Source of the DNA: Patescibacteria group bacterium
GTDB taxonomy: Bacteria > Patescibacteriota > UBA1384 > XYA2-FULL-43-10 > 1-14-0-10-43-13
Reading direction: 5' to 3'
Length of the DNA stretch: 64,000 nt
Assembly: GCA_041671645.1 (NCBI GenBank)
Contig: JBAZBD010000001.1
Coordinates: 735,234-799,233 of the forward strand
Shown here piece by piece: positions 1 through 64,000 of the stretch. The translations under genes and the position numbers were made by a program. Every line of letters begins with the position of its first letter. Positions within the stretch are counted from its first letter, which is position 1. The notes beneath the pieces were generated by a model that was given only the letters and a program-made list of their open reading frames with translations, was not told the DNA's origin and did no database searches.

Positions 1-11
1 TTAAATAAAAA

Positions 12-44
12 AAGGAGCCCGTTGAGGCTCCATTTTTTATTTCT
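12..44. terminator. Bidirectional rho-independent terminator: GGAGCC cgttga GGCTCC hairpin flanked by A/T runs on both strands
   Basis: Perfect 6-bp stem with T-run downstream on the + strand and T-run on the - strand. It sits directly after the stop of the small minus-strand ORF at 37..183. Confidence 0.5.
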
Positions 45-183
45 GTACAGTTATCGAGGACATACAATCTCTGCAATACCAAACCTTTTGAGTTCGTTTG
101 ACGATATTTCTACCGTCAGCACCCTTCTCAACGCAAAGCTTTTCCTTCTCAACCAAATTTCCGCTGCATCGAGGACAAATCAT
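37..183 (-). CDS. Small zinc-ribbon protein, 48 aa (CPRC...18 aa...CRDC)
   Basis: Own translation of the minus strand: MICPRCSGNLVEKEKLCVEKGADGRNIVKRTQKVWYCRDCMSSITVQK. Two CxxC pairs; absent from the ORF track because it is under 60 aa. Confidence 0.35.
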   Translation of the reverse strand: MICPRCSGNLVEKEKLCVEKGADGRNIVKRTQKVWYCRDCMSSITVQK

Positions 184-270
184 TTGTTGTCTTTCTTTTA
201 GTGACTCTTTATTGTATACTTATTTCTCGCATTTAGCAAGTTTTGGGGCCTATTTTCAAGTTCATTTCCA

Positions 271-299
271 TTGACAAATAGCACAAAATAGCGTATTAT
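271..299 (+). promoter_or_regulatory. Sigma70-like promoter (TTGACA, 17-nt spacer, TATTAT) upstream of tmRNA
   Basis: Consensus -35 TTGACA at 271..276 and -10 TATTAT at 294..299 with 17-nt spacing. It lies ~60 nt upstream of the tmRNA 5' end, consistent with a processed precursor. Confidence 0.4.
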
Positions 300-360
300 T
301 GATCTTGACTTAGCTAGTCAATCCCGACATTAATTGAACATTGAGTATTTCAATCGACTC

Positions 361-745
361 GGGGGTGTATTAGCTTCGACAGCTGGATCTTTGAAAACAT
401 ATCGCAAGCAGGTAAGTCGGTCGCCTTAAAGCGCTGACAAATCCAAGTGCAAACTCACTTGTTAGCAAAGTAAAAGCTGCCTTCGGTAGCCTTAGCTTTG
501 CGCCAGCTTTAGCTTAATTGCTTTAGCCATACGTCCGAGGCTTTTCGACTTCGGGTCACGTGTGTAATATTCGAAATGCAGTTTTATCGGTTTTCAAGCG
601 ACTAAACGTAAGATTTACTTGAGATAGGACAAAAGTTTCTTGGTGACTTTCCAAGCTTAGTCCGAATAAATTGAAGGTCACTACGCTTGTAGAAAATATG
701 TTTCCAACCAGTTGGACGCCGGTGCGACTCCGACCACCTCCACCA
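361..745 (+). ncRNA. ssrA: tmRNA (SsrA, transfer-messenger RNA)
   Basis: 5' GGGGGUG... pairs with 3' ...CACCUCC-A-CCA to give a tRNA-like acceptor with a G3:U70 wobble (the Ala identity element). T-arm-like GGUGCGACUCCGACC precedes the 3' end. An internal tag reading frame ends ...F-A-P-A-L-A then TAA (stop at 515..517). Length ~385 nt is typical for tmRNA. Confidence 0.85.
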
Positions 746-2243
746 TAAGGGAATCTGAACCAGTTTCAGGTTCTTTTTTGTTTGTAATTAGCCTCAAAAT
801 AGGGCTAATTTGAGGGGTGCAAACTTTTTCAGAAAAATTTACAATAATTTCGCCAGGAAATGCTAGCTGTTTGCACTTTGTGCGCTTATCTCTATCAAGC
901 GACCTCCATTTGTTCAGTCCTCCATCTAAAAATTTCAATGAAAAATTCACAAATTCAACAAAGTCTTTGTCGATATCCTCGCTTTCAAAAAGCTCTCTCT
1001 CAAGAAATTTTATGTTCTTTTCAAAGTCATCTAGCACATCCTTAAAATACGGCTCTTTTTGAGGGTCGTCATTTGTAATCATTTTCATACCAATCTGTTT
1101 TTTGTCAGATATGAGCTGATCAAGCCGTTTTTTCATCTCGTCAATTTTGTCGAGCGTGATCTGCTCGTTTTCTTTCCAAACTTCGTTTAACGCTTCGATA
1201 AAGCCGTCTTCCATATCATTTTCAAGGCAAACCTCGCCTAGTTTAATATCAAGGTTAATATGAACAGTTGTGGCGTGGTATTGCTTACCACAACCTCTAC
1301 AGCGGTATTTTGGACTAGTCCAGCCTTTACCATTTCTATGGACAAATCCAACTAACTTTCCTCCGCACTCACAACGACCGATATTACCCAGGGGAAATTC
1401 TTTCCGATCATTTTTCCGCTCGAAAATTCGTTTTTTACCAGAAACAACAGCTTTCAACTCTTCGAATTCTTCAATCGAAATCATAGGTTTGTGTAACCCT
1501 TTGAGGCCGTGAAATTCTTGTGAATCCCATTTCTTAACAGTAATCAGCCCAGCATAATAATCTTCAGCAAGTATCTCCCTAAATCTGTCAATGCGGAGGA
1601 TCTTCCCTGTTGTTGTGCGATATCCATTGTTCGTCATATTAACAAGTGCTTCACTCACAGTTGATTGACCAGTAATTATTTCTCTCATTGCAGATTGCAA
1701 TAAAGGGAAGCGAATTGGATCTGGCTCAAATAGACCAGGTACTGTCGTCCTGCGATACCCCTGATGTATTGGGAAAGGGTAATATCCTGCTTTTACTCTC
1801 CCCTTGAGTCCACTCATAGTTTTCCCAATACGTTCGTCGTTGCTTGCCTCAGCTCGAAAAACTAAAAATAGCTTTTGTAATTTGCTCATCATATCATCAG
1901 TATTTAACTCTGGCTGAGAAGCATACCAAACTTTTACACCAAGTTGTTCGAATTCAGCTTCAAAATAGTAGAAATACTTAATATCTCTCATAAAGCGATC
2001 TACTTCATCAACGATTAGATACTTAACTCGCTTATTTTTCTTGCAAAAATCCATCATCTCAGCAAGATCCTTGCGATTTAAGTTTTTCCCTACCCTACTG
2101 GATTGGTCAAGCGACCATTTTCTTAGAATTGGTGCTTCCAATAATTCCGCAGTTTTTTCTACGTTTTCATCTTGTCTATCCAGACTATGATTAGTCATTC
2201 GCTGTTCTGGTGTAGACACTCTACATAATGCAATCGAATTCAT
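681..2243 (-). CDS. Large serine recombinase (resolvase/invertase N-terminal catalytic domain, recombinase domain, Zn-ribbon); C-terminus overlaps the tmRNA 3' end
   Basis: N-terminal ALCRVSTPEQ catalytic-serine motif; C-terminal CECGG...CRGCG zinc ribbon; 520 aa. The last ~21 codons are read from the antisense of the tmRNA 3' region. Confidence 0.85.
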   Translation of the reverse strand: MNSIALCRVSTPEQRMTNHSLDRQDENVEKTAELLEAPILRKWSLDQSSRVGKNLNRKDLAEMMDFCKKNKRVKYLIVDEVDRFMRDIKYFYYFEAEFEQLGVKVWYASQPELNTDDMMSKLQKLFLVFRAEASNDERIGKTMSGLKGRVKAGYYPFPIHQGYRRTTVPGLFEPDPIRFPLLQSAMREIITGQSTVSEALVNMTNNGYRTTTGKILRIDRFREILAEDYYAGLITVKKWDSQEFHGLKGLHKPMISIEEFEELKAVVSGKKRIFERKNDRKEFPLGNIGRCECGGKLVGFVHRNGKGWTSPKYRCRGCGKQYHATTVHINLDIKLGEVCLENDMEDGFIEALNEVWKENEQITLDKIDEMKKRLDQLISDKKQIGMKMITNDDPQKEPYFKDVLDDFEKNIKFLERELFESEDIDKDFVEFVNFSLKFLDGGLNKWRSLDRDKRTKCKQLAFPGEIIVNFSEKVCTPQISPILRLITNKKEPETGSDSLMVEVVGVAPASNWLETYFLQA

Positions 2244-2640
2244 AAAATCCTTTGTAAATTAACAAAAATGGCAGTCTCTTGGGTACTCCGCACGGTTACG
2301 GAAAGAGGCTGCCATTGCTGGCTCCAAAATTTTACCGTTTTAGTATGTACCCACTTAACATTCTAATACTTATTCATTCATCTTTTAACACCTCCTTCAC
2401 AATTTCTTTATTATTTTTATATAAACCATACAAAAATCTAGCCCAGTCCTTGAGATGTGCTTCTTTCTCGACTTTCGTCATTTCTAGATTTTTGTTTGTT
2501 AATGGTTTCATTTTGAATAAATAAGCCCCTTAGTAAGAGGCAACTTAATCTAAGAGGCTTATTAAAAGAAATTTTATTGCCTACAAAAATATCCTCTGAG
2601 AAGAGGATATAGCATTGTATGGGAGTGCAAAAATATAGTA

Positions 2641-3282
2641 TCAGTGTGGATCGGCGTGATCTTTTATCTCCAATGAGAGGGTAACGTTACCACTATTTGA
2701 AGAGATTTCATACTTATTTAAGGAGGTTCTTTTTCTAATTTCAGCAACAGTATCTTTGATCTTTCTCGTATTCTCTGCTTTGCACCCTGGTGCTTTGGCA
2801 TCTATAAGTCCCAATAATCTGAGAGCTCTGGCTCTTGTTATCTTTTTACTTTTCACCAACGCTCCGAAAAGTAGACTTGTATTTTTGCCTTCTGTGAGCC
2901 TGAATTTCTTACCTTTTATATTTCCCCTGCCTGTTACCGACGAGTACCAGCAATCAGCATCAGAAACAATGCTATTGTTCTGTTCAGTCTGACTAATACC
3001 GTTAAACATATCTAAGTATTCACTATAAAATTCCTGGTACACATAAATTACATAATTCCTGGAGCTACAATAATTAAACGGCTCCATTATCTCAATTATC
3101 TTTAGAGCACCACGTTCCTCAAGCCATTTTAGTACGATTTCAAGATCACTTATTGGAAATTCAGGATTTTCTTTTGAGAATTGTATATCAGAAATTATTA
3201 TCGTCTCTTTTTCCTCAAGAGTTCGACATTCATCTATATGATTCAGCACTATCCCAATTTTTTTATATGCAGCTATGCTCAT
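2641..3282 (-). CDS. Hypothetical protein (island cargo), possible C-terminal HTH
   Basis: 213 aa ORF, AT-rich, no recognisable catalytic motif. Basic C-terminal segment ITRARALRLLGLIDAKAPG. Confidence 0.5.
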   Translation of the reverse strand: MSIAAYKKIGIVLNHIDECRTLEEKETIIISDIQFSKENPEFPISDLEIVLKWLEERGALKIIEIMEPFNYCSSRNYVIYVYQEFYSEYLDMFNGISQTEQNNSIVSDADCWYSSVTGRGNIKGKKFRLTEGKNTSLLFGALVKSKKITRARALRLLGLIDAKAPGCKAENTRKIKDTVAEIRKRTSLNKYEISSNSGNVTLSLEIKDHADPH

Positions 3283-3564
3283 TTGTTGCCTCTTTTTTCT
3301 ATTTATTGAAAATATATCCTATTTGTGGCAATATTAAAATAAGTTGAAATTTATTTCAGCTTAATACAATCTATATGTGCCTAACCCCAAATAGTAATAT
3401 TTGGGTATGGTATTAAATCCTCTACTAAATGAAGACGGCTTTCCGTCCATACTTTTAGTAGAGGTCTATATTCGAAAGGATATAGGGTAAGTTCCGAAAG
3501 GGGCTGCCGTGGCGGAAGGCCATTTTTGTATTCAATTTTAGTTCTAAAATAATTAAGGAGGCAA

Positions 3565-3750
3565 ATGCCAAAAGAAGAAAAAGAGAAGAAACCTGTTTGG
3601 AAAAAGTGGTGGTTCTGGGTCATCGTCGTGATTGTTATTATATGTTTGATTCCCAAGGGCTCAATAGAGAAAGCTACGAACAGCCTTGATTCAACAAACG
3701 ATAAACTCAAGGGCACATCAGATCAGATTCAAACTGAGCTTAAGAAATAG
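3565..3750 (+). CDS. Small membrane protein (1 TM)
   Basis: Strong RBS AAGGAGG 7 nt upstream; hydrophobic core WWFWVIVVIVIICLI; 61 aa. Confidence 0.5.
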   Translation: MPKEEKEKKPVWKKWWFWVIVVIVIICLIPKGSIEKATNSLDSTNDKLKGTSDQIQTELKK

Positions 3751-3762
3751 AAAGGAAATCTT

Positions 3763-4425
3763 ATGGCTGTATTCTTTACGTTAATGCTATTCGTTTCAAT
3801 TGTTGTTCTAGTTCTTGGATTGATTAGTCCAAAAATAATCAATAAATTCATCAAAAATGAGAAGAAACACTTCGATCGCAAAAAGGTGGGGAAGGTTTTC
3901 GGCTTGATTACTATTGGATTCTTTATTTTGACTATGATTTCAATTATCGTTCCAGCCGCTAAAGAAGATGCTAAAAAGGAATCGATCAGCCAAGACAAAT
4001 CCGTTTCTGATAATCTTTGGATTGCCTTGGATAATGCGACCAACTCAAGGAATGGATATTCGGTCGATTATTACGCATTGAATAAAAGCGTGATGATTAA
4101 AAAAGAGCCTGACACTGCTTGGGACGACAATACTTTTGTTATGACTGCTTATCAAACATATGTTAAGTTTGGCAAAACAGCCTTCAGTATTGAAGGTGTA
4201 GACTCAGTTAGTTTTATCTGGTGGGCAAATATGATTGATAGCAAGGGGCAATCAGAAAAATCAAAAGGGATTCAGATTGAGATGACAAAAGAACAATTTT
4301 CTCAATTCAACTGGGATAATCTCGTTGGGAGAAACATATATGAACAGATGCAACCATATCAATGGATTCATACAGGAATATTAAATAAGTTGAACAAGGA
4401 TAAACTAATTTTGCTTACTGTGTAG
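3763..4425 (+). CDS. Membrane protein with two N-terminal TM helices and an extracytoplasmic domain
   Basis: 220 aa, RBS present, two hydrophobic helices then a soluble domain. Tightly follows the 3565 ORF. Confidence 0.6.
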   Translation: MAVFFTLMLFVSIVVLVLGLISPKIINKFIKNEKKHFDRKKVGKVFGLITIGFFILTMISIIVPAAKEDAKKESISQDKSVSDNLWIALDNATNSRNGYSVDYYALNKSVMIKKEPDTAWDDNTFVMTAYQTYVKFGKTAFSIEGVDSVSFIWWANMIDSKGQSEKSKGIQIEMTKEQFSQFNWDNLVGRNIYEQMQPYQWIHTGILNKLNKDKLILLTV

Positions 4426-4427
4426 TA

Positions 4428-4961
4428 CTATACTTTTAATATTTTCTTCTCGTTCATAATATTTTTCATACTTTCTTCTCGCTCGTACGCTTTAATAATC
4501 ACATCGAGCATTCTTTGTTGTTTTCTATAATATTCTAAAGGATTTTGATCAATCAATTCTTGCTCTTGCTGGTTTCTCATCCCTTGCTCTTTAATCTCGG
4601 CCTCTTTTCGTTCGATGATTCTCAACTTATCTTCTGGGTATGATTTCATATGAAGTTCGTGGAGTTTGCCGACAAGCGTGCCTATTGTGTATGCCGTTTT
4701 CGAATCCATCAAACCATTGGCATCTACTTGTCTGGTTCTGCTTATAGTGTCTTTTAAGAGCATCTCAAGGCCTTCTGAAGTTGATAGATCAATCGGATCG
4801 ACAACAACCTTAGCAACGCTCTTATTGGCTAACCCACCTATCTTCACGGCTCGGAGATGTTTTTTCTTACTGGCTGGATCGTGAGAAAAACAAAATTTGC
4901 TTCCGCTTACCGAGAAAGCCCCACACTGCTTACCGTCCGATTTTGTATATTGGCATTGCAT
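4428..4961 (-). CDS. Zinc-finger (C-x9-C...C-x2-H) plus coiled-coil protein, third gene of the AAA/S8 operon
   Basis: N-terminal CQYTKSDGKQCGAFSVSGSKFCFSHD; C-terminal charged coiled coil. Starts 28 nt downstream of the S8 gene stop on the same strand. Confidence 0.55.
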   Translation of the reverse strand: MQCQYTKSDGKQCGAFSVSGSKFCFSHDPASKKKHLRAVKIGGLANKSVAKVVVDPIDLSTSEGLEMLLKDTISRTRQVDANGLMDSKTAYTIGTLVGKLHELHMKSYPEDKLRIIERKEAEIKEQGMRNQQEQELIDQNPLEYYRKQQRMLDVIIKAYEREESMKNIMNEKKILKV

Positions 4962-4988
4962 AAATAATTAGAATGACTAGTCAAGTTA

Positions 4989-7358
4989 CTAAGCTTCCGC
5001 AGACACTACTTCAATCGGCAAAGAAATTTCAGTTGCAACCTCGAATTGGCCAGTCTGAATTATCGATTCCCTAATATTATTTGATCCCTCTTTGTCGATT
5101 ATGGTGAGCACAAAAGAATAGGGCTGTTTGATATTACCTGGACTACCTAAGTTTTGTTTTTCATATTCTGAATAAACATTCATACTAATGTTGATCTGGA
5201 GAAACGGAGTTTTAACCGCCATTTTTTGACCCTGGAAATGAATTACATTAAATTTCTGATTTTTATAATTCTCCCAATTCCATTGACCATTTTTGGGGTT
5301 GACGTTATCAGGCTTATTCCCTTCTTCCCCATTTTCATCGATTGTAGGCTCCATTATTCGCACCGAAGCACCTACTTCAATCATATTATAGTTTTTTGGG
5401 AAATTTTTATTTGTTGGAGGATTATAGACAAGTGTAAAAATAAATCCAATATTTTTACCAACAAGATTCTGAGGCAATTCAATATTTAGCTTATGCTTCT
5501 TGTTATCATTCTCCAAAATATCACAATACATAAAGGTTACCTTGTTTTCGTCGTCATCCTGAATCGGAATTGACCAGTCTGGTATTCCAAAACCATATGC
5601 CTTTTTAACTGAATCGCTTGTTATCCGTGTTTGTTCTCTTAACGAAGTAGAGTGTATTAATAAAGATTTAACAAGATTAACACGATTCTTCCTTATATCT
5701 AGAACATTGGGAATATTGGAATTAATTATATAGTCATATAGAAGAGCGGATTGTCTTGCAATAAGTGGAGCACTAAAGCTAGTACCAATATCTTTAGACA
5801 GGCCATTCATATCTATTCCTTCAACACCAAAGGAATTGCTCGATGCGGTCAAAAAAGGTCTCTGGTATGAGCCTGAGGGATCTATTTTAATATTTCCACC
5901 GCTTTCTACTAATTCTGGCTTTTTGATACCTTCTGCATATCCGCTTTTTCCGTATCCGCCCCTTCGTGTAAATGGCGATGGGAGGCCTTTTCCACAATAA
6001 CAATCAGCTGACGCATCAGCAGCAATCGATCCAACAGTCAGTACATTCAATGCATCTCCAGGCGAGGCAACAATAGCAGAAAGATTACAATCATCAAAAA
6101 TTTCTTCATATTTATTGCCAGGATAACAAGTATTATTTCCAGCACTACAGACAATAAGAATATCTTTTTCTCTTGCAATTTCATCCACCTTCGCAGTCAA
6201 ATCACTTACATCATCTTCTTCTATGCTTTTATTTTCATTAATTGATAGATTATATACAAAGACATCCGAGTGTCGATTTGCGACATTCTCAATTGCTTTT
6301 GTTATCTTAGTAGCATCTTTGTAATTTGAGTTAGGGCCAAAAAGAATCTGAGAATCGATTATTTTAGATATGGGAATCAGTCTCCTGTTGGCAGATATTT
6401 GCCCAGTGATATTATCGCCGAATAGAAGTCTACTTGCGACAAAAGTGCCGTGATTATTGTCTATGCCCTGATTGGCAAGCAGAGAATTATATTGAAGTGA
6501 TACAAATTTATCTATTAATGGATGCTTGATACCACTATCGATAACGGCAACAGTTTGCGATGTATCCACCTCGCCTAGTACAACTTCACTTAAATCAACA
6601 CCGCTAATACTCCTCTGCAGATTAAACTTTGGCGAGATTTTAATTTTATTGATAAAATTAAAACTTATTTCTGATAATAAGCTGTTTATTTCCGCTACAT
6701 ACAATTCAGCTCCATACAGCAGATTATAAACGAAAAAGTCTTCATCGAGCATAAACACTTTTCCAGAACCCAACCGCTGAGATAATTTTTGATATATTTC
6801 ATTATATTCTGGCCTTAGCCTATCTTGAGTTATTTCAATAATACAGTCTATTTTTTCGTTAAATACATTATCACAAAGTTCACGAATAGCCCTGTCCATT
6901 CTTATATCATTGCTGGTATTAACATCTTGGATACTTGAAATCGCATATACCTCTCTGGAGAATTTAACTCTTTTTCTCGAGCCTCCCTCCTTTGCAATTT
7001 CAAAAGAACACGAATCCATAACTTCTCGTAATTTTTTGAAATCACTTTTCTTACCAGCTAATTTATAAGTAAATTCATCTCTTGATGCCACAACATCCAA
7101 ATTTGATTCTTTCCATAGTTCGCTTGGCCTATTTGACTTAGACCTAACCTCATCAATCAATTTTATTTCTGCATAAACTTTGTCGTCTTCTGCTAGCGGC
7201 AAATCCACAATACTTTGAGCTGAATTTTTCAGGTCTCTAATGCGTATCCGATAATCAGCAACATTATCGAAGCCACACCAAAATTTTTCCCAGTAAGCTC
7301 CGAAACCCGTTTTTTGCTCTTTATCAACTTTTTTCTTTGGAATTAAAATATTGCTCAT
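4989..7358 (-). CDS. S8 family subtilisin-like serine peptidase (IetS-like)
   Basis: Catalytic triad motifs in order: VAVIDSGI (Asp), HGTFVAS (His), GTSFSAPLIA (Ser). 789 aa with a long N-terminal extension. Start overlaps the stop of the upstream AAA gene by 4 nt. Confidence 0.85.
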   Translation of the reverse strand: MSNILIPKKKVDKEQKTGFGAYWEKFWCGFDNVADYRIRIRDLKNSAQSIVDLPLAEDDKVYAEIKLIDEVRSKSNRPSELWKESNLDVVASRDEFTYKLAGKKSDFKKLREVMDSCSFEIAKEGGSRKRVKFSREVYAISSIQDVNTSNDIRMDRAIRELCDNVFNEKIDCIIEITQDRLRPEYNEIYQKLSQRLGSGKVFMLDEDFFVYNLLYGAELYVAEINSLLSEISFNFINKIKISPKFNLQRSISGVDLSEVVLGEVDTSQTVAVIDSGIKHPLIDKFVSLQYNSLLANQGIDNNHGTFVASRLLFGDNITGQISANRRLIPISKIIDSQILFGPNSNYKDATKITKAIENVANRHSDVFVYNLSINENKSIEEDDVSDLTAKVDEIAREKDILIVCSAGNNTCYPGNKYEEIFDDCNLSAIVASPGDALNVLTVGSIAADASADCYCGKGLPSPFTRRGGYGKSGYAEGIKKPELVESGGNIKIDPSGSYQRPFLTASSNSFGVEGIDMNGLSKDIGTSFSAPLIARQSALLYDYIINSNIPNVLDIRKNRVNLVKSLLIHSTSLREQTRITSDSVKKAYGFGIPDWSIPIQDDDENKVTFMYCDILENDNKKHKLNIELPQNLVGKNIGFIFTLVYNPPTNKNFPKNYNMIEVGASVRIMEPTIDENGEEGNKPDNVNPKNGQWNWENYKNQKFNVIHFQGQKMAVKTPFLQINISMNVYSEYEKQNLGSPGNIKQPYSFVLTIIDKEGSNNIRESIIQTGQFEVATEISLPIEVVSAEA

Positions 7359-8446
7359 TTTATATTATCCCTTAGTGTTGTATACGGCATCGATGTTATG
7401 TCAGATATTTCTTTAATGGAATACCCCTTGTCTTTTAGTAATTGACATACCTTATAAGATTGTTTTTTTTCGATTAAAGGCTTACTGGAAAAATCCAAAA
7501 TATTTTTCAATGCAAAAGTATTATCAATAATCTCAATCTTTTCCAAAATTGCTCTTTTTTTCATATGTATAACTATGTCCGAGATTGCCGATCCACTCAG
7601 CCCTTCTGTGAGATCTGCTAAGAGCTCAAAATCTAACTTATGTCTGAACTTATCAATAAATAGCTTTATTAATTGTTTCCTGGCTGGCTTGGAGGGCACT
7701 CCCAAACTGATTCTCAAAGGAAATCTTCTCCAAATGGCCGTATCCAGAAGTCCCTCGTGGTTTGTCGCTCCAATTATTATTGAATTTTGCGGAAAAGAAT
7801 CAATGTTTTGTAACAAAACTGTTACTATCCTCTTCAACTCTCCGAGCTCTTTCTCATCAGCTCTGTCTTTTGCAATAGTATCTATCTCATCAAGAAAAAT
7901 CAGAACTTCTTGTTTCTTTGCGATATCAAAAATATCTTTTATGTTTTTACCAGTTTTGCCTAGATAAGAAGAAATTAATTCATCTAATCTAACAAGGACT
8001 AATGGTAAATTTAATTTATTTGCTAAACCATATGCCAGCTTTGTTTTTCCTGTACCAGGAGGACCATAAATTAACAATTTATTAGTTGGACTTATACCAA
8101 AATCGCTTAATTTTATCCTATTTTCCCACTCTATTAGAAAATTCTTGATTTTTTTCTGATTCTCGATATCAAGTACAACCTCCTCTAGAAGAATCTTCGA
8201 TTCAATATATTCAACTAACGATTCGTTTTTTGATGAATATATCTGGTGATCGTTTTTTACCGATTGAAAAGAATACGCTTTTTTATCAGGGATTTTGGAA
8301 AGTAAATTTCTAAGCCGTCTGGAAACAATATTCTGACCCATTTTCTTTCTTTTCTCAATTTCTCCCTCAAGTATAGAAATGATTTTTTTATTATCGCTCT
8401 GAATAAAAGCACTGGCGATATCTTCAATAATTTCGACGCTTGACAT
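7355..8446 (-). CDS. AAA+ ATPase (classic-clade AAA, IetA-like)
   Basis: Walker A GPPGTGKT; Walker B IFLDEID. A Vps4/spastin-like segment SSYLGKTGKNIKDIF. 363 aa; translationally coupled to the S8 peptidase. Confidence 0.85.
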   Translation of the reverse strand: MSSVEIIEDIASAFIQSDNKKIISILEGEIEKRKKMGQNIVSRRLRNLLSKIPDKKAYSFQSVKNDHQIYSSKNESLVEYIESKILLEEVVLDIENQKKIKNFLIEWENRIKLSDFGISPTNKLLIYGPPGTGKTKLAYGLANKLNLPLVLVRLDELISSYLGKTGKNIKDIFDIAKKQEVLIFLDEIDTIAKDRADEKELGELKRIVTVLLQNIDSFPQNSIIIGATNHEGLLDTAIWRRFPLRISLGVPSKPARKQLIKLFIDKFRHKLDFELLADLTEGLSGSAISDIVIHMKKRAILEKIEIIDNTFALKNILDFSSKPLIEKKQSYKVCQLLKDKGYSIKEISDITSMPYTTLRDNIK

Positions 8447-8579
8447 ATTCGTACCCTCCTCCGTTATTTTTACCTCAATTACATTGTAAATTTATTAGTA
8501 CGAAAAATCAACCGATGAACAATTCCGTATTTTATTCTTGGTAAGCAAAAATAATATCCATCACAAATATTCAATGATC

Positions 8580-9536
8580 TTATGGATTAGGAGTTCTTTC
8601 GATTATTTCATCTAGCAACATATATGTATAAATTATTATTTTTTGAGCAACTTCCTTTGTAATTGAGTGTTTATCTCCTTTTGCTTCCAGTCTTGTAACC
8701 GAATCAATCAACTCACATACATATTCGGACGTATCACGTGCTACAGAGTCCTCTATTTTTTTCCCTTTCATAAACTCTTTAATCCTCAGCCTATAGTGTT
8801 CAGTATCAAGCTTAATCACCTTACCATCTCTTGTTGTTGTCGTTTCGTTAGAGGGAGGATAAATAATATCAGCAATTCTTATAATTATTCTTCTGCAACC
8901 ACTTGCGACATTCGACCAGTCTGGTTGATTATCAGAATTGGCAGATTTGTAAGCCGTGACTAATTCTTGCAAAATTTCTGGCACTTTGTTCTTCATCTCT
9001 TTCTCGACAATGTCTCTAATCTCAGAAAAGATGTCTGAAGCAGCCTCACTAAAACTTAACGCATTATATACATCCGCTATAAAACAATATAGCCGTCCTC
9101 TAATACGAGACAGAATTGACTGACTTGTCCTAATAGATTCAGAAATTGTATTTCTTTCAAATGCATTACTATGTGGCACATAAGTTGAATACTGGCTTGA
9201 TGACTGAAATGATATATTTGGGTCATTGGCTACGCTTAATCTAATTTTCAGAGTATCTATGGTGTTCTCAAGTACCTCAACGTGATCTAGTCTATAGATA
9301 ATTTCTTTACCAACCGTCCAGTATCTACCATTTGCTACTATATTGTCCTTGTCACCAGCAACATATTGGTTAAGAGTCCCAGTAATCTCTTTTTCGATCC
9401 AAATTTGATTCTTCGTGTCGTTCACAAGCCGAGCCAACAGAGCACCTTTTTGCAAAAGTATGCTAAGTTTACTACCACCAAAGGTTTCCAAAATCTCAGT
9501 AGCCAAAGTTAGTGCTTTTTTGTGATGGTCTTTCAT
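8580..9536 (-). CDS. Hypothetical protein (island cargo; possible abortive-infection-type protein)
   Basis: 318 aa, no recognisable motif. Located in the AT-rich island upstream of the AAA/S8 operon with its own upstream region. Confidence 0.55.
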   Translation of the reverse strand: MKDHHKKALTLATEILETFGGSKLSILLQKGALLARLVNDTKNQIWIEKEITGTLNQYVAGDKDNIVANGRYWTVGKEIIYRLDHVEVLENTIDTLKIRLSVANDPNISFQSSSQYSTYVPHSNAFERNTISESIRTSQSILSRIRGRLYCFIADVYNALSFSEAASDIFSEIRDIVEKEMKNKVPEILQELVTAYKSANSDNQPDWSNVASGCRRIIIRIADIIYPPSNETTTTRDGKVIKLDTEHYRLRIKEFMKGKKIEDSVARDTSEYVCELIDSVTRLEAKGDKHSITKEVAQKIIIYTYMLLDEIIERTPNP

Positions 9537-9834
9537 AATTTTAAGAATAAACCCTGATGTTCATTATTACAAGTTATTATTAAGTGCTAATACTGTCTGG
9601 GATCTACTGAACTTAAAGCAAGTTTATATTTCCCATATTCAGAATGAAGAACTTCTCGCCATCGCCTCGATTCTTCAATGATAAAATGCAAATTTTTACG
9701 CACCAGTACCACCAAAAAATGATCAGATTTATTTTGGTCTTTTTTTGTTGCATAACATCTTCAGGCATTACTCAGTTTGCTCATTTATAATCATCTTAGG
9801 GTCGATAAGATAATAATAAATAAGAAGGAGAATT

Positions 9835-10299
9835 ATGAAGAACAAGAAGATTTTACTTTCCGTGACCGCGCTGACACTGGCCGTAGCTGGTGCAGTCTGG
9901 TACGGCGGGAACAAGGTACTAGCGGCAAACGGTGTTGGACATGACGCAATGGTCTCGACATTATCAGAGAAACTTGGTGTGCCAGAAGACAAAGTTACCG
10001 CGGCATTCGATTCGATCGAAACACAGCGACAGGCAGACAGAGTAGCAGAGCGAAAAAACCAGCTCGATAAAGCTGTCTCGGCCGGCGTGATTACACAGGA
10101 GCAGGAAGATAAGCTGGTAGCGAAGCACGCGGAGCTTCAAGCAGACAGAGAAAAGGAACGCACGGAGCTTGAGCAATGGTACAAGGATAACGGTATTGAT
10201 CAGAGCAAGCTGTCTGAATATACCGGACGCGGAGGAATAGGTATGGGGCAAGGTATGGGTAGAGGAATGGGCGGCCAAGGGCATATGGGCGGAATCTAA
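9835..10299 (+). CDS. Secreted protein with signal peptide and Gly/Met-rich C-terminus
   Basis: RBS AAGGAG; N-terminal MKNKKILLSVTALTLAVAGAVW signal-like sequence; GC ~50%. Confidence 0.6.
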   Translation: MKNKKILLSVTALTLAVAGAVWYGGNKVLAANGVGHDAMVSTLSEKLGVPEDKVTAAFDSIETQRQADRVAERKNQLDKAVSAGVITQEQEDKLVAKHAELQADREKERTELEQWYKDNGIDQSKLSEYTGRGGIGMGQGMGRGMGGQGHMGGI

Positions 10300-10310
10300 T
10301 AAGTAATATG

Positions 10311-10336
10311 AAACACCTCACATATGTGAGGTGTTT
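10311..10336. terminator. Perfect 26-nt palindrome (AAACACCTCACATATGTGAGGTGTTT), likely a terminator hairpin
   Basis: Perfect inverted repeat immediately after the 9835..10299 stop. No strong T-run follows. Confidence 0.3.
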
Positions 10337-10421
10337 CTGTATTCCGTCGCCAAATTTTTAAATTCTTGACATATGTGGTAGATTGCTCCTAAGCACTCTA
10401 CGCACACTGGGAGGCAAAAAT

Positions 10422-10829
10422 ATGAACGCACAAGAACTGCTTGACAAGGGATACTGGTATGAAGGCGAATATGCCTATCTCTCTACTCCAGAATGGCGCA
10501 AATGGGAAAAGTTGATCGAATGCATCAAGAAAGACAGCGATAAGACTGTCTGGAATCTGATCAAACTTGCCGAGAGCTGTGTCCGCCCATTCACAGCCGC
10601 TTCTCAGCGCTTAGACGAAATAATCGAGGCTTCGCCGAAGTACCAGGATTCTTTTGCAAACGACCCGCTTGACAGCGCTTTCTTCGAAAGAGTTCGCGAC
10701 TACGCTCAGATGCTGAGAGACGAGGACGATCTGACTGCCGACAACGAGTACGTCATCCACGAGCTCATCCTCGAGGTTGGGCCAGGCGAACCGGGCCGAT
10801 GCGCCCTGTACTACAAGTTAAATCGCTGA
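10422..10829 (+). CDS. Hypothetical protein
   Basis: RBS GGGAGG before ATG at 10422 (the ORF track starts at 10383). Followed by a hairpin plus T-run terminator at ~10838..10875. Confidence 0.55.
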   Translation: MNAQELLDKGYWYEGEYAYLSTPEWRKWEKLIECIKKDSDKTVWNLIKLAESCVRPFTAASQRLDEIIEASPKYQDSFANDPLDSAFFERVRDYAQMLRDEDDLTADNEYVIHELILEVGPGEPGRCALYYKLNR

Positions 10830-10973
10830 GTTTTCTCTTCTCTCCCGACACGCTTCGGGAGAGAATTTTATTTTTGCTGCAGGATGACGACCTATTCCAG
10901 ATTTTTTCTTGACAAAGTGACAAAAAAGTTGTATACATTGGACAGATAACGCCAAGCCGTAGGAGGTAGAAAT

Positions 10974-11729
10974 GTGGTATCGTCGCTGCTCTTAATAGCG
11001 ATGTACCTCATCGCTGTATTCCTAATCTTGATTATCTTGGTCGCGCTTATCATGATTACGATTCGTAATTCTGAAATATCTGCGGTTAGAAAAGAAAATG
11101 GAGACATCGCGGGACTTTTGAGCCAATTAAATGTCAAATCCGCAATAGTCGTCATCGCCCATCCTGATGACGAAACTCTTGGGGCTTTCAGTCTCATGGC
11201 CTCAATGGTTTCGCAAGGGATCAGAGTTCAAGTAGTCTTGGCCTCGGACGGTAATCGTCGGGGTCTGGGGAATCTTCGAATCGAGGAGTTTCTCAGCGCC
11301 ATGGCCAAATTGGAGATCAGCTATGACAATTTATTTTTCCTGGGTTACTCAGACGGTAAATTGTTTGACTCTGCAGAGAGGATTGAAGCAGATCTGCTGA
11401 AAATCATGACTGAGCGCGATCCTGACCTGATCGTTTCCCATTATATTGGTGATCAGCATCCCGATCATCATTGTGTGGCAACAATCATGCAAAGCATCGG
11501 TCTGGATCGAGACAATCTGGTTCTCAGCTTTCCAATTTATGCTGATATGTTCAAGCGTCTCACAAAAGACGATGGCTGGTATCACTGCGATAGCCAAGCC
11601 AAACGGCCAAAGAGATTCGCCCTGACATCTTATCTCTCACAGATGATGAATCCCATCTTGTCACCACTGTTCTTGCGAGCGTGGTACTGTAGCGAGATCT
11701 TTCATATGACCAAAAACACTACCACTTGA
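10974..11729 (+). CDS. PIG-L/LmbE family N-acetylglucosaminyl deacetylase with N-terminal TM helix
   Basis: Family motifs VIAHPDDE and HPDH. GTG start with AGGAGG RBS 8 nt upstream. Confidence 0.7.
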   Translation: MVSSLLLIAMYLIAVFLILIILVALIMITIRNSEISAVRKENGDIAGLLSQLNVKSAIVVIAHPDDETLGAFSLMASMVSQGIRVQVVLASDGNRRGLGNLRIEEFLSAMAKLEISYDNLFFLGYSDGKLFDSAERIEADLLKIMTERDPDLIVSHYIGDQHPDHHCVATIMQSIGLDRDNLVLSFPIYADMFKRLTKDDGWYHCDSQAKRPKRFALTSYLSQMMNPILSPLFLRAWYCSEIFHMTKNTTT

Positions 11730-11858
11730 TAACTCGAGTGGTATTTTATTTGATCGTGAATCTAGGTTGACGCAGAACGAGAAATTGAGTATAGTTTTTT
11801 CAGCATTTTGTAGCTAGGCACAACGCCAGAATATGCTACTTCTGCGAAGGGGGTTGTC

Positions 11859-12539
11859 ATGAGTATGACAATGGTTTTGTGCTCAATCTTGGGGGCACTG
11901 GTTGGTTTATCAATGATCTTCCCAATCTATCTCTGCCGAGCCAATTCTGGCTCGGGACGATACTCAGGGAAACATGTGTTTTTCACCGTTTTGGTGATAA
12001 TGGTGGGGGTGGCATTTGACGTAGCCAGTGCCACCGCTTTGATTTTGTGGCACAGCTTCCTGCTCTTTATAGTGCTGGGTGCAATGTCGCTGATAATTAT
12101 CAATTGCACATCGATGATGGTCAGGGTGCCACCGATAAATATCAAATCGGAAAAGATTATTGGTTGGTACCGCCAAGGATTGGAACCATGGAAATTTTCC
12201 AAAGAGTGGAAAATAGAAGAACTGAGAGTAGGATTTCTGGTCTTTGCCAACTTCGTTGGCGGCAGGATATCCCACAAAGAAGTGACAAACCAGTCCAAAC
12301 GGCTTGGCTGTGAAATTGTCTACGAGGCAACTGGAACAGGATTGCCACGCGAGTTTAAGACTGCTTTCGAGTTTTGGTCACCAAAGATCGAAGGTGATAT
12401 TCATTCGACCCCAACGAGCGCTTCAGTCGAGGAAATGCTGAAAGGGTGTAAATTGGATACCCACTCCCCATATCTCAGAATTGAGATTAGAAATCCGTGG
12501 AGGAAAGAGCTTCACCGGCCCTCAGCTCTGAAAAAGTAA
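11859..12539 (+). CDS. Hypothetical integral membrane protein
   Basis: 226 aa with three hydrophobic helices, RBS GAAGGGGG. Terminator hairpin at 12553..12590. Confidence 0.55.
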   Translation: MSMTMVLCSILGALVGLSMIFPIYLCRANSGSGRYSGKHVFFTVLVIMVGVAFDVASATALILWHSFLLFIVLGAMSLIIINCTSMMVRVPPINIKSEKIIGWYRQGLEPWKFSKEWKIEELRVGFLVFANFVGGRISHKEVTNQSKRLGCEIVYEATGTGLPREFKTAFEFWSPKIEGDIHSTPTSASVEEMLKGCKLDTHSPYLRIEIRNPWRKELHRPSALKK

Positions 12540-12552
12540 TTCTATCTACCTT

Positions 12553-12590
12553 CGCTTCATCCCATCGCGGTGTGAAGCGATTTTTATTTT
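12553..12590 (+). terminator. Rho-independent terminator
   Basis: CGCTTCA...TGAAGCG hairpin followed by TTTTTATTTT. Confidence 0.55.
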
Positions 12591-12664
12591 GCTAGACAGA
12601 GAGAGCATATTCTGGTATTAGTAAGACCATACTTGAATGATACAGGTCGAAAAGGAGGCCAATC

Positions 12665-13075
12665 ATGGTACACAAAGTCGTATACCTCTCTGACTACAAG
12701 AGAGCAAAAATGGACGACAAACAGATTGAAGGGTGGGTCTATGTCTTTTTCCAGGCCGCAGGCGTTAAGCCAGAAGACATTGAAATAATCCCGTATCACG
12801 TCGCACTTGGAAGCGCATCAGAGAAGACCCTGGGCGACGCTCTCACACAGGCAAGAGATGAAGAATTCGACGCAGTAGTTGTATCCGAATCTGTCGGACG
12901 CGTACATTGGTCGACAGCAATTTACTTTGGGATGTGCCACGATATTCCAATGTTGCTGAAACGAGAAGGCACCGAGACCCTTCACCTTACTCAGGTCGTT
13001 TTCGGCCCGACAATTTGCGAACGCATTCGCGCCGCACAAAAGAGCAACGAAAAATGCGAGCAAGTGCCCGTTTAA
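12665..13075 (+). CDS. Hypothetical protein
   Basis: Strong RBS AAAGGAGG; 136 aa. Terminator CCCCCGAC...GGGGG plus T-run at 13085..13118. Confidence 0.55.
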   Translation: MVHKVVYLSDYKRAKMDDKQIEGWVYVFFQAAGVKPEDIEIIPYHVALGSASEKTLGDALTQARDEEFDAVVVSESVGRVHWSTAIYFGMCHDIPMLLKREGTETLHLTQVVFGPTICERIRAAQKSNEKCEQVPV

Positions 13076-13084
13076 CACCAAAAC

Positions 13085-13118
13085 CCGCCCCCGACCCAGT
13101 CGGGGGCTTTTTATTTTC
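13085..13118 (+). terminator. Rho-independent terminator
   Basis: GC-rich hairpin CCCCCGACCCAGTCGGGGG followed by a T-run. Confidence 0.6.
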
Positions 13119-13165
13119 TTCTGTATTTAAAATTCCCCGCCGGCGCAAAGCTGACGGGGACTGAT

Positions 13166-14638
13166 TTATTTGTGATTTTTTCCATTTCCTCCGATCAGGA
13201 AGAAATCGCAGGCATACTTACTCTTGAGATTTGGATCAATATTCTTGCAATATTCATTCATGAGATTGATCCATTTTCCGACTATATCAAACTCTTGCTC
13301 GAACTTGTCCTTAAGTTTAGTTACAAGAGTTCCTTGCGGTCCCGCCCCTGCCTTATTGGCATAAAGGGCAATTGTCGCAACATTGTGATTGAAAGTTTCC
13401 TCAAAGCTCCGTCGCAAGCAAGCATACATTTCAACAAGTTGGCTGATCTGAAGATTTCCGTTTAGCGAGACCTGGTGGCTCGCTTGGATACACTGGGCTT
13501 TATTGCGCTGAGCGGCCATTGCTTTGGTACGAAAATCAAGCAACTCTTTTCGATATGGATCCTGGATCCTGTCATCCATCTTGGGGTGATCTGGGCTGTT
13601 ATTGTCATACGCAGCCTCAGTCCAAAGTCGCAAGAGGTATTCGTCGACTTCTACGCCGTTAACGAAGACTTTTTGACCATCAGTCAATGGGACCAAAAGC
13701 TGAGTATTCTGAACTGGAGTAGGGCTTGTTTGCCCGTTATTTTTCAGAGCCTTCTCTCGCCTCTCAATCTCCTTTTCTCGTGTGGTCAATTGATCTTCTC
13801 GCGTGTTTAACGCTCGCTCCCTGTTATCAAGGGCAGTTTCGCGTTTATCCAGTGCAGCCTCCCTATCTGCCTGGTCATCACTCGTGTCTTGCATCGAATC
13901 TGAGAATGCGCTCTCAATTTGTTGCAATTCGCTATCAGACGGCAACAAATCTTTCTTCTGCACAAGCAGTGGGTTCGTGATAAGCGCGGCTAACATGTTC
14001 ACAAGTCCCGGAGCGAAATCATCAAGCGCCCTTAGCAACGCTGCCTCGATTGCCTCCGGTGTGACTTGCTGACCACCCGTCCTTGATTGAAACTCTTGTA
14101 GTGCTTCGACCATTACTGCTTTCATCGCCGCTGACATTGAGTCAAACGGTTTTGGCGGCAGGGTCTCCACCTCCACAGCTTCAGCGTTTTCGACAACCTT
14201 TGTCTCAGGCACCACTTCTTGATCTACCCGATCCTCCTTCTTCGGCTCAGCCTTTGGTGTGGGCCTTGCTTCAGCTTTTTTTGGAGGCTTGGCCTCTTTC
14301 TCGGGCTTTGCCTTCGCTTTCTTCGGCTCTCTCGGCGCCCGTGTCTTTTCCACGGGTGGCGGTGGTATTTCTTTGGGTTTTTCTACCGGTATGACCCCAA
14401 GCAAATCATGAATGGCCCTGATGATATCAACTGGACATTCTGATTTTTCGAGATCGTTGTCGGCGGTGATCAGAGATTCAAGATGTAGTTCCAAGAATCT
14501 CTTGTTGCGGCCAGTCTTCTCTGCCAGTCCGATCGCGGCAATGAAATCAGGTATAGTCCTATCTCCCGTCGCCACTTTGATCCTTCGGACCAATTGCCCA
14601 AGCTCAATTGAGCTATTCAGGCCATCTTGTTCTGCCAT
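13166..14638 (-). CDS. Hypothetical protein with Pro/Lys-rich low-complexity linker and long coiled coil
   Basis: Start placed at MAEQDGL (RBS GAGG), since the longer ORF would overlap the divergent plsX. PPPPVEKTRAPREPKKAKAKPEKEAKPPKK linker; REAALDKRETALDNRERALNTREDQL coiled coil. Confidence 0.6.
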   Translation of the reverse strand: MAEQDGLNSSIELGQLVRRIKVATGDRTIPDFIAAIGLAEKTGRNKRFLELHLESLITADNDLEKSECPVDIIRAIHDLLGVIPVEKPKEIPPPPVEKTRAPREPKKAKAKPEKEAKPPKKAEARPTPKAEPKKEDRVDQEVVPETKVVENAEAVEVETLPPKPFDSMSAAMKAVMVEALQEFQSRTGGQQVTPEAIEAALLRALDDFAPGLVNMLAALITNPLLVQKKDLLPSDSELQQIESAFSDSMQDTSDDQADREAALDKRETALDNRERALNTREDQLTTREKEIERREKALKNNGQTSPTPVQNTQLLVPLTDGQKVFVNGVEVDEYLLRLWTEAAYDNNSPDHPKMDDRIQDPYRKELLDFRTKAMAAQRNKAQCIQASHQVSLNGNLQISQLVEMYACLRRSFEETFNHNVATIALYANKAGAGPQGTLVTKLKDKFEQEFDIVGKWINLMNEYCKNIDPNLKSKYACDFFLIGGNGKNHK

Positions 14639-14834
14639 GTCAATGTACCTCGTAAACAGATTTCTCCCATGAGGAAGAGTTATGAAGATACTATCAGGGC
14701 GAGAGTGATATGAGAATATGCTGAGGGGCGATGCATTTGTCCGCATCAAACTTGGGCTTTTTTATTTACAAACCGTCATTTTTGTTGTATTATCACGAAA
14801 TCTTACTGCATACCGCATACGGGAGGAAATAGAA

Positions 14835-15863
14835 ATGAACGGTAGAGTAATTCATACCATTGGGATAGACGCAATGGGGGGTGATCATGCTCCTCGCGTT
14901 CCCGTCTTGGCCACGGTCAAGGCAATGTACCAACTGCCGGATTTTAATTTTTTAATCTTTGGTGATGCGACTGAAATCAAGAAACATCTCCACGGAAATG
15001 ATTACCGGCGAATCGAAATTGTCCATTGCAAAGATGCGATCGGGATGGACGAATCAGTCAAGCTGTCGACCTTCAAGCGAGAAGACTCCTCGCTTTCAGT
15101 CATGCTCAACTTGCTGAAAACGGGCGGGCTTGGCGGAGTATTAAGCGGCGGGAACACTGCCGTCTACGGCGCTATGGCCAAAAGTATCCTTGAGACAATT
15201 GAAGGGTTCGAGCGCGCTGCCCTGGCAGCAGTCCTACCTGGGAACAAAATCATGTTGGACGTCGGTGGAAACGTCGACTCCACGCCAGCAACATTATTGC
15301 CTTGGGCAATTGGCGGCGCGGCATTCGCTCAGAAGGTTCAGGGTAAGGACCATCCGGTAGTCGCGCTACTCTCGATTGGAAGTGGACTGAAGAAAGGCAA
15401 CAAGCTGGTCAAAGAGACCTATCCGCTTCTCCAGGAAGCCGCTGCAAAAGGACTTTTCCGCCTTAGCGATAGCCACATTGAGCCAGACAAACTACTGGTC
15501 GACCGAGAGGTCGACGTCATCTTGACAGATGGCTTTAGCGGAAATATCGCCCTAAAGGCTATCGAAGGAGCCTCATCGGCTATCAAGGAAATCGGTCGCC
15601 GACACTGGTATTTAGCGCCAATATTTCTTGCTCTAAAGTTGGCTATGAGACCATTGAGCTATGAAAAGTTTAACGGTGCTCCGTTCATTGGATTGCGTCA
15701 TGGTGTTGTCGTCAAGAGCCATGGTCGCGCCGGTGTCGAAGCTTATATCAACGCAATCCGGGTCGTAGCACGAGCAATCGAGTCAAACCTGACCGAGATC
15801 ATCCGATACGGGGTATGCCCCGAATCAGTTCTAAAACCCAAAAATCAGCAGTCTGCTCTCTAG
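14835..15863 (+). CDS. plsX: Phosphate acyltransferase PlsX
   Basis: Signature GIDAMGGDHAP near the N-terminus. RBS GGAGG before ATG at 14835 (the ORF track's longer start lacks an RBS). Confidence 0.8.
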   Translation: MNGRVIHTIGIDAMGGDHAPRVPVLATVKAMYQLPDFNFLIFGDATEIKKHLHGNDYRRIEIVHCKDAIGMDESVKLSTFKREDSSLSVMLNLLKTGGLGGVLSGGNTAVYGAMAKSILETIEGFERAALAAVLPGNKIMLDVGGNVDSTPATLLPWAIGGAAFAQKVQGKDHPVVALLSIGSGLKKGNKLVKETYPLLQEAAAKGLFRLSDSHIEPDKLLVDREVDVILTDGFSGNIALKAIEGASSAIKEIGRRHWYLAPIFLALKLAMRPLSYEKFNGAPFIGLRHGVVVKSHGRAGVEAYINAIRVVARAIESNLTEIIRYGVCPESVLKPKNQQSAL

Positions 15864-16017
15864 GCAGGCTGTTTTTATATTTGATATCCACAGCCCCCAT
15901 TGTGCCAAAGGCTGTTATACTACAAATAATAGAAGGCTAATAAGTACTTTGACATGTACTGCTAGACAAACGGATAGCAATTTTTGGTGGTAAAAAATCT
16001 ACAAGGGGGGGAATCCG

Positions 16018-16956
16018 ATGAGTAATTTACCAACTCAGAACCTTGCCCCTGATAATATTTCAGAGGCATACAGAACTCGTTTTTTCCGAGCTTTTTGCCC
16101 GGACCTCGGCAGCCCGACGGGTTGCTGCGGCAGAGATCACTGCAAGTTCGTCTTGGCGGTGGCAAACAAAGACCTCGCAACCATGGAAAACTTGATGGCA
16201 TGGGACGGGAGCGAGTATTGCCACAGCCAAAGTCAGGGCATGGGGAGGACACGACTTCATTTGGCGGCCCTTCATGGCCGAAGTGAAGCAGTGGAAAATC
16301 TCCTGCTCGAAGGCAAGGACATTAACTGCCGGGATGACTATGGCAACACACCATTTGCCCTGGCAATGATCGAGCATCAACATGGAGCGGCCGACCTGCT
16401 GGTCCGTCTTGGCGCCGATATCAACTGCGCCAACAAGCTTGGCAGAACGATTCTGCACGAGGCCGCATGGCATAATTGGCGTGACTCCACTGACATTATG
16501 CTCTGCTGGGGGCAGGATCGCCTCCTCCAGGTCAATTACTTCGACCAGAACTTTCAATTACCAGTCGATGACGCTCTGTCGATGGGCAACTACGACCTTG
16601 CGACATTGCTGGTAAAGTTTGGAGCGATCACCGCCATCCATAGCAAAGCACAAATGCTTGGCGAATGGGTTGGCGACAGCGCCTTCCACTACGTGTGGCG
16701 GAATTCTCCCCTCAAAGGCGTTCTTGCGCGGCGCGACCTTGACCTTTTCAAGGCTCTGGTCACACCCGACTCCGTCTTTCGACACCATTTGGTGTACGAG
16801 GCGAATCTGATCATCAGACATGCTCATGAGATTTTCCAGGACGCGCACTCTAACTTTGTCCTGGCGATCGCGGATCACTTCCGAAGCCTGATTCGGCAAT
16901 CTGCCGAAGAAAGCGTAGGCGTGAATGAACTGCTTGCACAATTAGAATGTGCTTAG
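16018..16956 (+). CDS. Ankyrin-repeat protein
   Basis: Repeated ...G.TPLH.AA..G......LL..GAD.N... units, for example TRLHLAALHGRSEAVENLLLEGKDINCRDDYGNTPFALAM and GADINCANKLGRTILHEAAWHN. RBS AAGGGGGGG. Terminator at 16965..16997. Confidence 0.75.
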   Translation: MSNLPTQNLAPDNISEAYRTRFFRAFCPDLGSPTGCCGRDHCKFVLAVANKDLATMENLMAWDGSEYCHSQSQGMGRTRLHLAALHGRSEAVENLLLEGKDINCRDDYGNTPFALAMIEHQHGAADLLVRLGADINCANKLGRTILHEAAWHNWRDSTDIMLCWGQDRLLQVNYFDQNFQLPVDDALSMGNYDLATLLVKFGAITAIHSKAQMLGEWVGDSAFHYVWRNSPLKGVLARRDLDLFKALVTPDSVFRHHLVYEANLIIRHAHEIFQDAHSNFVLAIADHFRSLIRQSAEESVGVNELLAQLECA

Positions 16957-16964
16957 ACATACTC

Positions 16965-16997
16965 TGGCTCGAGTCGACTCCGACTCGAGCCTTTTTA
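16965..16997 (+). terminator. Rho-independent terminator
   Basis: GGCTCGAGTCG...CGACTCGAGCC hairpin plus TTTTTAT. Confidence 0.6.
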
Positions 16998-17110
16998 TGT
17001 TGACAGAGAGAAGAAAAGTAGTTATAATGCGCCCAATGTCCAAGATCAAAATGAGCTACCAAATATAGTCATTTTGAACTTGGCAAAAAAATGAGGAGGG
17101 ATAGAATCCC

Positions 17111-18271
17111 ATGGCACACAAACCAACTTTCCGGATCCTCGTCGGAGGATGGCACCTGATGGAGCAAACAATGGGCTTCGGCAATCCGACCAAGGGCGGA
17201 GCGAAAACAATGGACGAGGCATTACGCCAAGTCGCGGATCTGAATGAAGAGCTGTACGACGAGCACGGTTTCGAGCTTAGTGTCTCGGCCCATTTCTGGC
17301 ACGAAATCATGGTATCGCCAAGAGCAGAGAAACTGCGCGATACCTTGCAGTTCAACAATTCGCGCGCCTTATTCCTTGATGAATGGATGTTAGGGATCGA
17401 TGAAGGGATCTACCCCAAGATCGGTCGCATCATCCCGCCGGGCTTCGGCTTACCTTGGAGCGACGACGGCGCTCTGATCAATCCTGACCCAGTCGTGCGC
17501 CAAATTCACCACGACGTGATGGTTCACGCGTTTAAAGAGTCAGCTCATGTACGCGAGTCAGGTCACGGTCTGGGCAACGTCATTTATTGGACCGGGCCGG
17601 ATGGCATTCGCTGGCAAAGGCTGGTCAACGGCGTTGATTCAACCCTGAGTTATGAAGACAACCCCAACCTCGAAGAGTGGAGAATGATAGTTGAAGGCCT
17701 AACCAACGCAGTCGGTGAAGCTCGCGGCCTGGGCTACACCAACGAAAAACTTCTGATTGAAGCAAAGGAAGGTGGAGACCCTTGTTACCTTGACCCGTTT
17801 ACCGACGTATCCCTCCAGATCCTGGCGATTAGCCAAATCAACGAAGGCGTCGGTGCCAAAGTAGCAGAGTGGCAGGGAGAATTCTGCCACACCCGTGGCG
17901 GTGGTACAACCTTTGCCAATGGGATGACCCAAGCGATCGGCGGTGGCGTATTTGGTGGGCGCATTCATCTGAATTCTGGCCCCATAGCTAATCAGCGGTT
18001 TAGCACTATGCTGGCTAAGGGAACACCACTTTCCAAATTCCAGCAGTATGTCGATCCAGACTATTTGCCCGGCCAGGGTGTAGAAGAATGGCTGGACGAT
18101 CAGCAAAAGTCTATCCAAATTGGCGCAGAATGGTCAGCCCAAACCGGGCAACCGTTCGAAATCGAATTCGACGCTCGCTTCTCCAGATACCCTGACATGA
18201 TGGGCGAACTGCGCAAATCAACGCTATGGACTCTACATGAGTTGCAGAAACACGGCGCCTTACCGGCCTAA
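17111..18271 (+). CDS. Xylose-isomerase-like TIM-barrel protein (divergent sugar isomerase family)
   Basis: 386 aa. Block-wise resemblance to class I xylose isomerase: N-terminal FRILVGGWH versus FTFGLWTVGW, IEAKEGGDP versus IEPKPNEP, IHLNSGP versus HIDLNGQ. The canonical metal/catalytic motifs are substituted. Confidence 0.5.
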   Translation: MAHKPTFRILVGGWHLMEQTMGFGNPTKGGAKTMDEALRQVADLNEELYDEHGFELSVSAHFWHEIMVSPRAEKLRDTLQFNNSRALFLDEWMLGIDEGIYPKIGRIIPPGFGLPWSDDGALINPDPVVRQIHHDVMVHAFKESAHVRESGHGLGNVIYWTGPDGIRWQRLVNGVDSTLSYEDNPNLEEWRMIVEGLTNAVGEARGLGYTNEKLLIEAKEGGDPCYLDPFTDVSLQILAISQINEGVGAKVAEWQGEFCHTRGGGTTFANGMTQAIGGGVFGGRIHLNSGPIANQRFSTMLAKGTPLSKFQQYVDPDYLPGQGVEEWLDDQQKSIQIGAEWSAQTGQPFEIEFDARFSRYPDMMGELRKSTLWTLHELQKHGALPA

Positions 18272-18287
18272 CCTTCTCTTGCTTACA

Positions 18288-18322
18288 CTCCCCCGATGGA
18301 TTCCATCGGGGGATTTTTATTT
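18288..18322 (+). terminator. Rho-independent terminator
   Basis: CCCCCGATGGATTCCATCGGGGG hairpin followed by a T-run. Confidence 0.6.
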
Positions 18323-18473
18323 CTCCCTCTTGATTTTTTGTGAAAGTAGTGATATAATAACTACATATTAAGATTGTTCTATAGATTTCCGAAGTAGTAA
18401 TAAATTCGATGTTCTATACGGCAATACGAATTTATTAATGGGTACCCTTTGGGTCCCACACAGAAGGAAATCA

Positions 18474-19712
18474 ATGCAAACGCAAAAAAGGCGCCAATCC
18501 GCCTCTTATTACTTTATGCCTGCAAAAGCACAGGGCAACAGATTCTCTCACGGTTCGAGAGGAAATTTTCGTGGTTCTCAGGGACCTCGCAAGCGTAGCT
18601 TTAGCGAGTCAATCGACGTATCGAAATTCGTTAAAAAAGCCTCTCCAAAAGTTGAGACTGTTTACGAATCAGAACGTACTTTCGCTGACTTCGGCTTCTG
18701 CCCAGAAGTTTACAAGAATTTGGCTTACAAGAAATACACCAAGCCAACTCCGATTCAGGATCAAGCTATCCCATATGTCAAAGAGGGACGAGACATTATC
18801 GGCTTGGCCAATACAGGAACAGGCAAAACTGCTGCTTTCCTCTTGCCTTTGATCGAAAAAGTTTATAAGGACAGAGATCAGAAGGTAATTGTGATCGCTC
18901 CTACTCGCGAGCTCGCTCTACAGATCGAAGTTGAACTTCGTGACTTTTCATGGAATATGAAAATCTTCTCCGCTACCTGTGTTGGTGGTATGCCAATCTT
19001 CAAGCAAATTCAAAATCTGCGCCGCAATCCTGCCTTCGTAATCGGTACTCCTGGTAGATTGAAAGATCTAGCTGAGAAGGGATATATCGATTTCACCAAA
19101 TTCAACAATGTTGTTTTGGACGAGGTTGACCGAATGCTGGACATGGGTTTTGTTGATGAAATCAGAGAAATTTTGAACAAAATCCCAGCCGAAAGACAGA
19201 CTCTCTTCTTCTCAGCTACTATGCCTCCAAAAATCAAAGAATTGACAAGCAAATTCCTGACTGATCCGATCACGGTCGAGGTCAAATCAGGCGAAACTGC
19301 CGACAACGTCGAGCAGGATATCATCCGCGTCAGAAGCAAAGATTCCAAATTTGTTCAGCTGACAGACCTTCTCAAGACTCCAGATTTCAAAAAAGTCTTG
19401 ATCTTCGCTGAGACCAAATCTGAAGTTGATAAATTGGCTACCAATTTGAAACATGAAGGTTTCAGAGCCGATTGTATCCATGGCGACAAGAGACAGCGCG
19501 AACGCGCACGATCCCTGACCCAGTTCAAGACCAACGATGTCAAAATCTTGGTTGCGACCGACGTCGCCGCTCGTGGACTTGATATCAAGGATATCACTCA
19601 CGTCATCAATTACACTGTTCCTCAGACCTACACTGACTATATTCACCGAATCGGCCGTACCGGCCGCGGTAACAGTATGGGTATGGCACTCACTTTCGTA
19701 CCTGGCTACTAA
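18474..19712 (+). CDS. DEAD-box ATP-dependent RNA helicase (DEVD variant) with Arg-rich N-terminus
   Basis: Q-motif TPIQ; motif I ANTGTGKT; motif II DEVD; motif III SAT; motif VI HRIGRTGR. RBS AGGAAA before ATG at 18474. Confidence 0.85.
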   Translation: MQTQKRRQSASYYFMPAKAQGNRFSHGSRGNFRGSQGPRKRSFSESIDVSKFVKKASPKVETVYESERTFADFGFCPEVYKNLAYKKYTKPTPIQDQAIPYVKEGRDIIGLANTGTGKTAAFLLPLIEKVYKDRDQKVIVIAPTRELALQIEVELRDFSWNMKIFSATCVGGMPIFKQIQNLRRNPAFVIGTPGRLKDLAEKGYIDFTKFNNVVLDEVDRMLDMGFVDEIREILNKIPAERQTLFFSATMPPKIKELTSKFLTDPITVEVKSGETADNVEQDIIRVRSKDSKFVQLTDLLKTPDFKKVLIFAETKSEVDKLATNLKHEGFRADCIHGDKRQRERARSLTQFKTNDVKILVATDVAARGLDIKDITHVINYTVPQTYTDYIHRIGRTGRGNSMGMALTFVPGY

Positions 19713-19720
19713 GAGACATG

Positions 19721-19752
19721 AAAAACGTCCCGATTTATATCGGGGCGTTTTT
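19721..19752 (+). terminator. Rho-independent terminator
   Basis: AAACGTCCCGAT...ATCGGGGCGTTT hairpin plus a T-run. Confidence 0.6.
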
Positions 19753-19773
19753 TGGTATACAGGCCTTTCATAA

Positions 19774-20355
19774 ATGCACAAAATCAATTATGATCTGAGT
19801 ATGATTTTTTATATAATTTTATTGGTCTTACTTTCCTTAGTCCTATTCCTGACCATGTTTTGGCAAATTTCTCTACTTTGGGCCGCAATCACAGGCGTGC
19901 CAATTGTCTATTCCTGGAAAGGAGCAGTTCTGGACTCCCTCAAATTGGCTGGTTTGAAATCTGGCGAGACGATTATCGACCTGGGCTCTGGTGACTGCCA
20001 AACATTGATCTTGGCGGCCAAGAAATTCGGTGCAAAGGGTATCGGCGTTGACCGTTCAATCTGGTGTTACCTCAAAGCTAAGTTGAATGTCTGGATGGCT
20101 GGGGAGTCAAAGAATATCCGCATTATCAGAGGCGATTTCAAAGATGTGGAAAAGGAGCTCAAAGCCGCCGACGTGGTATATGTTTATCTTCTAGATCAAG
20201 TCTTGGCACAAATTGAGAAGTGGCTCTTTGACTCAATCGGAGAGAAGACTCGCGTCGTCTCGCTTTCTTTCCTGTTCAAAGTCAGAAAACCTGTCGCCGA
20301 AGCAAACACTCGCAATCTCTATCAGGATACAAAAGCTCGACTTTATAGAAAATAA
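19774..20355 (+). CDS. Class I SAM-dependent methyltransferase with N-terminal TM helix
   Basis: Motif I IIDLGSGDCQ; acidic motif II DVVYVYL. Confidence 0.65.
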   Translation: MHKINYDLSMIFYIILLVLLSLVLFLTMFWQISLLWAAITGVPIVYSWKGAVLDSLKLAGLKSGETIIDLGSGDCQTLILAAKKFGAKGIGVDRSIWCYLKAKLNVWMAGESKNIRIIRGDFKDVEKELKAADVVYVYLLDQVLAQIEKWLFDSIGEKTRVVSLSFLFKVRKPVAEANTRNLYQDTKARLYRK

Positions 20356-20367
20356 CAAGAGGATCTT

Positions 20368-21087
20368 ATGGCCCTAATCGTAAGTCTCGCTACAATTATC
20401 AGCACTTTTCTGGGCGGTCTTTTCGCGATTAGATTCAAAGACAAATTGCATTTGATCCTCGGTTTTTCGGCCGGCTCCGTGATTGGTGTCGCCTTTTTTG
20501 ACCTGCTTCCGGAATCACTGGCTCTGGCCAGCGGCACATATAGCATTAACACCACCATGCTCCTGATTGCCTTCGGATTTGTATTTTATATGCTCCTAGA
20601 CAGAGCCTTTTCACTTCATGGCCATAGCCACGGTGAGCACTGCGAGAATCCAGATCATAGCGGAAAATTGGGTGCCTCAGCTTTGATCTTCCATAGCTTC
20701 CTGGACGGTCTTGTCATTGGCCTCGCTTTCAAAGTCTCCCCTGCAGTCGGCTGGATTGTAGCGGCCGCTGTCCTGGCCCATAGCTTCTCTGACGGAATCA
20801 ACACGGTCAGTATGATTTTGAAGGAGAAGGGCAGCAAGAAACAAGCACTCAAATGGCTGATTTTGGACGCTTTGGCTCCTGCTCTCGGTGTGTTAACCGC
20901 CCTTCTACTCAACGTGAGCGAAACCACACTTGGACTGATCCTGGCCGTATTCACAGGCTTCTTCTTCTACATCGGCGCCAGCGATCTGATCCCAGAAAGT
21001 CATCACCATCATCCCACATTTTGGACCACTTTCATGACCATACTCGGTATGGCCGTACTATACTTTGCAATCCGCCTCGCGCTCTGA
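20368..21087 (+). CDS. ZIP family metal (zinc) transporter
   Basis: Paired HSFLDGL and AHSFSDGI motifs in TM helices; His-rich loop HGHSHGEH; 239 aa with ~8 TM. Confidence 0.75.
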   Translation: MALIVSLATIISTFLGGLFAIRFKDKLHLILGFSAGSVIGVAFFDLLPESLALASGTYSINTTMLLIAFGFVFYMLLDRAFSLHGHSHGEHCENPDHSGKLGASALIFHSFLDGLVIGLAFKVSPAVGWIVAAAVLAHSFSDGINTVSMILKEKGSKKQALKWLILDALAPALGVLTALLLNVSETTLGLILAVFTGFFFYIGASDLIPESHHHHPTFWTTFMTILGMAVLYFAIRLAL

Positions 21088-21139
21088 CAATAAAAAACCG
21101 CATCGAATAGCTCAATGCGGTCGGTTTTGACTGTATAAT

Positions 21140-21937
21140 TTACAGTTTATTTTGGTGTCCGATCAGGGTGCCGACTTCTTCTCCTCGGGCAAACCGAAGA
21201 ATTGTGTTGTCGTCTGGCCCGGCGATGACAGTGAGGAACCCTTCGTTGGCTGCATTCACAGCTTGGAGAATCTTCTTGTTCATGCCGCCTTTGCCAGTAG
21301 TCTGACAATCTGCCAAGAGATTAAATGGGATGTCGTCACGGTCAATCTCGAGGTATTGGATCGCGTAAGGATCAGTCACTGGATTGCCAGTAAATACAGC
21401 ACCAGATTTTGTGATCAAGATCAGAGCCGAGGGCCTGATGATACGGCCAAGGAGCACTGCCAAATGATCGTTTTCGCTAACGCCAAGATTCATCGCCTTG
21501 ATCTCCTCGTCGGAGACGATATCGTTCTCGTTGATGATCGGCACGATGTTTCGAGCGAAACACTCCTCGATGTTGGTCAGAATCGTGCCATCTTCGGCTG
21601 TCAAATTGGCATAAGTGAGCCAAAATGGTGCGATCTCGTGGCCAAAGTTGGAAAACGCCGATCCCCAGAAATTGAGCAGATGCCTAGTCCCAATGCCAGA
21701 CAAAATCTTCTCTGGAATCGGAGCGGCATCTTGACCGATATCGGTCATGCGCTCTTTGCCTGCCTGAATCGCTCCCGAAGAAACGATAGCGACCTTGATG
21801 CCCTGAAGCATCAGAACAGCGACTTGTCGAGCGATATTAGCAAAAATTTCTGCTGATAATCGGCTCATTTCTCCCATCAAACTTTCGCGCCCAAATTTGA
21901 GCAACAGTATTTCTCCAGACTGCATTACTCGTCTCAT
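21140..21937 (-). CDS. proB: Glutamate 5-kinase (ProB, lacking the PUA domain)
   Basis: Block alignment to E. coli ProB: KFGRESL, VAIVSSGAIQAGKE, NIVPIINENDIVSDEEIK, LILITKSGAVFTGNP, TGKGGMNKKILQA. Start at MRRVMQ with RBS GAGGGGG. Confidence 0.75.
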   Translation of the reverse strand: MRRVMQSGEILLLKFGRESLMGEMSRLSAEIFANIARQVAVLMLQGIKVAIVSSGAIQAGKERMTDIGQDAAPIPEKILSGIGTRHLLNFWGSAFSNFGHEIAPFWLTYANLTAEDGTILTNIEECFARNIVPIINENDIVSDEEIKAMNLGVSENDHLAVLLGRIIRPSALILITKSGAVFTGNPVTDPYAIQYLEIDRDDIPFNLLADCQTTGKGGMNKKILQAVNAANEGFLTVIAGPDDNTILRFARGEEVGTLIGHQNKL

Positions 21938-21947
21938 TGTGTGCCCC

Positions 21948-21995
21948 CTCAACAGAAAAATGGTCTTGCCAAGCAAGACCATCCAATTTACCACG
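21948..21995 (-). promoter_or_regulatory. Leader hairpin (10-bp perfect stem ATGGTCTTGC/GCAAGACCAT) plus U-tract immediately upstream of the proB RBS; copy 1 of a repeated 47-nt element
   Basis: Near-identical 47-nt sequence at 23119..23166 upstream of the neighbouring gene. Confidence 0.5.
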
Positions 21996-22030
21996 AAATA
22001 CACTTTTTGGCAATAAAACGCCCCGCTTAA

Positions 22031-23107
22031 TTAAGCAGGGCAGGTAGCCTCCAAATTGACATATTGCGACATTTGTCGCATCCAGGGTGGCAGCTCACCA
22101 ATCAAACAGTGAATGCCAGCCTGGTTTAGGACTGGGTAATAACGGATCGGTGCCGATGTAGTCCAAATCTGGTCTTCACCAATAATTCCAGCGACGATCT
22201 CGGCTACCTCGTCCTCTCCGCTTGTCATCAATACTCGGCCTGATGATGGAGATTGATAAAAACAAAGAGATGCAGGGATATTGAGTGGCGAGGTAGGAAC
22301 GTGAATCTGTATCTCATTCTCGCCGCAAATTCTCCGATAAATTTCCAGGGTTTCTTTGTTCGTCATGAAACCAGAAATATTACGTATCCAGGCCTGTATC
22401 TTCGGATCGATTATAAGATGTGAACCGCCTGACCTGTCAGTAATCAGACCCATAAATAGATCGAGGTGATTGCCGAAATTGGCTGCCTTCGAGCGGACCT
22501 GTAGCGTTACTGGGGTGGGTAGAGCCACTGGTCTGATCCCAGAAACTCTGATGGAGCGACAGTCAGGTCTGACTATTTGATAAAATCCGTCTTTTTGCTT
22601 CGGATTTCTCTCCTCTGCGACGTTCTCCGGATAAATAGCCTTACCGCCCCCGATCGATGTCCGGCCTCCTTCGCCAAGATGGCTGACCATCACTTTGATC
22701 TTCTCGGTAGCCAATTTGTCGAAATTGTAAGGTTTGTTGTAACACACGAGTGTGTTACCGTCAGGCAGACAGACTGCCAAATCCCGCGGATACAAGAGCT
22801 TCACTTGGTTTATCTCGGGGAAATCAACGAATTCAAATCCGGCCTGTTCAAACCGACCGAGCATATCAGCCCAGTCCGGTTTGACATAAGCACGGATGAT
22901 ACTGAAATCTTCCCCCATCCGCATCAATGTCGCCGCAATCGTGCAGTATTCGAAATAGATAATCTCTCGTGCGCGTTCGATGTCTCCATCGATCTGCTCC
23001 AAAATCTTAAGACTGATTCCGAATTGTCCCCCAGGGTATTCGTAGTTTGTCCGAATCCGAGCGCCAAAGCTTGGCAAGCCAAGATATATGTCTGGTATGT
23101 ACTTCAT
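22031..23107 (-). CDS. Amidinotransferase/arginine-deiminase superfamily-like enzyme (tentative)
   Basis: 358 aa from MKYIPD (RBS GAGGAGG). C-terminal AGIHCLIG resembles the G-G-x-H-C catalytic-Cys motif of that superfamily. Upstream of proB and shares the leader element. Confidence 0.4.
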   Translation of the reverse strand: MKYIPDIYLGLPSFGARIRTNYEYPGGQFGISLKILEQIDGDIERAREIIYFEYCTIAATLMRMGEDFSIIRAYVKPDWADMLGRFEQAGFEFVDFPEINQVKLLYPRDLAVCLPDGNTLVCYNKPYNFDKLATEKIKVMVSHLGEGGRTSIGGGKAIYPENVAEERNPKQKDGFYQIVRPDCRSIRVSGIRPVALPTPVTLQVRSKAANFGNHLDLFMGLITDRSGGSHLIIDPKIQAWIRNISGFMTNKETLEIYRRICGENEIQIHVPTSPLNIPASLCFYQSPSSGRVLMTSGEDEVAEIVAGIIGEDQIWTTSAPIRYYPVLNQAGIHCLIGELPPWMRQMSQYVNLEATCPA

Positions 23108-23118
23108 TGCGTTTGCCT

Positions 23119-23166
23119 CCTCAACAGAAAAATGGTCTAGCAGTGCAAGACCATCCAATTTACCAG
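23119..23166 (-). promoter_or_regulatory. Copy 2 of the 47-nt hairpin/U-tract leader element (stem ATGGTCTAGC/GCAAGACCAT, one mismatch), between tRNA-Arg and the 22031..23107 gene
   Basis: 45 of 47 nt identical to 21948..21995. Also positioned as a terminator for the upstream tRNA-Arg(CCG). Confidence 0.5.
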
Positions 23167-23195
23167 TAATCTGAGCTGAAGTCAATCAATATCGT

Positions 23196-23271
23196 TGGTA
23201 CCCGCGAAGGGAATTGAACCCCCGACCTCTCGGACCGGAACCGAGCGCTCTATCCACTGAGCTACGCGGGC
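23196..23271 (-). tRNA. tRNA-Arg (anticodon CCG)
   Basis: Cloverleaf from the minus strand: GCCCGCG/CGCGGGT acceptor, D-arm GCTCAGTGGATAGAGC, anticodon loop TTCCGGT, T-arm GGGGGTTCAATTCCCTT, encoded CCA. Confidence 0.85.
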
Positions 23272-23282
23272 AAATTATAATG

Positions 23283-23332
23283 ATCCACTGTCAGCCAGAG
23301 GCTGATCGGCCTTTGGCCGAAGCTACGCGGGC
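23283..23332 (-). pseudogene. Partial tRNA-Arg 5' copy (positions 1-12 and 13-20) split by a 30-nt double-hairpin insert, 11 nt upstream of the intact tRNA-Arg(CCG)
   Basis: Minus strand reads GCCCGCGTAGCT[TCGGCCAAAGGCCGATCAGCCTCTGGCTGA]CAGTGGAT. The flanks are identical to tRNA positions 1-20. Confidence 0.5.
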
Positions 23333-23393
23333 ATACCAAAACAAGACACCATCCATTTATACTTTAGAACTTGATAACTTTCAACTAATAGCG

Positions 23394-23846
23394 CTATTCT
23401 TCAGCAGCACGGTAGTCTTTGCGGAAGATTAGCTGCATGAACTCGATAATAATTCCGATTGCAGTACCAAGAGAAGAGGCGCCTAGAACTATTTTGGCCA
23501 GTCTGTCCCAATTGAAGCTCGAGTACATAGAAAAATCGAAAGGAAATACGAAAAAGAGAGACAGGAGGGCCAGGAAACCAAAAGTGTTCATGATCAGGCG
23601 CACGAAGCCATGGAACCATTTGGGATCGTGCAGGATCAGGAGTAGATAGCCAACGATCGCGGCAAGATACGACAGAGTCAGCATCCATTGGACTGAATTA
23701 AAATCTGAGGTCAGAAAAGGCACATGCCAGGCGAGCAAATTGCTCACGACCCAAATCATTATGGTGTTGGCTACAATAAGACTAGCATAGCCAGCCTTGC
23801 GAGCATGATTATATTTCGAACTATCTTTGGCAGTTTTCTTGGCCAT
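23394..23846 (-). CDS. Hypothetical membrane protein (4 TM)
   Basis: RBS AGGAGGG; 150 aa; hydrophobic helices. Confidence 0.6.
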   Translation of the reverse strand: MAKKTAKDSSKYNHARKAGYASLIVANTIMIWVVSNLLAWHVPFLTSDFNSVQWMLTLSYLAAIVGYLLLILHDPKWFHGFVRLIMNTFGFLALLSLFFVFPFDFSMYSSFNWDRLAKIVLGASSLGTAIGIIIEFMQLIFRKDYRAAEE

Positions 23847-23990
23847 TCCCCTCCTTGTGTTATTGATAATATTTTAACCCAAAACGGAATAAATAAAAAG
23901 TTGCTGTTGACAGAAAACTACTTCGAGTCTAGATTATACCTATTGCCAATTATTCAATTGTGCATATTTATTTGTAAGAAGGATAATTAT

Positions 23991-24650
23991 ATGAGAGATA
24001 AGATTATTTTCGTGTTGATAGGGGCTGTTTTGATCTCGGGGCTTAGCTATGCGTTGATTAAAGGTCGGGTGAAATTGCCTACATCAAGTGTCGCATCCGA
24101 AAAAGCGGAAATATTGAAAGTAAAAGCAGACGATCATGTTCGCGGTAGTTTGGACGCGCCAATCACCATTGTCGAATATTCTGACTTCCAGTGCCCATAT
24201 TGTGTCAAATACGCCTTTACTCTCCAGGAAATCATGGTCGCTTATCCAGGCAAGATCAAATGGGTATTTCGTCACTATCCTCTGCCGTTTCACCAAGCAG
24301 CCAAGGGCGCTGGTATTTCGGCTGAAGCGGCCGGAAATCAGGGGAAATTCTGGGAGTACGCCGACATATTGTTTGAGAAATCACAGGCCGATGGCACGGG
24401 GCTGGCAAACGATGATTTCGTCCAATACGCACTACAACTCGGGATGGACGTAAATCAATTTAGTAGTGACGCCGCTGACCCGAAATATGAGCAAAAGATC
24501 AACAGCAACACTGCTGACGGAGATAAGCTCAAAATTACCGGCACTCCGGCCAGCTTCATGATCGACAGCAAGGGCAATATTCAGGATTTGACGGGCAATG
24601 TTCCCTACGATCAATTGAAACTAAAGATTGACGCGATACTAAATAAATAG
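23991..24650 (+). CDS. DsbA-like thiol:disulfide oxidoreductase (thioredoxin fold, CPYC)
   Basis: YSDFQCPYC active site with an N-terminal TM anchor. Paralog of 43172..43903, which has the same motif. Start at MRDKII (the ORF track's longer start lacks an RBS). Confidence 0.7.
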   Translation: MRDKIIFVLIGAVLISGLSYALIKGRVKLPTSSVASEKAEILKVKADDHVRGSLDAPITIVEYSDFQCPYCVKYAFTLQEIMVAYPGKIKWVFRHYPLPFHQAAKGAGISAEAAGNQGKFWEYADILFEKSQADGTGLANDDFVQYALQLGMDVNQFSSDAADPKYEQKINSNTADGDKLKITGTPASFMIDSKGNIQDLTGNVPYDQLKLKIDAILNK

Positions 24651-24661
24651 ATCGAATACGA

Positions 24662-24691
24662 AAAACAGCCAGTCATCTGGCTGTTTTTTTG
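24662..24691 (+). terminator. Rho-independent terminator
   Basis: CAGCCAGTCATCTGGCTG hairpin plus T7. Confidence 0.6.
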
Positions 24692-24769
24692 ATAAAAGTT
24701 ATGGACATAGCAAACATATTTTGCTAAGGTCAAGCCAGCCGAAAGGCAAATCTGTTTGAAAAGGAGGAA

Positions 24770-25198
24770 ATGATGAAATATTTCCTTTTACAAGGTGTCT
24801 TCTTCCAAGACGTGGCACGGCTTGGTGTCTCTCTGCGTTCCGGAGAAGCGAAAGCTGTTGTCAAAACCCAACAAGAGTATACGCTTTTCTCTGGCATCAT
24901 CCAGATTAATGACGATGCCGAAGAGACAACAGGCGAGCCTTGTGGCGCGATAATGGATGTGTACGGAGTAGCAGACATATCGCATCTCACTTTGACAGCG
25001 TCGACGTTCGTCTTCGGTAAACAGTATCGCGGTCGCCTCGACATGATTCGATACCACTTCAGTAAGGTGGGCAACGAATGGATCGGCTCATACAAGGGTG
25101 ACAGAGTCGGCACTGGTACTGCTCGATGTCATCTCACAGAAGTGAAGGAGGAATTCTTCACGCCACCACTCATTCCAAACCCAAGGCTAACAAAATGA
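24770..25198 (+). CDS. Hypothetical protein
   Basis: Strong RBS AAAGGAGG; 142 aa. Confidence 0.5.
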   Translation: MMKYFLLQGVFFQDVARLGVSLRSGEAKAVVKTQQEYTLFSGIIQINDDAEETTGEPCGAIMDVYGVADISHLTLTASTFVFGKQYRGRLDMIRYHFSKVGNEWIGSYKGDRVGTGTARCHLTEVKEEFFTPPLIPNPRLTK

Positions 25199-25202
25199 TT
25201 GT

Positions 25203-25790
25203 TCAGCCTTTTTTATTTGCAAACATTTTCCCGTGGCCAGGGATGATGAAATCGGCGAGATCTAATATTTTCTGACGATTCTTTTTGAGTAATTCTATAT
25301 CTTTGGCGTAGGGGTCAGGATGATTGGCCAGACTTTCACGGTCAATTTTCTGCCCCTCCCCATCTACCCACCAAAATAAGTCTCCGGCTACGGCGTAAGT
25401 TTTTCCTTCGACCTTGACAATAAATGAACGAGAATCTCCGCTGTGGCCAGGAGTTTTGATAATTTCTAGATCCAGCCCCAGGACTTGACCATCATAATAG
25501 GTCTGGCGATCGTTGTCATATAATTCTGTGGGCGTAACGATTTTGGCGTTTTCGAAAATCCCCGAAAGTAGTATGTGATCAGTATGATTGTGAGTTTGCA
25601 GGACAAAATCTATGTCCCCTGTTTTCAGATTATTTTCCGCCAAAGAGCTAATTAGTCTAGCACGATTGCAACCGGGATCAACTACAATATTTTTGTTGTC
25701 TAATTTAATCAAGGTAGTTGTAGAACTGGCGATCCAGCCACCTTCAATTTCATGGTCATAACCGTCAATTAATACTTTCACTTCTGTCAT
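25203..25790 (-). CDS. MBL-fold metallo-hydrolase
   Basis: HxHxDH motif (LQTHNHTDHI) and downstream His/Asp ligands; 195 aa. Confidence 0.75.
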   Translation of the reverse strand: MTEVKVLIDGYDHEIEGGWIASSTTTLIKLDNKNIVVDPGCNRARLISSLAENNLKTGDIDFVLQTHNHTDHILLSGIFENAKIVTPTELYDNDRQTYYDGQVLGLDLEIIKTPGHSGDSRSFIVKVEGKTYAVAGDLFWWVDGEGQKIDRESLANHPDPYAKDIELLKKNRQKILDLADFIIPGHGKMFANKKG

Positions 25791-25872
25791 ATCATTCCTT
25801 CTTTATTTGCTTTGGGAGCGGGTTTGTAGTATAAAAATACTAACAATATATCTTGTACATTGGGGGAAAATC

Positions 25873-26061
25873 ATGAAACAGTGCATATGTTGCAAGTGCT
25901 ACTTGGATGCCAAAGACAAGTTTTGTTATTCATGCAAAACGAGGCAACCGCAAGCAGACAATTTCCCTATGAGCGGCCATCATGCCACAAGTAGACCCGT
26001 TGACCCAAATCGTGGGACTCAAGCGAAACGTTCCAAGTTTAAGCAAAGAATTATCTGGTGA
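25873..26061 (+). CDS. Small double zinc-ribbon protein
   Basis: MKQCICCKCYLDAKDKFCYSCK; internal ATG with RBS GGGGGAAA. Confidence 0.35.
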   Translation: MKQCICCKCYLDAKDKFCYSCKTRQPQADNFPMSGHHATSRPVDPNRGTQAKRSKFKQRIIW

Positions 26062-26080
26062 TCACAATGGTGGTCACTTT

Positions 26081-26551
26081 TTATTTCTTGGCGTCTTTGG
26101 CTTTTTCGAACTTGAACCAGCCTAGCGCGAGAGCAAAAAGCATACCGACCGTCACGATGATAAAGCGGAATTTGACATCCTCGGTCATCATACCTCGGAT
26201 AATACCATAGATCAAAGTGAAGAGACTGCCCAACAAGATTCCGTTGGAAAAGACAATTATTTTATCGACTATTAGTAGACTGATGATCATGAGCAGTATA
26301 CTGGCCGACAGCGCGACGATAGAAACATTTCTGCTGTGCTTGGCCGCTCTCTCATTGTAGGCCTTTTGGATCTGGTCGAACTCCTTTTGAGCTTCGATTG
26401 TCGCTGGCGCAGTTCCCGTCTTGTCCACCGAATACTGCAGAGCCGCAGGCGTTTCGGGCGCTTTCTCCCCTGGATAGAAAACTTCGATTCCTAGACCGAT
26501 AAATAGAGCAACGATCGCCCCCAACAGGATTGAATACAAAACCTTAATCAT
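26081..26551 (-). CDS. Hypothetical membrane protein (tandem paralog A)
   Basis: 156 aa; same TM/soluble-domain architecture and N-terminus (M-x-K-x-LYSI-LGA) as the adjacent 26569..27030 gene. Confidence 0.55.
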   Translation of the reverse strand: MIKVLYSILLGAIVALFIGLGIEVFYPGEKAPETPAALQYSVDKTGTAPATIEAQKEFDQIQKAYNERAAKHSRNVSIVALSASILLMIISLLIVDKIIVFSNGILLGSLFTLIYGIIRGMMTEDVKFRFIIVTVGMLFALALGWFKFEKAKDAKK

Positions 26552-26568
26552 ATTTCTCCTTTGTTATA

Positions 26569-27030
26569 TTATTTGGTCTCTAATTTCACAAATTTGATTA
26601 GGCCGATGATCTTAACGATTACCAAGCTTATAAGCGCAGCAAAGAAATTGAATTTTGAGGCAATTATGTAGGGGCTTGGAATGAATGTAAGATAGAGAAG
26701 AAAAACGCTTCCCACAGCCGCACCATTGTACAGTGGGGCAAATTTCGGAGAAGTGAAGAATATGCCGACCGCAATCAGAATCAAGCTGGCGAATAGTGCT
26801 AGGGCTAGGGAGACTTGAGCGTGGGTGTCGGAGGACTTGTTGTAATCAACGACCTTGATATCATATTCTGTCTGAGCCGATTGCTGAGCTGCTGTCAGAT
26901 CCTCCGATACGGCTTGGAGTTCTGTAGGATACTCTGGATAACTCGCGGCTGGATAGAACGTTTGAATCGCAAAATTAATAGTGATCGCGAGCAACGCCCC
27001 CAAAAAGATCGAGTAGAGTGCCTTGACCAT
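26569..27030 (-). CDS. Hypothetical membrane protein (tandem paralog B)
   Basis: 153 aa; paralogous to 26081..26551. Confidence 0.55.
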   Translation of the reverse strand: MVKALYSIFLGALLAITINFAIQTFYPAASYPEYPTELQAVSEDLTAAQQSAQTEYDIKVVDYNKSSDTHAQVSLALALFASLILIAVGIFFTSPKFAPLYNGAAVGSVFLLYLTFIPSPYIIASKFNFFAALISLVIVKIIGLIKFVKLETK

Positions 27031-27054
27031 AGAAACTCCTTCTTTATTATTCTC

Positions 27055-27612
27055 TTAGATTATATTCCGCAAGGCTTCCTCAAGCAAGTTTAGAGCTTTT
27101 TCGTAATACGGAGCGGCAAGCTCTTTTGCCTTCTTTGAGGAGATTCTCTCGTACATCCATCGGAATTTGTCTCGCATTTCCGAGCCTGGAACTTCGCCGA
27201 GGTGGCCGACGTGTCTAGGCGCATTTACTTCTAGATAGCTTAAAGAGTCTGCGTCTTTGAGCAGATTTTGATCGTCCGTCCCCCCAATTTCATGTTTTGA
27301 GATTATTTCTTTGACAGAATCAGCCAAACTGCTATCAGCAAACTCATGTATGATAAAATCATACATTATGGCCGCGCTTTTTTCTTGATGCTCGGTTAGC
27401 TGTTCTGGCTTTTCATACATTAATCTCATTCGATCGCCCTTGTCTTTTTTGAATGCTCGCTCGACATCATGGCCATAGGCGGCAATTTGCAGAGCCAAGC
27501 TAGCATCGGGCTTTAGCACGAACAACCAATGCAAAGTCTGAACATAATGTGCCTTCTTGCCCCCAAACGAGTCGTTAACGAATTTGACAGTCTTTTGTAG
27601 TGTGTCTTCCAT
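27055..27612 (-). CDS. HD-domain phosphohydrolase
   Basis: H...HD metal-binding motif (AAYGHDVERA); 185 aa. Confidence 0.7.
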   Translation of the reverse strand: MEDTLQKTVKFVNDSFGGKKAHYVQTLHWLFVLKPDASLALQIAAYGHDVERAFKKDKGDRMRLMYEKPEQLTEHQEKSAAIMYDFIIHEFADSSLADSVKEIISKHEIGGTDDQNLLKDADSLSYLEVNAPRHVGHLGEVPGSEMRDKFRWMYERISSKKAKELAAPYYEKALNLLEEALRNII

Positions 27613-27620
27613 ACATGTAT

Positions 27621-28535
27621 CTAATTATTTAATAAATATGTGCCCAAGAATATAATGCCGATCGCTACAATTTTCTGCACCAAATTTCTCTTCGAGAGTG
27701 TTTCGTGAGCAAGTTTGGGAGTGAGGAGCGTTAAAATTACGCCGAAAAGCAAAACGAAGAATGGCTGGAGACCGTTGCTCACCACTGATACAACTGCAAG
27801 TGGCATAAGTAGCATGGCGAAAGTAAATATAAGTCCAGCGGCGACGTTGATAATTTCGTTGAAGAAAGTAATACTGAGAATGAAGGATTTGCTCTGACTG
27901 ATTATCTCGATGAAAACTTTCTTCCAGCTTGGGTTGAGGGAAAATACGACGAGACCGGCGATGAAAAGACCCAAGAAGTCCCAAAATTGCGTGTTCCAAT
28001 AGTTGCTCTCTACAGCCACATATTTGAAAGCCAGACCGTTCACCGCGGTGACAGCCGTGCAAAGAAGCATGGGTAGGATAACATGCATCTTGAACTTGAA
28101 TTTGTTGCCGACCGATTCAATGGTCAAGATCAGTGACCCTGCTATGACCAGTATGCAAGCAAATATTTGTCCACTGGTCAGATATTCATTTAGGAAAAAC
28201 ATCCCCAAAAAGTAGCGAAAAATTGGAATCAGCTGGAAAAGCGGGACGACAACCGAAGGGCTATCTTTCTTGAGAGCCAGCAGGTAAAGATACCCACTCA
28301 GGAAACTGGCCGCCCCAGAGACAAGCATGATCAAAGCTGACTTGGGGTCCGTAGAGATGGAGCCAAAACGAAAAAGCAAAACGTAAAGAGAAACTAATAT
28401 TCCAAAAAATGAGGTAAATAACATAAAAGGACCGCCGTCGCGGTTCTTGAAAAACTTGCCCAGAATATATTTGTCGATATGATTCGAAAGCGCCCAGAGG
28501 GCTGGTGGAATAATAGAAAATATTAGCCAATTCAT
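27621..28535 (-). CDS. EamA/DMT-superfamily transporter (10 TM)
   Basis: Duplicated 5-TM EamA-like halves; PALWALSNHIDKY near the N-terminus. Start placed at MNWLIF. Confidence 0.6.
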   Translation of the reverse strand: MNWLIFSIIPPALWALSNHIDKYILGKFFKNRDGGPFMLFTSFFGILVSLYVLLFRFGSISTDPKSALIMLVSGAASFLSGYLYLLALKKDSPSVVVPLFQLIPIFRYFLGMFFLNEYLTSGQIFACILVIAGSLILTIESVGNKFKFKMHVILPMLLCTAVTAVNGLAFKYVAVESNYWNTQFWDFLGLFIAGLVVFSLNPSWKKVFIEIISQSKSFILSITFFNEIINVAAGLIFTFAMLLMPLAVVSVVSNGLQPFFVLLFGVILTLLTPKLAHETLSKRNLVQKIVAIGIIFLGTYLLNN

Positions 28536-28663
28536 AGACAAATTATACGCTGAATGGGCTTCGTTTTCAATTAAAATACTCTCGCGGATATCGAAGGGAG
28601 CCAAATTGTGATATAAACCCTGCTTGACTTCATCTCGCTTTCGTTATCTGCTAAAATGGATCT

Positions 28664-29461
28664 ATGAACAAGTATTTCAAATACTTTTTGACCTCGATGA
28701 AGGTCAACACCGCCTATACTGGCAATTATTTTCTGCTGGTCACTTTCGACCTGGTCTACTTTTTTGTATTTTTCTCACTTTGGACCTCTGTGTATAAGTC
28801 TGGAAATATCGTCGAGATCTCCGGCTATACACTGTCGGGAATTATTTCATACTATTTCATATCAGAGATTATATTTAAGTTCGCCGATGTGATGAGCTCG
28901 ATATATCTGAACTGGCAAATTTGGTCGGGTTACCTTACAAACGATCTGATCAAGCCATGGAATGTTTTGTCGATCAGTTACATTGATGCTTTTAGCGAAA
29001 AGATCATTAATTTAATCGTCTCACTCCCTGCCACTGTCGTCATGTTCCTTATCGCCAGAGAATTTATTATCTTACCGACAGGCATTAATACTCTCTATCT
29101 CGTAGTCACCATTGCCCTGGGCTTTGTGATGAATTGCGCTTTCAATCTTTGCATCCACGTCCTCTGTCTCAAATTTGGCGATCAAGAATCAAATATCGAG
29201 CTAGCAAACTTTCTGGCCATGTTCTTGGCTGGCGCGTTCTTCCCACTGGCCTTCCTCCCAGTGAAAATTGAGTTTATATTTTCACTCTTGCCGTTCAAAT
29301 ATATCTTCTACGTCCCAGCCAATATTTTTCTTAACAAAATGAACCTTCATGACATTATCATCGCTTGGGCCATGATAATTATGTGGACCCTTGTTTTCAT
29401 CTTGACTTACAAAGTAATTTACAGAAAAACTATAAAATATTACTCAGGAACCGGACGATGA
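28664..29461 (+). CDS. ABC-2 type transporter permease
   Basis: 6-TM membrane protein in an operon with a second permease and the ABC ATPase at 30289. Confidence 0.6.
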   Translation: MNKYFKYFLTSMKVNTAYTGNYFLLVTFDLVYFFVFFSLWTSVYKSGNIVEISGYTLSGIISYYFISEIIFKFADVMSSIYLNWQIWSGYLTNDLIKPWNVLSISYIDAFSEKIINLIVSLPATVVMFLIAREFIILPTGINTLYLVVTIALGFVMNCAFNLCIHVLCLKFGDQESNIELANFLAMFLAGAFFPLAFLPVKIEFIFSLLPFKYIFYVPANIFLNKMNLHDIIIAWAMIIMWTLVFILTYKVIYRKTIKYYSGTGR

Positions 29462-30246
29462 GAAAATTCTGGAGAATAAATCTTATTATTTGGCGAAACG
29501 CCTTGATCCGAGATTCGAAGATCTCTGGCTTTATTTTGTCGAGCATTATTTTCCAAGTTTTGGATATCGTGAACTCGGTAGTGTTTATCCTTCTAATCTT
29601 CATGCACACCAAGACTTTGGGCGGATGGGATATATACCAAGTTCTCTTCCTCTATGCCTTCTCGCAAACAATCAGTATCATACACGGGGCGTGGACCAAG
29701 GGCGGCCTCAACTCGCTCGCAAACGAGCTAATCCGGCTTGGCGACTATGATTTTTACCGGACAAAACCATTTGATGCGATGACACTGGTCTCGATCAGCA
29801 AACCGAGAGCCTATGCCTTGATCAAACTATTGTTTAATTTTTCGATCCTGATCTTCGCCCTGGTTCACTGTGGACCATTGCCGCTAATCAATTATTTTTG
29901 GTTTTTGATTTTATTCATACTTTCCTTCTTCCTTTACTACGCCATCAAAATTGTCACCGTCGTTCCGTCGTTTTGGGTGATCAAGAGTTGGGGGCTGACC
30001 GATTTGATGGATAAGCTCTCCAATCTGATGCGCTATCCCGCTAGTGTCTATCCCTGGCTTCTCAATTTCCTGCTCTCGACCGTTTTTCCAATTTTGGCCA
30101 TTACATATTTGCCGGTTAAGACTCTGCTATTCGAGCCAAAGTTAAGCCAGATCGCCTATATGTTTGCGCTTACAGCGATATTCATGCTGATCGCCAGACT
30201 TATCTGGCGCCTGGGAGAAAAACGCTATGGCAGCGCATCCAGTTAG
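29458..30246 (+). CDS. ABC-2 type transporter permease (second subunit)
   Basis: Start ATG overlaps the upstream stop (ATGA); multi-TM. Confidence 0.6.
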   Translation: MRKFWRINLIIWRNALIRDSKISGFILSSIIFQVLDIVNSVVFILLIFMHTKTLGGWDIYQVLFLYAFSQTISIIHGAWTKGGLNSLANELIRLGDYDFYRTKPFDAMTLVSISKPRAYALIKLLFNFSILIFALVHCGPLPLINYFWFLILFILSFFLYYAIKIVTVVPSFWVIKSWGLTDLMDKLSNLMRYPASVYPWLLNFLLSTVFPILAITYLPVKTLLFEPKLSQIAYMFALTAIFMLIARLIWRLGEKRYGSASS

Positions 30247-30288
30247 TTTAAAGTAAAAAGTTAAAAGTATAAAGTTAATAAGGAATAT

Positions 30289-31242
30289 ATGAACATTATT
30301 TCAGCAAAAGGAATTACAAAAAATTTCAGCAAGTCAAAGTTTGACTGGCGACATTTGAAAATTAACAAAGAAGACCATATCGCCGTCAGTGGTCTCGATC
30401 TTGAAATTGAAGAGGGCGAGTTCGTCGGTTTTTTGGGGCCCAACGGCGCCGGCAAAACAACTTTTCTGAAGATCCTATCGGGGATTGTGCACCCGACAAA
30501 AGGTGAAGCCAAAGTATTGGGATTTGTCCCCTGGGCCAGAGATTATAAATATCTCCGCCAGATCGCCATCGTGATGGGCCAGAAAAATCAACTTTGGTGG
30601 GATATCCCAGCGATTGATTCCTACCAAATGCTTCAGGCCGTCTACGACATTCCAAATGATATTTATAAGAAAAATCTGGATGAGATGGTAACGGCGCTGG
30701 ACATGAAGGAGCTTTTGACCAAACGGCTTCGAGAGATGTCGCTCGGAGAGAGAATGAAGTGCGAGTTAGTCGCCTGCTTCTTGCATAATCCGAAAGTGAT
30801 ATTTCTGGACGAACCGACGATTGGGCTGGATGTTGTCTCATCGCAGACAATTCGCGCTTTTTTGAAAAAAATTAATCGCGAGAAAAAGTGCACGCTCATC
30901 CTGACCAGCCACTACATGGGTGATATCGAAGAGCTTTGCGAAAGAGTCGTCATAATTAATAAAGGGCAAAAGGTCTACGACGGTAATCTCAATAAGCTGA
31001 AAGAACAGTACGCGCCAGAAAAAATCATCGAGATTTATCTCGAAACAATAGAGGAAAAGAAAAAATTCGCGCATCTAGACACCGCCAAGAAGAAGCTTGA
31101 TGGCCACAAGGGAATTATAAGAGTTAAGAAAACTGAGCTAGGGCAGATAGTCAAAGAAGTATATAGCACTTTTGACGCCGAAAATATTTCAATCAGCGAC
31201 CCTGATATGGAAGAAATAGTACGAAAAATATTTAAACAATAA
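30289..31242 (+). CDS. ABC transporter ATP-binding protein
   Basis: Walker A GPNGAGKTT; signature-like LSLGERMK; Walker B IFLDEPT; H-loop TSH. Confidence 0.85.
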   Translation: MNIISAKGITKNFSKSKFDWRHLKINKEDHIAVSGLDLEIEEGEFVGFLGPNGAGKTTFLKILSGIVHPTKGEAKVLGFVPWARDYKYLRQIAIVMGQKNQLWWDIPAIDSYQMLQAVYDIPNDIYKKNLDEMVTALDMKELLTKRLREMSLGERMKCELVACFLHNPKVIFLDEPTIGLDVVSSQTIRAFLKKINREKKCTLILTSHYMGDIEELCERVVIINKGQKVYDGNLNKLKEQYAPEKIIEIYLETIEEKKKFAHLDTAKKKLDGHKGIIRVKKTELGQIVKEVYSTFDAENISISDPDMEEIVRKIFKQ

Positions 31243-31266
31243 GCGTTAGGCTGATAAAATATTCGC

Positions 31267-31650
31267 TTATTTGGCTTTATCCAATATCGATTTGATTTTG
31301 TTGACAACGTCCAGCGGCAAGGCTTCCGATTTGGCGATGTAATCAGCCGCGCCGAGGCTTATGCCCTGTCGTTTCTTCTGCTCATCTGATAGTGCGGAGA
31401 GAACAATAACGGGGATACCGGCCGTTTCCGGATTAGCTTTGATCTGCTTCAATACATCAAAACCGTTGATCTTGGGCATCATCACATCCAGCAACACTAT
31501 ACTTGGTTTCGAAGACTTAACCTGTGATAGAGCCTCCTCGCCGTCCTTTGCCTCGACAACAATAGCGCCCTCGGCCTTGATCCGAGCGACATACATTTCG
31601 AGCAACATTGGGTCATCGTCAACGATCAGAACAACATATCCTTCTAGCAT
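31267..31650 (-). CDS. Single-domain response regulator (CheY-like receiver)
   Basis: DDD acidic pocket (IVDDD), phospho-acceptor Asp in LLDVMMP, conserved Lys; 127 aa. Confidence 0.8.
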   Translation of the reverse strand: MLEGYVVLIVDDDPMLLEMYVARIKAEGAIVVEAKDGEEALSQVKSSKPSIVLLDVMMPKINGFDVLKQIKANPETAGIPVIVLSALSDEQKKRQGISLGAADYIAKSEALPLDVVNKIKSILDKAK

Positions 31651-31664
31651 ATAAACCTCTCGAT

Positions 31665-33293
31665 TTAATATTCCATTTCTTCTTTTTTGTTGTTCACAAA
31701 TTTGAGCCAGGAATTTAGAAGTTTGATAATAGTCTTGAGCGGAGCTTCGATAATAAAGTCGAGGAACAGGATAGCCGGGTTGAAAGCGGCGAATCGGTCT
31801 GAAATATGTCTGCCTATCTTGATAAACGGCAGGAAAGCTAGCTCGACTATTGTAGTAATCGCGTCATCTCGGGATCGTTTCATTGCCAATTCTAGAGCAA
31901 TATTTCTGATTCTAAATGAGAAAAATGAAACAACAGAGACGAAGAAGAAGAAAAAGAAGATGCTGACAATGTTGAACTTGAGCCAAAGAAGCAACCAGAT
32001 CGCCATCGCGAGGATAGTCAATGTGAGCAATGTATAGATAGCGTTAAAAACAATGAACGACGTTGGCTTCCGGGTCGAGACGAGAGGGACTGGTTTTTCC
32101 AAAATTTTGTCCCCGGAGATAATCTCATTTGCAGTTTTGGCAATCAGAATTTGATTTTTGGCCGGTGGTGTCTTGATGAAGGTGCCAGCCAGGAGCATCA
32201 GGATCGGCGGTAGTGATACATTGATAATGAGGGAGGTATAATCGACGTGCCCAGCAAAAAACTTGTCGAAAGGCACCTCTACGAAGAAAGCGAGGGAAAT
32301 CTTGGTAATAAAAATGAAGATCAAGGCGCGAATAGTACCGCGCATGACCTTCTCTCGTCCCTTTTTGACCAAAATGTCATATTCATGCATCATCGCATCA
32401 TGAAGAACAGAAGGCTTGTCTTTCATCCGCTGAAGGTCAAAGTTCTTAGTCGAAAGCACACTCTTGAGCAAGATAAAAGGTGGAATAAACCGTTTGGTGA
32501 AGCCCTGGTAGTTCTTGCGAAGTGGATGATTTAGAACACGTTCGATTTTGTTGTAGAATGGATCGAAGCTACGGCAAGACCCCTTCAGCTCCTCCAGGTC
32601 CATGTCATTCCAGTTCGGGTATACGTGTTCGAGTATCCAATATTCGGCCAAAGGATAATCAGGCTTGAAAAGCGAATTATAGATTACGATCTTGAGCTGA
32701 AGTTCGTTGTCGCTTTCTAGGACTTTGCTGTCAGTAAGATCAAGATTTTTCTTCAAAAAGTTATAGGTAAAATCTATCAGAAGATTTTTTTCTGGCTCGG
32801 GCCGGAAAATCTCATCTAGCGCACAGCCGAACCAATCGATGATTTTGCGCTGCAGATCTTGTTTCTTGAATCTGCCAGAACGTGCGACATGTAAAACTGT
32901 AAGATATCGTTCGATGACAGTCTTGATTGCGGCGACTTCAGAATCAACCAATTTTTCGGGATTGAGGTAATTTGCCCAGGCCAACTCACTGATCAAATCG
33001 CTAAATAGATTCTCTGCAGTAATACTGGGGGAAAGCGCGTATTTTCGGCGTAGTATTCGGGTGATAGCATTTTTGAATACCAAATGCTCTTCTTGGTATT
33101 CGACTGCAACACGGAGCTTCTCATAAACGAGGGCGGTACCGATTGTCTTGTCGTTGTCCCTCTCAAGATTCTTGGCTCCAGTAAAAAGACGGCGATACTC
33201 CTCGAGGAGATTTTCGGTATCTTTTGCTAGAAATTGTGGTTTTCTTTCGTCCATGCGGATACTATAGCCTAAACTGGCTTTCTTTTCAAACAT
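31665..33293 (-). CDS. Large hypothetical protein with C-terminal TM helices, co-operonic with the response regulator
   Basis: 542 aa; no H-box or HATPase motifs, so not a canonical histidine kinase. The poly-Phe tract is encoded by a (GAA)n-type run on the + strand. Confidence 0.55.
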   Translation of the reverse strand: MFEKKASLGYSIRMDERKPQFLAKDTENLLEEYRRLFTGAKNLERDNDKTIGTALVYEKLRVAVEYQEEHLVFKNAITRILRRKYALSPSITAENLFSDLISELAWANYLNPEKLVDSEVAAIKTVIERYLTVLHVARSGRFKKQDLQRKIIDWFGCALDEIFRPEPEKNLLIDFTYNFLKKNLDLTDSKVLESDNELQLKIVIYNSLFKPDYPLAEYWILEHVYPNWNDMDLEELKGSCRSFDPFYNKIERVLNHPLRKNYQGFTKRFIPPFILLKSVLSTKNFDLQRMKDKPSVLHDAMMHEYDILVKKGREKVMRGTIRALIFIFITKISLAFFVEVPFDKFFAGHVDYTSLIINVSLPPILMLLAGTFIKTPPAKNQILIAKTANEIISGDKILEKPVPLVSTRKPTSFIVFNAIYTLLTLTILAMAIWLLLWLKFNIVSIFFFFFFVSVVSFFSFRIRNIALELAMKRSRDDAITTIVELAFLPFIKIGRHISDRFAAFNPAILFLDFIIEAPLKTIIKLLNSWLKFVNNKKEEMEY

Positions 33294-33318
33294 GTGTTAA
33301 ATTGGTACATTAAATTAT

Positions 33319-34269
33319 ATGAAACATATACCAGTATTAAAAAATGAAATTGTCAGCGCTTTCGGCTATCTCTCGAAGAGAGCAGTCTTTGTCGATGGCA
33401 CGCTTGGGGCGGCGGGACATTCGATCGCGATAGCAATCGAATCAAAAGTCAAAAGTCAAAATTCGAAAGTCATTGGGATTGATAAGGATACGACAGCGCT
33501 TGAGATTGCGAAAGAGAATATTGATAAAGCTGGGCTCAGCGATAACTTTGTACTCGTTCACGATGATTTTAAGAATATCAAACAGATTCTGACCGACCAG
33601 GGAATTGAAAAAATTGATGGCGCTCTGCTAGATCTTGGAGTTTCGTCCATGCAACTCGACGAGAGAGCGCGTGGATTTTCTTTTAATGATTTGGATCAAA
33701 ATATCGATATGCGGATGGATCAGTCAGCGGGAAGATCTGCGGCTGAAATTCTAAATATTTATTCAGAAGAAACTCTGGCCAGGATATTGAAGGAGTACGG
33801 GGACGAGAGATACGCCAGAAATATCGCTCGAAATATTCTAGTATTCCGTAAGGACAACAAAATTAAAACTGTAAGAGATTTTGTCGAGATCATCAGCCAC
33901 TCTATCCCCCCAAAAGTCAAAGCTACTAGCAAGATTCACTTCGCCACCAGATCGTTCCAAGCGATTCGAATTGAGGTAAATGCCGAGCTCAGAGATTTGG
34001 ACAAAGCCATATCGAAATATGTTGAATTTTTAAATCCAGGTGGCAAGCTCGCGGTTATTTCTTTCCACTCCCTCGAAGACGAAATTGTCAAAAGAACATT
34101 TCGCAAGCTATCTGGGCTCTGTGAATGCCCACCAAAAATGCCCTGCATATGCGGACAAAACGAGATTATTGAGATACTAACCAGAAAACCCGTTACCGCT
34201 GCTGATCAAGAAATTACCGAAAACCCTCGGTCCCGAAGTGCCAAACTCAGGATCGCGAAGAAAATTTAG
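33319..34269 (+). CDS. rsmH: 16S rRNA (cytosine1402-N4)-methyltransferase RsmH (MraW)
   Basis: Signature DLGVSSMQLD and an N-terminal SAM-binding region; 316 aa. Confidence 0.85.
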   Translation: MKHIPVLKNEIVSAFGYLSKRAVFVDGTLGAAGHSIAIAIESKVKSQNSKVIGIDKDTTALEIAKENIDKAGLSDNFVLVHDDFKNIKQILTDQGIEKIDGALLDLGVSSMQLDERARGFSFNDLDQNIDMRMDQSAGRSAAEILNIYSEETLARILKEYGDERYARNIARNILVFRKDNKIKTVRDFVEIISHSIPPKVKATSKIHFATRSFQAIRIEVNAELRDLDKAISKYVEFLNPGGKLAVISFHSLEDEIVKRTFRKLSGLCECPPKMPCICGQNEIIEILTRKPVTAADQEITENPRSRSAKLRIAKKI

Positions 34270-34296
34270 ACTTAAAATTTGATTTTAATTGATAAT

Positions 34297-34767
34297 TTAG
34301 AACTGTTTTACTCTTCGCTCCGACTCACGCTCCTGCTCTCTTTTTTTCATTACCGCCCGTTTATCATACTCTTTCTTACCACGAGCCAAAGCAATTTCTA
34401 GCTTAGCCTTGCCGCGTTTAATATAGAGTCTGAGTGGAATCAGGGCAAAACCAGCCTGGACAACCTTGCCAGCTAATTTTTCGATTTCAGACTTGTTCAA
34501 AAGTAGTTTTTTTGTGCGCTGAGGCTCGACATTATCGAAATTAAAATTCCCGCCAAGCCAAAAGGCTTCGCCGTGCAATAATTTGAGATATGAACCGGTC
34601 AAATTCACTTTCCTGGCACGAATCGCCTTGATCTCCAGACCAGTTAAGATGATTCCTGCCTCGAACTTTTCGATCATTTCATAATCGAAAAAGGCTTTCT
34701 TGTTGAGAATATTTATTTTTTCGCTAGTCTCGGTCACTAGAGATCCCCCTGATCGAGTCCCACTCTT
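34297..34767 (-). CDS. smpB: SsrA-binding protein SmpB
   Basis: Alignment to SmpB: NKKAFFDYEMIEKFEAGIILTGLEIKAIRA...GEAFWLG...LLL.K.E. Confidence 0.8.
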   Translation of the reverse strand, partial: KSGTRSGGSLVTETSEKINILNKKAFFDYEMIEKFEAGIILTGLEIKAIRARKVNLTGSYLKLLHGEAFWLGGNFNFDNVEPQRTKKLLLNKSEIEKLAGKVVQAGFALIPLRLYIKRGKAKLEIALARGKKEYDKRAVMKKREQERESERRVKQF

Positions 34768-35734
34768 CATAAAGAACAAAGAGGATTCCCGAAACCGGTA
34801 CGGCGAGCAAAGCCCCCGTGATGCCGAGAAGTTTCCCGCCGATCAGAATCGCGACAATGATGATCGCAGGTGGCAGGCCAACTGCTTTTTGCATAATTTT
34901 GGGAACAATCAGATTGTTCTCGACTTGTTGAAGAATTATATAGAAAATTATTGTGAAAAGAGCAGACAACGGAGAAATCGTAAGTGCGACGAGCCCACCG
35001 ATGACTGCCGATAAAACTGGACCGATAATTGGCAAGAATTCTAGGACACCAGCGATGACCGCCAAGGTCAAAGCGTAAGGTATCCCAATCAATGATAGAA
35101 CAATATAGACGAAAGTACCGATAATAAGACCCAAGATCAATTGCCCCCGCATCCAATTACCAATTTTTTGAGACACCTTGTCGGTCAGTCCGACAACCAG
35201 CTCTCGCTTATTGGCAGGGATTAGGCGCCCAAAGTTGTTGCTGAAAAACTTCTCGTCAAGAAGGAAATATAAAGTGAGTACAATGATGGTAAAGAATGAG
35301 ACCACACCGCCGACCAGCGTTGTCGTGAAGCTGATGAAGCTTTGCCCAATATTGCCAAAGCCCTGAAGGAGAGATGACACTCCGTTTTCCAAAGATGGTA
35401 AATGTTCTCTCAAAAATCCAAGTTTCCCAGCGTAACTAGGTAGGTTGTCGATGAGCTGTACGCTCTGAGGAATTAGCGGCGGGAAAACAACATAGACAAA
35501 TGCGGAAATCACAGTCAGCATGATTAGCAACAGGGCTAACACGGAAGGGACCCGGCCGATCCTTTTGCTCCAAGACTTAATCACTGGTCGGAAGGCTGCG
35601 ACGAGAATCAGAACGATAAAGATGAGAACCAAAACATCTTTCAACAAGATCACAAGATAGGCCAACCCGATTACGAGGGCAAGCTTGAAAAATGTTGATA
35701 GCGAAATCTCGATTTTTAATCTTTCTGGTTTCAT
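34724..35734 (-). CDS. AI-2E family (UPF0118/PerM-like) transporter
   Basis: 8-TM architecture with the characteristic Gly-rich C-terminal helices (IIGPVLSAVIGG); 336 aa. Confidence 0.7.
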   Translation of the reverse strand: MKPERLKIEISLSTFFKLALVIGLAYLVILLKDVLVLIFIVLILVAAFRPVIKSWSKRIGRVPSVLALLLIMLTVISAFVYVVFPPLIPQSVQLIDNLPSYAGKLGFLREHLPSLENGVSSLLQGFGNIGQSFISFTTTLVGGVVSFFTIIVLTLYFLLDEKFFSNNFGRLIPANKRELVVGLTDKVSQKIGNWMRGQLILGLIIGTFVYIVLSLIGIPYALTLAVIAGVLEFLPIIGPVLSAVIGGLVALTISPLSALFTIIFYIILQQVENNLIVPKIMQKAVGLPPAIIIVAILIGGKLLGITGALLAVPVSGILFVLYEEWDSIRGISSDRD

Positions 35735-35746
35735 ATTTCCCTTATA

Positions 35747-36391
35747 TTAGTTTGACACTATTTTAGCATACTTGAATGTGAAATCGCGACTGCTTTTTGG
35801 CAATGTCATTGTTTCGAGTTCAATCACTGCGATGTCTTTGTTTTTCATGTTGAGCTGTTCCAATATCCCGCCACGTCGCTCGATGGCGGATTTGAGCAAC
35901 TGGCTATTACCCAAAACCGTCACATCGAAGCTCTGATCTGGGGAGAATTGATAAAGGTCGGAATACAAAGTCAGCCTAGTCCCGTTGACCGAAATAAGGC
36001 CGGACCCGATGTTCTTGATCGCGTTGACGAGATCAACTAATTCTGGGGTGGAGAGTTTGCCTTTGATATTTATCGAGACACCCTGGCCGGTAGCTGGCAG
36101 GGAGCCATTGAGCACCTCGAATTTATCTAGATCAGATTGGTACCTCTGCCTCAGCTCCAAATTTGATTGTGAAACATTCTTGTAGGCGTCCAAGTCCCCG
36201 GTCAGTCTCTTCACCTCTTGCCTTAGATCTGAATTTGATTTGTTCAGCTTGGTGACTTCAAGAGCCAAGACAGCACTGTTTTCTGGCTCGATCAAAAGCT
36301 TGGTCTTCCTGGTTGAAATAACTTGCGAGAAAATGATCGCTCCGAACAGGAAACAGACAAATGAAATTATATAAAAATCATACTTTTTCAT
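35747..36391 (-). CDS. DUF881-like membrane-anchored protein (paralog 1)
   Basis: N-terminal TM, coiled coil, then GQGVSINIKG...ISVNGTRL block similar to DUF881. Confidence 0.5.
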   Translation of the reverse strand: MKKYDFYIISFVCFLFGAIIFSQVISTRKTKLLIEPENSAVLALEVTKLNKSNSDLRQEVKRLTGDLDAYKNVSQSNLELRQRYQSDLDKFEVLNGSLPATGQGVSINIKGKLSTPELVDLVNAIKNIGSGLISVNGTRLTLYSDLYQFSPDQSFDVTVLGNSQLLKSAIERRGGILEQLNMKNKDIAVIELETMTLPKSSRDFTFKYAKIVSN

Positions 36392-37113
36392 ATATTCGAC
36401 CCCGCTGTGTTTACGGCATTTTCCGAAGAGCCAGTATAGATTGGAACTGTAATGTCATTGTTCATTACTGTTTCGAATACCAACTTCTTGTCCAGATGAC
36501 GATGATGTAAGTCGCTCAAGATATTTTGGTCGGAGAGTTTGCTGAACAAGATTTCCTCGGGACCGATCGCTTCGATGCGAAATGGCGTAGCTAGGCGAAC
36601 ATCATTGATTAGAATTGTATTGACGATGCAATCTATTGCAGTGTTCACGACTACCCGCTGGCCGTTGACCGATATCGCCTCTGCGCCGTTGGCCCACATC
36701 AGGTAGACGACATCTCTCAAATCGGCAGCGTGGACAATATTCTCTTCCGTCACGGTGCCGGATTTGCTGTCGTCAAGAGTGACTATGACTCCGGACCCGT
36801 TTAATTTTGTCACCCCAGCATTCGCCTTTTTCAGATTCAAATCAGCGATTTCCTGCCTACTAAGAACTTTCCCCTCGTTTACGGCTTGAAATTCAGCGAT
36901 CTGCTGGTGAAGGGCCTCAATCTCTTGTTTTAGTTCACTCTGTTCGCCAGAAAGGTCACCCTTTGTTTCCTTGAGGCTGGCGTACGGTGCTATTGGATTT
37001 GAAATAATTGTAGGTAAAGAACGAATTTGGGCAGAGATAAGTACGCCAAACCCTATGCTCAAAATAAGCAAAAGGGATTTTGTAACAATATTTTTGTGAT
37101 TGTTGGATTTCAT
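36388..37113 (-). CDS. DUF881-like membrane-anchored protein (paralog 2)
   Basis: GSGVIVTLDD...LMWANGAEAISVNGQRVV...PFRIEAIG blocks; 4-nt overlap with the downstream paralog. Confidence 0.55.
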   Translation of the reverse strand: MKSNNHKNIVTKSLLLILSIGFGVLISAQIRSLPTIISNPIAPYASLKETKGDLSGEQSELKQEIEALHQQIAEFQAVNEGKVLSRQEIADLNLKKANAGVTKLNGSGVIVTLDDSKSGTVTEENIVHAADLRDVVYLMWANGAEAISVNGQRVVVNTAIDCIVNTILINDVRLATPFRIEAIGPEEILFSKLSDQNILSDLHHRHLDKKLVFETVMNNDITVPIYTGSSENAVNTAGSNI

Positions 37114-37224
37114 CTTCTTGGAGCCAAATATTGGTACCCCTAATGCACTTTGCTTCGAACCTTTATTAGCATGGCTCGACCAACTTATGCGTGCTTACGA
37201 TAAAGAAAAGGACGCTGGATGAAT

Positions 37225-37452
37225 TTATGATAATTCTGAAACATCCAGTGTTTTTATTTTTAACAGTTTCATGATCTTCGCCAGAATATCAAGCGAAGGT
37301 TTCACCTCTCCCCTTTCGAGCCGCGCATAATAATTAACAGTAACGCCAACAACCTCTGCAACTTCTGCTTGTGTAAGATTAGCTGATTCCCTGGCCTTTC
37401 TAAACTTATTGCCAAGATCATTCAAGTTTTTATTACTGTTCAAGTTAGTCAT
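37225..37452 (-). CDS. XRE-family HTH transcriptional regulator
   Basis: LTQAEVAEVVGVTVNYYARLERGE helix-turn-helix; 75 aa. Confidence 0.75.
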   Translation of the reverse strand: MTNLNSNKNLNDLGNKFRKARESANLTQAEVAEVVGVTVNYYARLERGEVKPSLDILAKIMKLLKIKTLDVSELS

Positions 37453-37523
37453 TCTGAGAACAATATACCAAAAATTATTTGAAATAACCAGCTCAAAAAT
37501 TATTAGACAACAAATGGAGGATC

Positions 37524-38234
37524 ATGTTTAACCAAAAACAAGCGTTTAGAGAATATCTAAACAGAAGGCAGGACGCAATTGATTCTGAGAAATCACAAGA
37601 TTCGCAAACCAGCAAATTGTTCAATGACAAAAATTTTTATAGCGCATTTACCAAAGACATGCTCAATGCTAAAAAGGAAGTCATCATTTACAGCCCATTT
37701 GTTGCCAAATTCAGAATGGACGAACTGAAACAAACTGTAGAAAAGCTTAGAAAAAGGAATATCGAAATATTCATTTTCACACGACCGACTGACGAGTATG
37801 AGACCATTTTCCAGCCTCAGATTCAGTGTGCACTTAAGCGTTATGGGGAGTTGGGGGTCAGTATTTTTTATCTTGGAGGCTCAATTCATGAAAAAGTAGC
37901 GATAATTGATCGAGAAATTCTTTGGGAAGGAAGCTTGAATATCCTCTCTCAGAGAGCAAGCAAGGAGATGATGAGAAGAACATCCAGCAAGGATTCGGCG
38001 ATGCAGATAATGTTTTATCTGGGATTAAACAAAAAGTTAGCAGAGAGCTACAAGCTTAAATACGAAAGACTGTATCGAAGTTTAATAGACAATTCAGGGC
38101 AAAATTTCAGGCAGAAAATGTACATATTTCTGTTTGGATTTACAATTGCCTTAGTGTTTTGGTGGACTCTCGTTAACTTCAGGGAGATTAAATTATTCTC
38201 CCCCTGGAATTGGCTCGTAATGAGCTTCATTTGA
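37524..38234 (+). CDS. Phospholipase D-like (single HKD motif) protein with C-terminal TM helix
   Basis: HEKVAIID...GSLN matches the H-x-K-x4-D...GSxN motif; 236 aa. Divergent from the XRE regulator. Confidence 0.65.
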   Translation: MFNQKQAFREYLNRRQDAIDSEKSQDSQTSKLFNDKNFYSAFTKDMLNAKKEVIIYSPFVAKFRMDELKQTVEKLRKRNIEIFIFTRPTDEYETIFQPQIQCALKRYGELGVSIFYLGGSIHEKVAIIDREILWEGSLNILSQRASKEMMRRTSSKDSAMQIMFYLGLNKKLAESYKLKYERLYRSLIDNSGQNFRQKMYIFLFGFTIALVFWWTLVNFREIKLFSPWNWLVMSFI

Positions 38235-40211
38235 GTTGCGTCCTGAAACAAATAGATTCTTCGGTTTAAATCCGTAAAGCGCCAAACTGCTGAAGATCAC
38301 TATAATTGAAACTCCGACGTCGGCGAAGATGGCAAAAGCCAAGTTGCTCAACCCTGATAAGGCTAGGATTACAAACAGGAACTTAATTGCCAATGCCAGG
38401 CCGATATTAAATTTGATTGTTTGTCTCACTTTTTTGCCAAGCACTATTAAAAATGGAATCTTGCCAATATTATCATCCATGATTGCAATATCGGCGTTTT
38501 CTATCGCCATATCCGAGCCGACTGACCCAAGTGTGATGCCGACATTTGAAATAGCCAGAGAAGGAGCGTCATTGATGCCATCACCAACCATGGCAACACG
38601 AGAGTATTCCTTTTTCAAATTTTGGACTTGTGTAACTTTATTTTCAGGAAGAAGAGATGAATATACTTTACTAAGGCCAATATTGCTAGCAACATATCGG
38701 GCCGTACTTTCATTATCTCCAGTTAGCATAATAGGAGTAATACCCGCTTGTTTTAGGAAGGAGATTAGTGGCTTGCTCTCGTTCCTGATTGTATCCTCGA
38801 TAGCGATAACGCCCTCGATATGGGTTTTATTGGCTACAATAATTGTAGTCTTGCCTTCTTTTTCAAATTTATCAACTGCTTTTCTTGTCTGTTCGTCAAT
38901 CTTAATTTCATTCTCAACAAATGATAAATTGCCCAGGCAAGATGTTGTCTTGCAAATTGAACAATGGCCGATAATACCCTTGCCGGAAAGCGATTTGAAA
39001 TCAGTAGCTGGCAGCACAGTCACGCCCAGCTCTCGCGCTTTGTCCAGTATTCCTTTAGCCAATGGATGACCCGAATGAATCTCTAGTCCTGCAGCGCAAG
39101 CAAGAATCTCCTTCTCACTGTATCCATTGAATGTCACAATATCAGACACTCGAATTTCGCCAGTCGTCAAAGTTCTAGTCTTATCAAAGGCAATGGCTTT
39201 GATTTTACCGAGCTCCTCTAAATATTTTCCACCTTTAATAAGTATCCCCTGCCTGTTGGCGTTACCAAGAGCAGAGAACACAGCAATCGGAGTAGAGATA
39301 ACCAAGGCACAAGGGCAAGAGATAACAAGCAAACTCAAGGCCTGAATAAACCAAGTATTGAAAGGTAATCCTAGAAAAACCACCGGAATTATTACGATAA
39401 GAGATGCAATAACCATAACTGCCGGAGTATAATATTTTGCAAATCTCTCAATAAACTCCTGGGATTTTGACTTGTTCTTATTTGCACTTGCTGTCATCTC
39501 GATAATTTTGGCGATAGTTGAATCACCTGATTTTTTCATTACCTTTATTTCTAGCGAACCATCAATATTGACTGTGCCGGCATAAACCAGATCATTCATT
39601 CCTTTGGTTTCCGGGATAGGCTCGCCCGTAATGGTTGCTTCGTCGACCAGAGAACTGCCAGATACAATAACACCGTCAAGCGCAATAGTATCACCTGGTT
39701 TAACGATAATAATATCGCCAATATTAATATCCTCGATCGGAGTTTTATCTTCATCGCCCCTTTTTAAAACTGTTTTAGGAGTTTTTTGAATTAATTCCTC
39801 AAGAGCTTTTTTGCTTTTCTTGATTCCAATTTCTTCAAGAGTCTCAGCCAGGGCAAAGAGAACGACAATTGTGACCGCTTCTTCGAATTGTCCAAGATAG
39901 AGAGCGCCAAAAACTGCGATGGTCATCAATAGATTGATACTTGAGAATTTTAGCTTCAAAAGACTTTTGATGCCGCTGACGAAGACATCTCTACCAAAAA
40001 CAATTAGAAGAATGATAGAAATCGGCAGCTCGATAAACAAAGGTATTTTTACTGATAGTAAGGACAAGATCTCCATCGGCACTATGATGGCAATCGAAAT
40101 TAAAAGCAATACGAACTTTTTGTTTTTCCAGATAGAATTGATTTCTTGTGCCTCTTGTTTTCTTGAGCAACAGTCATCGTTGCAATAATTATCGTTTTTT
40201 TGTTTTTGCAT
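38193..40211 (-). CDS. Heavy-metal translocating P1B-type ATPase
   Basis: CPC in TM6 (SCPCALV); phosphorylation site FDKTRTLT; TGDN; GDGINDAP hinge; N-terminal Cys cluster CNDDCC. Confidence 0.85.
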   Translation of the reverse strand: MQKQKNDNYCNDDCCSRKQEAQEINSIWKNKKFVLLLISIAIIVPMEILSLLSVKIPLFIELPISIILLIVFGRDVFVSGIKSLLKLKFSSINLLMTIAVFGALYLGQFEEAVTIVVLFALAETLEEIGIKKSKKALEELIQKTPKTVLKRGDEDKTPIEDINIGDIIIVKPGDTIALDGVIVSGSSLVDEATITGEPIPETKGMNDLVYAGTVNIDGSLEIKVMKKSGDSTIAKIIEMTASANKNKSKSQEFIERFAKYYTPAVMVIASLIVIIPVVFLGLPFNTWFIQALSLLVISCPCALVISTPIAVFSALGNANRQGILIKGGKYLEELGKIKAIAFDKTRTLTTGEIRVSDIVTFNGYSEKEILACAAGLEIHSGHPLAKGILDKARELGVTVLPATDFKSLSGKGIIGHCSICKTTSCLGNLSFVENEIKIDEQTRKAVDKFEKEGKTTIIVANKTHIEGVIAIEDTIRNESKPLISFLKQAGITPIMLTGDNESTARYVASNIGLSKVYSSLLPENKVTQVQNLKKEYSRVAMVGDGINDAPSLAISNVGITLGSVGSDMAIENADIAIMDDNIGKIPFLIVLGKKVRQTIKFNIGLALAIKFLFVILALSGLSNLAFAIFADVGVSIIVIFSSLALYGFKPKNLFVSGRNSNEAHYEPIPGGE

Positions 40212-40221
40212 GCCTCACTCC

Positions 40222-40584
40222 TTATTTCTCAAGACAGTTGTGTTGGACAGCCTTGTCTATTTTAGTTTTTGGTTTTCTTTTAAGTAGTTTATTTAACTTA
40301 GCTTCATTTTCTTTCAATACACCCCTGTTTAGATGGTGAACACTAAAATATCCACGCTTATGCTCGCTTAAAACTCCAGCTTCCTTGAGTTTGCCAAGGT
40401 GATGGGAAACCAAATTTTGGGGGAGATTTAAAGCTTCGCTAATATCACAGACACATTTACAATCATGCGAAAGTAGCGTCAGAATCTTTAATCTGTTCGG
40501 ATCAGCGATAACTTTGAGAAACTTACTGATATTCTCAATCTGACTCAAATCTTCGGTATTTAAGTAATCCATTATTTTATCCAT
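40222..40584 (-). CDS. ArsR/SmtB family metalloregulator
   Basis: HTH with a metal-sensing Cys pair (CKCVCDISEAL) and LVSHHL; directly upstream of the P-type ATPase. Confidence 0.8.
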   Translation of the reverse strand: MDKIMDYLNTEDLSQIENISKFLKVIADPNRLKILTLLSHDCKCVCDISEALNLPQNLVSHHLGKLKEAGVLSEHKRGYFSVHHLNRGVLKENEAKLNKLLKRKPKTKIDKAVQHNCLEK

Positions 40585-40670
40585 ATCAATTTATATTGAT
40601 ATAAATATATCACAAAGAAAGAACTTGCGCAACAATATTATGAGTTTTTGGTTGGGATAGCTTGAATTAG

Positions 40671-40967
40671 TTAATCCCCAAAATCAAAGAGATCACCCAG
40701 AAATCCGCTTCTTTTCTTCTTCTTGTAGCTATCATGACCTTTGTAATATTCATTTTCTTTGCGGCGGTCTTCATGCTGATGGTCATATGATACTCTAGGA
40801 GTCTCGTTCTGCTGGATTCTATTAGATGAATCCTGACTTGATCTCTCTATGATCTTATCTAGCTCTCCTCGATCAAGCCATACTCCGCGGCACTGAGGAC
40901 AATAGTCAATTTCAATCCCCTGGCGATCGCTCATTACTAAATCTATGTTGCATAATGGACATTTCAT
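40671..40967 (-). CDS. Zinc-ribbon protein (CPLC...CPQCRGVWLDRGEL type)
   Basis: Two CxxC pairs and a GxWLDxGEL motif; charged His-rich tail. Confidence 0.55.
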   Translation of the reverse strand: MKCPLCNIDLVMSDRQGIEIDYCPQCRGVWLDRGELDKIIERSSQDSSNRIQQNETPRVSYDHQHEDRRKENEYYKGHDSYKKKKRSGFLGDLFDFGD

Positions 40968-41049
40968 TTTTTAATCCTTTTTAAGTTAATTAGATTGGTT
41001 GCGGTAATATTCTTTATTGTTCTACATTTCTATCCTTTCGACTCAACAT

Positions 41050-41970
41050 TTACTTGACCAACACACCTTTATAGACACGGTAAGGTTTTGGGCCAACCAA
41101 CGTTTTCCCGTTGATAAAAACTGTTGGAGTACCATAAAGATCAGCGTCGCTCATTTGCTCTTTTTGCTTTTCTAACTCTTTCTTCGTTGAATCGCTTGTT
41201 GCACACTCATTAATTGTTTGAGGATTCATCTGGTACTTGGTTGTAAGCTCGTTAAGATATTCAGGCTTGAGCAAATCTTCCTTTTTTGATGCAAACAACT
41301 TGTCATTCAAATCCCAAAATTTGTCAGGATAGTTTTTGCTCGCGCAGTAAGAAAAATTTGTCAAAGTATCATTTGGATCTTTGGTCGGGAAATGAATAAA
41401 GGTTAAACTGCTTTTTTCTTTCTCAACTAGCTTCTTTACGATAGGGTAAGATTTTCGACTATAGTCACAGTTGTAGCAGCCTATAAAAACGATGTTATTT
41501 TTACTCTCTATTTTCTTTGAAGGGAATGCCGTGAGATCAATCTTGCTTTGATCTATACTCTCTGCGGTGTGTTCCTTAGCACTACACGTTTTGTTTTCAG
41601 CGGAAATTTGGTTATTGCCTCCAGTAGGATCAAAGACACAAAATCCGCTTTTGTTTAGGCCATTGCAACTGCCGTATTTGTAATAATTATAGCCGCCCTT
41701 AACAACATAAAATGTGCTTGCTATCATTAACATGAATAAGACAAATGAGAACAGCTCAAAATAGCGGTTTAAAATTTTAGCCATGAACGCAGATTTTGTT
41801 AGCATTCCACCAACTAATTTGCCTTTAACTTTTTCTTTAAAGCCTGTGTTGCAAGGCCTAAAAGTAGCTTTTCTAAAAACACAATCTAGTGCCTCCCTTG
41901 CCAGCTGGCGGTGAGTTGCACTAAAAAGTCCGAGTATAGAAAATACGATTAATGCGATTATACATGCCAT
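41050..41970 (-). CDS. Membrane thiol-disulfide oxidoreductase: N-terminal polytopic domain (VKOR/DsbB-like, tentative) fused to a thioredoxin-fold CxxC domain
   Basis: N-terminal TM helices with loop Cys pairs. C-terminal IGCYNCDY CxxC plus thioredoxin-like ...YGTPTVFING. In an operon with SufS-like and DsbA-like genes. Confidence 0.45.
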   Translation of the reverse strand: MACIIALIVFSILGLFSATHRQLAREALDCVFRKATFRPCNTGFKEKVKGKLVGGMLTKSAFMAKILNRYFELFSFVLFMLMIASTFYVVKGGYNYYKYGSCNGLNKSGFCVFDPTGGNNQISAENKTCSAKEHTAESIDQSKIDLTAFPSKKIESKNNIVFIGCYNCDYSRKSYPIVKKLVEKEKSSLTFIHFPTKDPNDTLTNFSYCASKNYPDKFWDLNDKLFASKKEDLLKPEYLNELTTKYQMNPQTINECATSDSTKKELEKQKEQMSDADLYGTPTVFINGKTLVGPKPYRVYKGVLVK

Positions 41971-43175
41971 TACAAAATCCTTACTATATTTTTAATTTGT
42001 TTAATTAAGGTTTCGGCTTCTGCTAAGGTGTTATAGAAGTATGTTGAAATTCTAATCACGCCTTTGATTTCCTTGTCTGAGAACCACGGATGGACACACA
42101 GCTGACCTGAGCGAATAGCAATATTTCCAGAATTCTCTAATAGTTGAGCGATATAATGCGGATCAGCGCCCTCGATATAAAAGGAGATGATTCCGCTTCT
42201 TTTTTTTGGCTCGGCGGGTCCGATCAACCGTAGGTTTGGCAAATTTATTAAATTCTCTGTTATATATTTATTTAAGATAAGATTTTGCTTCTCGATGTTT
42301 TCCATTCCAATAGAATTTATATAATCAAGCGCCGCCCCAAACCCAAAAATTCCTGAGTAATTCTGTATGCCCGCTTCAAATCTCTGTGGCGACGGGAGAA
42401 GCTCATAATCCGTATAACTTGCGCTGTTTACCGTTCCACCTCCGATCACAGATGAGACAAAGTTTTCAATAATCTCTTTTTTAATATACAGAATACCTAT
42501 TCCTGTCGGCCCCAGCATTTTGTGAGCCGAAAATACTAGAAAATCTACACCTAGTTTTTTGACATCGATTCTTCGGTGGGTAGCTGCCTGTGTAGCGTCT
42601 AGTAATACCAGTGAATTATATTTATGAGCCAGTTCAACTATTTCTTTGACTGGATAGGTTACTCCATCCAGGTTCGAAGTATATACCAAGGAAACAAGTT
42701 TAATGTTTCCTTGGTTTTTTTCTAGTTGTGATTTATAGTCTCCCAAGTCAAATTCACCATTGCTAGCCGTTTTGGTGATCAGATGCTGAATTTTGCTATG
42801 TTTTGCTAATCTTACCCACGGCAGAAAATTGGAGTTGTGCTCTTTATCAGAGGTTAAGACGATATCGCCAGCTTTGAAGTTAAAAGAGTTAGCAACAAAA
42901 TTTATGCCCTCGGTCGCATTTTTTACAAATATCACCTCATTAGAATTATTTGCATTTATAAACTTCGCGGTCTTTTGTCTTACTTTTTCACACTTTTCGC
43001 CCACGACCTGACTCAGCTTGTAGCTGCCTCGATCGCAGAAAGGAAATTCCCTATAAAATTGTGAGACTGCCTCAATTACCGAGTTGGGCTTCAGAGTTGT
43101 GCAAGCATTATCAAAATAGATAAGCTTTGAATCTGACAGTATCGGAAAATCTTGGCGAGTCTTTTCTAGGTTCAT
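41970..43175 (-). CDS. Cysteine desulfurase (class V aminotransferase, SufS/NifS family)
   Basis: PLP-lysine motif FSAHKMLGPTGIG; catalytic Cys region GQLCVHP; 401 aa. Confidence 0.8.
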   Translation of the reverse strand: MNLEKTRQDFPILSDSKLIYFDNACTTLKPNSVIEAVSQFYREFPFCDRGSYKLSQVVGEKCEKVRQKTAKFINANNSNEVIFVKNATEGINFVANSFNFKAGDIVLTSDKEHNSNFLPWVRLAKHSKIQHLITKTASNGEFDLGDYKSQLEKNQGNIKLVSLVYTSNLDGVTYPVKEIVELAHKYNSLVLLDATQAATHRRIDVKKLGVDFLVFSAHKMLGPTGIGILYIKKEIIENFVSSVIGGGTVNSASYTDYELLPSPQRFEAGIQNYSGIFGFGAALDYINSIGMENIEKQNLILNKYITENLINLPNLRLIGPAEPKKRSGIISFYIEGADPHYIAQLLENSGNIAIRSGQLCVHPWFSDKEIKGVIRISTYFYNTLAEAETLIKQIKNIVRIL

Positions 43176-43903
43176 TTTACGTCCTCAAGCAGCGGATTTA
43201 TCTTTGCCTTCATTTGCTCTAGAGATAGAGCGCCTGCAAGCTTTTCAGTCTTTCCTTTGCTATCAATAATAAATGTGCCAGGAGTGCCTGTAACTCCGAC
43301 TTTTTCGCCAGATTCAAGATCAGATTTTACCTTATCCGCAAATTTACCGTCCTTTAGCGCCTTTTTGAATTTATCCATATCAAGGGACAATTCTTCAGCA
43401 TATCTGATTAAATCTTGTTCATTCAGCCCTGTTCCATCTGCCTGAGAATTTGCCGCTAGCTTATCGCTGTACTCCCAAAACTTGCTATGCTCGCCGGCTG
43501 CTTCCGTGGCTTCGGCTGCTTTTTGGGCGGTTTTATGAAAATCAAGTGGGAAATGGCGGTAAACCCAGCGAACTTTGCCCGGATAAAGATCAATAACTTG
43601 CTTCATTGTCTTATGAAATTTTACGCAATACGGGCATTGAAAATCTGAGTATTCTACGAGTGTAATCGGAGAATTTATTTCCCCATAGATCTGGTCTTTA
43701 TCAGTAATCGTAAGTTTTGGTCCGGTCTCATTAACTGATTGCAAAGAATCATTTTCTGCATTTTTAGCATTTGACGATCCATTCTTAGAGATTAAAACGA
43801 CTGCTCCTACAATGACAACAACGATAATTAACAAGAATATATAGATAGCATTATTATTTTTTGAATTCACAAAAGCTCCTTTGTTATTAAGTAATTTAAA
43901 CAA
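43172..43903 (-). CDS. DsbA-like thiol:disulfide oxidoreductase (CPYC), membrane-anchored
   Basis: EYSDFQCPYCVKF active site; paralog of 23991..24650. Confidence 0.7.
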   Translation of the reverse strand: MFKLLNNKGAFVNSKNNNAIYIFLLIIVVVIVGAVVLISKNGSSNAKNAENDSLQSVNETGPKLTITDKDQIYGEINSPITLVEYSDFQCPYCVKFHKTMKQVIDLYPGKVRWVYRHFPLDFHKTAQKAAEATEAAGEHSKFWEYSDKLAANSQADGTGLNEQDLIRYAEELSLDMDKFKKALKDGKFADKVKSDLESGEKVGVTGTPGTFIIDSKGKTEKLAGALSLEQMKAKINPLLEDVK

Positions 43904-43911
43904 ATAGAGAT

Positions 43912-44313
43912 TTAGAGGTAGAGTTTTGGCCTTAACCTGCCGTCAGAAAATGCTTGGAGCAAATAATCGAACAATTTTTGAAAGAAATATTTTCTTGTGT
44001 CTTTAATGTGACTTGGTTTAAGCGTAATGATTATATAAATGGCAGTTAACGGTGAGATTATTGACAGAAAAGATAGTGAGAAAATATCTTTAAAGCTAAC
44101 GTTCCTTAAATTAAATGCTTTTTCACTAAGGTGCTGGCTTAAACTTTCCCCGAGGCAAACTGACCGGCCGCATTGTTGGCTACCGTTATCAGTACAAAGT
44201 CCAGGCACACAATGACTAAGAGATAGAAACAAAAAAATGACCACAGCCAAAACGGCAAGCACCATTAGATATTTAGCAAAACTATCTTTAATAAGTGTGA
44301 TCAACATAACCAT
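43912..44313 (-). CDS. Cys-rich small membrane protein
   Basis: 133 aa, two TM segments; CVPGLC and CGRSVC pairs. Confidence 0.45.
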   Translation of the reverse strand: MVMLITLIKDSFAKYLMVLAVLAVVIFLFLSLSHCVPGLCTDNGSQQCGRSVCLGESLSQHLSEKAFNLRNVSFKDIFSLSFLSIISPLTAIYIIITLKPSHIKDTRKYFFQKLFDYLLQAFSDGRLRPKLYL

Positions 44314-44349
44314 ATTCTATTGTTTTTGGGAGTGCTTGGCAACCAGTAC

Positions 44350-44400
44350 AAAATAAAAAGCGGGCAGGAAGAGGATCTTGAGTGATCCTTCCTGCCCGCG
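44350..44400 (-). terminator. Strong rho-independent terminator (16-bp GC-rich stem) on the minus strand
   Basis: GCGGGCAGGAAGGATC actcaa GATCCTCTTCCTGCCCGC followed by TTTTTATTTT on the minus strand. Confidence 0.7.
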
Positions 44401-44410
44401 GACGAAGCGG

Positions 44411-44524
44411 TCATCTGGCCGCTTTGGGGCTGCAAACGGCTACCAGGAACGCCAGCGCTGGTATTGCCAAGTTGCAGCCGATGAGTGTGGCACTGAACGA
44501 GTTGAGCGTGATCCATTCAATCAT
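44411..44524 (-). CDS. Candidate small hydrophobic peptide, 37 aa (MIEWITLNSFSATLIGCNLAIPALAFLVAVCSPKAAR)
   Basis: Own translation. RBS AGGAAAGGGG 6 nt upstream of ATG. Locally GC-rich (~58%) in an AT-rich region. Immediately followed by the strong terminator. Confidence 0.35.
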   Translation of the reverse strand: MIEWITLNSFSATLIGCNLAIPALAFLVAVCSPKAAR

Positions 44525-44608
44525 CGCCTTGCCCCTTTCCTATAGCGTTAGCTTGATATTAGCACTAGTCGCAAGCAATTAAAAGCGTGAGTACGTTACA
44601 AATTAATT

Positions 44609-44782
44609 TTAGAACTGCTCGATCTTTAATTTTTCATACTCTGCACGAGAAAAAAGTTTACCACATTCTATGTTTCTACACTTGGCAAAAAGACCGGCAC
44701 CTTTACTCAGAGTTGGTGAACTCGAGATGATGCCGGTTTTCGTTACAAACTCGCCACATTTATCGCAAACTTTATATTTCAT
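44609..44782 (-). CDS. Small zinc-ribbon protein, 57 aa (CDKC...CRNIEC)
   Basis: Own translation: MKYKVCDKCGEFVTKTGIISSSPTLSKGAGLFAKCRNIECGKLFSRAEYEKLKIEQF. Confidence 0.35.
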   Translation of the reverse strand: MKYKVCDKCGEFVTKTGIISSSPTLSKGAGLFAKCRNIECGKLFSRAEYEKLKIEQF

Positions 44783-44858
44783 TATTATTTTTTAACAAAT
44801 TAATTCGATTGGCTTATAAAAAATCCCTCTACCAAGAATCCTTTGAGAGAAAAGAACT

Positions 44859-44938
44859 CTTGACAGAGGGATTCGAACCCTCAAGCCTTTCGGCAACTGT
44901 TTTCTAGACAGCAGCGTATACCGTTCCGCCATGCCACC
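44859..44938 (-). pseudogene. Class II tRNA-Ser-like gene (anticodon AGA by position) with a non-pairing 3' acceptor strand; possibly a disrupted tRNA or att-site remnant
   Basis: The minus strand gives a D-arm, an anticodon arm (GCTGT CTAGAAA ACAGT), a long variable arm (GCCGAAAGGC) and a perfect T-arm (GAGGG TTCGAAT CCCTC). The 3' strand TGTCAAG cannot pair with the 5' GGTGGCA, and there is no CCA. Confidence 0.45.
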
Positions 44939-44987
44939 ATTGCACTTAATTTTATATCAGATTAAGCCTAGATTCAAGGATAAAAAC

Positions 44988-47123
44988 TTATTTTTTCTTA
45001 AATAGCTTTTCAATCTCTGTAAAAATCTTTTCAAAATTATCCTCGGCCGTTTTTGAGTATTTAAAGCCATCCCAAACAAGCTTATCGTGAATGTACTGTG
45101 CGACTCCAACCTTATCAAATGATATTCCTGGTTTTTGGAATAACTCAGGGTTCTCTTTGGCTAGCGAAGATTCTATGTGTTTTATTAATTTAACTTTACC
45201 ATCAAAACCAGTTACGAAATTTTTTGCGAACTTTACAGTTGGATAGTTTTGACCATAATAAGCAATGACTTCATCAAGATACTCTGTTGGATCAAATAGC
45301 TCTTCGATGTCTTTTAAATCTGCATGACCGCTGATTGCGGACAGATCTTTCGTGAGCTCTTTCATATTTTGTAGACCATATTCGTCAAGAGTTTTTTTAA
45401 TCTGATCTGAATCGTTCTTTGAGTCAGGAATTGCAACACATTTTACATTATTCTTGGTTTTACGAGTTAGAAATAGGCAGTAAAGCGGAATATTATCTTT
45501 GCCATCAGCGGGCACAAAAGTTCTTGTTTCGTCAGCATAACTCTGCAACCATTTTAACCTAACACCACCTTTCTCTTGGAAATACCTAAGCCATCCAATT
45601 AGAAAGAAATAATCCGATATTCCTTCGATCACAATATGCTCCTTGCCCGTCAGAAGCTCTTCGCCAATAAATAAACCTAACGCCTGTCGAAGGGGAGAAA
45701 CTAGCTGCGAATCTCTCCAGAACCTCTGGTGAAGTGTACTCCCGTACACTTTCTGGCCTTTGACTTTTTCTATGTTTTCAACGACATACAATCTTTCTAA
45801 TCTTTGCCACTGCATCATCATTGGCTGATGAGTAGTGTAAATAATCTGTGAATTTTTCGTATTAACTTCAAAAAAGTTTTTAAGGTCAATTTGAGAGGAG
45901 GCGTGAAGGTTTTGTCCTGGCTCATCAAAAAGCCAAATTATCTTCTTGTTTTCCTTATTAGCGATAGCTAATTTGACGAAAAATTTAAGATACCATTTTT
46001 CACCTTCACTAAGGTTATTTAGCTCTATCTGTGCGCCCTGCTTGGTAAAAAAGAAAAAGCACAAATGGCTATCGTGTCTTTCAATGCGATATATTAGGTT
46101 GTGAGTCAGCCAATACTTATTTATTTCATCAGTGAGCGTCTCTGATGACTTATTTTGCAAACCAGTTAGTGCCCTCCCGATCTTAGAAGAAAAGTCCGTT
46201 GCGGAAACTCCTGATAGTTTTAGTAGATCAAAGAGAAAAGGGTGCTTAGTATCGTCTAACAAGTCTTTTATTGGTGCTGTTCCCTCGACCGCATAATCAA
46301 GATCAAGCAAGTTTATGGATAATGTTTTAAAGATTTCTTTAATCGCTAAGGAAATATCTCGGTTTATGACCTCACAGTAATCGCTATAAAGAATATCGAC
46401 TGAAGACTTTTCTATTTCATGATTTCCAATTAATACAATAAAGTTTTGTAGCTCGGTTCTTAAATTTGTATATGAATCTAAATCATCAGCTACAATGGCG
46501 AGTTTTATTTTGGCCTCAATATCGGACTTGGCTTGTTCTAGTTTTGAAATAATATCTTGAGTTGATTGTTCGGCTGTATTTATCTCAGGCGGCTGTTCTG
46601 CTGTAGGTGTTTGCGGATCAGCGATGGCCTTCTCTGGAACAACTATCATCAACTGCTTTATTTCTAGACCCAAATCCTTCGCAATTACTTTCAAATTTTT
46701 CACTCTCTCGTCCTTGTAATCAAGCGGTGTGATCTCCTGTGAAACCTCACCACCTTCACTTTTTTGAACGCTTAGCTCGAACCCTTTAACTCCCGTGAAA
46801 CCTTTTTCTTTGAGCTTATCCTCATCTTCTTTCTCGAGAGAAAACTCAGCACTTAGGTTAATAACTTTATTTTTTGTAATTTCAGAATCTTCGTTTAAGG
46901 AATCATCGACCAGGAATTTATTATTTTTTAAAGAATATAACGCATATAATATATTTGATTTACCGGAACCATTTTGTCCGATCAAGCAGTTAATCTTGTC
47001 GTCATGAAATACTTGATCGCCTATTTCTTTGATTGATTTAAAGTTTTTAACGGAGAACTTTTTTAATTTCATTTTTGTCCTTTTGTAGATAATGGTTTGA
47101 GCTAAATTGCTTGCTTTTAGCAT
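44988..47123 (-). CDS. OLD-family nuclease (N-terminal ABC-type ATPase plus C-terminal Toprim)
   Basis: P-loop GQNGSGKSN; ABC signature-like LSEGEKW; Walker B LFDEPGQNLH; Toprim IVIEGISD and a downstream acidic DSKNDSD; 711 aa. No UvrD-like partner adjacent. Confidence 0.7.
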   Translation of the reverse strand: MLKASNLAQTIIYKRTKMKLKKFSVKNFKSIKEIGDQVFHDDKINCLIGQNGSGKSNILYALYSLKNNKFLVDDSLNEDSEITKNKVINLSAEFSLEKEDEDKLKEKGFTGVKGFELSVQKSEGGEVSQEITPLDYKDERVKNLKVIAKDLGLEIKQLMIVVPEKAIADPQTPTAEQPPEINTAEQSTQDIISKLEQAKSDIEAKIKLAIVADDLDSYTNLRTELQNFIVLIGNHEIEKSSVDILYSDYCEVINRDISLAIKEIFKTLSINLLDLDYAVEGTAPIKDLLDDTKHPFLFDLLKLSGVSATDFSSKIGRALTGLQNKSSETLTDEINKYWLTHNLIYRIERHDSHLCFFFFTKQGAQIELNNLSEGEKWYLKFFVKLAIANKENKKIIWLFDEPGQNLHASSQIDLKNFFEVNTKNSQIIYTTHQPMMMQWQRLERLYVVENIEKVKGQKVYGSTLHQRFWRDSQLVSPLRQALGLFIGEELLTGKEHIVIEGISDYFFLIGWLRYFQEKGGVRLKWLQSYADETRTFVPADGKDNIPLYCLFLTRKTKNNVKCVAIPDSKNDSDQIKKTLDEYGLQNMKELTKDLSAISGHADLKDIEELFDPTEYLDEVIAYYGQNYPTVKFAKNFVTGFDGKVKLIKHIESSLAKENPELFQKPGISFDKVGVAQYIHDKLVWDGFKYSKTAEDNFEKIFTEIEKLFKKK

Positions 47124-47386
47124 ATCATTGTAGTCTTACCTGTCAACATACTGTAACTGTTATACTGAGGTAACTGTTTACTTGCTTCTACTTTTTGTGT
47201 TAAAACTGTCTCAATTGGTATCTGATTTTGTCCCATTCATTTGTCCCAGTCATCTGGGGCAAAAAATGAGGGCTTTTGAAGCTAAATCTGAAAATATTTT
47301 AGCACCTATCCTATACACATATAATGGTTAGGTAGGTTAGGGGAAAAGTGTAAATACTCATCTCAAAAATAATCAATCAAAAAAAC

Positions 47387-48187
47387 ATGACAATACAAAC
47401 AATAACAACTAAACAAGAAGAAATACTAACTCTCATATACAAATACAAATTCCTAAACAGAATCCAAATACAATCATTTCTAGAACATAAAGATCACAGA
47501 AGAATAAACAGCTGGCTTAAAGACCTAACAGAAAAAGAATGCATAAAAAGAATTTGGTCAAACGGCTATGTCGAAAGAACAAGACCTTCTATCTATTATC
47601 TAGCATCCAGTAGCCTTGCGTATTTATCAAAACGATATTTCATCACTCCCCGATATTTTCCGAAAATAGCAGAAGAAGCAGTGATTGGTCCATCGGAACA
47701 CTACATTCTTGATTCCCTTTTACTTGCTGATCTTAGTTTAGGTTTTCTAGATAAGAATAAGGAAGCGGCGAATACTTCAGTTATTACCAAAACCGAATTG
47801 GCTGAACCATATTCGGAGTATAGCTTTCTGGCAGAGGCCAAGATTAAGCCGGAACTTCTTTTTGCTACGAGAGCCAGTAGCAAAAGTATGACAAAGTATT
47901 ATCTATTAGAGGTTATTGAGAGATATGCTTCATTCATCTTGGTTCGAAACAAAATCAAAAGATACTTTGATCTGTATTATTCCAATGACTGGGAGGATAA
48001 CATAGAGGGTGAATTCCCAACAGTACTTTTTGTCTGTCATTCAATGTACTTACTAATTTATGCCAAGAGGTATGCCCGAAGGCTCAGAGCTGATGAATAT
48101 CCGGATGCTGATTTCACAATTCAGTTTGCGCTACTAGAAAACCTCAAATCAAATGAATCAGGCAGTGATATTTGGGAGAAAGCTTAG
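47387..48187 (+). CDS. Replication-relaxation family-like protein (winged-helix N-terminus), plasmid/ICE-type
   Basis: N-terminal ...TKQEEILTLIYKYKFLNRIQIQSFL... pattern typical of the Replic_Relax family; 266 aa. Confidence 0.45.
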   Translation: MTIQTITTKQEEILTLIYKYKFLNRIQIQSFLEHKDHRRINSWLKDLTEKECIKRIWSNGYVERTRPSIYYLASSSLAYLSKRYFITPRYFPKIAEEAVIGPSEHYILDSLLLADLSLGFLDKNKEAANTSVITKTELAEPYSEYSFLAEAKIKPELLFATRASSKSMTKYYLLEVIERYASFILVRNKIKRYFDLYYSNDWEDNIEGEFPTVLFVCHSMYLLIYAKRYARRLRADEYPDADFTIQFALLENLKSNESGSDIWEKA

Positions 48188-48342
48188 ACTGAAATAATAT
48201 CTAGTGTTATTAACGATCAAAGTATTCAAAGATAGCTCAACCTGTTAGCGCAGGTGTATTTATTTAAAATTACCTAATTATTAGACACCTATTTATCATC
48301 TCTAGGACTTGTTTATTGGTTGATAAAGTAGCCCTATATTCT

Positions 48343-48375
48343 CTTGACACTATCCATGTGTGTGATAGTATATAA
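48343..48375 (+). promoter_or_regulatory. Promoter (TTGACA-17-AGTATA/TATATA) overlapping a palindrome CTATCcatgtgtgtGATAG upstream of the 48408 ORF and recombinase
   Basis: Consensus -35, extended TGTG-n -10 region, and an inverted repeat that could act as an operator. Confidence 0.4.
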
Positions 48376-48407
48376 CTATACATTACAGAGATAGTTAGGA
48401 GGGTGAG

Positions 48408-48755
48408 ATGGTGCCATGTCAAACACAACTTTTTAATCCTATTGAGACAGTTTCGACTAGCAATAAAATTGCGGCTGAATTTGTATCCACTATCTTGGTT
48501 AATCCCTCGCGTGAAACAGTTGAAAAGCGTCCTCGCCAGAATATAACTCTTGACTCTATATTCCCTACCCACCAAGAGGAAGCCAAAATAACAAAGGCAA
48601 GACGTATTTTAGGAGAAGTCGGCAGTAATCTCTCAGATGAAGAACTGGAAATATACCTGACCAAATTTGAATTCTTACTTGACACTTGGTTGGATACTTT
48701 TGAAAAACAAACATTCAATGGGAAAACATTAGGCCAGTTATTAAGAGAGGGGTAA
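48408..48755 (+). CDS. Hypothetical protein immediately upstream of the recombinase (possible accessory/directionality factor)
   Basis: Strong RBS AGGAGGG; stop 2 nt before the recombinase start. Confidence 0.55.
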   Translation: MVPCQTQLFNPIETVSTSNKIAAEFVSTILVNPSRETVEKRPRQNITLDSIFPTHQEEAKITKARRILGEVGSNLSDEELEIYLTKFEFLLDTWLDTFEKQTFNGKTLGQLLREG

Positions 48756-48757
48756 AA

Positions 48758-50359
48758 ATGGATCAGTTTGGCTTTAAAGAAAAAGAAACAAAAAATGCAG
48801 TAATCTACTTGCGCGTCTCAACTGAGGAGCAGGTCGAAAACTATTCTCTGGATACACAAGAAGAAATTTGTTCAAAAGAGGCAAGCAAGCGAGGCCTCAC
48901 AATTTATCATACATTTCGAGAGGAAGGCCGATCAGCCAAGACCATCACCGGACGGCCCGTACTTATTGAAATGTTGGAATTTTGCCGTACACACAAGAAA
49001 GAGATCAATGCCATTATTATTTATCGGCTTGATCGAATCTCACGCCAAACGGCGGACTATTTAGCTATCCGAAAGAAGCTGGCCGAATGTGACATCAAAC
49101 TGATTTCTGCCACAGAACCGACCGGCAATAGTCCGACTGAAAAGTTCGTTGAAACAATGCTGGCTGGCTTTGCTCAAATGGATAATGATGTCAGAAGCGA
49201 GCGAACTAAAAACGGCATGAAGGCAAGATTCATGGCTGGCTTGCCCAGTGGTTATGCTCCGATCGGCTATACCAACCAAAACGGCTATGCAATTAAAGAT
49301 CATGAAACTTTCGAAACAATGAAAGAGGGCTGGGATCTGATGGCGACTGGCGATAAAAGCCTAAAGGAGATGGCCGTGATATTGAGCGCAAAAGGAATCT
49401 ATGGTGGTACCAGAAACGGCAGAAGGTGTATTCTTCGCCACCAACAACTTAGTCGAATCTTTAGAAACAAATTTTACACTGGCAAAATTGTTTCCAAAAA
49501 GTATGGCCATGAGATTCAGGGACAGCATCCCCCAATGGTTTCTGAGGAAAAATTCTACCGTGTTCAGGCAATTTTGGATGGCCGTAACACGAGAATTGCT
49601 TTACCATTAGCCAAGAGAAACCGTGATAATCCCAACTTCCCACTGAGAAGGATTATTAAATGCAAACATTGCGGTGGCTCGTTTACTGGAGCTAAAAGTC
49701 ACGGACATGGCGGAGAATACCATTACTATTTCTGTCAGAAACGCTGTGAAAAAGAAAACGTTTCAGATAAAAAAGCTGAGGCTGCGATGGAAAAAGAGTT
49801 AGGAAGGATTAATCTGAAAGAGAAAGCAGTTTCACTCTTCAACGCCTTTTTACGAAGGAAATATTATGAGCGGATTTCCACGCTACAACAAAGACGAAAA
49901 GAGGCAGATACAGAGCTTCAGAAGCTTTACACCTTCCGCCAAGCTCTGATCGAGAAAAATATCGCAGGGGTCTATTCTGACGAGGTATACAAAGAACAAA
50001 ACAAGCTTGTCGAGAAGAAGATCCAGGCAGCAGTGGCTGCCAAAGACGACGAAGTATTAGAGAAATATAATCTTGAAAAGATCACAGAGTTTGTCAAAGA
50101 TAAACTCGGAAACCTTGTTCAAACTTATTTGGATTCTGAACTTCAGGAGAAGCGTACGCTCTTAGGTTCGATATTCCCCTCTGGATTGGTCTGGGACAAA
50201 AATGACTATTCCAACCCACAAATTAGTGAGTTCTACAGCCAAATATTGGCTTTTGGCAACGATGGGTGCTCATTTGGTACCCGCGGCAGGAATCGGACCT
50301 GCGACCTAAACGTTAGGAGTGTTTCGCTCTATCCACTGAGCTACGCGGGCAAATTGTAG
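48758..50359 (+). CDS. Large serine recombinase; 3' coding region contains an antisense tRNA-Arg(CCU)
   Basis: IYLRVSTEEQ catalytic-Ser motif; recombinase domain; CKHCGG...C zinc ribbon; 533 aa. The last ~30 codons are translated from the complement of tRNA 50275..50350. Confidence 0.85.
   Translation: MDQFGFKEKETKNAVIYLRVSTEEQVENYSLDTQEEICSKEASKRGLTIYHTFREEGRSAKTITGRPVLIEMLEFCRTHKKEINAIIIYRLDRISRQTADYLAIRKKLAECDIKLISATEPTGNSPTEKFVETMLAGFAQMDNDVRSERTKNGMKARFMAGLPSGYAPIGYTNQNGYAIKDHETFETMKEGWDLMATGDKSLKEMAVILSAKGIYGGTRNGRRCILRHQQLSRIFRNKFYTGKIVSKKYGHEIQGQHPPMVSEEKFYRVQAILDGRNTRIALPLAKRNRDNPNFPLRRIIKCKHCGGSFTGAKSHGHGGEYHYYFCQKRCEKENVSDKKAEAAMEKELGRINLKEKAVSLFNAFLRRKYYERISTLQQRRKEADTELQKLYTFRQALIEKNIAGVYSDEVYKEQNKLVEKKIQAAVAAKDDEVLEKYNLEKITEFVKDKLGNLVQTYLDSELQEKRTLLGSIFPSGLVWDKNDYSNPQISEFYSQILAFGNDGCSFGTRGRNRTCDLNVRSVSLYPLSYAGKL
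50275..50350 (-). tRNA. tRNA-Arg (anticodon CCU), embedded antisense in the recombinase 3' end
   Basis: GCCCGCG acceptor, D-arm GCTCAGTGGATAGAGC, anticodon loop CTCCTAA, T-arm GCAGGTCCGATTCCTGC, CCA encoded. One A:C mismatch closes the anticodon stem. The 3' half is identical to tRNA-Arg(UCU) at 63901. Confidence 0.75.
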
Positions 50360-50410
50360 TTCTTCTTAGATATAAATTATCACAATTTTAATTAAATTTC
50401 GAGCTCTCAA

Positions 50411-50445
50411 ACTAAAAAAGTCCCTAGATGGGACTTTTTTAGTTT
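50411..50445. terminator. Bidirectional terminator (AAAAAAGTCCC taga TGGGACTTTTTT)
   Basis: Hairpin flanked by A-run and T-run; sits between the convergent recombinase (+) and hup (-). Confidence 0.6.
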
Positions 50446-50456
50446 GTTTTTGATTT

Positions 50457-50729
50457 TTATTTGATCTTGACTCGGAGATTCTTGCTTGGCTTGAAACGTG
50501 GCATCTTGGTGGCCTTGATTTGAATCTGGCGGCCGGTTCGTGGGTTTACACCAACTCTTGCCTTGCGTTTACCGATGTCGAAAGTTCCGAAACCTGTCAG
50601 AGTCACTTTGTTGCCACCAACCAGCTCCTTGGCAATTGCGTCAAGCATTGTCTGAATCCCTACTTCAGCCTCGCGGCGAGAAAGACCAGTCTTCCTGGCA
50701 ACTTCGTTGATTAGTTCATTTTTGTTCAT
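50457..50729 (-). CDS. hup: DNA-binding protein HU
   Basis: MNKNELI...GFGTF...R.GRNP.TG family signature; 90 aa. Confidence 0.85.
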   Translation of the reverse strand: MNKNELINEVARKTGLSRREAEVGIQTMLDAIAKELVGGNKVTLTGFGTFDIGKRKARVGVNPRTGRQIQIKATKMPRFKPSKNLRVKIK

Positions 50730-50756
50730 GCTTCCTTTCTCACCTCCTTATGATTG

Positions 50757-51551
50757 CTATTTAACTGTTTCGTAAATGCGTTCTATCGAAACTGCCTTTT
50801 TCGTCCTAGTATCGATTTCAACCAGACACGCATTAAAAATAGTAGTTCCTACGGCTACTTTATGCGATTGTGGAAGCGCTGTCAAGAATTGCTTGATAAT
50901 GATGCCCTTTTCGACACCCAGAACGGAATCTTTGGGTCCGCACATACCGAGATCAGAGAGAAATGCAGTCCCCTCTTCGAGAATGGTATCATCTGCGGTC
51001 TGAACATGAGTATGAGTGCCCATCACAGCTGAAACTTGGCCGTCGAGATAATGCGCAAGGGCGATTTTCTCGCTTGTCGCTTCAGCATGAATATCAATAA
51101 GAACAATTGAATCTTTATTTTCATCTGCAATTTCCTTTGCTACCTTGAACGGACTTTCGGACAATACTGGGATGAAAACCTGACCGAGCAGATTGATCAG
51201 AGTAACCTTGTGGCCGTTAACTTCAAAAGTTGCGAAGCCTTCGCCCGGACAATTTGAAGGATAATTTGCAGGTCGGAGAACCTTGATTGACTTGTCTTTG
51301 AGGTAAGGGATGATGTCGCGGTTGTCCCAGATATGATTGCCAGAAGTGAAATAGTCGACGCCGATTCGTAACATTTCGTCATACTTTTCCTTCGTCATGC
51401 CTTTGCCAGAAGAGAGATTCTCGCCGTTTGCGACAACAAAATCAATCTTCTTCTCTTTCTTCAGCGAAGGAAGTAATTTGGCAACGACTTGTCGACCGGG
51501 TTTCCCGACGATATCGCCGATGAATAAAATTTTTATAGTTTCTTTTACCAT
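50757..51551 (-). CDS. ymdB: YmdB-family metallophosphoesterase (2',3'-cyclic-nucleotide phosphodiesterase-like)
   Basis: N-terminal ILFIGDIVGKPGR and GNH metal-ligand motifs; conserved adjacency downstream of rny. Confidence 0.75.
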   Translation of the reverse strand: MVKETIKILFIGDIVGKPGRQVVAKLLPSLKKEKKIDFVVANGENLSSGKGMTKEKYDEMLRIGVDYFTSGNHIWDNRDIIPYLKDKSIKVLRPANYPSNCPGEGFATFEVNGHKVTLINLLGQVFIPVLSESPFKVAKEIADENKDSIVLIDIHAEATSEKIALAHYLDGQVSAVMGTHTHVQTADDTILEEGTAFLSDLGMCGPKDSVLGVEKGIIIKQFLTALPQSHKVAVGTTIFNACLVEIDTRTKKAVSIERIYETVK

Positions 51552-51559
51552 TACTAAAA

Positions 51560-53080
51560 TTATTTAGCGAATTCGATTGCTCTAGTTTCACGGATAACTT
51601 GAATCTTGACCTGGCCAGGATATTGAACCTCTTCTTCTACTTTCTTGGCAATTTCTTTGGCCAATTTAGCCGCCAAGAGATCATCAACACTATCAGGTTT
51701 GACCAGAATTCTAACTTCTCGACCAGCCTGGATAGCATATGCCTTCTCGACGCCTTCGAAAGATGTAGCAACACGCTCTAGATCTTCCAAACGTTTCAAG
51801 TGGAATTGGAGGGACTCTCTACGAGCGCCAGGGCGAGCAGAAGAGATTGCATCGGCGATCTGAACGATAGCCGCCTCTGGAGTTTCCATCGGGACATCTT
51901 CGTGATGGGCTTCGACGGCGTGAATCAAATCTGCAGGCAATTTGAATTTGCGCATGATATCAGCAGAGATGACGGCATGTGAGCCAGGAACCTCATGATC
52001 TACGGCTTTGCCAAGATCGTGCAAAAGACCAGCCTTCTTGACCAAAGCAGTATTGGCACCGAGCTCTTCTGAAATTAAGCCAGAGAGACGAGAAACTTCG
52101 ATTGCATGTTGGAGTTGGTTTTGGCCAAATGAAGTTCGGAATTTGAGACGACCCAAGACTTTGATGATTTCTAGCGGTAAACCAGTAACACCAGTCTCAT
52201 AGGCCGCTTCTTCACCAGATTTCTTGATATCAGCCGCAACTTTGATTTTGGCTTTGTCGAAGACCTCCTCGATTCGGGTTGGGTGAATTCGACCATCAAC
52301 TACTAGCTCGGCCAATGTGACACGAGCGACTTCACGACGGACAGGATCAAAGGAAGAAATAACAACAGCGTCTGGAGTATCGTCAATAATCAGATCAACT
52401 CCAGTCACCTTCTCGAATGATTGAATATTTCTACCTTCACGTCCGATAATTCGGCCCTTCATCTCGTCGCTAGGAATCTGAACTGTCGAAACAGTTGTCT
52501 CAGCAGTAGTTTCGGCCGCAATTCTCTGCATAGCAGAGATGACAATTTCTTTGGCTTTTTCGTCTGCAGAATCTCGGACATATTCCTCGACTTCTTTCAT
52601 CTTCTTGACCAAGTCTTCCTTGCCCTCTTTCTCAACCAAATCCAGAAGAACTTTCTTGGCGTCCTCCTTGGTCATCTTGGCAATACGCTCAAGCGAATCT
52701 TCCTGTTTCTTGCGTAAATCACGCAATGTTTGCTTGATAGTCTCAATCTCTTCCTGTTTCTTCGATAAATCCTTGCGTGTCTTCTCGACTTCGTCAAAAC
52801 GGCCATCGATAGTTAACTCTCTACGGCGAAGATCACTCTCAGTCTTGTCCAGTGAACGACTCTTGTCTTCATACTCTTTCTTGGCCTGATCACGTTCTTT
52901 GAGCGCCTCGTCTTTGCCCTCGAGCAAAATTTCTTTTGCCTTCGTCTTCGCGTCCTCGATCATTTTATCAGCCTTGGCCTGAGCTGAAGAAACCTTACCT
53001 TTCGTAGTGTAGCGATAGCCATAATAACCACCGGCACCACCTGCCGCTAGCCCGAGTAGGCCAACAATTACCTCGATCAT
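51560..53080 (-). CDS. rny: Ribonuclease Y
   Basis: N-terminal TM, long coiled coil, KH domain, HD domain (LLHDLGKAVDHE...HH); 506 aa. Confidence 0.85.
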   Translation of the reverse strand: MIEVIVGLLGLAAGGAGGYYGYRYTTKGKVSSAQAKADKMIEDAKTKAKEILLEGKDEALKERDQAKKEYEDKSRSLDKTESDLRRRELTIDGRFDEVEKTRKDLSKKQEEIETIKQTLRDLRKKQEDSLERIAKMTKEDAKKVLLDLVEKEGKEDLVKKMKEVEEYVRDSADEKAKEIVISAMQRIAAETTAETTVSTVQIPSDEMKGRIIGREGRNIQSFEKVTGVDLIIDDTPDAVVISSFDPVRREVARVTLAELVVDGRIHPTRIEEVFDKAKIKVAADIKKSGEEAAYETGVTGLPLEIIKVLGRLKFRTSFGQNQLQHAIEVSRLSGLISEELGANTALVKKAGLLHDLGKAVDHEVPGSHAVISADIMRKFKLPADLIHAVEAHHEDVPMETPEAAIVQIADAISSARPGARRESLQFHLKRLEDLERVATSFEGVEKAYAIQAGREVRILVKPDSVDDLLAAKLAKEIAKKVEEEVQYPGQVKIQVIRETRAIEFAK

Positions 53081-53262
53081 AAAAACCTTTCAAATTCTCA
53101 ACATCAAATTAGGCCAGCTTGATCTGACTAGCCAGAGTAATAGTTCCTAGATTGATATATGAGAATATTTTTTTCATAAATTAATAAAATTACATGCTGA
53201 TTATAGCTTTTTCGTATAGAAAATGCAAATTGGTCTACATAATAATCAAGACCAGACTAGCC

Positions 53263-53293
53263 TTGCCATTTGGCATCAAATTTGATACTATAC
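53263..53293 (+). promoter_or_regulatory. Promoter (TTGCCA-17-TACTAT) for the tRNA-Lys/tRNA-Glu transcript
   Basis: Near-consensus -35/-10 with 17-nt spacing, ~15 nt upstream of the first tRNA-like sequence. Confidence 0.45.
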
Positions 53294-53307
53294 GAGGAGT
53301 TTCACAT

Positions 53308-53377
53308 GGGTTGTTAGACCCGAAGGGTGGACCCGAAGGGTAGCCCTTGGCTCCTTTGGCCCTCAATTGGTAGAGCA
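53308..53377 (+). pseudogene. Partial tRNA-Lys 5' copy (positions 1-10 and 11-26) split by a 44-nt insert containing tandem ACCCGAAGGGT hairpins
   Basis: GGGTTGTTAG[44 nt]CTCAATTGGTAGAGCA. The flanks are identical to positions 1-26 of the intact tRNA-Lys that starts 18 nt downstream. Confidence 0.55.
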
Positions 53378-53394
53378 TTAGAAAATATGGTAAT

Positions 53395-53470
53395 GGGTTG
53401 TTAGCTCAATTGGTAGAGCAGTGCCCTCTTAAGGCATTGGTTCTGGGTTCGAGTCCCAGGCGACCCACCA
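53395..53470 (+). tRNA. tRNA-Lys (anticodon CUU)
   Basis: Acceptor GGGTTGT/GCGACCC, D-arm GCTCAATTGGTAGAGC, anticodon loop CTCTTAA, T-arm CTGGGTTCGAGTCCCAG, CCA. Confidence 0.85.
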
Positions 53471-53471
53471 T

Positions 53472-53546
53472 GGCCCCATCGTCTAGTGGTTAGGACGTCA
53501 CGCTTTCAATGTGGTAAGAGGGGTTCGATTCCCCTTGGGGCTACCA
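53472..53546 (+). tRNA. tRNA-Glu (anticodon UUC)
   Basis: Acceptor GGCCCCA/TGGGGCT, D-arm GTCTAGTGGTTAGGAC, anticodon loop CTTTCAA, T-arm AGGGGTTCGATTCCCCT, CCA. Confidence 0.85.
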
Positions 53547-53552
53547 AGAAAA

Positions 53553-53582
53553 TAACTCAACTTCGGTTGAGCTATTTTTTTG
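53553..53582 (+). terminator. Rho-independent terminator after tRNA-Glu
   Basis: CTCAAC ttcg GTTGAG hairpin plus TATTTTTTT. Confidence 0.65.
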
Positions 53583-53602
53583 GTAAATTTCTTGGAATCG
53601 AA

Positions 53603-53653
53603 GATTCCCCTTGCCCTGCCGTCCGTAGCTTAAGCGAAGGATGGGGGCTACCA
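53603..53653 (+). pseudogene. Partial tRNA-Glu 3' copy (T-arm/acceptor) split by a 29-nt insert, followed by a second terminator (53657..53690)
   Basis: GATTCCCCTTG[29 nt]GGGGGCTACCA versus the genuine ...GATTCCCCTTGGGGCTACCA. Confidence 0.5.
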
Positions 53654-53747
53654 AAATAAAGACTTCATCTTCGGATGGAGTTTTTATTTTGAATAAAAAA
53701 TGCCAGCTTATGATTTTTGCAATCAATAAGCTGGCTTGAAATGTGAA

Positions 53748-55142
53748 CTAACCTTTACCAAGGCGATTTTCTGGCAAAACGAGGTTATTTTTTGTTAAGA
53801 AACCTGATTCTGATTCCAATCGCCGATATCCGATCTTAAATTCAGGAAATTTTTCTAACAAGATTTTTCTGTTTTTAAGATAGGCGTTGAAGAAGAATGA
53901 TTCCATCAGATACCGTCTGGCGGCGACAGAATCATATGGAACACTGAGAACAGGATGGACTGTGTCCCAATGTGCCAGATTGTGGTCAATTATCATTGAT
54001 CGTATTATGTCGTCCCTGCCACTTGCTGACTGATGGAAAGGTGTGAAATGTGAACACCTGAATCCTGTCGCCGAGCAAGATTTTATCCAATCCCCACATC
54101 GGCCAATATCATTAATGGTTTGGTCCGGGACATCGATGATCATCAATAATCGAGTTGCAATTCCGTTCTTGAGGCAAAGCTTGAAAATGGCATCGGGGTC
54201 TTCATCTTGATGCTGTTTTGCCATTACTTGGCGTTCTCTCTCGGTAGGGCTTTCGGTGCCGATGGACAGCATTCCCCAACCCGCCTCACGCATTGCTGGA
54301 ATCAGCTCATCTGAGTGATGCAAAGCAGGATTAAAAAGTCCGCCCATCACTACTTTGTTGTGTAGCCCTCGGTTGACCATCTCTGCACAAATTGCTAACA
54401 ACCATTCATGGTTTAGGTTGATATTCAAATCATCCCAATCGATAGATCGGTATCCCTGACCCGCCAAATATTCTACTTCGTCGACCACTTTGATCGGGTC
54501 TCGAAATACTACTCTACCTTGCCACGCTTCTCGTGACTCACAAAAAGAGCAATCAAAAGGACATCCTCGTGACCCAGAGATTGAAGTTGGGGCTTGATCA
54601 CCAATTTCAAGTGGCCATATATCGCGCATATGCAGAAAGGGCAACATTCCTTTGTCTCGAGATGGATATAGGACGCCCGTCCAAGCCATATCCCTGTCAG
54701 TGTGAACAATTCCTTTTGCTTGTTTGCCTCCCACGATTGCTCTTACAGCATTTTCTCCTTCTCCAATACATACCCAATCAAAATTGGGGATGAGATAACT
54801 GGGCATTGACGTTGCTCCACTGCCGCCAGCTATTAAACCGACGTTGGGATTTTTTGCCCGGATTGCCGATGCAATTTTGTTTGCCTCATCTAGTGTCCAA
54901 GTCATACAACTTACGCCAACAAAATTACAAGTTTTAGTTTTATCCAGGATCTCTTCCATAGCTAACGGCGCCAAGCCCAAATCGACAACCTCTACGTCGA
55001 AGCCACTATCCTGAAACGTCGTTGCGATATAAAGTAATCCCAAATTTGGTAATTGTGCATTGCCAAATAAGTTTTTGCGGCCCGAACCGCAACTAATCAA
55101 CATTACCTTCTTTTTTACTGACATAGAAATACCTCCCACCAA
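53748..55142 (-). CDS. B12-binding domain radical SAM protein (class B)
   Basis: N-terminal B12-binding Rossmann-like domain; CxxxCxxC cluster SRGCPFDCSFC; 464 aa. Confidence 0.8.
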   Translation of the reverse strand: MVGGISMSVKKKVMLISCGSGRKNLFGNAQLPNLGLLYIATTFQDSGFDVEVVDLGLAPLAMEEILDKTKTCNFVGVSCMTWTLDEANKIASAIRAKNPNVGLIAGGSGATSMPSYLIPNFDWVCIGEGENAVRAIVGGKQAKGIVHTDRDMAWTGVLYPSRDKGMLPFLHMRDIWPLEIGDQAPTSISGSRGCPFDCSFCESREAWQGRVVFRDPIKVVDEVEYLAGQGYRSIDWDDLNINLNHEWLLAICAEMVNRGLHNKVVMGGLFNPALHHSDELIPAMREAGWGMLSIGTESPTERERQVMAKQHQDEDPDAIFKLCLKNGIATRLLMIIDVPDQTINDIGRCGDWIKSCSATGFRCSHFTPFHQSASGRDDIIRSMIIDHNLAHWDTVHPVLSVPYDSVAARRYLMESFFFNAYLKNRKILLEKFPEFKIGYRRLESESGFLTKNNLVLPENRLGKG

Positions 55143-55299
55143 AATGTGAATGTGCTATTCCATAGCAAAAATTTTCCAATCCATGGAACACTTTATATTA
55201 ATACAATTATATTTTTATACAACTTTTTGGACAGATATTGACATATTATGCAAATTACTCTAGGGTAATTAGTTAATTGTTGTCTAAAAATAGGACAAA

Positions 55300-56013
55300 A
55301 TGGATAATTTACAAATCAACGGTTTGAGCCAAAAAGAGTTCGAGGCATACAAGAATTTGCTTAGTTTAAAAAGGTCAACCGTGCTTCAGTTGGCTAAAAT
55401 TTCCAATGATAAACGAACTAATCTTTATCGACTATTAGAAACACTGATCGGCAAAGGCTTGGTGAGCGAAATTTATGAAGGCAGTAAGCATTATTATATT
55501 GCCGAATCCCCAAGCAGATTAGTAAATTTCGTCGCTCAAGAGAAGAAAAAAATCGAGGAATTATTGCCAGAACTCGAGCAGATAGAGAAAGAAGCGATGG
55601 AGCGACCTAAAATTAAATATTTTGAGGGAAAAGAAGGTATAAAAAATCTCGAAGATGAGCTTTTAAAAGAACGGAAAGAAATATTGGCTTTTTCTTGGCC
55701 AGATAAATTGGTACAAAGCATTGAATCTCATGATTCCTTTGTCAAGAAAAGAATAAAGGCAAAAATACCCGCTAGGGTTATCTATCCCGATACAGGAGCT
55801 GCGCATAAAAGAAAAACGGGGTTTCGAGAAGTCCGATACTCAAAGAAGTTAAAACCGTTTGATTCGACTTTTATGATTTCTGGCAATAAAGTTGTGGCTT
55901 TTTCTCACAAGAGATGGATCACCGGCGTTTTGATCGAAAACAGAGAAATCGCTGAAGGACTTACTGCATTTTTCGATGCCTATTGGTCGGAGCTTAAAGA
56001 AACTAAAAAATAA
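55300..56013 (+). CDS. TrmB-family transcriptional regulator
   Basis: N-terminal wHTH (TVLQLAKISNDKRTNLYRLLETLIGKGLV) and a C-terminal TrmB-type domain; 237 aa. Confidence 0.7.
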   Translation: MDNLQINGLSQKEFEAYKNLLSLKRSTVLQLAKISNDKRTNLYRLLETLIGKGLVSEIYEGSKHYYIAESPSRLVNFVAQEKKKIEELLPELEQIEKEAMERPKIKYFEGKEGIKNLEDELLKERKEILAFSWPDKLVQSIESHDSFVKKRIKAKIPARVIYPDTGAAHKRKTGFREVRYSKKLKPFDSTFMISGNKVVAFSHKRWITGVLIENREIAEGLTAFFDAYWSELKETKK

Positions 56014-56059
56014 AATTTGCGACCTGGCAAAGATGCAGGCCGCAAGGCTGATTGAAAAC

Positions 56060-56413
56060 TTACTTTTTGTAATACTGATCGTAGTGAGGCTGAGGACCGA
56101 TACGGCGGCTCCAGAGTTGTCTCTGTCTTTCTGTCATGGAATAGTGGTACTCGTCACGAATCATTTCCTCAAGCTTTTTGGGCCGTTCCATCCAGTTTGA
56201 GACGCAAGTTTTTGCCGAAAGCAGCTCGCTACCACGGTCAGATAATTTAACGACACCGAGAGCATCAATTTCGCACCTATCCTTGAGTCTGACATGCTCG
56301 ATTGGCTCATGGAAGAGCATTGCTGTCAGTAATTGTCCAGGCGTATAACCTTCGTACGAGTCAAGACACATTTGTGCAAGAAGATTCACTTCGTGCAAAT
56401 TAATTTTTAACAT
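56060..56413 (-). CDS. Hypothetical protein
   Basis: 117 aa ORF with plausible spacing; no recognisable motif. Confidence 0.45.
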   Translation of the reverse strand: MLKINLHEVNLLAQMCLDSYEGYTPGQLLTAMLFHEPIEHVRLKDRCEIDALGVVKLSDRGSELLSAKTCVSNWMERPKKLEEMIRDEYHYSMTERQRQLWSRRIGPQPHYDQYYKK

Positions 56414-56629
56414 TTCAATCTCCTTCAGATTGGAATAGCTGATTCATTTATTACTCCAGGTTTAGTTTAATGTCAACCGCTCCGTCATCTTTTTGGTATG
56501 TAAAACGGGGCATTCTCCTTGACAAAATGGCCGAATCAGAGTATTAATTGGCTACATCGGGCGCACGTTGACAAATACATATTCAAGTTCAAATTTTGCG
56601 CATATTCGCACAAGAAGGAGGGAACTTCG

Positions 56630-57907
56630 ATGCGAAAATTATCCCTTTGGTTACTCGCTCTCGCACTGTCCATTATATTGGGCGGTTGCGGTGGCAATGG
56701 ACAATCGCTGGTGTCCCCAACTCCAGCAGACAACCGAGACTCCATAGTCTCAATCCCCAATGGAGAAATTGGTGGAAATCAATGGATCTCTGTGATCACA
56801 ATCACAGTGACCGGTCCTGAAATTGATGGGACAATCAGCCAGGACATGACTTACAACGCCGCCACCAGCAAATGGGACGGCCAGCTCCAAGTACCAAATG
56901 GCGTCAACAGACTGTTCAAAGTAGTTGCCAAAGATGCCAACGGAGCAACTCAATTCGCCGGTCAGAAACTGGCGGACGTGGCACCGGGAACTTCGGCGAC
57001 CAACAACATCTCAGTTGACCTATACTCTGGCGATGGCAAATCGCGGATATCGGTCAGGGTTTCCTTTGCCAATGTCTATCTTGGGCTTGGCAAACTATTT
57101 GCTTGCTGGGGGCCACACACTATAGAAGGCCAGGACCCCAATCATGACAGACCTACGGATAAGCAGATCTCGGATCAGGGTAATATCGTGACAAGACTTT
57201 GTTCAGGCACCAGAATCTACTCTTCCGACGAACGAATGGTTGCGGTCAATGTGAACGCAGGCATACCCTGCACCATTGGCATCAATCTTGGTCCGAACGA
57301 AGCCAACAATCAGACGGAGATCAATGCCGCGGCGGCAACCGTGGCAAAATATCCAGAAGTTAGCGCTATATACGTAGGCAACGAGATGTCGATGTCCAGT
57401 CTGCCGCCCAATGGGGCCGATCTGATCACGTACATCAATAGCACTCGTACGAAATGCCCAGGTGCTCAGATCGGAACCGCCGATACGTACGACTTCTGGT
57501 ACAATTCCGGCCAAGGCAGGCCAGAATTGGCAGCGGTATGCGATGTCATCGCGTATCACGACCATATTTATTGGGCCGGCCTTTCGGTCGACAATGCTAT
57601 GGTCGCGATCGCGGATCATTACCAAAAAATGAAGTCGTTATACCCGGGCAAACGAATTGTTCTCGCTGAAGTCGGTTTTCCAACCGCCGGAGGCACAAAA
57701 GGACAAGCAATCCCAGGTGAAATGGCTCAGCGTCTCTTCATCCAAGTGTTCGTCCCTTGGGCTCAGCTCAATGGAGTAGAATACTTTCTGTTCCAACTGT
57801 TTGACGAACCGTGGAAAACCGGCGAGCCGAACGGTGTAGGCACCCATTGGGGCTTATTCTATAACACTCTGGTAGCGAAGCCAGAGATAAACAAAATCTG
57901 GTTTTGA
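56630..57907 (+). CDS. Lipoprotein with a glycoside hydrolase family 17-like domain (tentative)
   Basis: Signal peptide plus lipobox LGGC; IYVGNE and LAEVGFPTAGG resemble the GH17 catalytic Glu motifs (GNE / ETGWPS). RBS AGGAGGG. Confidence 0.5.
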   Translation: MRKLSLWLLALALSIILGGCGGNGQSLVSPTPADNRDSIVSIPNGEIGGNQWISVITITVTGPEIDGTISQDMTYNAATSKWDGQLQVPNGVNRLFKVVAKDANGATQFAGQKLADVAPGTSATNNISVDLYSGDGKSRISVRVSFANVYLGLGKLFACWGPHTIEGQDPNHDRPTDKQISDQGNIVTRLCSGTRIYSSDERMVAVNVNAGIPCTIGINLGPNEANNQTEINAAAATVAKYPEVSAIYVGNEMSMSSLPPNGADLITYINSTRTKCPGAQIGTADTYDFWYNSGQGRPELAAVCDVIAYHDHIYWAGLSVDNAMVAIADHYQKMKSLYPGKRIVLAEVGFPTAGGTKGQAIPGEMAQRLFIQVFVPWAQLNGVEYFLFQLFDEPWKTGEPNGVGTHWGLFYNTLVAKPEINKIWF

Positions 57908-57921
57908 GGGAGGAAACTACC

Positions 57922-58719
57922 ATGAAAAAATATCTTGCCGGAATTATAACTGTAATAGTCGGCATACTCATGTTGGCCGGCTGTGGCGGTGGTGGCGAAA
58001 AACCGCCGGTCGCTAACGGCAACGTCCGTGTCATGATCGCTCTACCAGGTCATGTCGCAACCACAAGTCGCTCTATCTCCGAAATAAAGAAAGGAAGAGT
58101 AACTGTGGCGGGCGCTGGCATGACCACCCTGACCGCGGACGCGGCGGTCGATATCGCGAATAAATCTGTCACCGTGATGGTACCAGAAGTAAAACCAGGT
58201 AACGATCGAGAAGTCACCTTTGACGGTCTCGATGCAGCTGGGAATATCCTATACACCGGGAGCACAAAGGTCACGGTGACAACAGGTCAAACTGTCGACG
58301 CCAATATTACGGCCACACCGACCAACTCGACGGTCAATATTGACATCATCGTCCATGAAGGCACACCGACTCTTGTAGTCGATACACCCCCGGCATTCGG
58401 TAGCACAGCCGATTTGACTGGTAAAATCACTGGCGGAGTAAATCCCGCCAACTATGTCGTTGCGGTGTTCTCGCACGGCACTGACGGTAAATGGCGCAAT
58501 AAGCCAACCTATGCCAGCTATATGACCTATCCCGACAACCTCGGGGCCTGGTCAACGGACATAACTACCGGCGGAGACGACCAGAACGCACCGGAATTTC
58601 TGGTGTTCCTGGTGCCGGTAGAGACATACACAGACATTCCGAATTTCTACAGTAACTCGCTTGCCCCCACGGTCGCCAGTGCGGTAGACCAAGTGCAAAT
58701 ACCACGGCCGGCACAATAG
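57922..58719 (+). CDS. Hypothetical lipoprotein
   Basis: Signal peptide plus lipobox LAGC. RBS GAGGGAGG. Terminator at 58735..58768. Confidence 0.55.
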   Translation: MKKYLAGIITVIVGILMLAGCGGGGEKPPVANGNVRVMIALPGHVATTSRSISEIKKGRVTVAGAGMTTLTADAAVDIANKSVTVMVPEVKPGNDREVTFDGLDAAGNILYTGSTKVTVTTGQTVDANITATPTNSTVNIDIIVHEGTPTLVVDTPPAFGSTADLTGKITGGVNPANYVVAVFSHGTDGKWRNKPTYASYMTYPDNLGAWSTDITTGGDDQNAPEFLVFLVPVETYTDIPNFYSNSLAPTVASAVDQVQIPRPAQ

Positions 58720-58734
58720 CTGGCCAAGACTACT

Positions 58735-58768
58735 TTCCCCCCGATATTATTTCGGGGGGATTTTTATT
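58735..58768 (+). terminator. Rho-independent terminator
   Basis: CCCCCCGATATTATTTCGGGGGG hairpin plus a T-run. Confidence 0.6.
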
Positions 58769-58827
58769 TACAAAAATTATTTAATTAGTTATTATATAAG
58801 TATCTTAACTAAATTCACAGAAAATTT

Positions 58828-59289
58828 ATGTTTAACCGCAAAAAAACAATTGAAGAGATTCTGGAGACCTTTCATCTGATCAAACGCAAAAGTATGAACA
58901 TGGTCAATTTTGCCAAAACCGCCGACTTGAATATCATGGGCTCGCAGTGGCTCGTCCTCCACCTAGTGCAAAAAAACGACGGCATCGGGGTCAAGGAAAT
59001 CGCCGAAGAAATGCACATCTCTAGCCCGGCCGCGACTCAGCTTGTCGACGCTCTTGTGACTCGCGGTTTTCTAATTCGTGAAACTTCCCCTACAGACCGT
59101 AGGGCGATAAAATTAAAATTATCCGCCCAGATGAGAGATAAGTTTGCAGATATGAAAAAAGCTGGGATGGCGCATGCTGGCACACTGTTTGAATCGCTAG
59201 ATGACGACGAATTAGCAACCTTTATGTCCCTCTGCAAAAAACTAGTAAGCGATAAAATAGACATAAATATAGAAAGTGAGAACAAATAA
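58828..59289 (+). CDS. MarR-family transcriptional regulator
   Basis: wHTH segment VKEIAEEMHISSPAATQLVDALVTRGFLIRETSPTDRRAIKLKLS; 153 aa. Confidence 0.75.
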   Translation: MFNRKKTIEEILETFHLIKRKSMNMVNFAKTADLNIMGSQWLVLHLVQKNDGIGVKEIAEEMHISSPAATQLVDALVTRGFLIRETSPTDRRAIKLKLSAQMRDKFADMKKAGMAHAGTLFESLDDDELATFMSLCKKLVSDKIDINIESENK

Positions 59290-61089
59290 ATGTTAAAAAT
59301 ATTAAAATACTTAAAACCTTATACCTGGTCGCTGATTTTGTTGGTGATTTTAATTTACGTTCAGGTCCAAACAAATCTGAAGCTACCAGATTATATGGCC
59401 CAGATTATCAACAAGGGCATTGTGGTCGAAAATAATTCTCTGATCTGGAGCACAGGAACAAAAATGCTCCTAGTTTCTCTCCTGGGTGGCGCCTGTATGA
59501 TTGTCGTAAGTTATATTGCCTCTCGCGTCGCCTCCGGATTTTCTGCCAATTTGCGACAACGATTGTTTACCAAAGTCGAAAGTTTCTCACTTGTCGAATT
59601 TAACAAATTTTCGACTGCGTCCTTGATGACAAGAACTACCAACGATATAACTCAAATTCAGACGGTACTCATCATGGTCTTACGGATGGTCCTGATGGCA
59701 CCGATCATGGGAATCGGCGCGATTATCAAAGCTTACCAGATGGCGCCATCGATGACTTGGATTATCGCGCTGGCCGTCGGTGTTTTAACGCTATTGATTG
59801 GCACCCTCTTCGTCATTGCCCTGCCTAAATTCAAAATCTTGCAAAAAATGGTTGATAAAGTGAATTTGGTAATGCGAGAGATCCTAACAGGTCTCAGGGT
59901 TATTAGAGCCTTCAATACCGAAAAAATCGAGGAAAATAAATTTGATAAAGCCAACCAAGATTTGACTGGCTTGAATCTTTTCGTGAATCGATTGATGGTG
60001 ATCATGCAACCGATGTTGATGTTGATAATGAATTTCGCCGCACTATTGACGATCTGGGTTGGTGCTCATTTGATAAATTCTGGCAGTTTGGCGATCGGAG
60101 ATATGATGGCCTTCATGCAATATTCGATGCAAGTCATAATGGCTTTCCTCTTCCTGACAATGGTCTTCATCATGGTGCCACGAGCAGCCGTATCAGCAGA
60201 ACGTATCGCTGAAGTTTTGGATACTGAGGTGCTGATCAAAGATCCAGAAAATCCAACGAAATTGCCAGCCGTCGGGCAAGGATTGATCGAATTCAAAGAC
60301 GTGTATTTTGGCTATCCAGGAGCCGATATTCCAGCCCTAGAGGGCATCAGTTTCAAGGCCAAGCCAGGCGAGATTACCGCTTTTGTCGGATCCACTGGTA
60401 GCGGCAAATCAACGCTAATCAATCTAATCCCCCGCTTTTATGATGTCACGAACGGACAAATTCTGGTGGATGGCGTCGACGTTCGTGAAATCAAGCTGGA
60501 ATCTCTCTGGAGCAAAATCGGCTATGTCCCGCAAAAAGGCACACTCTTTTCCGGCACGGTCGAGAGCAATATTAAGTATGGCGCGCCTGATGCAGATGAA
60601 AATGAAGTCAAAAAAGCGGCCAAGATAGCTCAGGCAACTGAATTTATCGACACTCTTCCCGAAAAATTGGCCTCGGCTATCTCCCAAGGCGGCACCAATG
60701 TTTCGGGCGGCCAGAAACAACGACTTTCGATTGCTCGAGCCCTAGTGCGCAAGCCGGAGATCTATATCTTTGACGATTCTTTCTCGGCCCTAGACTTCAA
60801 AACTGATGCCGCTCTCCGAAATGCTCTCATGACTGAAACCAAGAAGAAAACTGTATTGATCGTAGCCCAGCGAATTTCAACCGTTATTAACGCTGACCAT
60901 ATCGTGGTCCTAGACGAGGGCAAAGTTGTCGGACAAGGTCGTCATCACGATTTGATGAAAGACTGCCCCGTCTATAGCGAAATAGCGCTCTCCCAGCTTT
61001 CTGAATCTGAGCTAGACCGAAGCGATAATTCATCTGGGAAAAAGGATGTTAAAACACCCCTTAAATTATCCAGAAAGGAGGCGTTATGA
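59290..61089 (+). CDS. ABC exporter, fused permease/ATPase (heterodimer subunit A)
   Basis: 6-TM domain; Walker A GSTGSGKST; signature VSGGQKQRLSIARAL; Walker B IYIFDDSFSALD. Confidence 0.85.
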   Translation: MLKILKYLKPYTWSLILLVILIYVQVQTNLKLPDYMAQIINKGIVVENNSLIWSTGTKMLLVSLLGGACMIVVSYIASRVASGFSANLRQRLFTKVESFSLVEFNKFSTASLMTRTTNDITQIQTVLIMVLRMVLMAPIMGIGAIIKAYQMAPSMTWIIALAVGVLTLLIGTLFVIALPKFKILQKMVDKVNLVMREILTGLRVIRAFNTEKIEENKFDKANQDLTGLNLFVNRLMVIMQPMLMLIMNFAALLTIWVGAHLINSGSLAIGDMMAFMQYSMQVIMAFLFLTMVFIMVPRAAVSAERIAEVLDTEVLIKDPENPTKLPAVGQGLIEFKDVYFGYPGADIPALEGISFKAKPGEITAFVGSTGSGKSTLINLIPRFYDVTNGQILVDGVDVREIKLESLWSKIGYVPQKGTLFSGTVESNIKYGAPDADENEVKKAAKIAQATEFIDTLPEKLASAISQGGTNVSGGQKQRLSIARALVRKPEIYIFDDSFSALDFKTDAALRNALMTETKKKTVLIVAQRISTVINADHIVVLDEGKVVGQGRHHDLMKDCPVYSEIALSQLSESELDRSDNSSGKKDVKTPLKLSRKEAL

Positions 61090-63113
61090 GCGAACAAAAT
61101 AACCAACAAACTCCTCCGAAAGGTCCTATGCCAGGCGGACGCAACGCCATGGGCGGACCAGGCATGATGGGCGGCGCTACCGAAAAAGCCAAAAACTTCA
61201 AAAAAACGATGGCCAATTTGATTAAATATCTAAAGCCATTTTGGATCTCGATAATTATCGTGTTCGTGTTTGCAATTGCCAGTACACTTTTCGCGGTTTT
61301 CTCGCCCAAAATACTCGGAGGCGTGACCAACACAATTGTCGACGGATTTATCAACCGCACTGTTTACGATCAAGTCGTAACGCAATTGCCAAAAGGGATG
61401 ACAATTCCCACTGGAACCTCTGGCGCAGAAATACTCAAGAAAATGCCGCCACAGCAGTTAGCCCAAATCCCCGCAGACAGGCTGGACAAGATACGCGCCC
61501 TTGACCTCTCAAGCCGCCCTGGCATAGATTTTCACAAGATAATGACAACAGCTATTCTATTGATCATTCTATATGTCCTCTCCGCCTTCTTCAGTTACCT
61601 CCAGGGTTGGATCATGACCAATATTTCCCAAAAGATTACCTACAATTTCAGACGTGATATTTCGATGAAAGTCGGAAGAATGCCTCTGCGATATTTTGAC
61701 ACCAAAACCCACGGAGAAACGCTATCCCGAGTGACCAATGATGTCGATACCGTTGGTATGACACTCAATCAGTCGCTCACTCAGATTATCACCTCCGTCA
61801 CTATGATCATCGGTTTCTTGGTCATGATGTTTACGATTAGTTGGCAGATGACCCTGGTAGCGTTGATAATCCTGCCTATCTCGATGGGAATAATTGGCAT
61901 AATTGTTGGCCGCTCTCAGAAATTTTTCAAAAACCAACAGGTTTCTCTGGGCCAGCTCAACGGCCATATCGAAGAAATGTATGGCGGCCATAACGTGATG
62001 AAGGTCTTCAATGGTGAAGCTCGCTCAATTGCCAAATTCAATCAAATCAACGACCGACTCTATAACAGTTCATGGAAATCTCAGTTCCTCTCTGGCTTAA
62101 TGTGGCCCATTATGGGCTTCATCGGCAACGTCGGATATGTCGGCGTAGCAGTAGTCGGTGGCGTCTTGGCTATTCGCGGAAGAGTCAATATTGGCGACAT
62201 CCAGGCTTTCATACAATATATGAATCAATTCAATCAACCGATTTTACAAACAGCCAATGTCGCTAGTGTGATGCAATCAACAGCGGCGGCGGCCGAACGT
62301 GTTTTTGAATTTTTAGATGAAGAAGAGGAAACAGCCGAAGCGCCAGAGCCAATTGTTCTGGAGAAAGTCTCCGGGAACGTCACGTTTGATAATGTTGTCT
62401 TTGGCTACGAGCCAGATAAAACTATTATCAAAAAATTCAACGCCGAAATTCACACTGGGCAGAGGGTCGCGATCGTCGGGCCGACGGGGGCTGGTAAAAC
62501 CACAATGGTAAACCTGCTAATGAGATTTTATGATGTAAACAGTGGCGCAATCAAAATAGATGGCGTCGATATCCGCGAAATGAGACGAGCCGACCTGCGC
62601 AAAATGTTTGGCATGGTTCTCCAAGACACCTGGCTATTTAACGGGACTATTCGCGACAATATCGCTTATGGGAAAATAGGCGCGACTGAAGCAGAGATCA
62701 CCAAAGCGGCCAAGGACGCGCATGTTGATCACTTCGTCCACTCTCTCCCCCACGGCTACGATGCGGAATTGAATGAGGAAGCTGACAATGTTTCGGAGGG
62801 AGAAAAACAGTTGCTAACGATTGCCCGCGCCATGCTGGCCAACCCGCCGATGCTGATTTTGGACGAGGCTACAAGTTCAGTTGATACTCGAACTGAGGTA
62901 TTGATTCAAAAAGCGATGGACAATTTGATGAAGGGGAAAACCAGTTTCGTCATCGCCCACCGGCTTTCGACGATTCGCGACGCAGATTTGATCCTGGTCA
63001 TGAAGGACGGGAATATCATCGAACAGGGCAAACATGTTGAACTGCTGAAAGCAAACGGTTTCTACGCCGAGCTTTACAACAGTCAGTTCACCGCACCAGT
63101 CGTCAATATTTAG
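61086..63113 (+). CDS. ABC exporter, fused permease/ATPase (heterodimer subunit B)
   Basis: Walker A GPTGAGKTT; a degenerate signature VSEGEKQLLTIARAM, typical of the non-canonical site in heterodimeric exporters; Walker B LILDEATS. 4-nt overlap with subunit A. Confidence 0.85.
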   Translation: MSEQNNQQTPPKGPMPGGRNAMGGPGMMGGATEKAKNFKKTMANLIKYLKPFWISIIIVFVFAIASTLFAVFSPKILGGVTNTIVDGFINRTVYDQVVTQLPKGMTIPTGTSGAEILKKMPPQQLAQIPADRLDKIRALDLSSRPGIDFHKIMTTAILLIILYVLSAFFSYLQGWIMTNISQKITYNFRRDISMKVGRMPLRYFDTKTHGETLSRVTNDVDTVGMTLNQSLTQIITSVTMIIGFLVMMFTISWQMTLVALIILPISMGIIGIIVGRSQKFFKNQQVSLGQLNGHIEEMYGGHNVMKVFNGEARSIAKFNQINDRLYNSSWKSQFLSGLMWPIMGFIGNVGYVGVAVVGGVLAIRGRVNIGDIQAFIQYMNQFNQPILQTANVASVMQSTAAAAERVFEFLDEEEETAEAPEPIVLEKVSGNVTFDNVVFGYEPDKTIIKKFNAEIHTGQRVAIVGPTGAGKTTMVNLLMRFYDVNSGAIKIDGVDIREMRRADLRKMFGMVLQDTWLFNGTIRDNIAYGKIGATEAEITKAAKDAHVDHFVHSLPHGYDAELNEEADNVSEGEKQLLTIARAMLANPPMLILDEATSSVDTRTEVLIQKAMDNLMKGKTSFVIAHRLSTIRDADLILVMKDGNIIEQGKHVELLKANGFYAELYNSQFTAPVVNI

Positions 63114-63179
63114 CCCAGGGGGCTATCTATTCTCTGAAGAAGAGAGTATAGTAAAAGTGTTAGATAATTTAGGAGATAG

Positions 63180-63497
63180 ATGGAAAGCGAAAAGAACAAA
63201 CTGTTCGTCGGCAACCTTTCTTTCGACATCGACCAAGAACAACTTGCGTCTTTGTTTGCAGAGATTGACGGTGTCGAAGTAGTAGAGGCGACTATTATCA
63301 TGGATCGTGAGACCAACAGACCTCGTGGTTTTGGTTTCGTTAAGGTTGCAACTGATGAAATGGCCGAGAAAGCAGTAGCTGCTCTCGACGGTAAAGAAGT
63401 TGCTGGCCGCAAGATTGTCGTCAATATTGCCAAGCCACGTGAAGAGAGACCAAGAACTGGTGGCCAGGGTGGTTACTCTAGAGATCGCAGATACTAA
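63180..63497 (+). CDS. RRM-domain RNA-binding protein with Gly/Arg-rich tail
   Basis: RNP-2 LFVGNL and RNP-1 RGFGFVKV; 105 aa. Terminator at 63536..63566. Confidence 0.8.
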   Translation: MESEKNKLFVGNLSFDIDQEQLASLFAEIDGVEVVEATIIMDRETNRPRGFGFVKVATDEMAEKAVAALDGKEVAGRKIVVNIAKPREERPRTGGQGGYSRDRRY

Positions 63498-63535
63498 TAA
63501 CCAAACTTATAGTTTAGTTAAATAGTCCTACTAAA

Positions 63536-63566
63536 ATAAGGCTGCCGAAAGGCAGTCTTATTTTTA
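63536..63566 (+). terminator. Rho-independent terminator
   Basis: CTGCC gaaa GGCAG hairpin plus TCTTATTTTTAT. Confidence 0.6.
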
Positions 63567-63611
63567 TGGTTTACTATAGGCCCAATTTGTGATAGAATCG
63601 TGTAAGATTTG

Positions 63612-63686
63612 CGGGTATCGTATAGCGGCTATTATGCGACCCTTCCAAGGTTGAGATGCGGGTTCGACTCCCGCTACCCGCTCCAA
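63612..63686 (+). tRNA. tRNA-Gly (anticodon UCC)
   Basis: Near-identical in frame to E. coli tRNA-Gly(UCC): anticodon loop CTTCCAA, T-arm GCGGGTTCGACTCCCGC, CCA. Confidence 0.85.
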
Positions 63687-63694
63687 AATATATG

Positions 63695-63770
63695 GCGGCT
63701 ATAGTGAAGTGGTTATCACGGCAGTTTGTGGCACTGCAGTCATGGGTTCAATTCCCGTTAGCCGCCCCAG
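63695..63770 (+). tRNA. tRNA-His (anticodon GUG) with encoded G-1
   Basis: Extra 5' G pairing with discriminator C73; anticodon arm GCAGT TTGTGGC ACTGC; CCA encoded. Confidence 0.8.
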
Positions 63771-63824
63771 AATTTGGAAAACAAGGGTTAGAAAATAATT
63801 TTTCTAATTCTGTTTCTCAATTTT

Positions 63825-63900
63825 GCGCCCTTAGCTCAGTGGATAGAGCGCTCGACTTCGGATCGAGAGGCCGGGGGTCCGAATCCCTCAGGGCGTACCA
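63825..63900 (+). tRNA. tRNA-Arg (anticodon UCG)
   Basis: Acceptor GCGCCCT/AGGGCGT, D-arm GCTCAGTGGATAGAGC, anticodon loop CTTCGGA, CCA. Confidence 0.8.
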
Positions 63901-63976
63901 GCCCGCGTAGCTCAGTGGATAGAGCAACTCCCTTCTAAGGAGAAGGTCGCAGGTCCGATTCCTGCCGCGGGTACCA
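63901..63976 (+). tRNA. tRNA-Arg (anticodon UCU)
   Basis: Acceptor GCCCGCG/CGCGGGT, anticodon loop CTTCTAA, T-arm GCAGGTCCGATTCCTGC, CCA. Abuts the previous tRNA with no spacer. Confidence 0.8.
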
Positions 63977-64000
63977 TAAAAAAATAAATTCAGCCGTAAG

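Follow-up and report, generated by a model that had tools for sequence, protein, structure and literature searches.

A defence-carrying integrative element at the 3' end of a Patescibacteria tmRNA gene splits its own large serine recombinase gene

The DNA analysed here (the window) is a 64,000-nt stretch of a metagenome-assembled genome of a Patescibacteria group bacterium (GCA_041671645.1, JBAZBD010000001.1:735234-799233). Near its left end lies an intact tmRNA gene (ssrA), followed by a recombinase gene, a small conserved ORF, an RNA motif and defence-like cargo (Table 1). The tmRNA matched RF00023 of Rfam over the entire model (positions 1-374 of 374) with 99.4 bits (E 1.3e-37; gathering score 47). 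It possesses a tRNA-like domain, with the acceptor stem GGGGGUG/CACCUCC (G3:U included) and a CCA end at 743-745, and a tag reading frame (ANSLVSKVKAAFGSLSFAPALA) similar to the tags in other Patescibacteria tmRNAs. The full-length match and the acceptor stem corroborated the 3' end at 745 and the G3:U pair proposed in the first-pass annotation. ARAGORN made no tmRNA call at 361-745 and was overruled by Rfam. Three tmRNAs at other loci (L010, L027 and L029) were likewise missed by ARAGORN.

Table 1. Features at the tmRNA locus (positions counted from the first nucleotide of the window)
Feature	Position	Strand	Basis
tmRNA (ssrA), intact	361..745	+	Rfam RF00023, full length
Large serine recombinase, integrated form, 520 aa	681..2243	-	Pfam Resolvase
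attL core CCACCA, last 6 nt of tmRNA	740..745		Three-way comparison of attL, attB and attR
Element-supplied putative intrinsic terminator for tmRNA	757..779	+	GAACC-loop-GGTTC, then TTTTTT (sequence)
Conserved small ORF of 45 aa, ...KDWARFLYGLYKNNKE..., immediately upstream of recombinase	2374..2511	-	HMM
Cargo ORF, 213 aa, family match absent	2641..3282	-	Pfam, PADLOC
LOOT RNA motif, divergent from recombinase	3378..3505	+	Rfam RF03000
Cargo ORF, 220 aa, family match absent	3763..4425	+	Pfam
Cargo ORF, 177 aa, family match absent	4428..4961	-	Pfam
IetS, subtilase-family protease of IetAS	4989..7358	-	PADLOC 9.8e-71; Pfam Peptidase_S8 1e-29
IetA, AAA+ ATPase of IetAS	7355..8446	-	PADLOC 1.1e-96; Pfam AAA 2e-30
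AbiTii-like abortive-infection protein	8580..9536	-	Pfam AbiTii 3e-6; PADLOC 3e-8
Displaced recombinase 3' exon, 40 codons and stop, VLVRKNLHFIIEESRRWREVLHSEYGKYKLALSSVDPRQY	9587..9709	-	In-frame rejoining; BLASTP
attR core CCACCA	9709..9714		Empty-site comparison with L092
Native terminator of tmRNA, now 9 kb away from it	9715..9746	+	Adjoins tmRNA directly in L092

On the strand opposite to the tmRNA, the recombinase ORF extends into the RNA gene, as had been annotated. The overlap of 65 nt comprises the stop codon and ~21 codons, reading MVEVVGVAPASNWLETYFLQA; residues 1-501 of the protein are native, and the last ~19-21 come from tmRNA antisense. Pfam detected the Resolvase domain (PF00239, 1e-14) in residues 4-154. 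For the window protein, the match to the Recombinase domain (PF07508) was weak and did not reach the cut-off (0.0016); the domain is precomputed for many homologues. R8, V9 and S10 were invariant in 42 recombinase sequences, as was the catalytic RVST, and the zinc-ribbon residues Cys291, 293, 315 and 318 were conserved among the homologues. The AF2 model of one homologue (P0032) showed long helices at 340-418 (coiled coil) and matched the full-length SPbeta, Bxb1, PhiC31 and LI integrases with E values of 3e-17 to 1e-10. With a catalytic domain bearing the nucleophilic serine, a recombinase domain, a zinc ribbon and a coiled coil, the protein has the composition of a large serine integrase.

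The small ORF was found by HMM at 5-185 nt upstream of the recombinase gene, on the same strand, in ~40 loci including circular forms; the match in the window had an E value of 4e-13, the window sequence itself being a seed of the HMM. We consider this ORF a candidate directionality factor or regulator. The LOOT motif (RF03000) scored 71.5 bits, above the gathering score of 46.4, which places it in the family. Of 87 sources, 24 contained LOOT; 20 of these had it 0.4-1.2 kb upstream of the recombinase gene on the opposite strand; a described function for this RNA was not found in the literature. The cargo had been called hypothetical or defence-like, and this description held. The genes for IetA and IetS are adjacent with a 4-nt overlap, as in an IetAS defence system, and the AbiTii-like protein scored marginally in Pfam (27.9 bits versus a cut-off of 27.6); the remaining ORFs gave no matches. 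In BLAST clustering of element ORFs, no cargo backbone was shared apart from the recombinase and the small ORF.

The limits of the element were defined with an empty ssrA site in a related strain, L092 (GCA_964526355.1), reached via a cluster mate of a flank protein. In this strain the tmRNA is joined straight to the right flank: L092 3964-4731 aligned to window 5-748 and L092 4723-5372 to window 9709-10362, with nothing between, and the switch from tmRNA to right flank falls exactly at CCACCA. The left arms of attL and attB agreed at 44 of 45 positions and the right arms of attR and attB at 41 of 45, while the two tmRNAs were ~90% identical. The 9-kb block is therefore an insertion at the tmRNA 3' end, with the element occupying 746-9714 (8,969 bp). 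Its GC content (0.356) compares with 0.408 in the left flank and 0.479 in the next 10 kb, in agreement with the low-GC block of ~9 kb noted before. ssrA had been proposed as the integration site of a serine-recombinase island, and it had been suggested to look for an empty site in relatives and, at 9.4-9.9 kb, for a short duplicate of the end of the tmRNA. L092 provided the empty site and hence the att ends, and it validated the position of the duplicate, the CCACCA of attR.

A generic repeat search did not pick up a second copy of the tmRNA 3' end, the 6-nt core being below its reporting limit. An exact-match scan of metagenomes gave 0 matches to the predicted attB junction and also 0 to the tmRNA 3' end; such a scan would fail at the SNPs that L092 has in these targets (G to A within the T-loop, T to G following the core). 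Look-ups with the flank protein and with P0001 returned only another contig of the window strain, which shows the same occupied arrangement.

By three-way comparison, the identity block common to attL, attR and attB is CCACCA. Across relatives, the attL/attR identity blocks are 6-12 nt long, beginning at the 3' terminus of the tRNA, as the antisense of ...NCCA. Because the shared core is only 6 nt, the crossover is bracketed and not mapped; the crossover dinucleotide presumably lies within CCACCA. As in Islander-type islands, the tmRNA is regenerated at full length and the ends are set by an empty site, the displaced fragment being CCACCA alone. The Islander definition also includes a tyrosine integrase. 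No such enzyme (phage-integrase domain) was detected in any of the island ORFs, and the sole recombinase is of the serine type according to Pfam.

Insertion separated the tmRNA from its native terminator, a hairpin with a fold energy of -7.2 kcal/mol followed by a T-tract. Directly behind the tmRNA there is now a hairpin supplied by the element (-5.5 kcal/mol), which is the antisense of the recombinase codons ...NKKEPETGS.... Of 64 loci, 62 have a hairpin plus T-tract at the corresponding position, and the stem sequences differ among them. The embedded hairpin would be expected to end tmRNA transcription.

Joining the two ends of the island produced an in-frame recombinase of 541 aa. The tail of this form matched the extreme C-termini of P0007 (2e-11), P0032 and P0091 in BLASTP, and the displaced exon was the only significant match to the tail HMM in the whole window, the window tail being among the ten seeds of that HMM. 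The consensus of the tail of the whole recombinase reads ...NLH..E..RWR.vL..Y.... attP thus falls within the recombinase ORF, so that integration splits the gene, as in SSV-type integrases, and swaps the tail of the enzyme. Integration detaches 40 of the 541 codons and keeps all modelled domains. In the AF2 model, the swapped tail had a pLDDT below 50 and was not placed. The first-pass annotation had assigned the recombinase C-terminus to the antisense of ssrA. This is correct for the integrated ORF but not for the native end, whose 40 codons are at the far end of the island. The codons read from tmRNA antisense are a side effect of integration and not the native C-terminus.

We retrieved 382 proteins of the recombinase family. 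In ~66 of 80 independent Patescibacteria loci, the 3' end of the recombinase gene overlapped a tRNA or tmRNA gene on the opposite strand, and this geometry was seen at at least 9 different targets; because it is the same in so many independent loci, the overlap is not due to chance. Displaced tails were identified in ~50 loci, 1.6-9.6 kb upstream and always on the recombinase strand, with several tail fragments per locus in L003 and L057. A split at the tRNA/tmRNA 3' end is the rule for this large Patescibacteria recombinase family. No published description of the family was found in the open-access literature, where absence is not proof.

Full-length homologues with a matching tail were found on circular contigs of 4.6-7.9 kb. 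Two runs yielded an identical circle of 4,593 bp (0 mismatches between the assemblies), and further circles with full-length homologues measured 4.6 kb and 7.9 kb. All circles had 30-bp terminal overlaps and none contained a tRNA or tmRNA gene. Inoviruses, known as small circles in CPR bacteria, were considered and rejected: a link to these elements was not found in the accessible parts of the literature, and morphogenesis genes were absent from the Pfam matches of the window cargo and from the precomputed matches of the circle genes.

Of 44 attP sites, 35 have the motif GTTTACAC at +21 relative to the core, and it occurs in each of the three codon phases. It is confined to the P arm of attP; a search for a mirror-image copy on the opposite attP arm or the attB arms was negative. 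In the window, the P-arm motif ATTTGCAT lies inside the displaced exon and is a weak match (5/8) to GTTTACAC.

We conclude with high confidence that 746-9714 is a defence-carrying integrative element and that the large serine recombinase it encodes inserted it into the final six nucleotides of the tmRNA gene. We propose that in the free circle attP, predicted to comprise 9665-9714 joined to 746-800, sits inside the recombinase gene, 40 codons ahead of the stop codon, and the gene is whole (541 aa). Recombination between attP and attB, presumably catalysed by the element's own recombinase, would leave the tmRNA sequence intact, set a new intrinsic terminator behind it, antisense to the recombinase codons NKKEP...S.S, and transfer the final 40 codons to the opposite end of the island, to be rejoined in frame on excision. 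The remaining ORF runs on into tmRNA antisense until a chance stop at 681. Since the catalytic domain, recombinase domain, zinc ribbon and coiled coil are kept, the integrated 520-aa form is probably active and able to excise the element, perhaps with the product of the small upstream ORF as directionality factor.

tRNA/tmRNA islands are classically credited to tyrosine integrases, as the accessible Islander text has it, and the element might have arrived by way of a lost tyrosine integrase or homologous recombination, with the serine recombinase as coincidental cargo or an invertase. This route is hardly conceivable and is already effectively refuted: the recombinase gene crosses the junction and has its in-frame remainder at the opposite end of the island, the same geometry recurs in 66 of 80 loci and at least 9 targets, and the island lacks a tyrosine recombinase domain. 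It is very improbable that the tmRNA-antisense extension is a selected functional peptide. Peptides similar to MVE(L/V)xG(V/I/T)AP.S do recur in many homologues, but they do so because tRNA/tmRNA 3' ends are conserved; the tails depend wholly on the target (GGPGGTRTHD..., VGFEPTT..., MVRVRRL) and end at arbitrary points, between 4 and more than 60 residues beyond the core. We also weighed the view that the split inactivates the recombinase, leaving the island as an immobile remnant and the ORF into ssrA as a pseudogene-like relic. Integration does remove a conserved 40-residue tail, the multiple fragments in L003 and L057 resemble accumulated relics, and the look-ups with the flank protein and P0001 did not reveal this very element as a circle. 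We nevertheless regard a locked element as unlikely, given that all recognised domains (residues 1-485 of the model) are intact, that the recombinase ORF, displaced exon and small ORF are uninterrupted in the window and ~50 loci, and that circular relatives exist. Moreover, the split takes ~7% of the protein, whereas SSV-type splits give two large pieces.

For an element inserted by its own, probably still active recombinase, the exchange of C-termini may or may not have a regulatory role. It is possible, and we suggest this tentatively, that the exchange is a built-in directionality or regulatory switch, a bacterial serine counterpart of the 'suicidal' integrases. The full-length protein from the circle would then favour attP x attB, and the tail-swapped protein would have an altered activity that permits or restrains attL x attR; the small upstream ORF and the divergent LOOT RNA might take part. 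With the crossover in the universal CCA end, the family could also switch easily between tRNA genes. There is close to an even chance that the exchange carries no regulatory meaning, attP and the 3' end of the gene overlapping for compactness and direction being set by a separate factor such as the small ORF. The maintenance of GTTTACAC in all three codon phases indicates that tail conservation is partly at the DNA level; consistent with this view, the tail is predicted with low confidence and the small ORF is conserved beside the recombinase gene in ~40 loci. On the other hand, ...RW(R).(I/L)L...Y..., which lies beyond the attP span, is conserved as protein across differing targets and codon phases, suggesting that the tail matters to the recombinase protein.

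The known phage-type large serine integrases mostly use protein-coding or intergenic targets, and their attP lies outside the int gene. The recombinase described here has the same domain architecture and fold as the PhiC31, Bxb1, A118/LI and SPbeta SprA integrases, and its att sites are likewise short with a minimal shared core. It differs in that its targets are systematically tRNA/tmRNA 3' ends, that attP is within the recombinase ORF, and that one arm of attP, the one towards the recombinase body, carries a putative terminator as well. In the mycobacteriophages BPs and Brujita, attP is reportedly located in the coding region of the repressor, the integrase being a tyrosine recombinase; in their integration-dependent immunity, the altered C-terminus changes the behaviour of the protein. 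Integration alters the C-terminus of an encoded protein in both cases, but the affected gene is the repressor in these phages and the serine recombinase itself in our element.

Among ssrA islands, CP4-57 and VPI-1 are of the tyrosine-integrase class. The accessible Islander text describes islands in tRNA/tmRNA genes as 'catalyzed by tyrosine integrases'. Like Islander/TIGER islands, the present element occupies the 3' end of a tRNA/tmRNA gene, regenerates the gene, carries accessory cargo and deviates in composition. Unlike them, it employs a serine recombinase, has a core of 6-12 nt at the extreme ...NCCA instead of a longer duplicated tDNA, and contributes a terminator, not a large part of the RNA gene. 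Tycheposons of Prochlorococcus are also small cargo elements at tRNA/tmRNA genes in streamlined genomes; according to the accessible part of their description, they are overwhelmingly tyrosine-recombinase elements, with a large serine recombinase in 27 of 937, and that part does not describe the gene-internal attP and C-terminal exchange found here. The archaeal 'suicidal' tyrosine integrases of SSV type (SSV1/2, pTN3, pT26-2), stated to be exclusive to archaea, are the closest analogue. They share with our element an attP in the integrase ORF, tRNA targets, a gene split on integration and a compact module; the SSV-type split yields two inactive pseudogenes, whereas in this bacterial host the chemistry is that of serine recombinases, only the last ~40 codons are detached and the domains remain intact.

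Integration at tRNA/tmRNA genes, held to be the province of tyrosine integrases, thus appears to be performed by a whole clade of large serine recombinases, and recombinases with attP in their own gene, described as exclusive to archaea, have a bacterial example with serine chemistry. The milder split offers a testable model for the control of direction in serine integrases. A single stretch of DNA encodes protein on one strand and a putative terminator on the other and forms part of attP, and is therefore under overlapping constraints. The LOOT RNA motif gains a genomic context. Patescibacteria are hard to manipulate genetically; candidate tools for them are small, self-contained modules that integrate at tRNA genes by way of a defined attP and attB. 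In the reduced genomes of these bacteria, such elements appear to be a route for the movement of defence genes.

The first-pass annotation had placed the 3' end of a tmRNA at position 745 of the window and had read a minus-strand ORF as a large serine recombinase whose last ~21 codons are antisense to the tmRNA 3' domain. Both features were recovered at these positions: Rfam matched the tmRNA over its full length, and the final ~21 codons of the recombinase ORF (MVEVVGVAPASNWLETYFLQA) are complementary to the 3' end of the tmRNA. The identity of the enzyme also held, with a Pfam Resolvase match of 1e-14, an invariant catalytic RVST motif and four likewise invariant cysteines of the zinc ribbon. 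In addition, for the homologue P0032 the AF2 model (pLDDT 83.6) matched SPbeta, Bxb1, PhiC31 and LI integrases from end to end. ARAGORN did not call the tmRNA. Its T-stem (716-736; ~4700-4720 in the related strain L092) contains a C.A mismatch (GCCGG/CCGAC), which may explain the miss; the occupied strain and the one with the empty site share the mismatch, so it is native to the tmRNA.

Features of the two recombinase loci in the window
Feature	Position	Strand	Remarks
tmRNA	361-745	+	Rfam, full length, 99.4 bits; CCA end at 743-745
Large serine recombinase ORF, 520 aa	681-2243	-	ORF call and Pfam Resolvase
Embedded terminator (putative)	757-779		hairpin and T-tract; antisense to recombinase codons
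Small ORF (45 aa), window copy	2374-2511		
LOOT RNA motif (RF03000)	3378-3505	+	
Native tmRNA terminator	9715-9746		follows the tmRNA directly in empty strain L092
Second recombinase, 533 aa	48758-50359	+	family profile 1e-55; 26% identical to the first
tRNA-Arg(cct)	50275-50350	-	second recombinase ends inside

The host genome is a MAG labelled 'Patescibacteria group bacterium', here with an 868-kb contig. GC content lies at 0.31-0.41 between ~750 and ~9750 and at ~0.47 downstream, in agreement with the drop over ~9 kb and recovery noted earlier from the sequence. A comparison with related genomes for an empty ssrA site had also been proposed, and such a site was found in L092 (GCA_964526355.1), in which the tmRNA is joined directly to the right flank. 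The L092 contig aligns with window positions 5-748 (89.6% identity) and then directly with 9709-10362 (86.3%), and the two alignments share CCACCAAAA only. In a three-way comparison of the attachment sites, attL-left equalled attB-left at 44/45 positions and attR-right equalled attB-right at 41/45, whereas the remaining arms were unrelated (17/45 and 13/45). The alignments and this comparison delimit the element to 746-9714, a fragment of 8,969 bp with a GC content of 0.356. For a 2-bp crossover, the sequence would place the exchange inside the six bases CCACCA at the extreme tmRNA end; a position farther downstream is excluded because the attL base right after CCA (T) sides with the element. 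The L092 contig encodes a near-identical cluster mate of the right-flank protein (9835-10299). In an independent assembly of the window strain (L088/L089, a Logan SRR18595301 contig), the break falls within the tmRNA near window position 500 and not at the att core.

Integration has split the recombinase gene. Most of the 120 homologues listed end in antisense-translated tRNA or tmRNA 3' ends (MVELxGxAPxS, GGPGGTRTHDTLLKRQVL, VGFEPTTNRL), and 11 of the 120 share an alternative tail, ...NLH.I..E..RWR.IL..Y.... A tail of this type is encoded on the minus strand of the window at 9587-9709. When the DNA on the left of attR was joined to the DNA on the right of attL, an uninterrupted ORF of 541 aa resulted, the tail of which matches the extreme C-termini of homologues P0007 (E 2e-11), P0032, P0091, P0102 and P0033. 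Based on the in-frame ORF and these matches, attP lies inside the recombinase gene. On this reading of the sequence, the tmRNA-antisense codons are mere read-through of the truncated ORF after integration.

Full-length genes were found on free circles. The P0032 gene was assembled in two sequencing runs, each time as a contig of 4,623 bp; the two contigs have 30-bp terminal overlaps and are permuted versions of a single 4,593-bp circle, with 0 mismatches between them. P0091 and P0042 lie on contigs of 4.6 kb and 7.9 kb, also with 30-bp overlaps. All three circular forms contain a full-length recombinase gene without tRNA or tmRNA. In IMG/VR we found 2 loci only, both integrated at tRNA-Gly. 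A 53-kb contig, L087 (GCA_034680565.1), likewise contains a full-length, unsplit family recombinase without tRNA, and a small terminase subunit gene is located ~2 kb upstream; this may be a Patescibacteria phage with the integration module of the family.

With one genome scanned per species, we obtained 80 loci, nearly all from Patescibacteria and mostly from Saccharibacteria. In 66 of them, the recombinase gene runs at its 3' end into a target gene on the opposite strand, and 6 further loci are interrupted by contig ends. The target is tmRNA in 7 loci; the others are tRNA-Gly, Lys, Arg, Glu, Val, Met and Ala. With an HMM of the alternative tail, the displaced fragment was detected in ~50 loci, 1.6-9.6 kb upstream and always on the recombinase strand; chance matches would be expected on both strands and both sides. 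The tail positions imply element sizes of ~3-11 kb. Identity blocks between attL and attR are 6-12 nt long and start at the antisense of the target ...NCCA end; TGGTGGAGCTG, TGGTACACC and TGGTGCGGG are examples.

Some loci showed other arrangements. L003 (6407-8379) and L057 (2106-7411) each have three displaced-tail fragments upstream of one recombinase, a pattern suggestive of elements accreting in tandem, or of relics, at a single tRNA gene. In L013 (1-170, 5790-5840), the 'attR' has 51 nt in common with attL, including the recombinase-side arm, and resembles an intact attP; it may derive from tandem copies or from a mixed circular/integrated assembly. In L042, L023, L057 and L076, the recombinase 3' end is neither tRNA/tmRNA nor the canonical tail; the junctions there may have been rearranged or be of an alternative kind. 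L042 ends in ...FMVRNYRTYSNFLNTLW..., and its sister locus L040 sits at tRNA-Gly.

The region around attP carries overlapping codes. Opposite the conserved protein stretch NKK(E/D)P...S.S.(M/L)V are the CCA, a hairpin and a T-tract, and such a hairpin with T-tract occurs at most 50 nt downstream of the target 3' end in 62/64 loci; the stems vary in sequence among loci with pairing kept. In the window, the embedded hairpin would end transcription of the tmRNA. The opposite attP arm has the motif GTTTACAC at exactly 21 nt from the core TGG in 35/44 sites. The motif occurs in all three codon phases (N-L-H, V-Y-T or K-F-A) and is essentially missing from the remaining three arms, which identifies it as a DNA signal, most simply a putative recombinase-binding element. 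The window copy matches weakly (ATTTGCAT). Conservation of the tail is thus partly at the DNA level, and the RW..L..Y segment past the attP span is kept as protein. The swapped tail is helical in the AF2 model with pLDDT <50. Its exchange might regulate the direction of recombination. The integrated 520-aa recombinase keeps all modelled domains and would be active, and the same enzyme presumably catalyses integration.

The window appears to contain a second element. Its recombinase is a more distant member of the same family. The 8-nt core, TGGTACCC, recurs at 37132, exactly on a GC boundary, and a fusion across the two cores stays in frame and encodes 535 aa, with ...LLAWLDQLMRAYDKE... as its tail. 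This suggests a putative element of ~13.1 kb (37132-50274), with GC 0.382 vs 0.43-0.45 in the flanks. Inside it, ARAGORN called a tRNA-Ser (44857-44939, minus strand) with the unusual anticodon AGA and an Rfam score of 37 bits, vs 58-67 for the other tRNAs of the window; this gene may represent cargo, or a relic.

Islands at tRNA/tmRNA genes are ascribed to tyrosine integrases, whereas the window element has a serine recombinase at a tmRNA 3' end. An attP inside the integrase's own gene is shared with the 'suicidal' SSV-type integrases, but those are tyrosine enzymes, described as exclusive to archaea, and disruption of their gene is viewed as the regulator of direction. A few Tycheposons have large serine recombinases; an attP-in-gene architecture is not among the features described for them in the text consulted. 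We found no description of this serine recombinase family in the open-access literature; its integrative elements target the 3' ends of tRNA/tmRNA genes, have attP inside the recombinase gene and encode a putative terminator opposite the recombinase codons.

In ~40 loci, circles included, the recombinase is preceded at a distance of 5-185 nt by a small ORF, recognised by the motif A..[LF]A.[LF].Y.[LIM][FY]K. The LOOT motif was present in 24/87 sources (L004, L005, L013, L020, L022, L052, L081 and others), including the 4.6-kb circle; in 20 of the 24 it lies upstream of the recombinase by 0.4-1.2 kb and on the opposite strand, divergent from it. LOOT goes unmentioned in the available text of the paper introducing the motif. 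The ORF 3381-3716 (minus strand) overlapping LOOT is probably spurious. The cargo of the window element, expected to be hypothetical or defence-like, consists of IetS, IetA, an AbiTii-like protein and ORFs without family match; no cargo common to different elements was found. The IetAS pair (4989-8446), an anti-phage defence system, rides on a mobile element of 9 kb in this Patescibacteria genome, an indication that defence cargo is mobile in the reduced genomes of Patescibacteria.

What the first reader, a model, noticed from the sequence alone, without database searches (positions are those of the whole stretch)
4428..8446. Operonic AAA+ ATPase / S8 subtilase pair (IetAS-like) with a trailing zinc-finger coiled-coil gene inside a tmRNA-integrated island
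Seen in sequence: three minus-strand genes are tightly packed. The AAA gene ends in an ATGA overlap with the S8 start, and the 177 aa gene starts 28 nt after the S8 stop. The ATPase has Walker A GPPGTGKT and Walker B IFLDEID. The protease has a complete S8 triad (D in VAVIDSG, H in HGTFVAS, S in GTSFSAP) plus ~250 aa of N-terminal non-catalytic sequence.
Established knowledge: a two-gene ATPase plus S8-protease antiphage system (ietAS) was described in the Gao et al. 2020 defense screen, and such pairs cluster in islands.
Inference: this is an IetAS-type abortive-infection module. The third, conserved-looking zinc-finger/coiled-coil gene may be an uncharacterised accessory or trigger component, which would make this variant undescribed.
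Basis: partly seen in the sequence, partly recalled or inferred. Interest (0 to 1): 0.75.

Follow-up and report, generated by a model that had tools for sequence, protein, structure and literature searches.

The report
IetAS defence pair on mobile island
The ATPase and protease genes are an ordinary two-gene IetAS toxin-antitoxin/antiphage module carried as swappable cargo on a small mobile island beside the tmRNA gene of a Patescibacteria bacterium. The zinc-finger gene behind them belongs to the island's own backbone and is not a third part of the defence system.

Summary
Three packed minus-strand genes lie in a low-GC island next to a tmRNA gene and a large serine recombinase gene.

The 363 aa and 789 aa proteins match the PADLOC IetA and IetS profiles at 1e-96 and 1e-70. 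Their Walker A and B motifs and the S8 catalytic residues (D274, H303, S527, plus N408) are intact. This is a canonical two-gene IetAS pair from a divergent Patescibacteria clade.

- A sister island (L001) keeps the zinc-finger gene at 82% amino-acid identity, together with the whole backbone.
- In L001 the slot holds RosmerTA-like, Old and Type III restriction-modification genes instead of IetAS. DNA homology resumes one base upstream of the zinc-finger gene's ATG.
- None of 8 related IetAS loci has a zinc-finger homolog.
- None of 81 other zinc-finger loci has IetA or IetS.

The zinc-finger protein belongs to a family of at least 416 cluster representatives. The family sits in phages and integrative elements, usually between a primase gene and an integrase gene. 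Its function is unknown; I infer a DNA-binding regulator of the element.

Verdict: a new member of a known kind, of low to moderate interest. By-products: a cargo-swapping island family in Patescibacteria, and LOOT RNA recurring in these elements.

The parts
361..745 (+). tmRNA gene (ssrA). The island lies directly 3' of it.
   Evidence: Rfam RF00023, 99.4 bits, full model 1-374. ARAGORN did not report it.
681..2243 (-). Large serine recombinase (520 aa), the island's integrase. Its last 21 codons are antisense to the 3' end of the tmRNA.
   Evidence: Pfam Resolvase 1e-14 and Recombinase. 52% identical to the L001 recombinase and 43% to the L056 recombinase, both also next to a tmRNA gene.
2641..3282 (-). 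213 aa backbone gene of unknown function.
   Evidence: No Pfam or PADLOC hit. 32% identical homolog at the same position in L001.
3378..3505 (+). LOOT RNA (RF03000), a structured RNA of unknown function within the backbone.
   Evidence: 71.5 bits against a gathering score of 46.4. Present at the same position in L001 and in six further Patescibacteria mobile-element loci.
3565..3750 (+). 61 aa backbone gene. A single hydrophobic helix is visible by eye.
   Evidence: Called gene in L002. tblastn finds a homolog in L001.
3763..4425 (+). 220 aa backbone gene, convergent with the zinc-finger gene. Two N-terminal hydrophobic helices are visible by eye.
   Evidence: 61% identical homolog at the same position in L001; dN/dS 0.20.
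4428..4961 (-). 177 aa CCCH zinc-knuckle plus helical/coiled-coil protein. It is the most conserved backbone gene of the island and not part of IetAS.
   Evidence: Homology to L001 runs from window 4962 across the whole backbone block. 79-82% amino-acid identity and dN/dS 0.12. Family of 416 representatives. Family contexts are phages and integrative elements. It never occurs with IetAS elsewhere.
4989..7358 (-). IetS, an S8 subtilase (the toxin/effector of IetAS), 789 aa.
   Evidence: PADLOC IetS PDLC02197 at 9.8e-71, covering residues 55-679. Pfam Peptidase_S8 at 1.2e-29. D274, H303, S527 and N408 conserved.
7355..8446 (-). IetA, an AAA+ ATPase (the antitoxin/regulator of IetAS), 363 aa, with a GGAGG ribosome-binding site upstream.
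   Evidence: PADLOC IetA PDLC02196 at 1.1e-96, covering residues 3-362. Pfam AAA at 1.9e-30. Walker A and B present. ATGA overlap with ietS. Ribosome-binding site seen.
8580..9536 (-). 318 aa protein with an AbiTii-like N-terminal domain. Probably a separate single-gene cargo item, 133 nt upstream of ietA.
   Evidence: Pfam AbiTii 27.9 bits against a cut-off of 27.6; PADLOC AbiTii 3.1e-08. Absent from the other IetAS loci.
9580..9726 (-). Conserved segment on the far side of the cargo slot. It contains a short reading frame (9587-9715) conserved at the protein level with L001.
   Evidence: blastn gives 73% identity to L001 12-159. The translations align and share the stop position. GC rises to host level from about 9900.

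Best explanation
Window positions of about 746 to 9800 are a roughly 9 kb mobile island. It sits directly 3' of the tmRNA gene of a Patescibacteria (CPR) bacterium and carries a large serine recombinase gene.

The island has two parts:
- A conserved backbone: recombinase, 213 aa gene, LOOT RNA, 61 aa gene, 220 aa gene and the 177 aa zinc-finger gene.
- A variable cargo slot at about 4962-9580. Here it holds an AbiTii-like gene and a canonical two-gene IetAS module.

By analogy with characterised homologs, IetS is a subtilisin-like protease that is toxic when free, and the AAA+ ATPase IetA, translated from the same transcript, keeps it in check. Phage infection, or loss of the island, would release the protease, and the cell stops growing or dies. 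That gives abortive infection and also stabilises the island. This mechanism is inferred, not shown here.

The 177 aa gene is the first backbone gene after the slot. It lies 27 nt downstream of ietS with no predicted terminator between them, so it is probably read through from the cargo. It works for the element rather than for IetAS. The most likely role is a zinc-dependent DNA-binding regulator of the element's integration or replication switch (inference, low confidence).
For: IetAS identity:
- PADLOC IetA 1.1e-96 and IetS 9.8e-71 over almost the full lengths.
- Pfam AAA and Peptidase_S8 matches.
- Catalytic residues conserved.
- The A-then-S order with overlapping or abutting genes is kept in all 8 related loci.

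Island:
- tmRNA gene, serine recombinase gene and a GC step.
- The window matches a Patescibacteria MAG contig of 867,751 bp.

Backbone and cargo:
- L001 is collinear from the tmRNA gene to the zinc-finger gene. Homology resumes at window 4962, one base before the ATG, and again at 9580-9726.
- Between those two points L001 carries RmrA-like M78 plus DUF4411, Old, and Type III methyltransferase and restriction genes.

The zinc-finger gene is independent of IetAS:
- A family HMM finds no member in 8 IetAS loci.
- IetA and IetS HMMs and tblastn find nothing in 81 further zinc-finger loci plus L001. 29 of those loci have at least 3.5 kb upstream, enough room for the pair.

The zinc-finger family belongs to mobile elements:
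- 17 of 20 loci with at least 3 kb on both sides contain an integrase, 9 serine and 8 tyrosine.
- The recurrent order is primase, zinc-finger gene, small HTH or 254 aa ORF, serine recombinase, then tmRNA or tRNA.
- In phages it precedes ParB/methylase, TerS and TerL.

Mechanism from the literature:
- IetS is the toxin and IetA the antitoxin on pTiC58, and the protease is needed for antiphage activity (PMC13069673).
- An AAA/S8 pair of the same sizes is a functional toxin-antitoxin module in mycoplasmas (PMC8562856).
Against: - No att repeats, inverted arms or displaced tmRNA 3' fragment were found, so the island ends are approximate.
- Only one sister island with the same backbone was recovered. 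The cargo-swap argument rests on that one comparison plus the family-wide statistics.
- The zinc-finger gene is probably co-transcribed with ietAS: the gap is 27 nt, no terminator is predicted and it has no obvious ribosome-binding site. A functional link specific to this lineage cannot be excluded by genomics.
- The function of the zinc-finger protein is unsupported by any structural or profile match.
- The antiphage mechanism of IetAS is unknown even in model systems.
Confidence: 0.85

Rival explanations
1. The three genes form one system: an IetAS variant in which the zinc-finger/coiled-coil protein is an accessory sensor, trigger or regulator, comparable to the helicase in ietHAS.
For: Same strand, a 27 nt gap after ietS and no predicted terminator. 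Three-gene IetAS variants do exist: ietHAS has an essential SNF2 helicase.
Against: No co-occurrence outside this one sequence: 0 of 8 IetAS loci and 0 of 81 further zinc-finger loci. The closest homolog (82%) follows a Type III restriction gene in a collinear island, and homology starts one base upstream of the zinc-finger gene's ATG. The gene downstream of ietS differs in every relative. The family's usual neighbours are primases, integrases and terminases.
Confidence: 0.04
2. IetAS serves here mainly as an addiction (post-segregational killing) module that stabilises the island in the chromosome, not as a phage-defence system.
For: IetAS was first described as a plasmid-stabilising toxin-antitoxin pair on pTiC58. 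The homologous AAA/S8 pair is a functional toxin-antitoxin module in mycoplasmas. This island is minimal, with no replication or transfer genes found, so stabilisation would be selected.
Against: The slot holds recognised defence genes in both islands: AbiTii-like here, and Old, Type III restriction-modification and RosmerTA-like in L001. Other relatives sit beside Type I restriction-modification, NERD and Fic genes. IetAS protects against phages experimentally. The two roles are not exclusive.
Confidence: 0.2
3. The 177 aa protein is the recombination directionality factor (excisionase) of the tmRNA-targeting large serine recombinase.
For: In at least 9 loci it lies 0.3-1.2 kb upstream of a large serine recombinase gene on the same strand, within elements abutting tmRNA or tRNA genes. 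It is the most conserved backbone gene. Known factors of this kind for serine integrases are small and diverse (general knowledge).
Against: The family is found about as often with tyrosine integrases (8 against 9 of 20 loci). In phages it sits in front of the packaging genes. Such breadth is unusual for a factor specific to one integrase. No structural or profile similarity to any known factor was found.
Confidence: 0.12
4. The AAA+/S8 pair is a housekeeping proteostasis system of the host rather than mobile cargo.
For: AAA+ ATPase and protease pairs do act in protein quality control in general.
Against: The pair lies in a low-GC segment between a tmRNA gene with a recombinase and host genes of higher GC. 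It is absent from the collinear sister island. Relatives are patchily distributed and flanked by integrases and restriction-modification genes. The profile matches are specifically to IetA and IetS.
Confidence: 0.01

Closest known systems
IetAS (ietA/ietS) of Agrobacterium pTiC58 and the IetAS antiphage system of the Gao et al. 2020 screen
   Same: An AAA+ ATPase gene directly upstream of and overlapping a subtilase gene of about 750-800 aa. Strong full-length matches to the PADLOC IetA and IetS profiles. Intact Walker motifs and S8 triad. Carried on a mobile element.
   Different: The host is a Patescibacteria (CPR) bacterium. IetS belongs to a divergent clade: at most 43% identity to its nearest relatives and under 30% to proteobacterial and firmicute members. 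It lacks detectable matches to PF27210 and PF27160, which the more distant homologs carry. No activity has been tested.
Mycoplasma mycoides TA132/133 AAA-ATPase/subtilisin-like toxin-antitoxin module (PMC8562856)
   Same: Nearly the same sizes (353 and 757 aa against 363 and 789 aa), the same order and operon structure, and a small-genome host.
   Different: It was shown experimentally to be a toxin-antitoxin pair, whereas this one is only predicted. I did not measure sequence similarity between the two.
ietHAS, the three-gene IetAS variant with an SNF2 helicase (PMC13069673)
   Same: A precedent for IetAS recruiting a third, essential gene.
   Different: The third gene there is a helicase that recurs with the pair. 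Here the third gene is an unrelated zinc-knuckle protein that never recurs with IetAS and belongs to the island backbone.
Defence hotspots of integrative elements and satellites (P4-like satellites, PICIs, SCCmec-linked defences)
   Same: A conserved integrase-bearing backbone with one slot in which different defence systems are exchanged between related elements.
   Different: It uses a large serine recombinase whose gene reads antisense into the tmRNA 3' end. The host is CPR. The element is about 9 kb, and no replication, packaging or transfer genes were detected.
DUF5763 / zf-C3Hc3H type CCCH zinc knuckles
   Same: The N-terminal pattern C-x9-C-x10-C-x2-H gives weak hits in 9 and 6 of 40 family members.
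   Different: All hits fall below the curated thresholds, and the window protein itself does not hit. The conserved helical domain (residues about 60-107) has no match.

Membership tests
IetAS two-gene system | AAA+ ATPase matching the IetA profile | tested here: met
   PADLOC PDLC02196 at 1.1e-96, residues 3-362 on profile positions 3-368 of 374. Pfam AAA at 1.9e-30.
IetAS two-gene system | S8 subtilase matching the IetS profile, including the N-terminal non-catalytic region | tested here: met
   PADLOC PDLC02197 at 9.8e-71, residues 55-679. Pfam Peptidase_S8 at 1.2e-29.
IetAS two-gene system | ietA immediately upstream of ietS on the same strand | tested here: met
   ATGA overlap at 7355-7358. 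The same order is kept in 8 related loci.
IetAS two-gene system | Intact catalytic residues (Walker A and B; Asp-His-Ser triad and oxyanion Asn) | tested here: met
   GPPGTGKT at 128-135 and IFLDEID at 183-189. D274, H303, S527 and N408 conserved in alignment A5.
IetAS two-gene system | Toxin-antitoxin behaviour and protease-dependent phage protection | not testable with these tools
   Known only from homologs (PMC13069673; PMC8562856).
   0 of 8 IetAS loci (HMM with --max). 0 of 81 further zinc-finger loci contain IetA or IetS.
   In L001 the zinc-finger gene stays with the backbone while IetAS is replaced by other systems. Homology resumes at window 4962.
tmRNA-associated integrative genomic island | Abuts the tmRNA gene and encodes an integrase | tested here: met
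   tmRNA at 361-745. Large serine recombinase at 681-2243. The same arrangement occurs in L001, L011, L014, L056, L069 and L016.
tmRNA-associated integrative genomic island | Composition differs from the host, and content varies between relatives | tested here: met
   Island genes have GC 0.32-0.40, against about 0.51 in the two ORFs that follow and 0.44 for the window beyond 10000. The cargo differs in L001.
tmRNA-associated integrative genomic island | Defined att sites or an empty site in a related genome | tested here: inconclusive
   No direct repeat, inverted arms or tmRNA remnant were found. Serine integrases need only a very short shared core, so absence is not decisive. No empty site was available.
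AbiTii (upstream 318 aa gene) | Match to the AbiTii domain above the curated threshold | tested here: inconclusive
   27.9 bits against a cut-off of 27.6, N-terminal half only. PADLOC 3.1e-08. No AbiTi partner was seen.
Phage small terminase (considered for the 177 aa protein) | It is the small subunit directly preceding TerL, with no other TerS present | tested here: not met
   In the phage loci a separate TerS (PHROG hits at about 3e-08) lies between the family member and TerL. Most of the large downstream ORFs are recombinases or methylases.

The most novel reading that the evidence does not exclude
The 177 aa CCCH zinc-knuckle protein founds an undescribed family of regulators, or recombination directionality factors, in Patescibacteria phages and integrative elements. 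It sits at the edge of a defence-cargo slot, so cargo transcription reads into it. That would couple expression of whatever defence system is loaded to the element's decision to excise or replicate.
Probability: 0.12. Interest if true: 0.5.

Novelty: new member of a known kind. Interest (0 to 1): 0.3.

Why it matters
This adds a clear IetAS example in the reduced-genome Patescibacteria. It also shows how such bacteria acquire defence genes: on a small island next to the tmRNA gene, with a serine recombinase and an exchangeable cargo slot.

The result carries a caution. Tight packing on one strand suggested a three-gene system, but a single comparison with a sister island showed that the third gene belongs to the vehicle and not to the cargo.

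The by-products may help people annotating mobile elements in uncultured bacteria:
- a widespread zinc-knuckle family that marks Patescibacteria mobile elements;
- LOOT RNA recurring in those elements;
- recombinase genes that read into tmRNA and tRNA genes.

Tried and rejected
1. Small terminase idea. Many zinc-finger family members are followed by an ORF of about 430-560 aa, so I suspected a TerS-TerL pair and a phage-satellite reading. Pfam and PHROGs showed those ORFs are large serine recombinases, ParB-methylases or unknowns. Where a TerL is present, a separate TerS is also present. Rejected.

2. Structure of the 177 aa protein. The AlphaFold2 model is confident (pLDDT 95). Foldseek against the PDB and BFVD gave nothing with E at or below 0.001. 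The afdb50 library was unavailable.

3. Attachment sites. I found no direct repeats, no local alignment of the tmRNA 3' end to the far end, no Rfam hit at the far end at E of 1 or below, and no inverted arms above the shuffle background.

4. The search for related loci in genome contigs. The single IetS protein found nothing. The 40-sequence zinc-finger alignment was too diverse to use. The trimmed alignment gave one locus. The metagenome scan was the productive one.

5. Promoter scan. It is uninformative in this AT-rich DNA: 44 sites against 31 expected.

6. Literature. A search found almost nothing on LOOT RNA.

Full report
**1. The observation**

The three minus-strand ORFs are at the stated coordinates: 7355-8446 (363 aa), 4989-7358 (789 aa) and 4428-4961 (177 aa).
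- The first two overlap in ATGA.
- The third starts 27 nt after the S8 stop codon.
- All quoted motifs are present: Walker A at 128-135, Walker B at 183-189, and VAVIDSG, HGTFVAS and GTSFSAP containing D274, H303 and S527.

Rfam finds a complete tmRNA at 361-745 (99 bits), which ARAGORN missed. A 520 aa large serine recombinase gene (681-2243, minus strand) runs antisense into the last 65 nt of the tmRNA gene. The genes from 681 to 9536 have GC 0.32-0.40. The two ORFs that follow (9835-10829) are at about 0.51, and the window beyond 10000 averages 0.44. The exact protein sequences occur in an 867,751 bp contig of a 'Patescibacteria group bacterium' MAG.

**2. The ATPase and protease pair is IetAS**

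- The 363 aa protein matches PADLOC IetA models at 1.1e-96 over nearly its full length.
- The 789 aa protein matches IetS models at 9.8e-71 over residues 55-679, so the N-terminal non-catalytic region is part of the family.
- Pfam gives AAA (1.9e-30) and Peptidase_S8 (1.2e-29, residues 268-591).
- In a 20-sequence alignment of IetS homologs D274, S527 and the oxyanion N408 are invariant, and H303 is at least 90% conserved.
- The nearest IetS relatives are 30-43% identical over the full length. The two that carry a source name are also Patescibacteria (a Shapirobacteria and an Uhrbacteria MAG); the rest are unnamed metagenome proteins. More distant proteobacterial and firmicute homologs are under 30% identical.
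- In all eight distinct related loci an AAA gene sits immediately upstream of the protease gene, overlapping it or up to 43 nt away.

Every sequence-level criterion for IetAS membership is met.

**3. The third gene is not part of IetAS**

The word-indexed search found only one close homolog of the 177 aa protein, P0002 (82% identity). Its contig L001 is collinear with the window: tmRNA, serine recombinase, 223 aa gene, LOOT RNA, 61 aa gene, 221 aa gene, zinc-finger gene.

Upstream of the zinc-finger gene, however, L001 carries different genes:
- a Type III methyltransferase (1.9e-86) and restriction enzyme;
- an Old-family nuclease;
- an RmrA-like M78 peptidase with DUF4411.

blastn shows that homology runs from window 3281 up to 4962, one base before the ATG of the 177 aa gene. 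It resumes only at window 9580-9726. So the segment at about 4962-9580 is an exchangeable cargo slot, and the zinc-finger gene is the first backbone gene beside it. It is also the best-conserved backbone gene: 79% amino-acid identity and dN/dS 0.12, against 61% for the 220 aa gene and 52% for the recombinase.

**4. Family-wide test**

An exhaustive phmmer search shows that the protein is not an orphan. There are 416 cluster representatives at E of 1e-3 or below, mostly 100-210 aa, sharing residues 1-120. The shared core is:
- M-x-C-x9-C-x10-C-x2-H-x-P;
- a GG motif;
- a helical LLxDTINRVR...G.MD.KTA..IG.L.GKL domain.

I fetched 81 further loci that encode family members.
- Neither tblastn with the window proteins nor HMMs built from IetA and IetS alignments find the pair in any of them. 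29 of these loci have at least 3.5 kb upstream.
- Conversely, a family HMM run with --max on six-frame translations of the eight IetAS loci hits only the window's own copy.
- The genes downstream of ietS in those loci are all different.

**5. What the zinc-finger family is associated with**

- Of 20 family loci with at least 3 kb on both sides, 17 contain an integrase, 9 serine and 8 tyrosine.
- A recurrent order is: primase (Prim-Pol, RepB or DnaG type), zinc-finger gene, a small HTH_3 protein or a 254 aa ORF, large serine recombinase, then a tmRNA or tRNA gene overlapped by the recombinase 3' end.
- In phage-like loci the gene precedes ParB/methylase, TerS and TerL.
- In another group it lies between a tyrosine integrase and primase/DnaB genes.

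I tested and rejected the idea that it is itself a small terminase. Profile searches give only sub-threshold hits to DUF5763 and zf-C3Hc3H. A confident AlphaFold2 model (pLDDT 95; a zinc knuckle and five helices, the last two long) has no significant structural neighbour in the PDB or BFVD.

The supported statement is that this is a conserved gene of mobile elements. 'DNA-binding regulator of the element' is inference from position and the zinc knuckle.

**6. Mechanism**

Shown here: identity, architecture, intact catalytic residues, location on a mobile island, and cargo exchange.

Taken from the literature:
- IetAS was discovered as a plasmid-stabilising toxin-antitoxin pair on pTiC58, with IetS as toxin and IetA as antitoxin.
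- Protease activity is needed for phage protection.
- ietA mutants could not be constructed.
- The antiphage mechanism is unknown.
- A three-gene variant with an SNF2 helicase exists (all PMC13069673).
- An AAA/S8 pair of the same sizes is a functional toxin-antitoxin module in mycoplasmas (PMC8562856).

Inferred for this locus: IetA restrains IetS. Infection or loss of the island frees the protease, and the cell arrests. Defence and addiction roles are not exclusive. Because the slot holds recognised defence genes in both islands, I rank defence cargo first.

The zinc-finger gene is probably transcribed by read-through from ietS. The gap is 27 nt, no terminator is predicted and no obvious ribosome-binding site is present. 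Since this junction is where cargo meets backbone, the tight packing reflects insertion geometry and not a functional unit.

**7. Limits**

- The island ends are approximate. I found no att repeats, inverted arms or displaced tmRNA fragment, and no empty site was available.
- Only one sister island shares the full backbone.
- Genomics cannot exclude a lineage-specific functional link between the zinc-finger protein and IetAS. I put that at about 4%.

**8. Novelty and score**

IetAS is a described system, so this is a new member from a divergent Patescibacteria clade. The proposed undescribed three-gene variant is not supported.

The side findings are of moderate specialist interest: the cargo-swapping tmRNA island family, the zinc-knuckle family as a marker of Patescibacteria mobile elements, LOOT RNA in these elements, and recombinase genes reading into tmRNA and tRNA genes. 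Genomic islands carrying restriction-modification systems are already reported in Patescibacteria (PMC12455944).

Interest: 0.3.

Noticed in passing
window 3378-3505 (+); L001 9875-10004; L014 3963-4083; L035 4934-5072; L064 5216-5358; L050 7738-7877; L006 10175-10322; L008 15112-15256: LOOT RNA (Rfam RF03000, function unknown) is part of the island backbone. It recurs in other Patescibacteria mobile-element loci, both zinc-finger-family loci and unrelated IetAS loci next to integrase or HTH genes. This suggests it is an RNA of mobile elements in these bacteria.
   Followed up: partly
window 681-745; also L001, L011, L014, L056, L069, L016 (tmRNA) and L029, L053, L078, L090 (tRNA): The large serine recombinase ORFs run antisense into the 3' end of the tmRNA or tRNA gene they abut. 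In the window the last 21 codons are complementary to the tmRNA. The integrase C-terminus may therefore differ between the integrated and excised states.
   Followed up: partly
window 361-745: ARAGORN did not report the tmRNA that Rfam scores at 99 bits over the full model. The tmRNA of this Patescibacteria bacterium appears atypical for ARAGORN's heuristics.
   Followed up: no
window 8580-9536 (-): A 318 aa protein has a borderline AbiTii N-terminal domain (27.9 bits against a cut-off of 27.6) and an uncharacterised C-terminal half. It lies 133 nt upstream of ietA and is not found beside other IetAS pairs. It is possibly an independent single-gene abortive-infection candidate.
   Followed up: partly
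window 9580-9726 (-), short ORF 9587-9715; L001 12-159: A segment conserved at 73% nucleotide identity flanks the far side of the cargo slot. Its translation (..LVRKNxHxIIxESRRWRxxLHxxYxKxKLALxSVxPxQ*) is conserved between the two islands and has the same stop position. It is either a small backbone gene or the 3' remnant of a lost gene.
   Followed up: partly
L001 250-8359: The sister island's slot carries three defence modules in 8 kb: an RmrA-like M78 peptidase with DUF4411 (RosmerTA-like), an Old-family ATPase/TOPRIM nuclease, and a Type III restriction-modification pair preceded by an HTH_17 gene.
   Followed up: partly
L021, L023, L025, L030, L031, L032 and L065 (for example L025 6208-7848 and 7848-8807): A conserved pair of about 550 aa and about 320 aa proteins with no Pfam or PHROG match lies directly downstream of the zinc-finger gene. 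These elements also carry a tyrosine integrase, a primase and a DnaB-like helicase. The pair is an unknown module of these elements.
   Followed up: no
window 4430-4487: An imperfect 29 nt tandem duplication (83% identity) lies inside the 3' end of the zinc-finger gene, where it converges with the 220 aa gene and the two stop codons are 2 nt apart. It is probably chance or a coding repeat.
   Followed up: no

What the first reader, a model, noticed from the sequence alone, without database searches (positions are those of the whole stretch)
21948..23166. Duplicated 47-nt leader element (perfect 10-bp hairpin plus U-tract immediately before the RBS) upstream of proB and of the neighbouring amidinotransferase-like gene
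Seen in sequence: 21948..21995 and 23119..23166 are 45/47 identical (CTCAACAGAAAAATGGTCT[T/A]GC[CAA/AGT]GCAAGACCATCCAATTTACCA on the + strand). On the coding (minus) strand each reads hairpin ATGGTCTTGC-nnn-GCAAGACCAT followed by TTTTTCTGTT, then GAGG(G/A)GG RBS and ATG within ~15 nt. The stem-loop differences are confined to the loop and one stem position.
Inference: this could be a transcription attenuator or terminator that is read through conditionally, a palindromic operator for a dimeric regulator that co-regulates two amino-acid metabolism genes (glutamate 5-kinase and a guanidino-group enzyme, suggesting Arg/Pro/ornithine metabolism), or a member of a genome-wide repeat family. A terminator only 15 nt before an RBS leaves no room for a promoter, so regulated read-through from the upstream tRNA-Arg or gene is implied.
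Basis: seen in the sequence. Interest (0 to 1): 0.55.

Follow-up and report, generated by a model that had tools for sequence, protein, structure and literature searches.

The report
Duplicated promoter-plus-hairpin leader cassette
Two neighbouring genes in a tiny Saccharibacteria genome are each preceded by the same ~55-70-nt module (promoter -10 box, a 23-bp palindrome at the predicted transcription start, a T-run and a ribosome-binding site), so it looks like a lineage-specific shared control region and not a genome-wide repeat or a classical attenuator.

Summary
The repeat is real: 21939-21993 and 23111-23165 are 49/55 identical. The palindrome ATGGTCTTGC-N3-GCAAGACCAT occurs only twice in the window, with 0 expected.

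It is not REP-like. Scans of 185,579 species genomes, JGI metagenomes and viral contigs found one related copy. That copy lies upstream of the gene-2 orthologue in a syntenic Saccharibacteria MAG, which lacks the proB-like gene.

All three copies have a -35 hexamer 17 bp upstream. The palindrome therefore spans about -4 to +19, and read-through from the tRNA is not required.

Between the orthologues, the -35 hexamer and the stretch from the -10 box to the T-run show 0/41 differences, while the promoter spacer shows 8/17. The module is under selection.

There is no covariation, no antiterminator, no Rfam hit and no adjacent regulator gene.

Best reading (about 0.4): the palindrome acts as an RNA hairpin plus U-tract, stopping incoming transcription and forming the 5' end of its own mRNA. 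A close rival (about 0.33) is a TSS-overlapping operator for an unidentified repressor.

Gene 2 has a pentein (guanidino-modifying) fold. "proB" is only glutamate-5-kinase-like. Interest is modest.

The parts
21939..21993 (-). Repeat copy 1, the leader of the proB-like gene. It runs from the extended -10 box to just past the SD.
   Evidence: the repeat finder family D2; sequence.
23111..23165 (-). Repeat copy 2, the leader of gene 2 (pentein-fold gene).
   Evidence: It is 49/55 identical to copy 1. The orthologous copy in L001 at 5943-6000 matches it at 23/23 positions of the palindrome.
22008..22013 (-). Predicted -35 hexamer TTGCCA for the proB-like gene. It lies outside the duplicated segment, 17 bp from the -10 box.
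   Evidence: Promoter scan.
21985..21993 (-). Extended -10 box TGG-TAAATT of copy 1.
   Evidence: TG_before_second = yes.
21960..21982 (.). 23-bp palindrome ATGGTCTTGC-TTG-GCAAGACCAT with a perfect 10-bp stem. It starts 2 nt after the -10 box, so the predicted TSS falls in its left arm.
   Evidence: RNA hairpin dG is -13.7 kcal/mol for 10 bp and -15.7 kcal/mol for 12 bp including G.U pairs.
21950..21959 (-). T-run/linker TTTTCTGTTG immediately 3' of the hairpin.
   Evidence: listed as terminator-like.
21944..21950 (-). Shine-Dalgarno sequence GAGGGGG, 6 nt before the ATG at 21937-21935.
   Evidence: Sequence.
21140..21937 (-). proB-like gene of 265 aa. It has an AA_kinase domain only and no PUA domain. 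It is glutamate-5-kinase-like but scores below the equivalog cut-off.
   Evidence: PF00696 84 bits. TIGR01027 132.6 bits against a cut-off of 186. Nearest homologues are 37-44% identical, ~260-aa AA_kinase-only proteins, mostly unnamed (one labelled Candidatus Pacebacteria).
22019..22042 (-). Separate canonical intrinsic terminator of gene 2: GC-rich stem followed by TTTTATTG, located upstream of the copy 1 promoter.
   Evidence: dG -16.1 kcal/mol.
22031..23107 (-). Gene 2, 358 aa. It belongs to an uncharacterised family with a pentein / guanidino-group-modifying fold.
   Evidence: No Pfam or NCBIfam hit. AF2 model pLDDT 84. Foldseek hits to agmatine deiminase, AGAT and DDAH at E 4e-7 to 1e-5. 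Invariant R108, D109, H214, D216, H230 and C334.
23180..23185 (-). Predicted -35 hexamer TTGACT for gene 2, 10 nt after the tRNA-Arg 3' end. It is identical in L001.
23157..23165 (-). Extended -10 box TGG-TAAATT of copy 2.
23132..23154 (.). 23-bp palindrome of copy 2, ATGGTCTTGC-ACT-GCTAGACCAT, with one U.U mismatch.
   Evidence: dG is -9.5 to -11.5 kcal/mol. Identical in L001.
23116..23131 (-). T-run TTTTCTGTT plus SD GAGGAGG of copy 2. The ATG is at 23107-23105.
   Evidence: Sequence.
23196..23271 (-). tRNA-Arg(CCG), the upstream transcription unit. The copy 2 hairpin is the first terminator-like structure after it.
   Evidence: ARAGORN; Rfam tRNA 64.5 bits.
23348..23384 (-). tRNA-Arg promoter: TTGAAA, 17-bp spacer, TATAAA(T), then GGATGGTGTCTTG. 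Its core resembles the repeat's TAAATTGGATGGTCTTG, but it has no right palindrome arm.

Best explanation
The repeat is a duplicated promoter-plus-5'-leader module that drives two adjacent monocistronic genes. Each copy contains, in order:
- an extended -10 box (TGnTAAATT), with a -35 hexamer 17 bp upstream;
- a GG discriminator;
- a 23-bp palindrome that begins 2 nt after the -10 box, so transcription is predicted to start inside its left arm;
- a U-run;
- a strong SD and the ATG.

I propose that the palindrome acts mainly as RNA, in two ways:
1. In transcripts arriving from upstream (tRNA-Arg for copy 2, gene 2 for copy 1) the full 10-12-bp hairpin plus U-run forms and works as an intrinsic terminator/insulator.
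2. Transcripts started at the module's own promoter carry only a truncated 7-8-bp hairpin at their very 5' end. This hairpin terminates less well. It may set expression level by partial promoter-proximal termination and may protect the 5' end from 5'-dependent RNases.

The copy in front of the proB-like gene arose by intragenomic duplication of the gene-2 module, or both copies are old and the relative lost one. Either way the two genes share expression signals.

Shown: the repeat, the promoter-like anatomy, purifying selection on the module, its rarity, and the hairpin energetics.
Inferred: the TSS position, termination, and any effect on mRNA stability.
For: Promoter:
- -35 / 17 bp / TG-extended -10 is found for both copies and for the orthologue in L001.
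- The -35 of copy 1 lies outside the duplicated DNA yet keeps the 17-bp spacing.
- Window copy 2 vs L001: -35 0/6 differences, spacer 8/17, and 0/35 across the -10 box, GG, palindrome and T4. With the spacer as a neutral proxy, P is about 2e-10.

RNA-level reading:
- The hairpin is followed by T5CTGTT (T6GTT in L001) on the coding strand only. This resembles the T4-5ATTT tails of bona fide terminators in this window.
- Hairpin dG is -9.5 to -15.7 kcal/mol, overlapping the weaker end of the local terminator range of -11 to -21.
- The T-run and linker are invariant between paralogues, while the SD-to-ATG stretch shows several differences (alignment).
- tRNA-Arg has no other terminator before gene 2.
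- The neighbouring tRNA-Arg promoter shares the left arm (TAAAT-GGATGGT-CTTG) but not the right arm. This suggests the left arm is promoter / initially transcribed sequence and the right arm was added to pair with it.
- All 4 paralogue differences fall on the 4 unpaired positions.
- 5'-terminal stem-loops are listed as mRNA stabilisers in E. coli and B. subtilis in the reference list of PMC3997798.
- RNase Y is encoded in the window.
Against: - No TSS or 3'-end data exist.
- There is no covariation: 11 of 12 pairs are invariant and none shows a compensatory change. RNA pairing is therefore not distinguished from DNA symmetry.
- A terminator at +20 to +30 of its own mRNA is costly.
- Copy 1 already has a dedicated upstream terminator at 22019-22042, so an insulator role there is redundant, yet its stem is the perfect one.
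- Other 5' UTRs in the window lack such hairpins. That specificity fits an operator better than a general RNA feature.
- The loop and the U.U mismatch are identical in the orthologue despite 47% spacer divergence. This is weak evidence (p about 0.08) for sequence-specific rather than structural constraint.
- Distant gene-2 orthologues have no conserved hairpin.
Confidence: 0.4

Rival explanations
1. The palindrome is a DNA operator. It overlaps the TSS (about -4 to +19), in a lacO/CIRCE-like position, and is bound by a dimeric repressor encoded elsewhere in the genome. That repressor co-regulates gene 2 and the proB-like gene. The T-run would be incidental or a translation-related UTR feature.
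For: - A 10-3-10 inverted repeat sits exactly over the predicted TSS of two promoters.
- It is unique to these two genes in 64 kb; other leaders have no hairpin.
- Variation is confined to the central 3 bp plus one inner position, as expected for a non-contacted centre.
- All 23 positions, including the loop and the mismatch, are identical in the orthologue while the spacer is 47% diverged.
- The symmetry ends exactly at 10 bp.
Against: - No regulator gene is adjacent in the window or in L001.
- The only HTH proteins found in the window are an ArsR-type protein (40222-40584) and a TrmB-type protein (55300-56013). Both are far away, and no TGGTCT...AGACCA-type palindrome was found next to either gene.
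- By eye, the sequence does not match operator consensuses I know (CIRCE, the DasR dre site, ArgR, LexA, Fur/Zur, Rex). This rests on recall, not on a database test.
- The strand-specific T-run directly abutting the stem is conserved in all three copies and is not explained.
- The left arm alone also occurs at the tRNA-Arg promoter.
Confidence: 0.33
2. The hairpin is simply the intrinsic terminator of tRNA-Arg in a compact intergenic region. Copy 1 is a passive by-product of duplicating about 70 nt of promoter and leader to express the proB-like gene, and the hairpin has no role of its own in expressing the downstream genes.
For: - The tRNA-Arg to gene 2 spacer is only 88 nt, and the palindrome is the only terminator-like structure in it.
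- Another tRNA in the window (tRNA-Ser) is followed by a hairpin plus T-run.
- The related genome has only the tRNA-adjacent copy.
Against: - Copy 1 keeps every paired base and the T-run while the SD-to-ATG stretch has diverged, and its stem is perfect rather than decayed.
- Copy 1 sits behind a separate strong terminator.
- Placing a promoter upstream of the preceding unit's terminator is unusual. Elsewhere in this window the order is terminator then promoter.
Confidence: 0.15
3. The element is a conditional transcription attenuator. The terminator would be read through in response to an amino-acid, tRNA or ligand signal, with expression coming from the upstream tRNA-Arg or gene 2 promoter.
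For: Terminator-like hairpin plus U-run directly before the SD. The location next to tRNA-Arg and amino-acid-related enzymes is suggestive.
Against: - Each copy has its own promoter with its -10 box 2 nt from the hairpin, which leaves no leader for a sensor.
- No competing antiterminator appears in folds of 117-172 nt of upstream RNA.
- There is no Rfam family and no leader peptide ORF.
- Copy 1 lies behind a real terminator.
Confidence: 0.05
4. The element belongs to a dispersed REP/MITE-like palindromic repeat family, or is a recombination site such as an integron attC.
For: Palindromic, intergenic, and present in two copies in the same orientation 1172 nt apart.
Against: - There are only 2 copies in 64 kb.
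- In 185,579 species genomes the only related hit is the single orthologous site. The other 42 hits are coding, high-GC or unrelated terminators.
- Nothing related was found in metagenome or viral scans or in plasmids.
- There is no integrase nearby, and the arms lack the attC core sites RYYYAAC/GTTRRRY.
Confidence: 0.02

Closest known systems
Rho-independent (intrinsic) terminators, including promoter-proximal or overlapping terminator-promoter arrangements in compact genomes
   Same: A stem-loop of 10-12 bp is directly followed by a U-run on the transcribed strand. Its energy overlaps the range of local terminators. It lies downstream of a tRNA gene.
   Different: It sits downstream of a promoter's -10 box, not upstream of the promoter. 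The stem is only 50% GC, with A-U pairs at its base, and copy 2 has an internal mismatch. It is duplicated together with the promoter and SD.
CIRCE/HrcA and lacO-type operators that overlap the transcription start and are also transcribed as a 5' hairpin
   Same: An inverted repeat lies between the -10 box and the SD and is shared by more than one transcription unit. The centre of the repeat is variable.
   Different: The sequence is unrelated to TTAGCACTC-N9-GAGTGCTAA. The geometry is 10-3-10. No cognate repressor has been identified. A T-run follows the repeat.
5'-terminal stabilising stem-loops (ompA, papA, aprE leaders)
   Same: A hairpin is predicted at or within a few nt of the mRNA 5' end, followed about 12 nt later by a strong SD.
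   Different: Those stabilisers are not followed by a U-run. The TSS here is only predicted.
Leader attenuators and riboswitches (trp, pyr, T-box)
   Same: A terminator hairpin lies in front of genes from amino-acid-related enzyme families.
   Different: There is no antiterminator, no sensor domain and no leader peptide. The leader is about 47-49 nt in total and there is no Rfam match.

Membership tests
Intrinsic terminator | Stable G+C-containing stem-loop immediately followed by a U-rich tract on the transcribed strand | tested here: met
   one search lists copy 1 (12 pairs, 5 GC, loop 3, tail TTCTGTTGAG). dG is -13.7 to -15.7 kcal/mol for copy 1 and -9.5 to -11.5 for copy 2, against -11 to -21 for local terminators.
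Intrinsic terminator | RNA 3' ends generated at the U-tract | not testable with these tools
   Needs Term-seq or in vitro transcription.
Sigma-70-type promoter | -35 and -10 hexamers at 16-18 bp spacing, here with an extended TG motif, in front of the gene | tested here: met
   TTGCCA/17/TAAATT and TTGACT/17/TAAATT, both with TG. The same is found in L001. The hexamers are conserved and the spacer is diverged. Such consensus hits are common by chance (7 found vs 4.8 expected in 3.2 kb), so the support comes from position and conservation.
Sigma-70-type promoter | Mapped transcription start | not testable with these tools
   No transcriptome data are available.
Transcription attenuator / riboswitch | Mutually exclusive antiterminator structure plus a sensing element (aptamer, leader peptide, T-box or protein site) | tested here: not met
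   Folds of 60-172 nt show only the hairpin. No Rfam family down to E = 10. The -10 box lies 2 nt from the hairpin.
Repressor operator | Inverted repeat overlapping the promoter/TSS and shared by co-regulated genes | tested here: met
Repressor operator | A cognate DNA-binding protein | tested here: inconclusive
   No HTH gene within about 10 kb either side, in the window or in L001. ArsR- and TrmB-type genes exist elsewhere in the window. The rest of the genome was not available.
CIRCE element | Consensus TTAGCACTC-N9-GAGTGCTAA upstream of chaperone genes | tested here: not met
   The sequence is ATGGTCTTGC-N3-GCAAGACCAT, and the downstream genes are not chaperones.
REP/BIME/MITE-like dispersed repeat | Many copies scattered in unrelated intergenic regions | tested here: not met
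   2 copies in 64 kb. 1 related copy among 185,579 species genomes. None in the metagenome or viral scans.
Conserved RNA structure | Compensatory base changes that maintain pairing | tested here: inconclusive
   Only 3 sequences are available. 11 of 12 pairs are invariant and there are 0 compensatory changes.
Glutamate 5-kinase (ProB) for the downstream gene | Score above the TIGR01027 equivalog cut-off; usually a PUA domain and a proA partner | tested here: not met
   132.6 bits against a cut-off of 186. AA_kinase domain only. No proA next to it here or next to homologues.
Pentein / guanidino-group-modifying enzyme superfamily for gene 2 | Pentein (guanidino-group-modifying enzyme) fold with a catalytic Cys near the C-terminus plus His/Asp residues | tested here: met
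   AF2 pLDDT 84 and pTM 0.87. The top 30 PDB matches are all agmatine deiminase, AGAT, DDAH or PPAD, with TM about 0.4-0.54. Invariant C334 (GIHC), H214, D216, R108 and D109. Substrate is unknown, and there is no Pfam model hit.

The most novel reading that the evidence does not exclude
The 23-bp palindrome is the recognition site, as DNA or as a 5' RNA hairpin, of a so far unknown regulator in Saccharibacteria. That regulator would co-control an uncharacterised pentein-fold enzyme family (no Pfam model; about 275 representative clusters) and a PUA-less glutamate-5-kinase-like kinase. Together these would define a new guanidino-compound or amino-acid salvage module in a CPR epibiont, and the element would be one of the first experimentally addressable cis-regulatory elements in this phylum.
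Probability: 0.12. Interest if true: 0.55.

Novelty: new member of a known kind. Interest (0 to 1): 0.3.

Why it matters
Gene regulation in Saccharibacteria/CPR bacteria is almost uncharted. Here a compact, clearly delimited module (promoter, TSS-overlapping palindrome, U-run, SD) is shown to be under purifying selection and to be reused for a second gene. That gives a concrete handle for reporter assays and protein pull-downs, and it is an example of promoter/leader duplication in a reduced genome. It does not reveal a new mechanism, and the element is confined to one narrow lineage.

Tried and rejected
1. Genome-wide or cross-phylum repeat. The pattern ATGGTCTNGCNNNGCNAGACCAT in genome contigs gave 43 loci. 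Forty-two were unrelated: coding sequence in high-GC genomes, or other organisms' terminators. The flank-anchored pattern in metagenome contigs gave 13 unrelated hits. Viral scans gave 0 hits and 4 chance hits. Plasmid blastn found nothing.

2. Rfam at E up to 10 found only the tRNA.

3. Conserved hairpin upstream of distant gene-2 orthologues. L002, L062, L063, L065 and L004 have sigma-70-like promoters but no shared structure.

4. General 5'-hairpin habit of this genome. About 17 other predicted promoter/UTR pairs have no comparable TSS-proximal hairpin.

5. Adjacent regulator. None was found by Pfam within the neighbourhood.

6. Foreign origin of the proB-like cassette. GC and GC3 are like those of its neighbours.

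7. Integron attC or recombination site. No core sites and no integrase.

8. Literature search for Saccharibacteria TSS or promoter data, or for this gene pair. Nothing relevant was found.

9. Exact-sequence look-ups of the window's gene 2 (358-aa form) and of P0010 failed.
Full report
OBSERVATION

The repeat exists. The repeat finder reports 21939-21993 and 23111-23165 as a 55-nt pair at 89% identity. The palindrome ATGGTCTTGCNNNGCAAGACCAT, searched with up to 3 mismatches, occurs only at 21960-21982 (perfect) and 23132-23154 (one mismatch). None of 100 shuffles produced a match.

- The 47-nt core is 43/47 identical, not 45/47.
- The second copy starts at 23120.
- Only copy 1 has a perfect stem. 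Copy 2 has a U.U mismatch in the RNA.

An independent Logan assembly (L061) is 100% identical across both copies.

ANATOMY

Read on the coding (minus) strand, both copies are: TGG-TAAATT, GG, ATGGTCTTGC-NNN-GC(A/T)AGACCAT, TTTTCTGTT, GAGG(G/A)GG, 6-8 nt, ATG.

The promoter scan finds TTGCCA/17 nt/TAAATT for the proB-like gene and TTGACT/17 nt/TAAATT for gene 2, each with the TG of an extended -10 box.

The palindrome starts 2 nt after the -10 box, so a normally spaced start site falls in its left arm. The -35 hexamer of copy 1 lies in non-homologous DNA but keeps the 17-bp spacing.

A separate GC-rich terminator for gene 2 (22019-22042, -16.1 kcal/mol) precedes the copy 1 promoter.

This argument does not hold.

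DISTRIBUTION

The only related copy outside the window is in an uncultured Candidatus Saccharibacteria MAG (GCA_964526355.1; L001/L044). This MAG is syntenic with window 16965-28551 at 67-85% nucleotide identity.

In that genome the element sits in the same place, between tRNA-Arg(CCG) and the gene-2 orthologue (61% aa identity). The proB-like gene and its leader copy are absent: gene 2 is followed directly by the ZIP transporter gene.

The other searches gave nothing related:
- The other 42 genome hits are unrelated coding or terminator sequences.
- The metagenome scan, the viral scans and the plasmid search found no related copy.
- Rfam has no family for the element.

The REP-like option is therefore refuted.

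SELECTION

Between window copy 2 and L001:
- the -35 hexamer shows 0/6 differences;
- the promoter spacer shows 8/17;
- the -10 box, GG, the whole palindrome (including its loop and its mismatch) and the first four T's show 0/35.

With the spacer as a neutral proxy, the probability of 0/35 is about 2e-10.

Between the two paralogous copies, all four differences in the 47-nt core fall on the four unpaired positions: three loop bases and the mismatch site. The SD-to-ATG stretch has several further changes.

The module is thus constrained, but all three sequences share the same stem. There is no covariation: 11 of 12 pairs are invariant and none is compensatory. The data cannot separate RNA pairing from DNA symmetry.

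CONTEXT

The proB-like gene (265 aa):
- It has an AA_kinase domain only.
- It scores 132.6 bits on TIGR01027 against a cut-off of 186.
- Its nearest relatives are 37-44% identical, ~260-aa AA_kinase-only proteins, mostly unnamed, one labelled Candidatus Pacebacteria. The two whose neighbourhoods I examined (P0011, P0015) have no proA neighbour.

Gene 2:
- It has no Pfam or NCBIfam hit.
- A confident AF2 model (pLDDT 84) matches agmatine deiminase, arginine:glycine amidinotransferase, DDAH and PPAD.
- The family keeps an invariant Cys in a GIHC motif plus His, Asp and Arg residues.
- The word-indexed search found 9 homologues. The profile search found 275 representative clusters.
- None of the six homologue contexts examined has a kinase next to it. 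The pairing is specific to this genome.

GC and GC3 of the kinase gene match those of its neighbours.

No regulator gene lies nearby. An ArsR-type and a TrmB-type HTH protein are encoded 17 and 32 kb away.

MECHANISM

A conditional attenuator is unlikely. There is no antiterminator alternative in folds of up to 172 nt, the predicted leader is too short to hold a sensor, and there is no known RNA family.

Two readings remain.

(a) RNA-level reading. The full hairpin (-9.5 to -15.7 kcal/mol) followed by a U-run resembles the weaker genuine terminators of this window (-11 to -21 kcal/mol with T4-5ATTT tails). It would stop transcripts coming from tRNA-Arg, which has no other terminator, or from gene 2. 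Transcripts starting at the module's own promoter would lack the first 2-5 nt of the left arm. They would carry a weaker 7-8-bp hairpin at their very 5' end. For a start at the sixth nucleotide after the -10 box, the copy 2 hairpin is essentially unstable. Three observations support this reading: the strand-specific T-run is invariant between the paralogues, every paired base is retained, and the adjacent tRNA-Arg promoter shares only the left arm (TAAAT-GGATGGT-CTTG).

(b) DNA operator reading. A 10-3-10 inverted repeat over the TSS of two promoters, found nowhere else in the window, with a variable centre and complete sequence identity in the orthologue, is also what a repressor site looks like. 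The geometry resembles lacO or CIRCE.

I weight (a) at about 0.4 and (b) at about 0.33. Passive inheritance of a tRNA terminator gets about 0.15.

COMPARISON WITH KNOWN SYSTEMS AND NOVELTY

The element works like known things: an intrinsic terminator, a 5' hairpin, or a TSS-overlapping operator. It is not a member of any curated RNA family or of any operator consensus I could match.

It is a lineage-specific instance of a known kind. The duplication of a whole promoter-leader cassette to serve a second gene is a tidy evolutionary detail.

Interest is modest (0.3). It would rise if a dedicated regulator, or a link to a new guanidino-compound pathway in Saccharibacteria, were demonstrated.

Noticed in passing
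window 23272-23332 (minus strand), upstream of tRNA-Arg(CCG): There is a 61-nt insertion relative to the related MAG L001. The first 13 nt of the tRNA (TGCCCGCGTAGCT) are duplicated and flank a 48-nt insert. The insert has two similar 6-bp hairpins (TCGGCC-AAA-GGCCGA and TCAGCC-TCT-GGCTGA) and ends in TATAAT just before the real tRNA. The independent Logan contig L061 begins inside the tRNA-Arg gene (window 23268), just downstream of this insertion.
   Followed up: partly
window 53308-53394 (+), upstream of tRNA-Lys: The same kind of feature occurs here. A partial copy of the tRNA-Lys 5' end (GGGTTGTTAG ... CTCAATTGGTAGAGCA) is interrupted by a 44-nt insert containing a tandem ACCCGAAGGGT hairpin motif, just upstream of the real tRNA. 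Split or duplicated tRNA 5' portions may be a recurring small insertion type in this genome.
   Followed up: no
window 23348-23384 (minus strand): The tRNA-Arg promoter (TTGAAA, 17 bp, TATAAA) is followed by GGATGGTGTCTTG, which closely resembles the repeat's TAAATTGGATGGTCTTG. Three consecutive same-strand transcription units therefore share a promoter core, and this core is conserved in L001.
   Followed up: partly
window 53231-53254: A third palindrome with the same outer half-sites, TGGTCT-N12-AGACCA, lies in the intergenic region between a divergent 506-aa ORF and tRNA-Lys. About 0.06 such sites are expected by chance in the window. It could be a weak extra site for an operator model.
   Followed up: no
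window 22031-23107 (minus strand): Gene 2 belongs to an uncharacterised pentein-fold family with no Pfam or NCBIfam model. It keeps a GIHC Cys and His/Asp residues. The family has 275 representative clusters at 50% identity. Its substrate is unknown.
   Followed up: partly
window 21140-21937 (minus strand) vs L001 7077-7097: The whole cassette of about 925 bp (promoter, leader, proB-like gene, terminator) is present in the window genome and absent from the syntenic relative. In both genomes the junctions lie at terminator T-runs (TTTTATTG). The direction of the event, insertion or deletion, is unresolved.
   Followed up: partly
window 8580-9536 (-) and 47387-48187 (+): One ORF has an AbiTii domain (abortive-infection type) and another has a Replic_Relax domain. 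These hint at defence or mobile-element genes elsewhere in the window.
   Followed up: no
window 40222-40584 (-), 55300-56013 (+), 31267-31650 (-): The regulators found in the window are an ArsR-family HTH protein next to a 672-aa ORF, a TrmB-type HTH protein, and a stand-alone response-regulator receiver domain.
   Followed up: no
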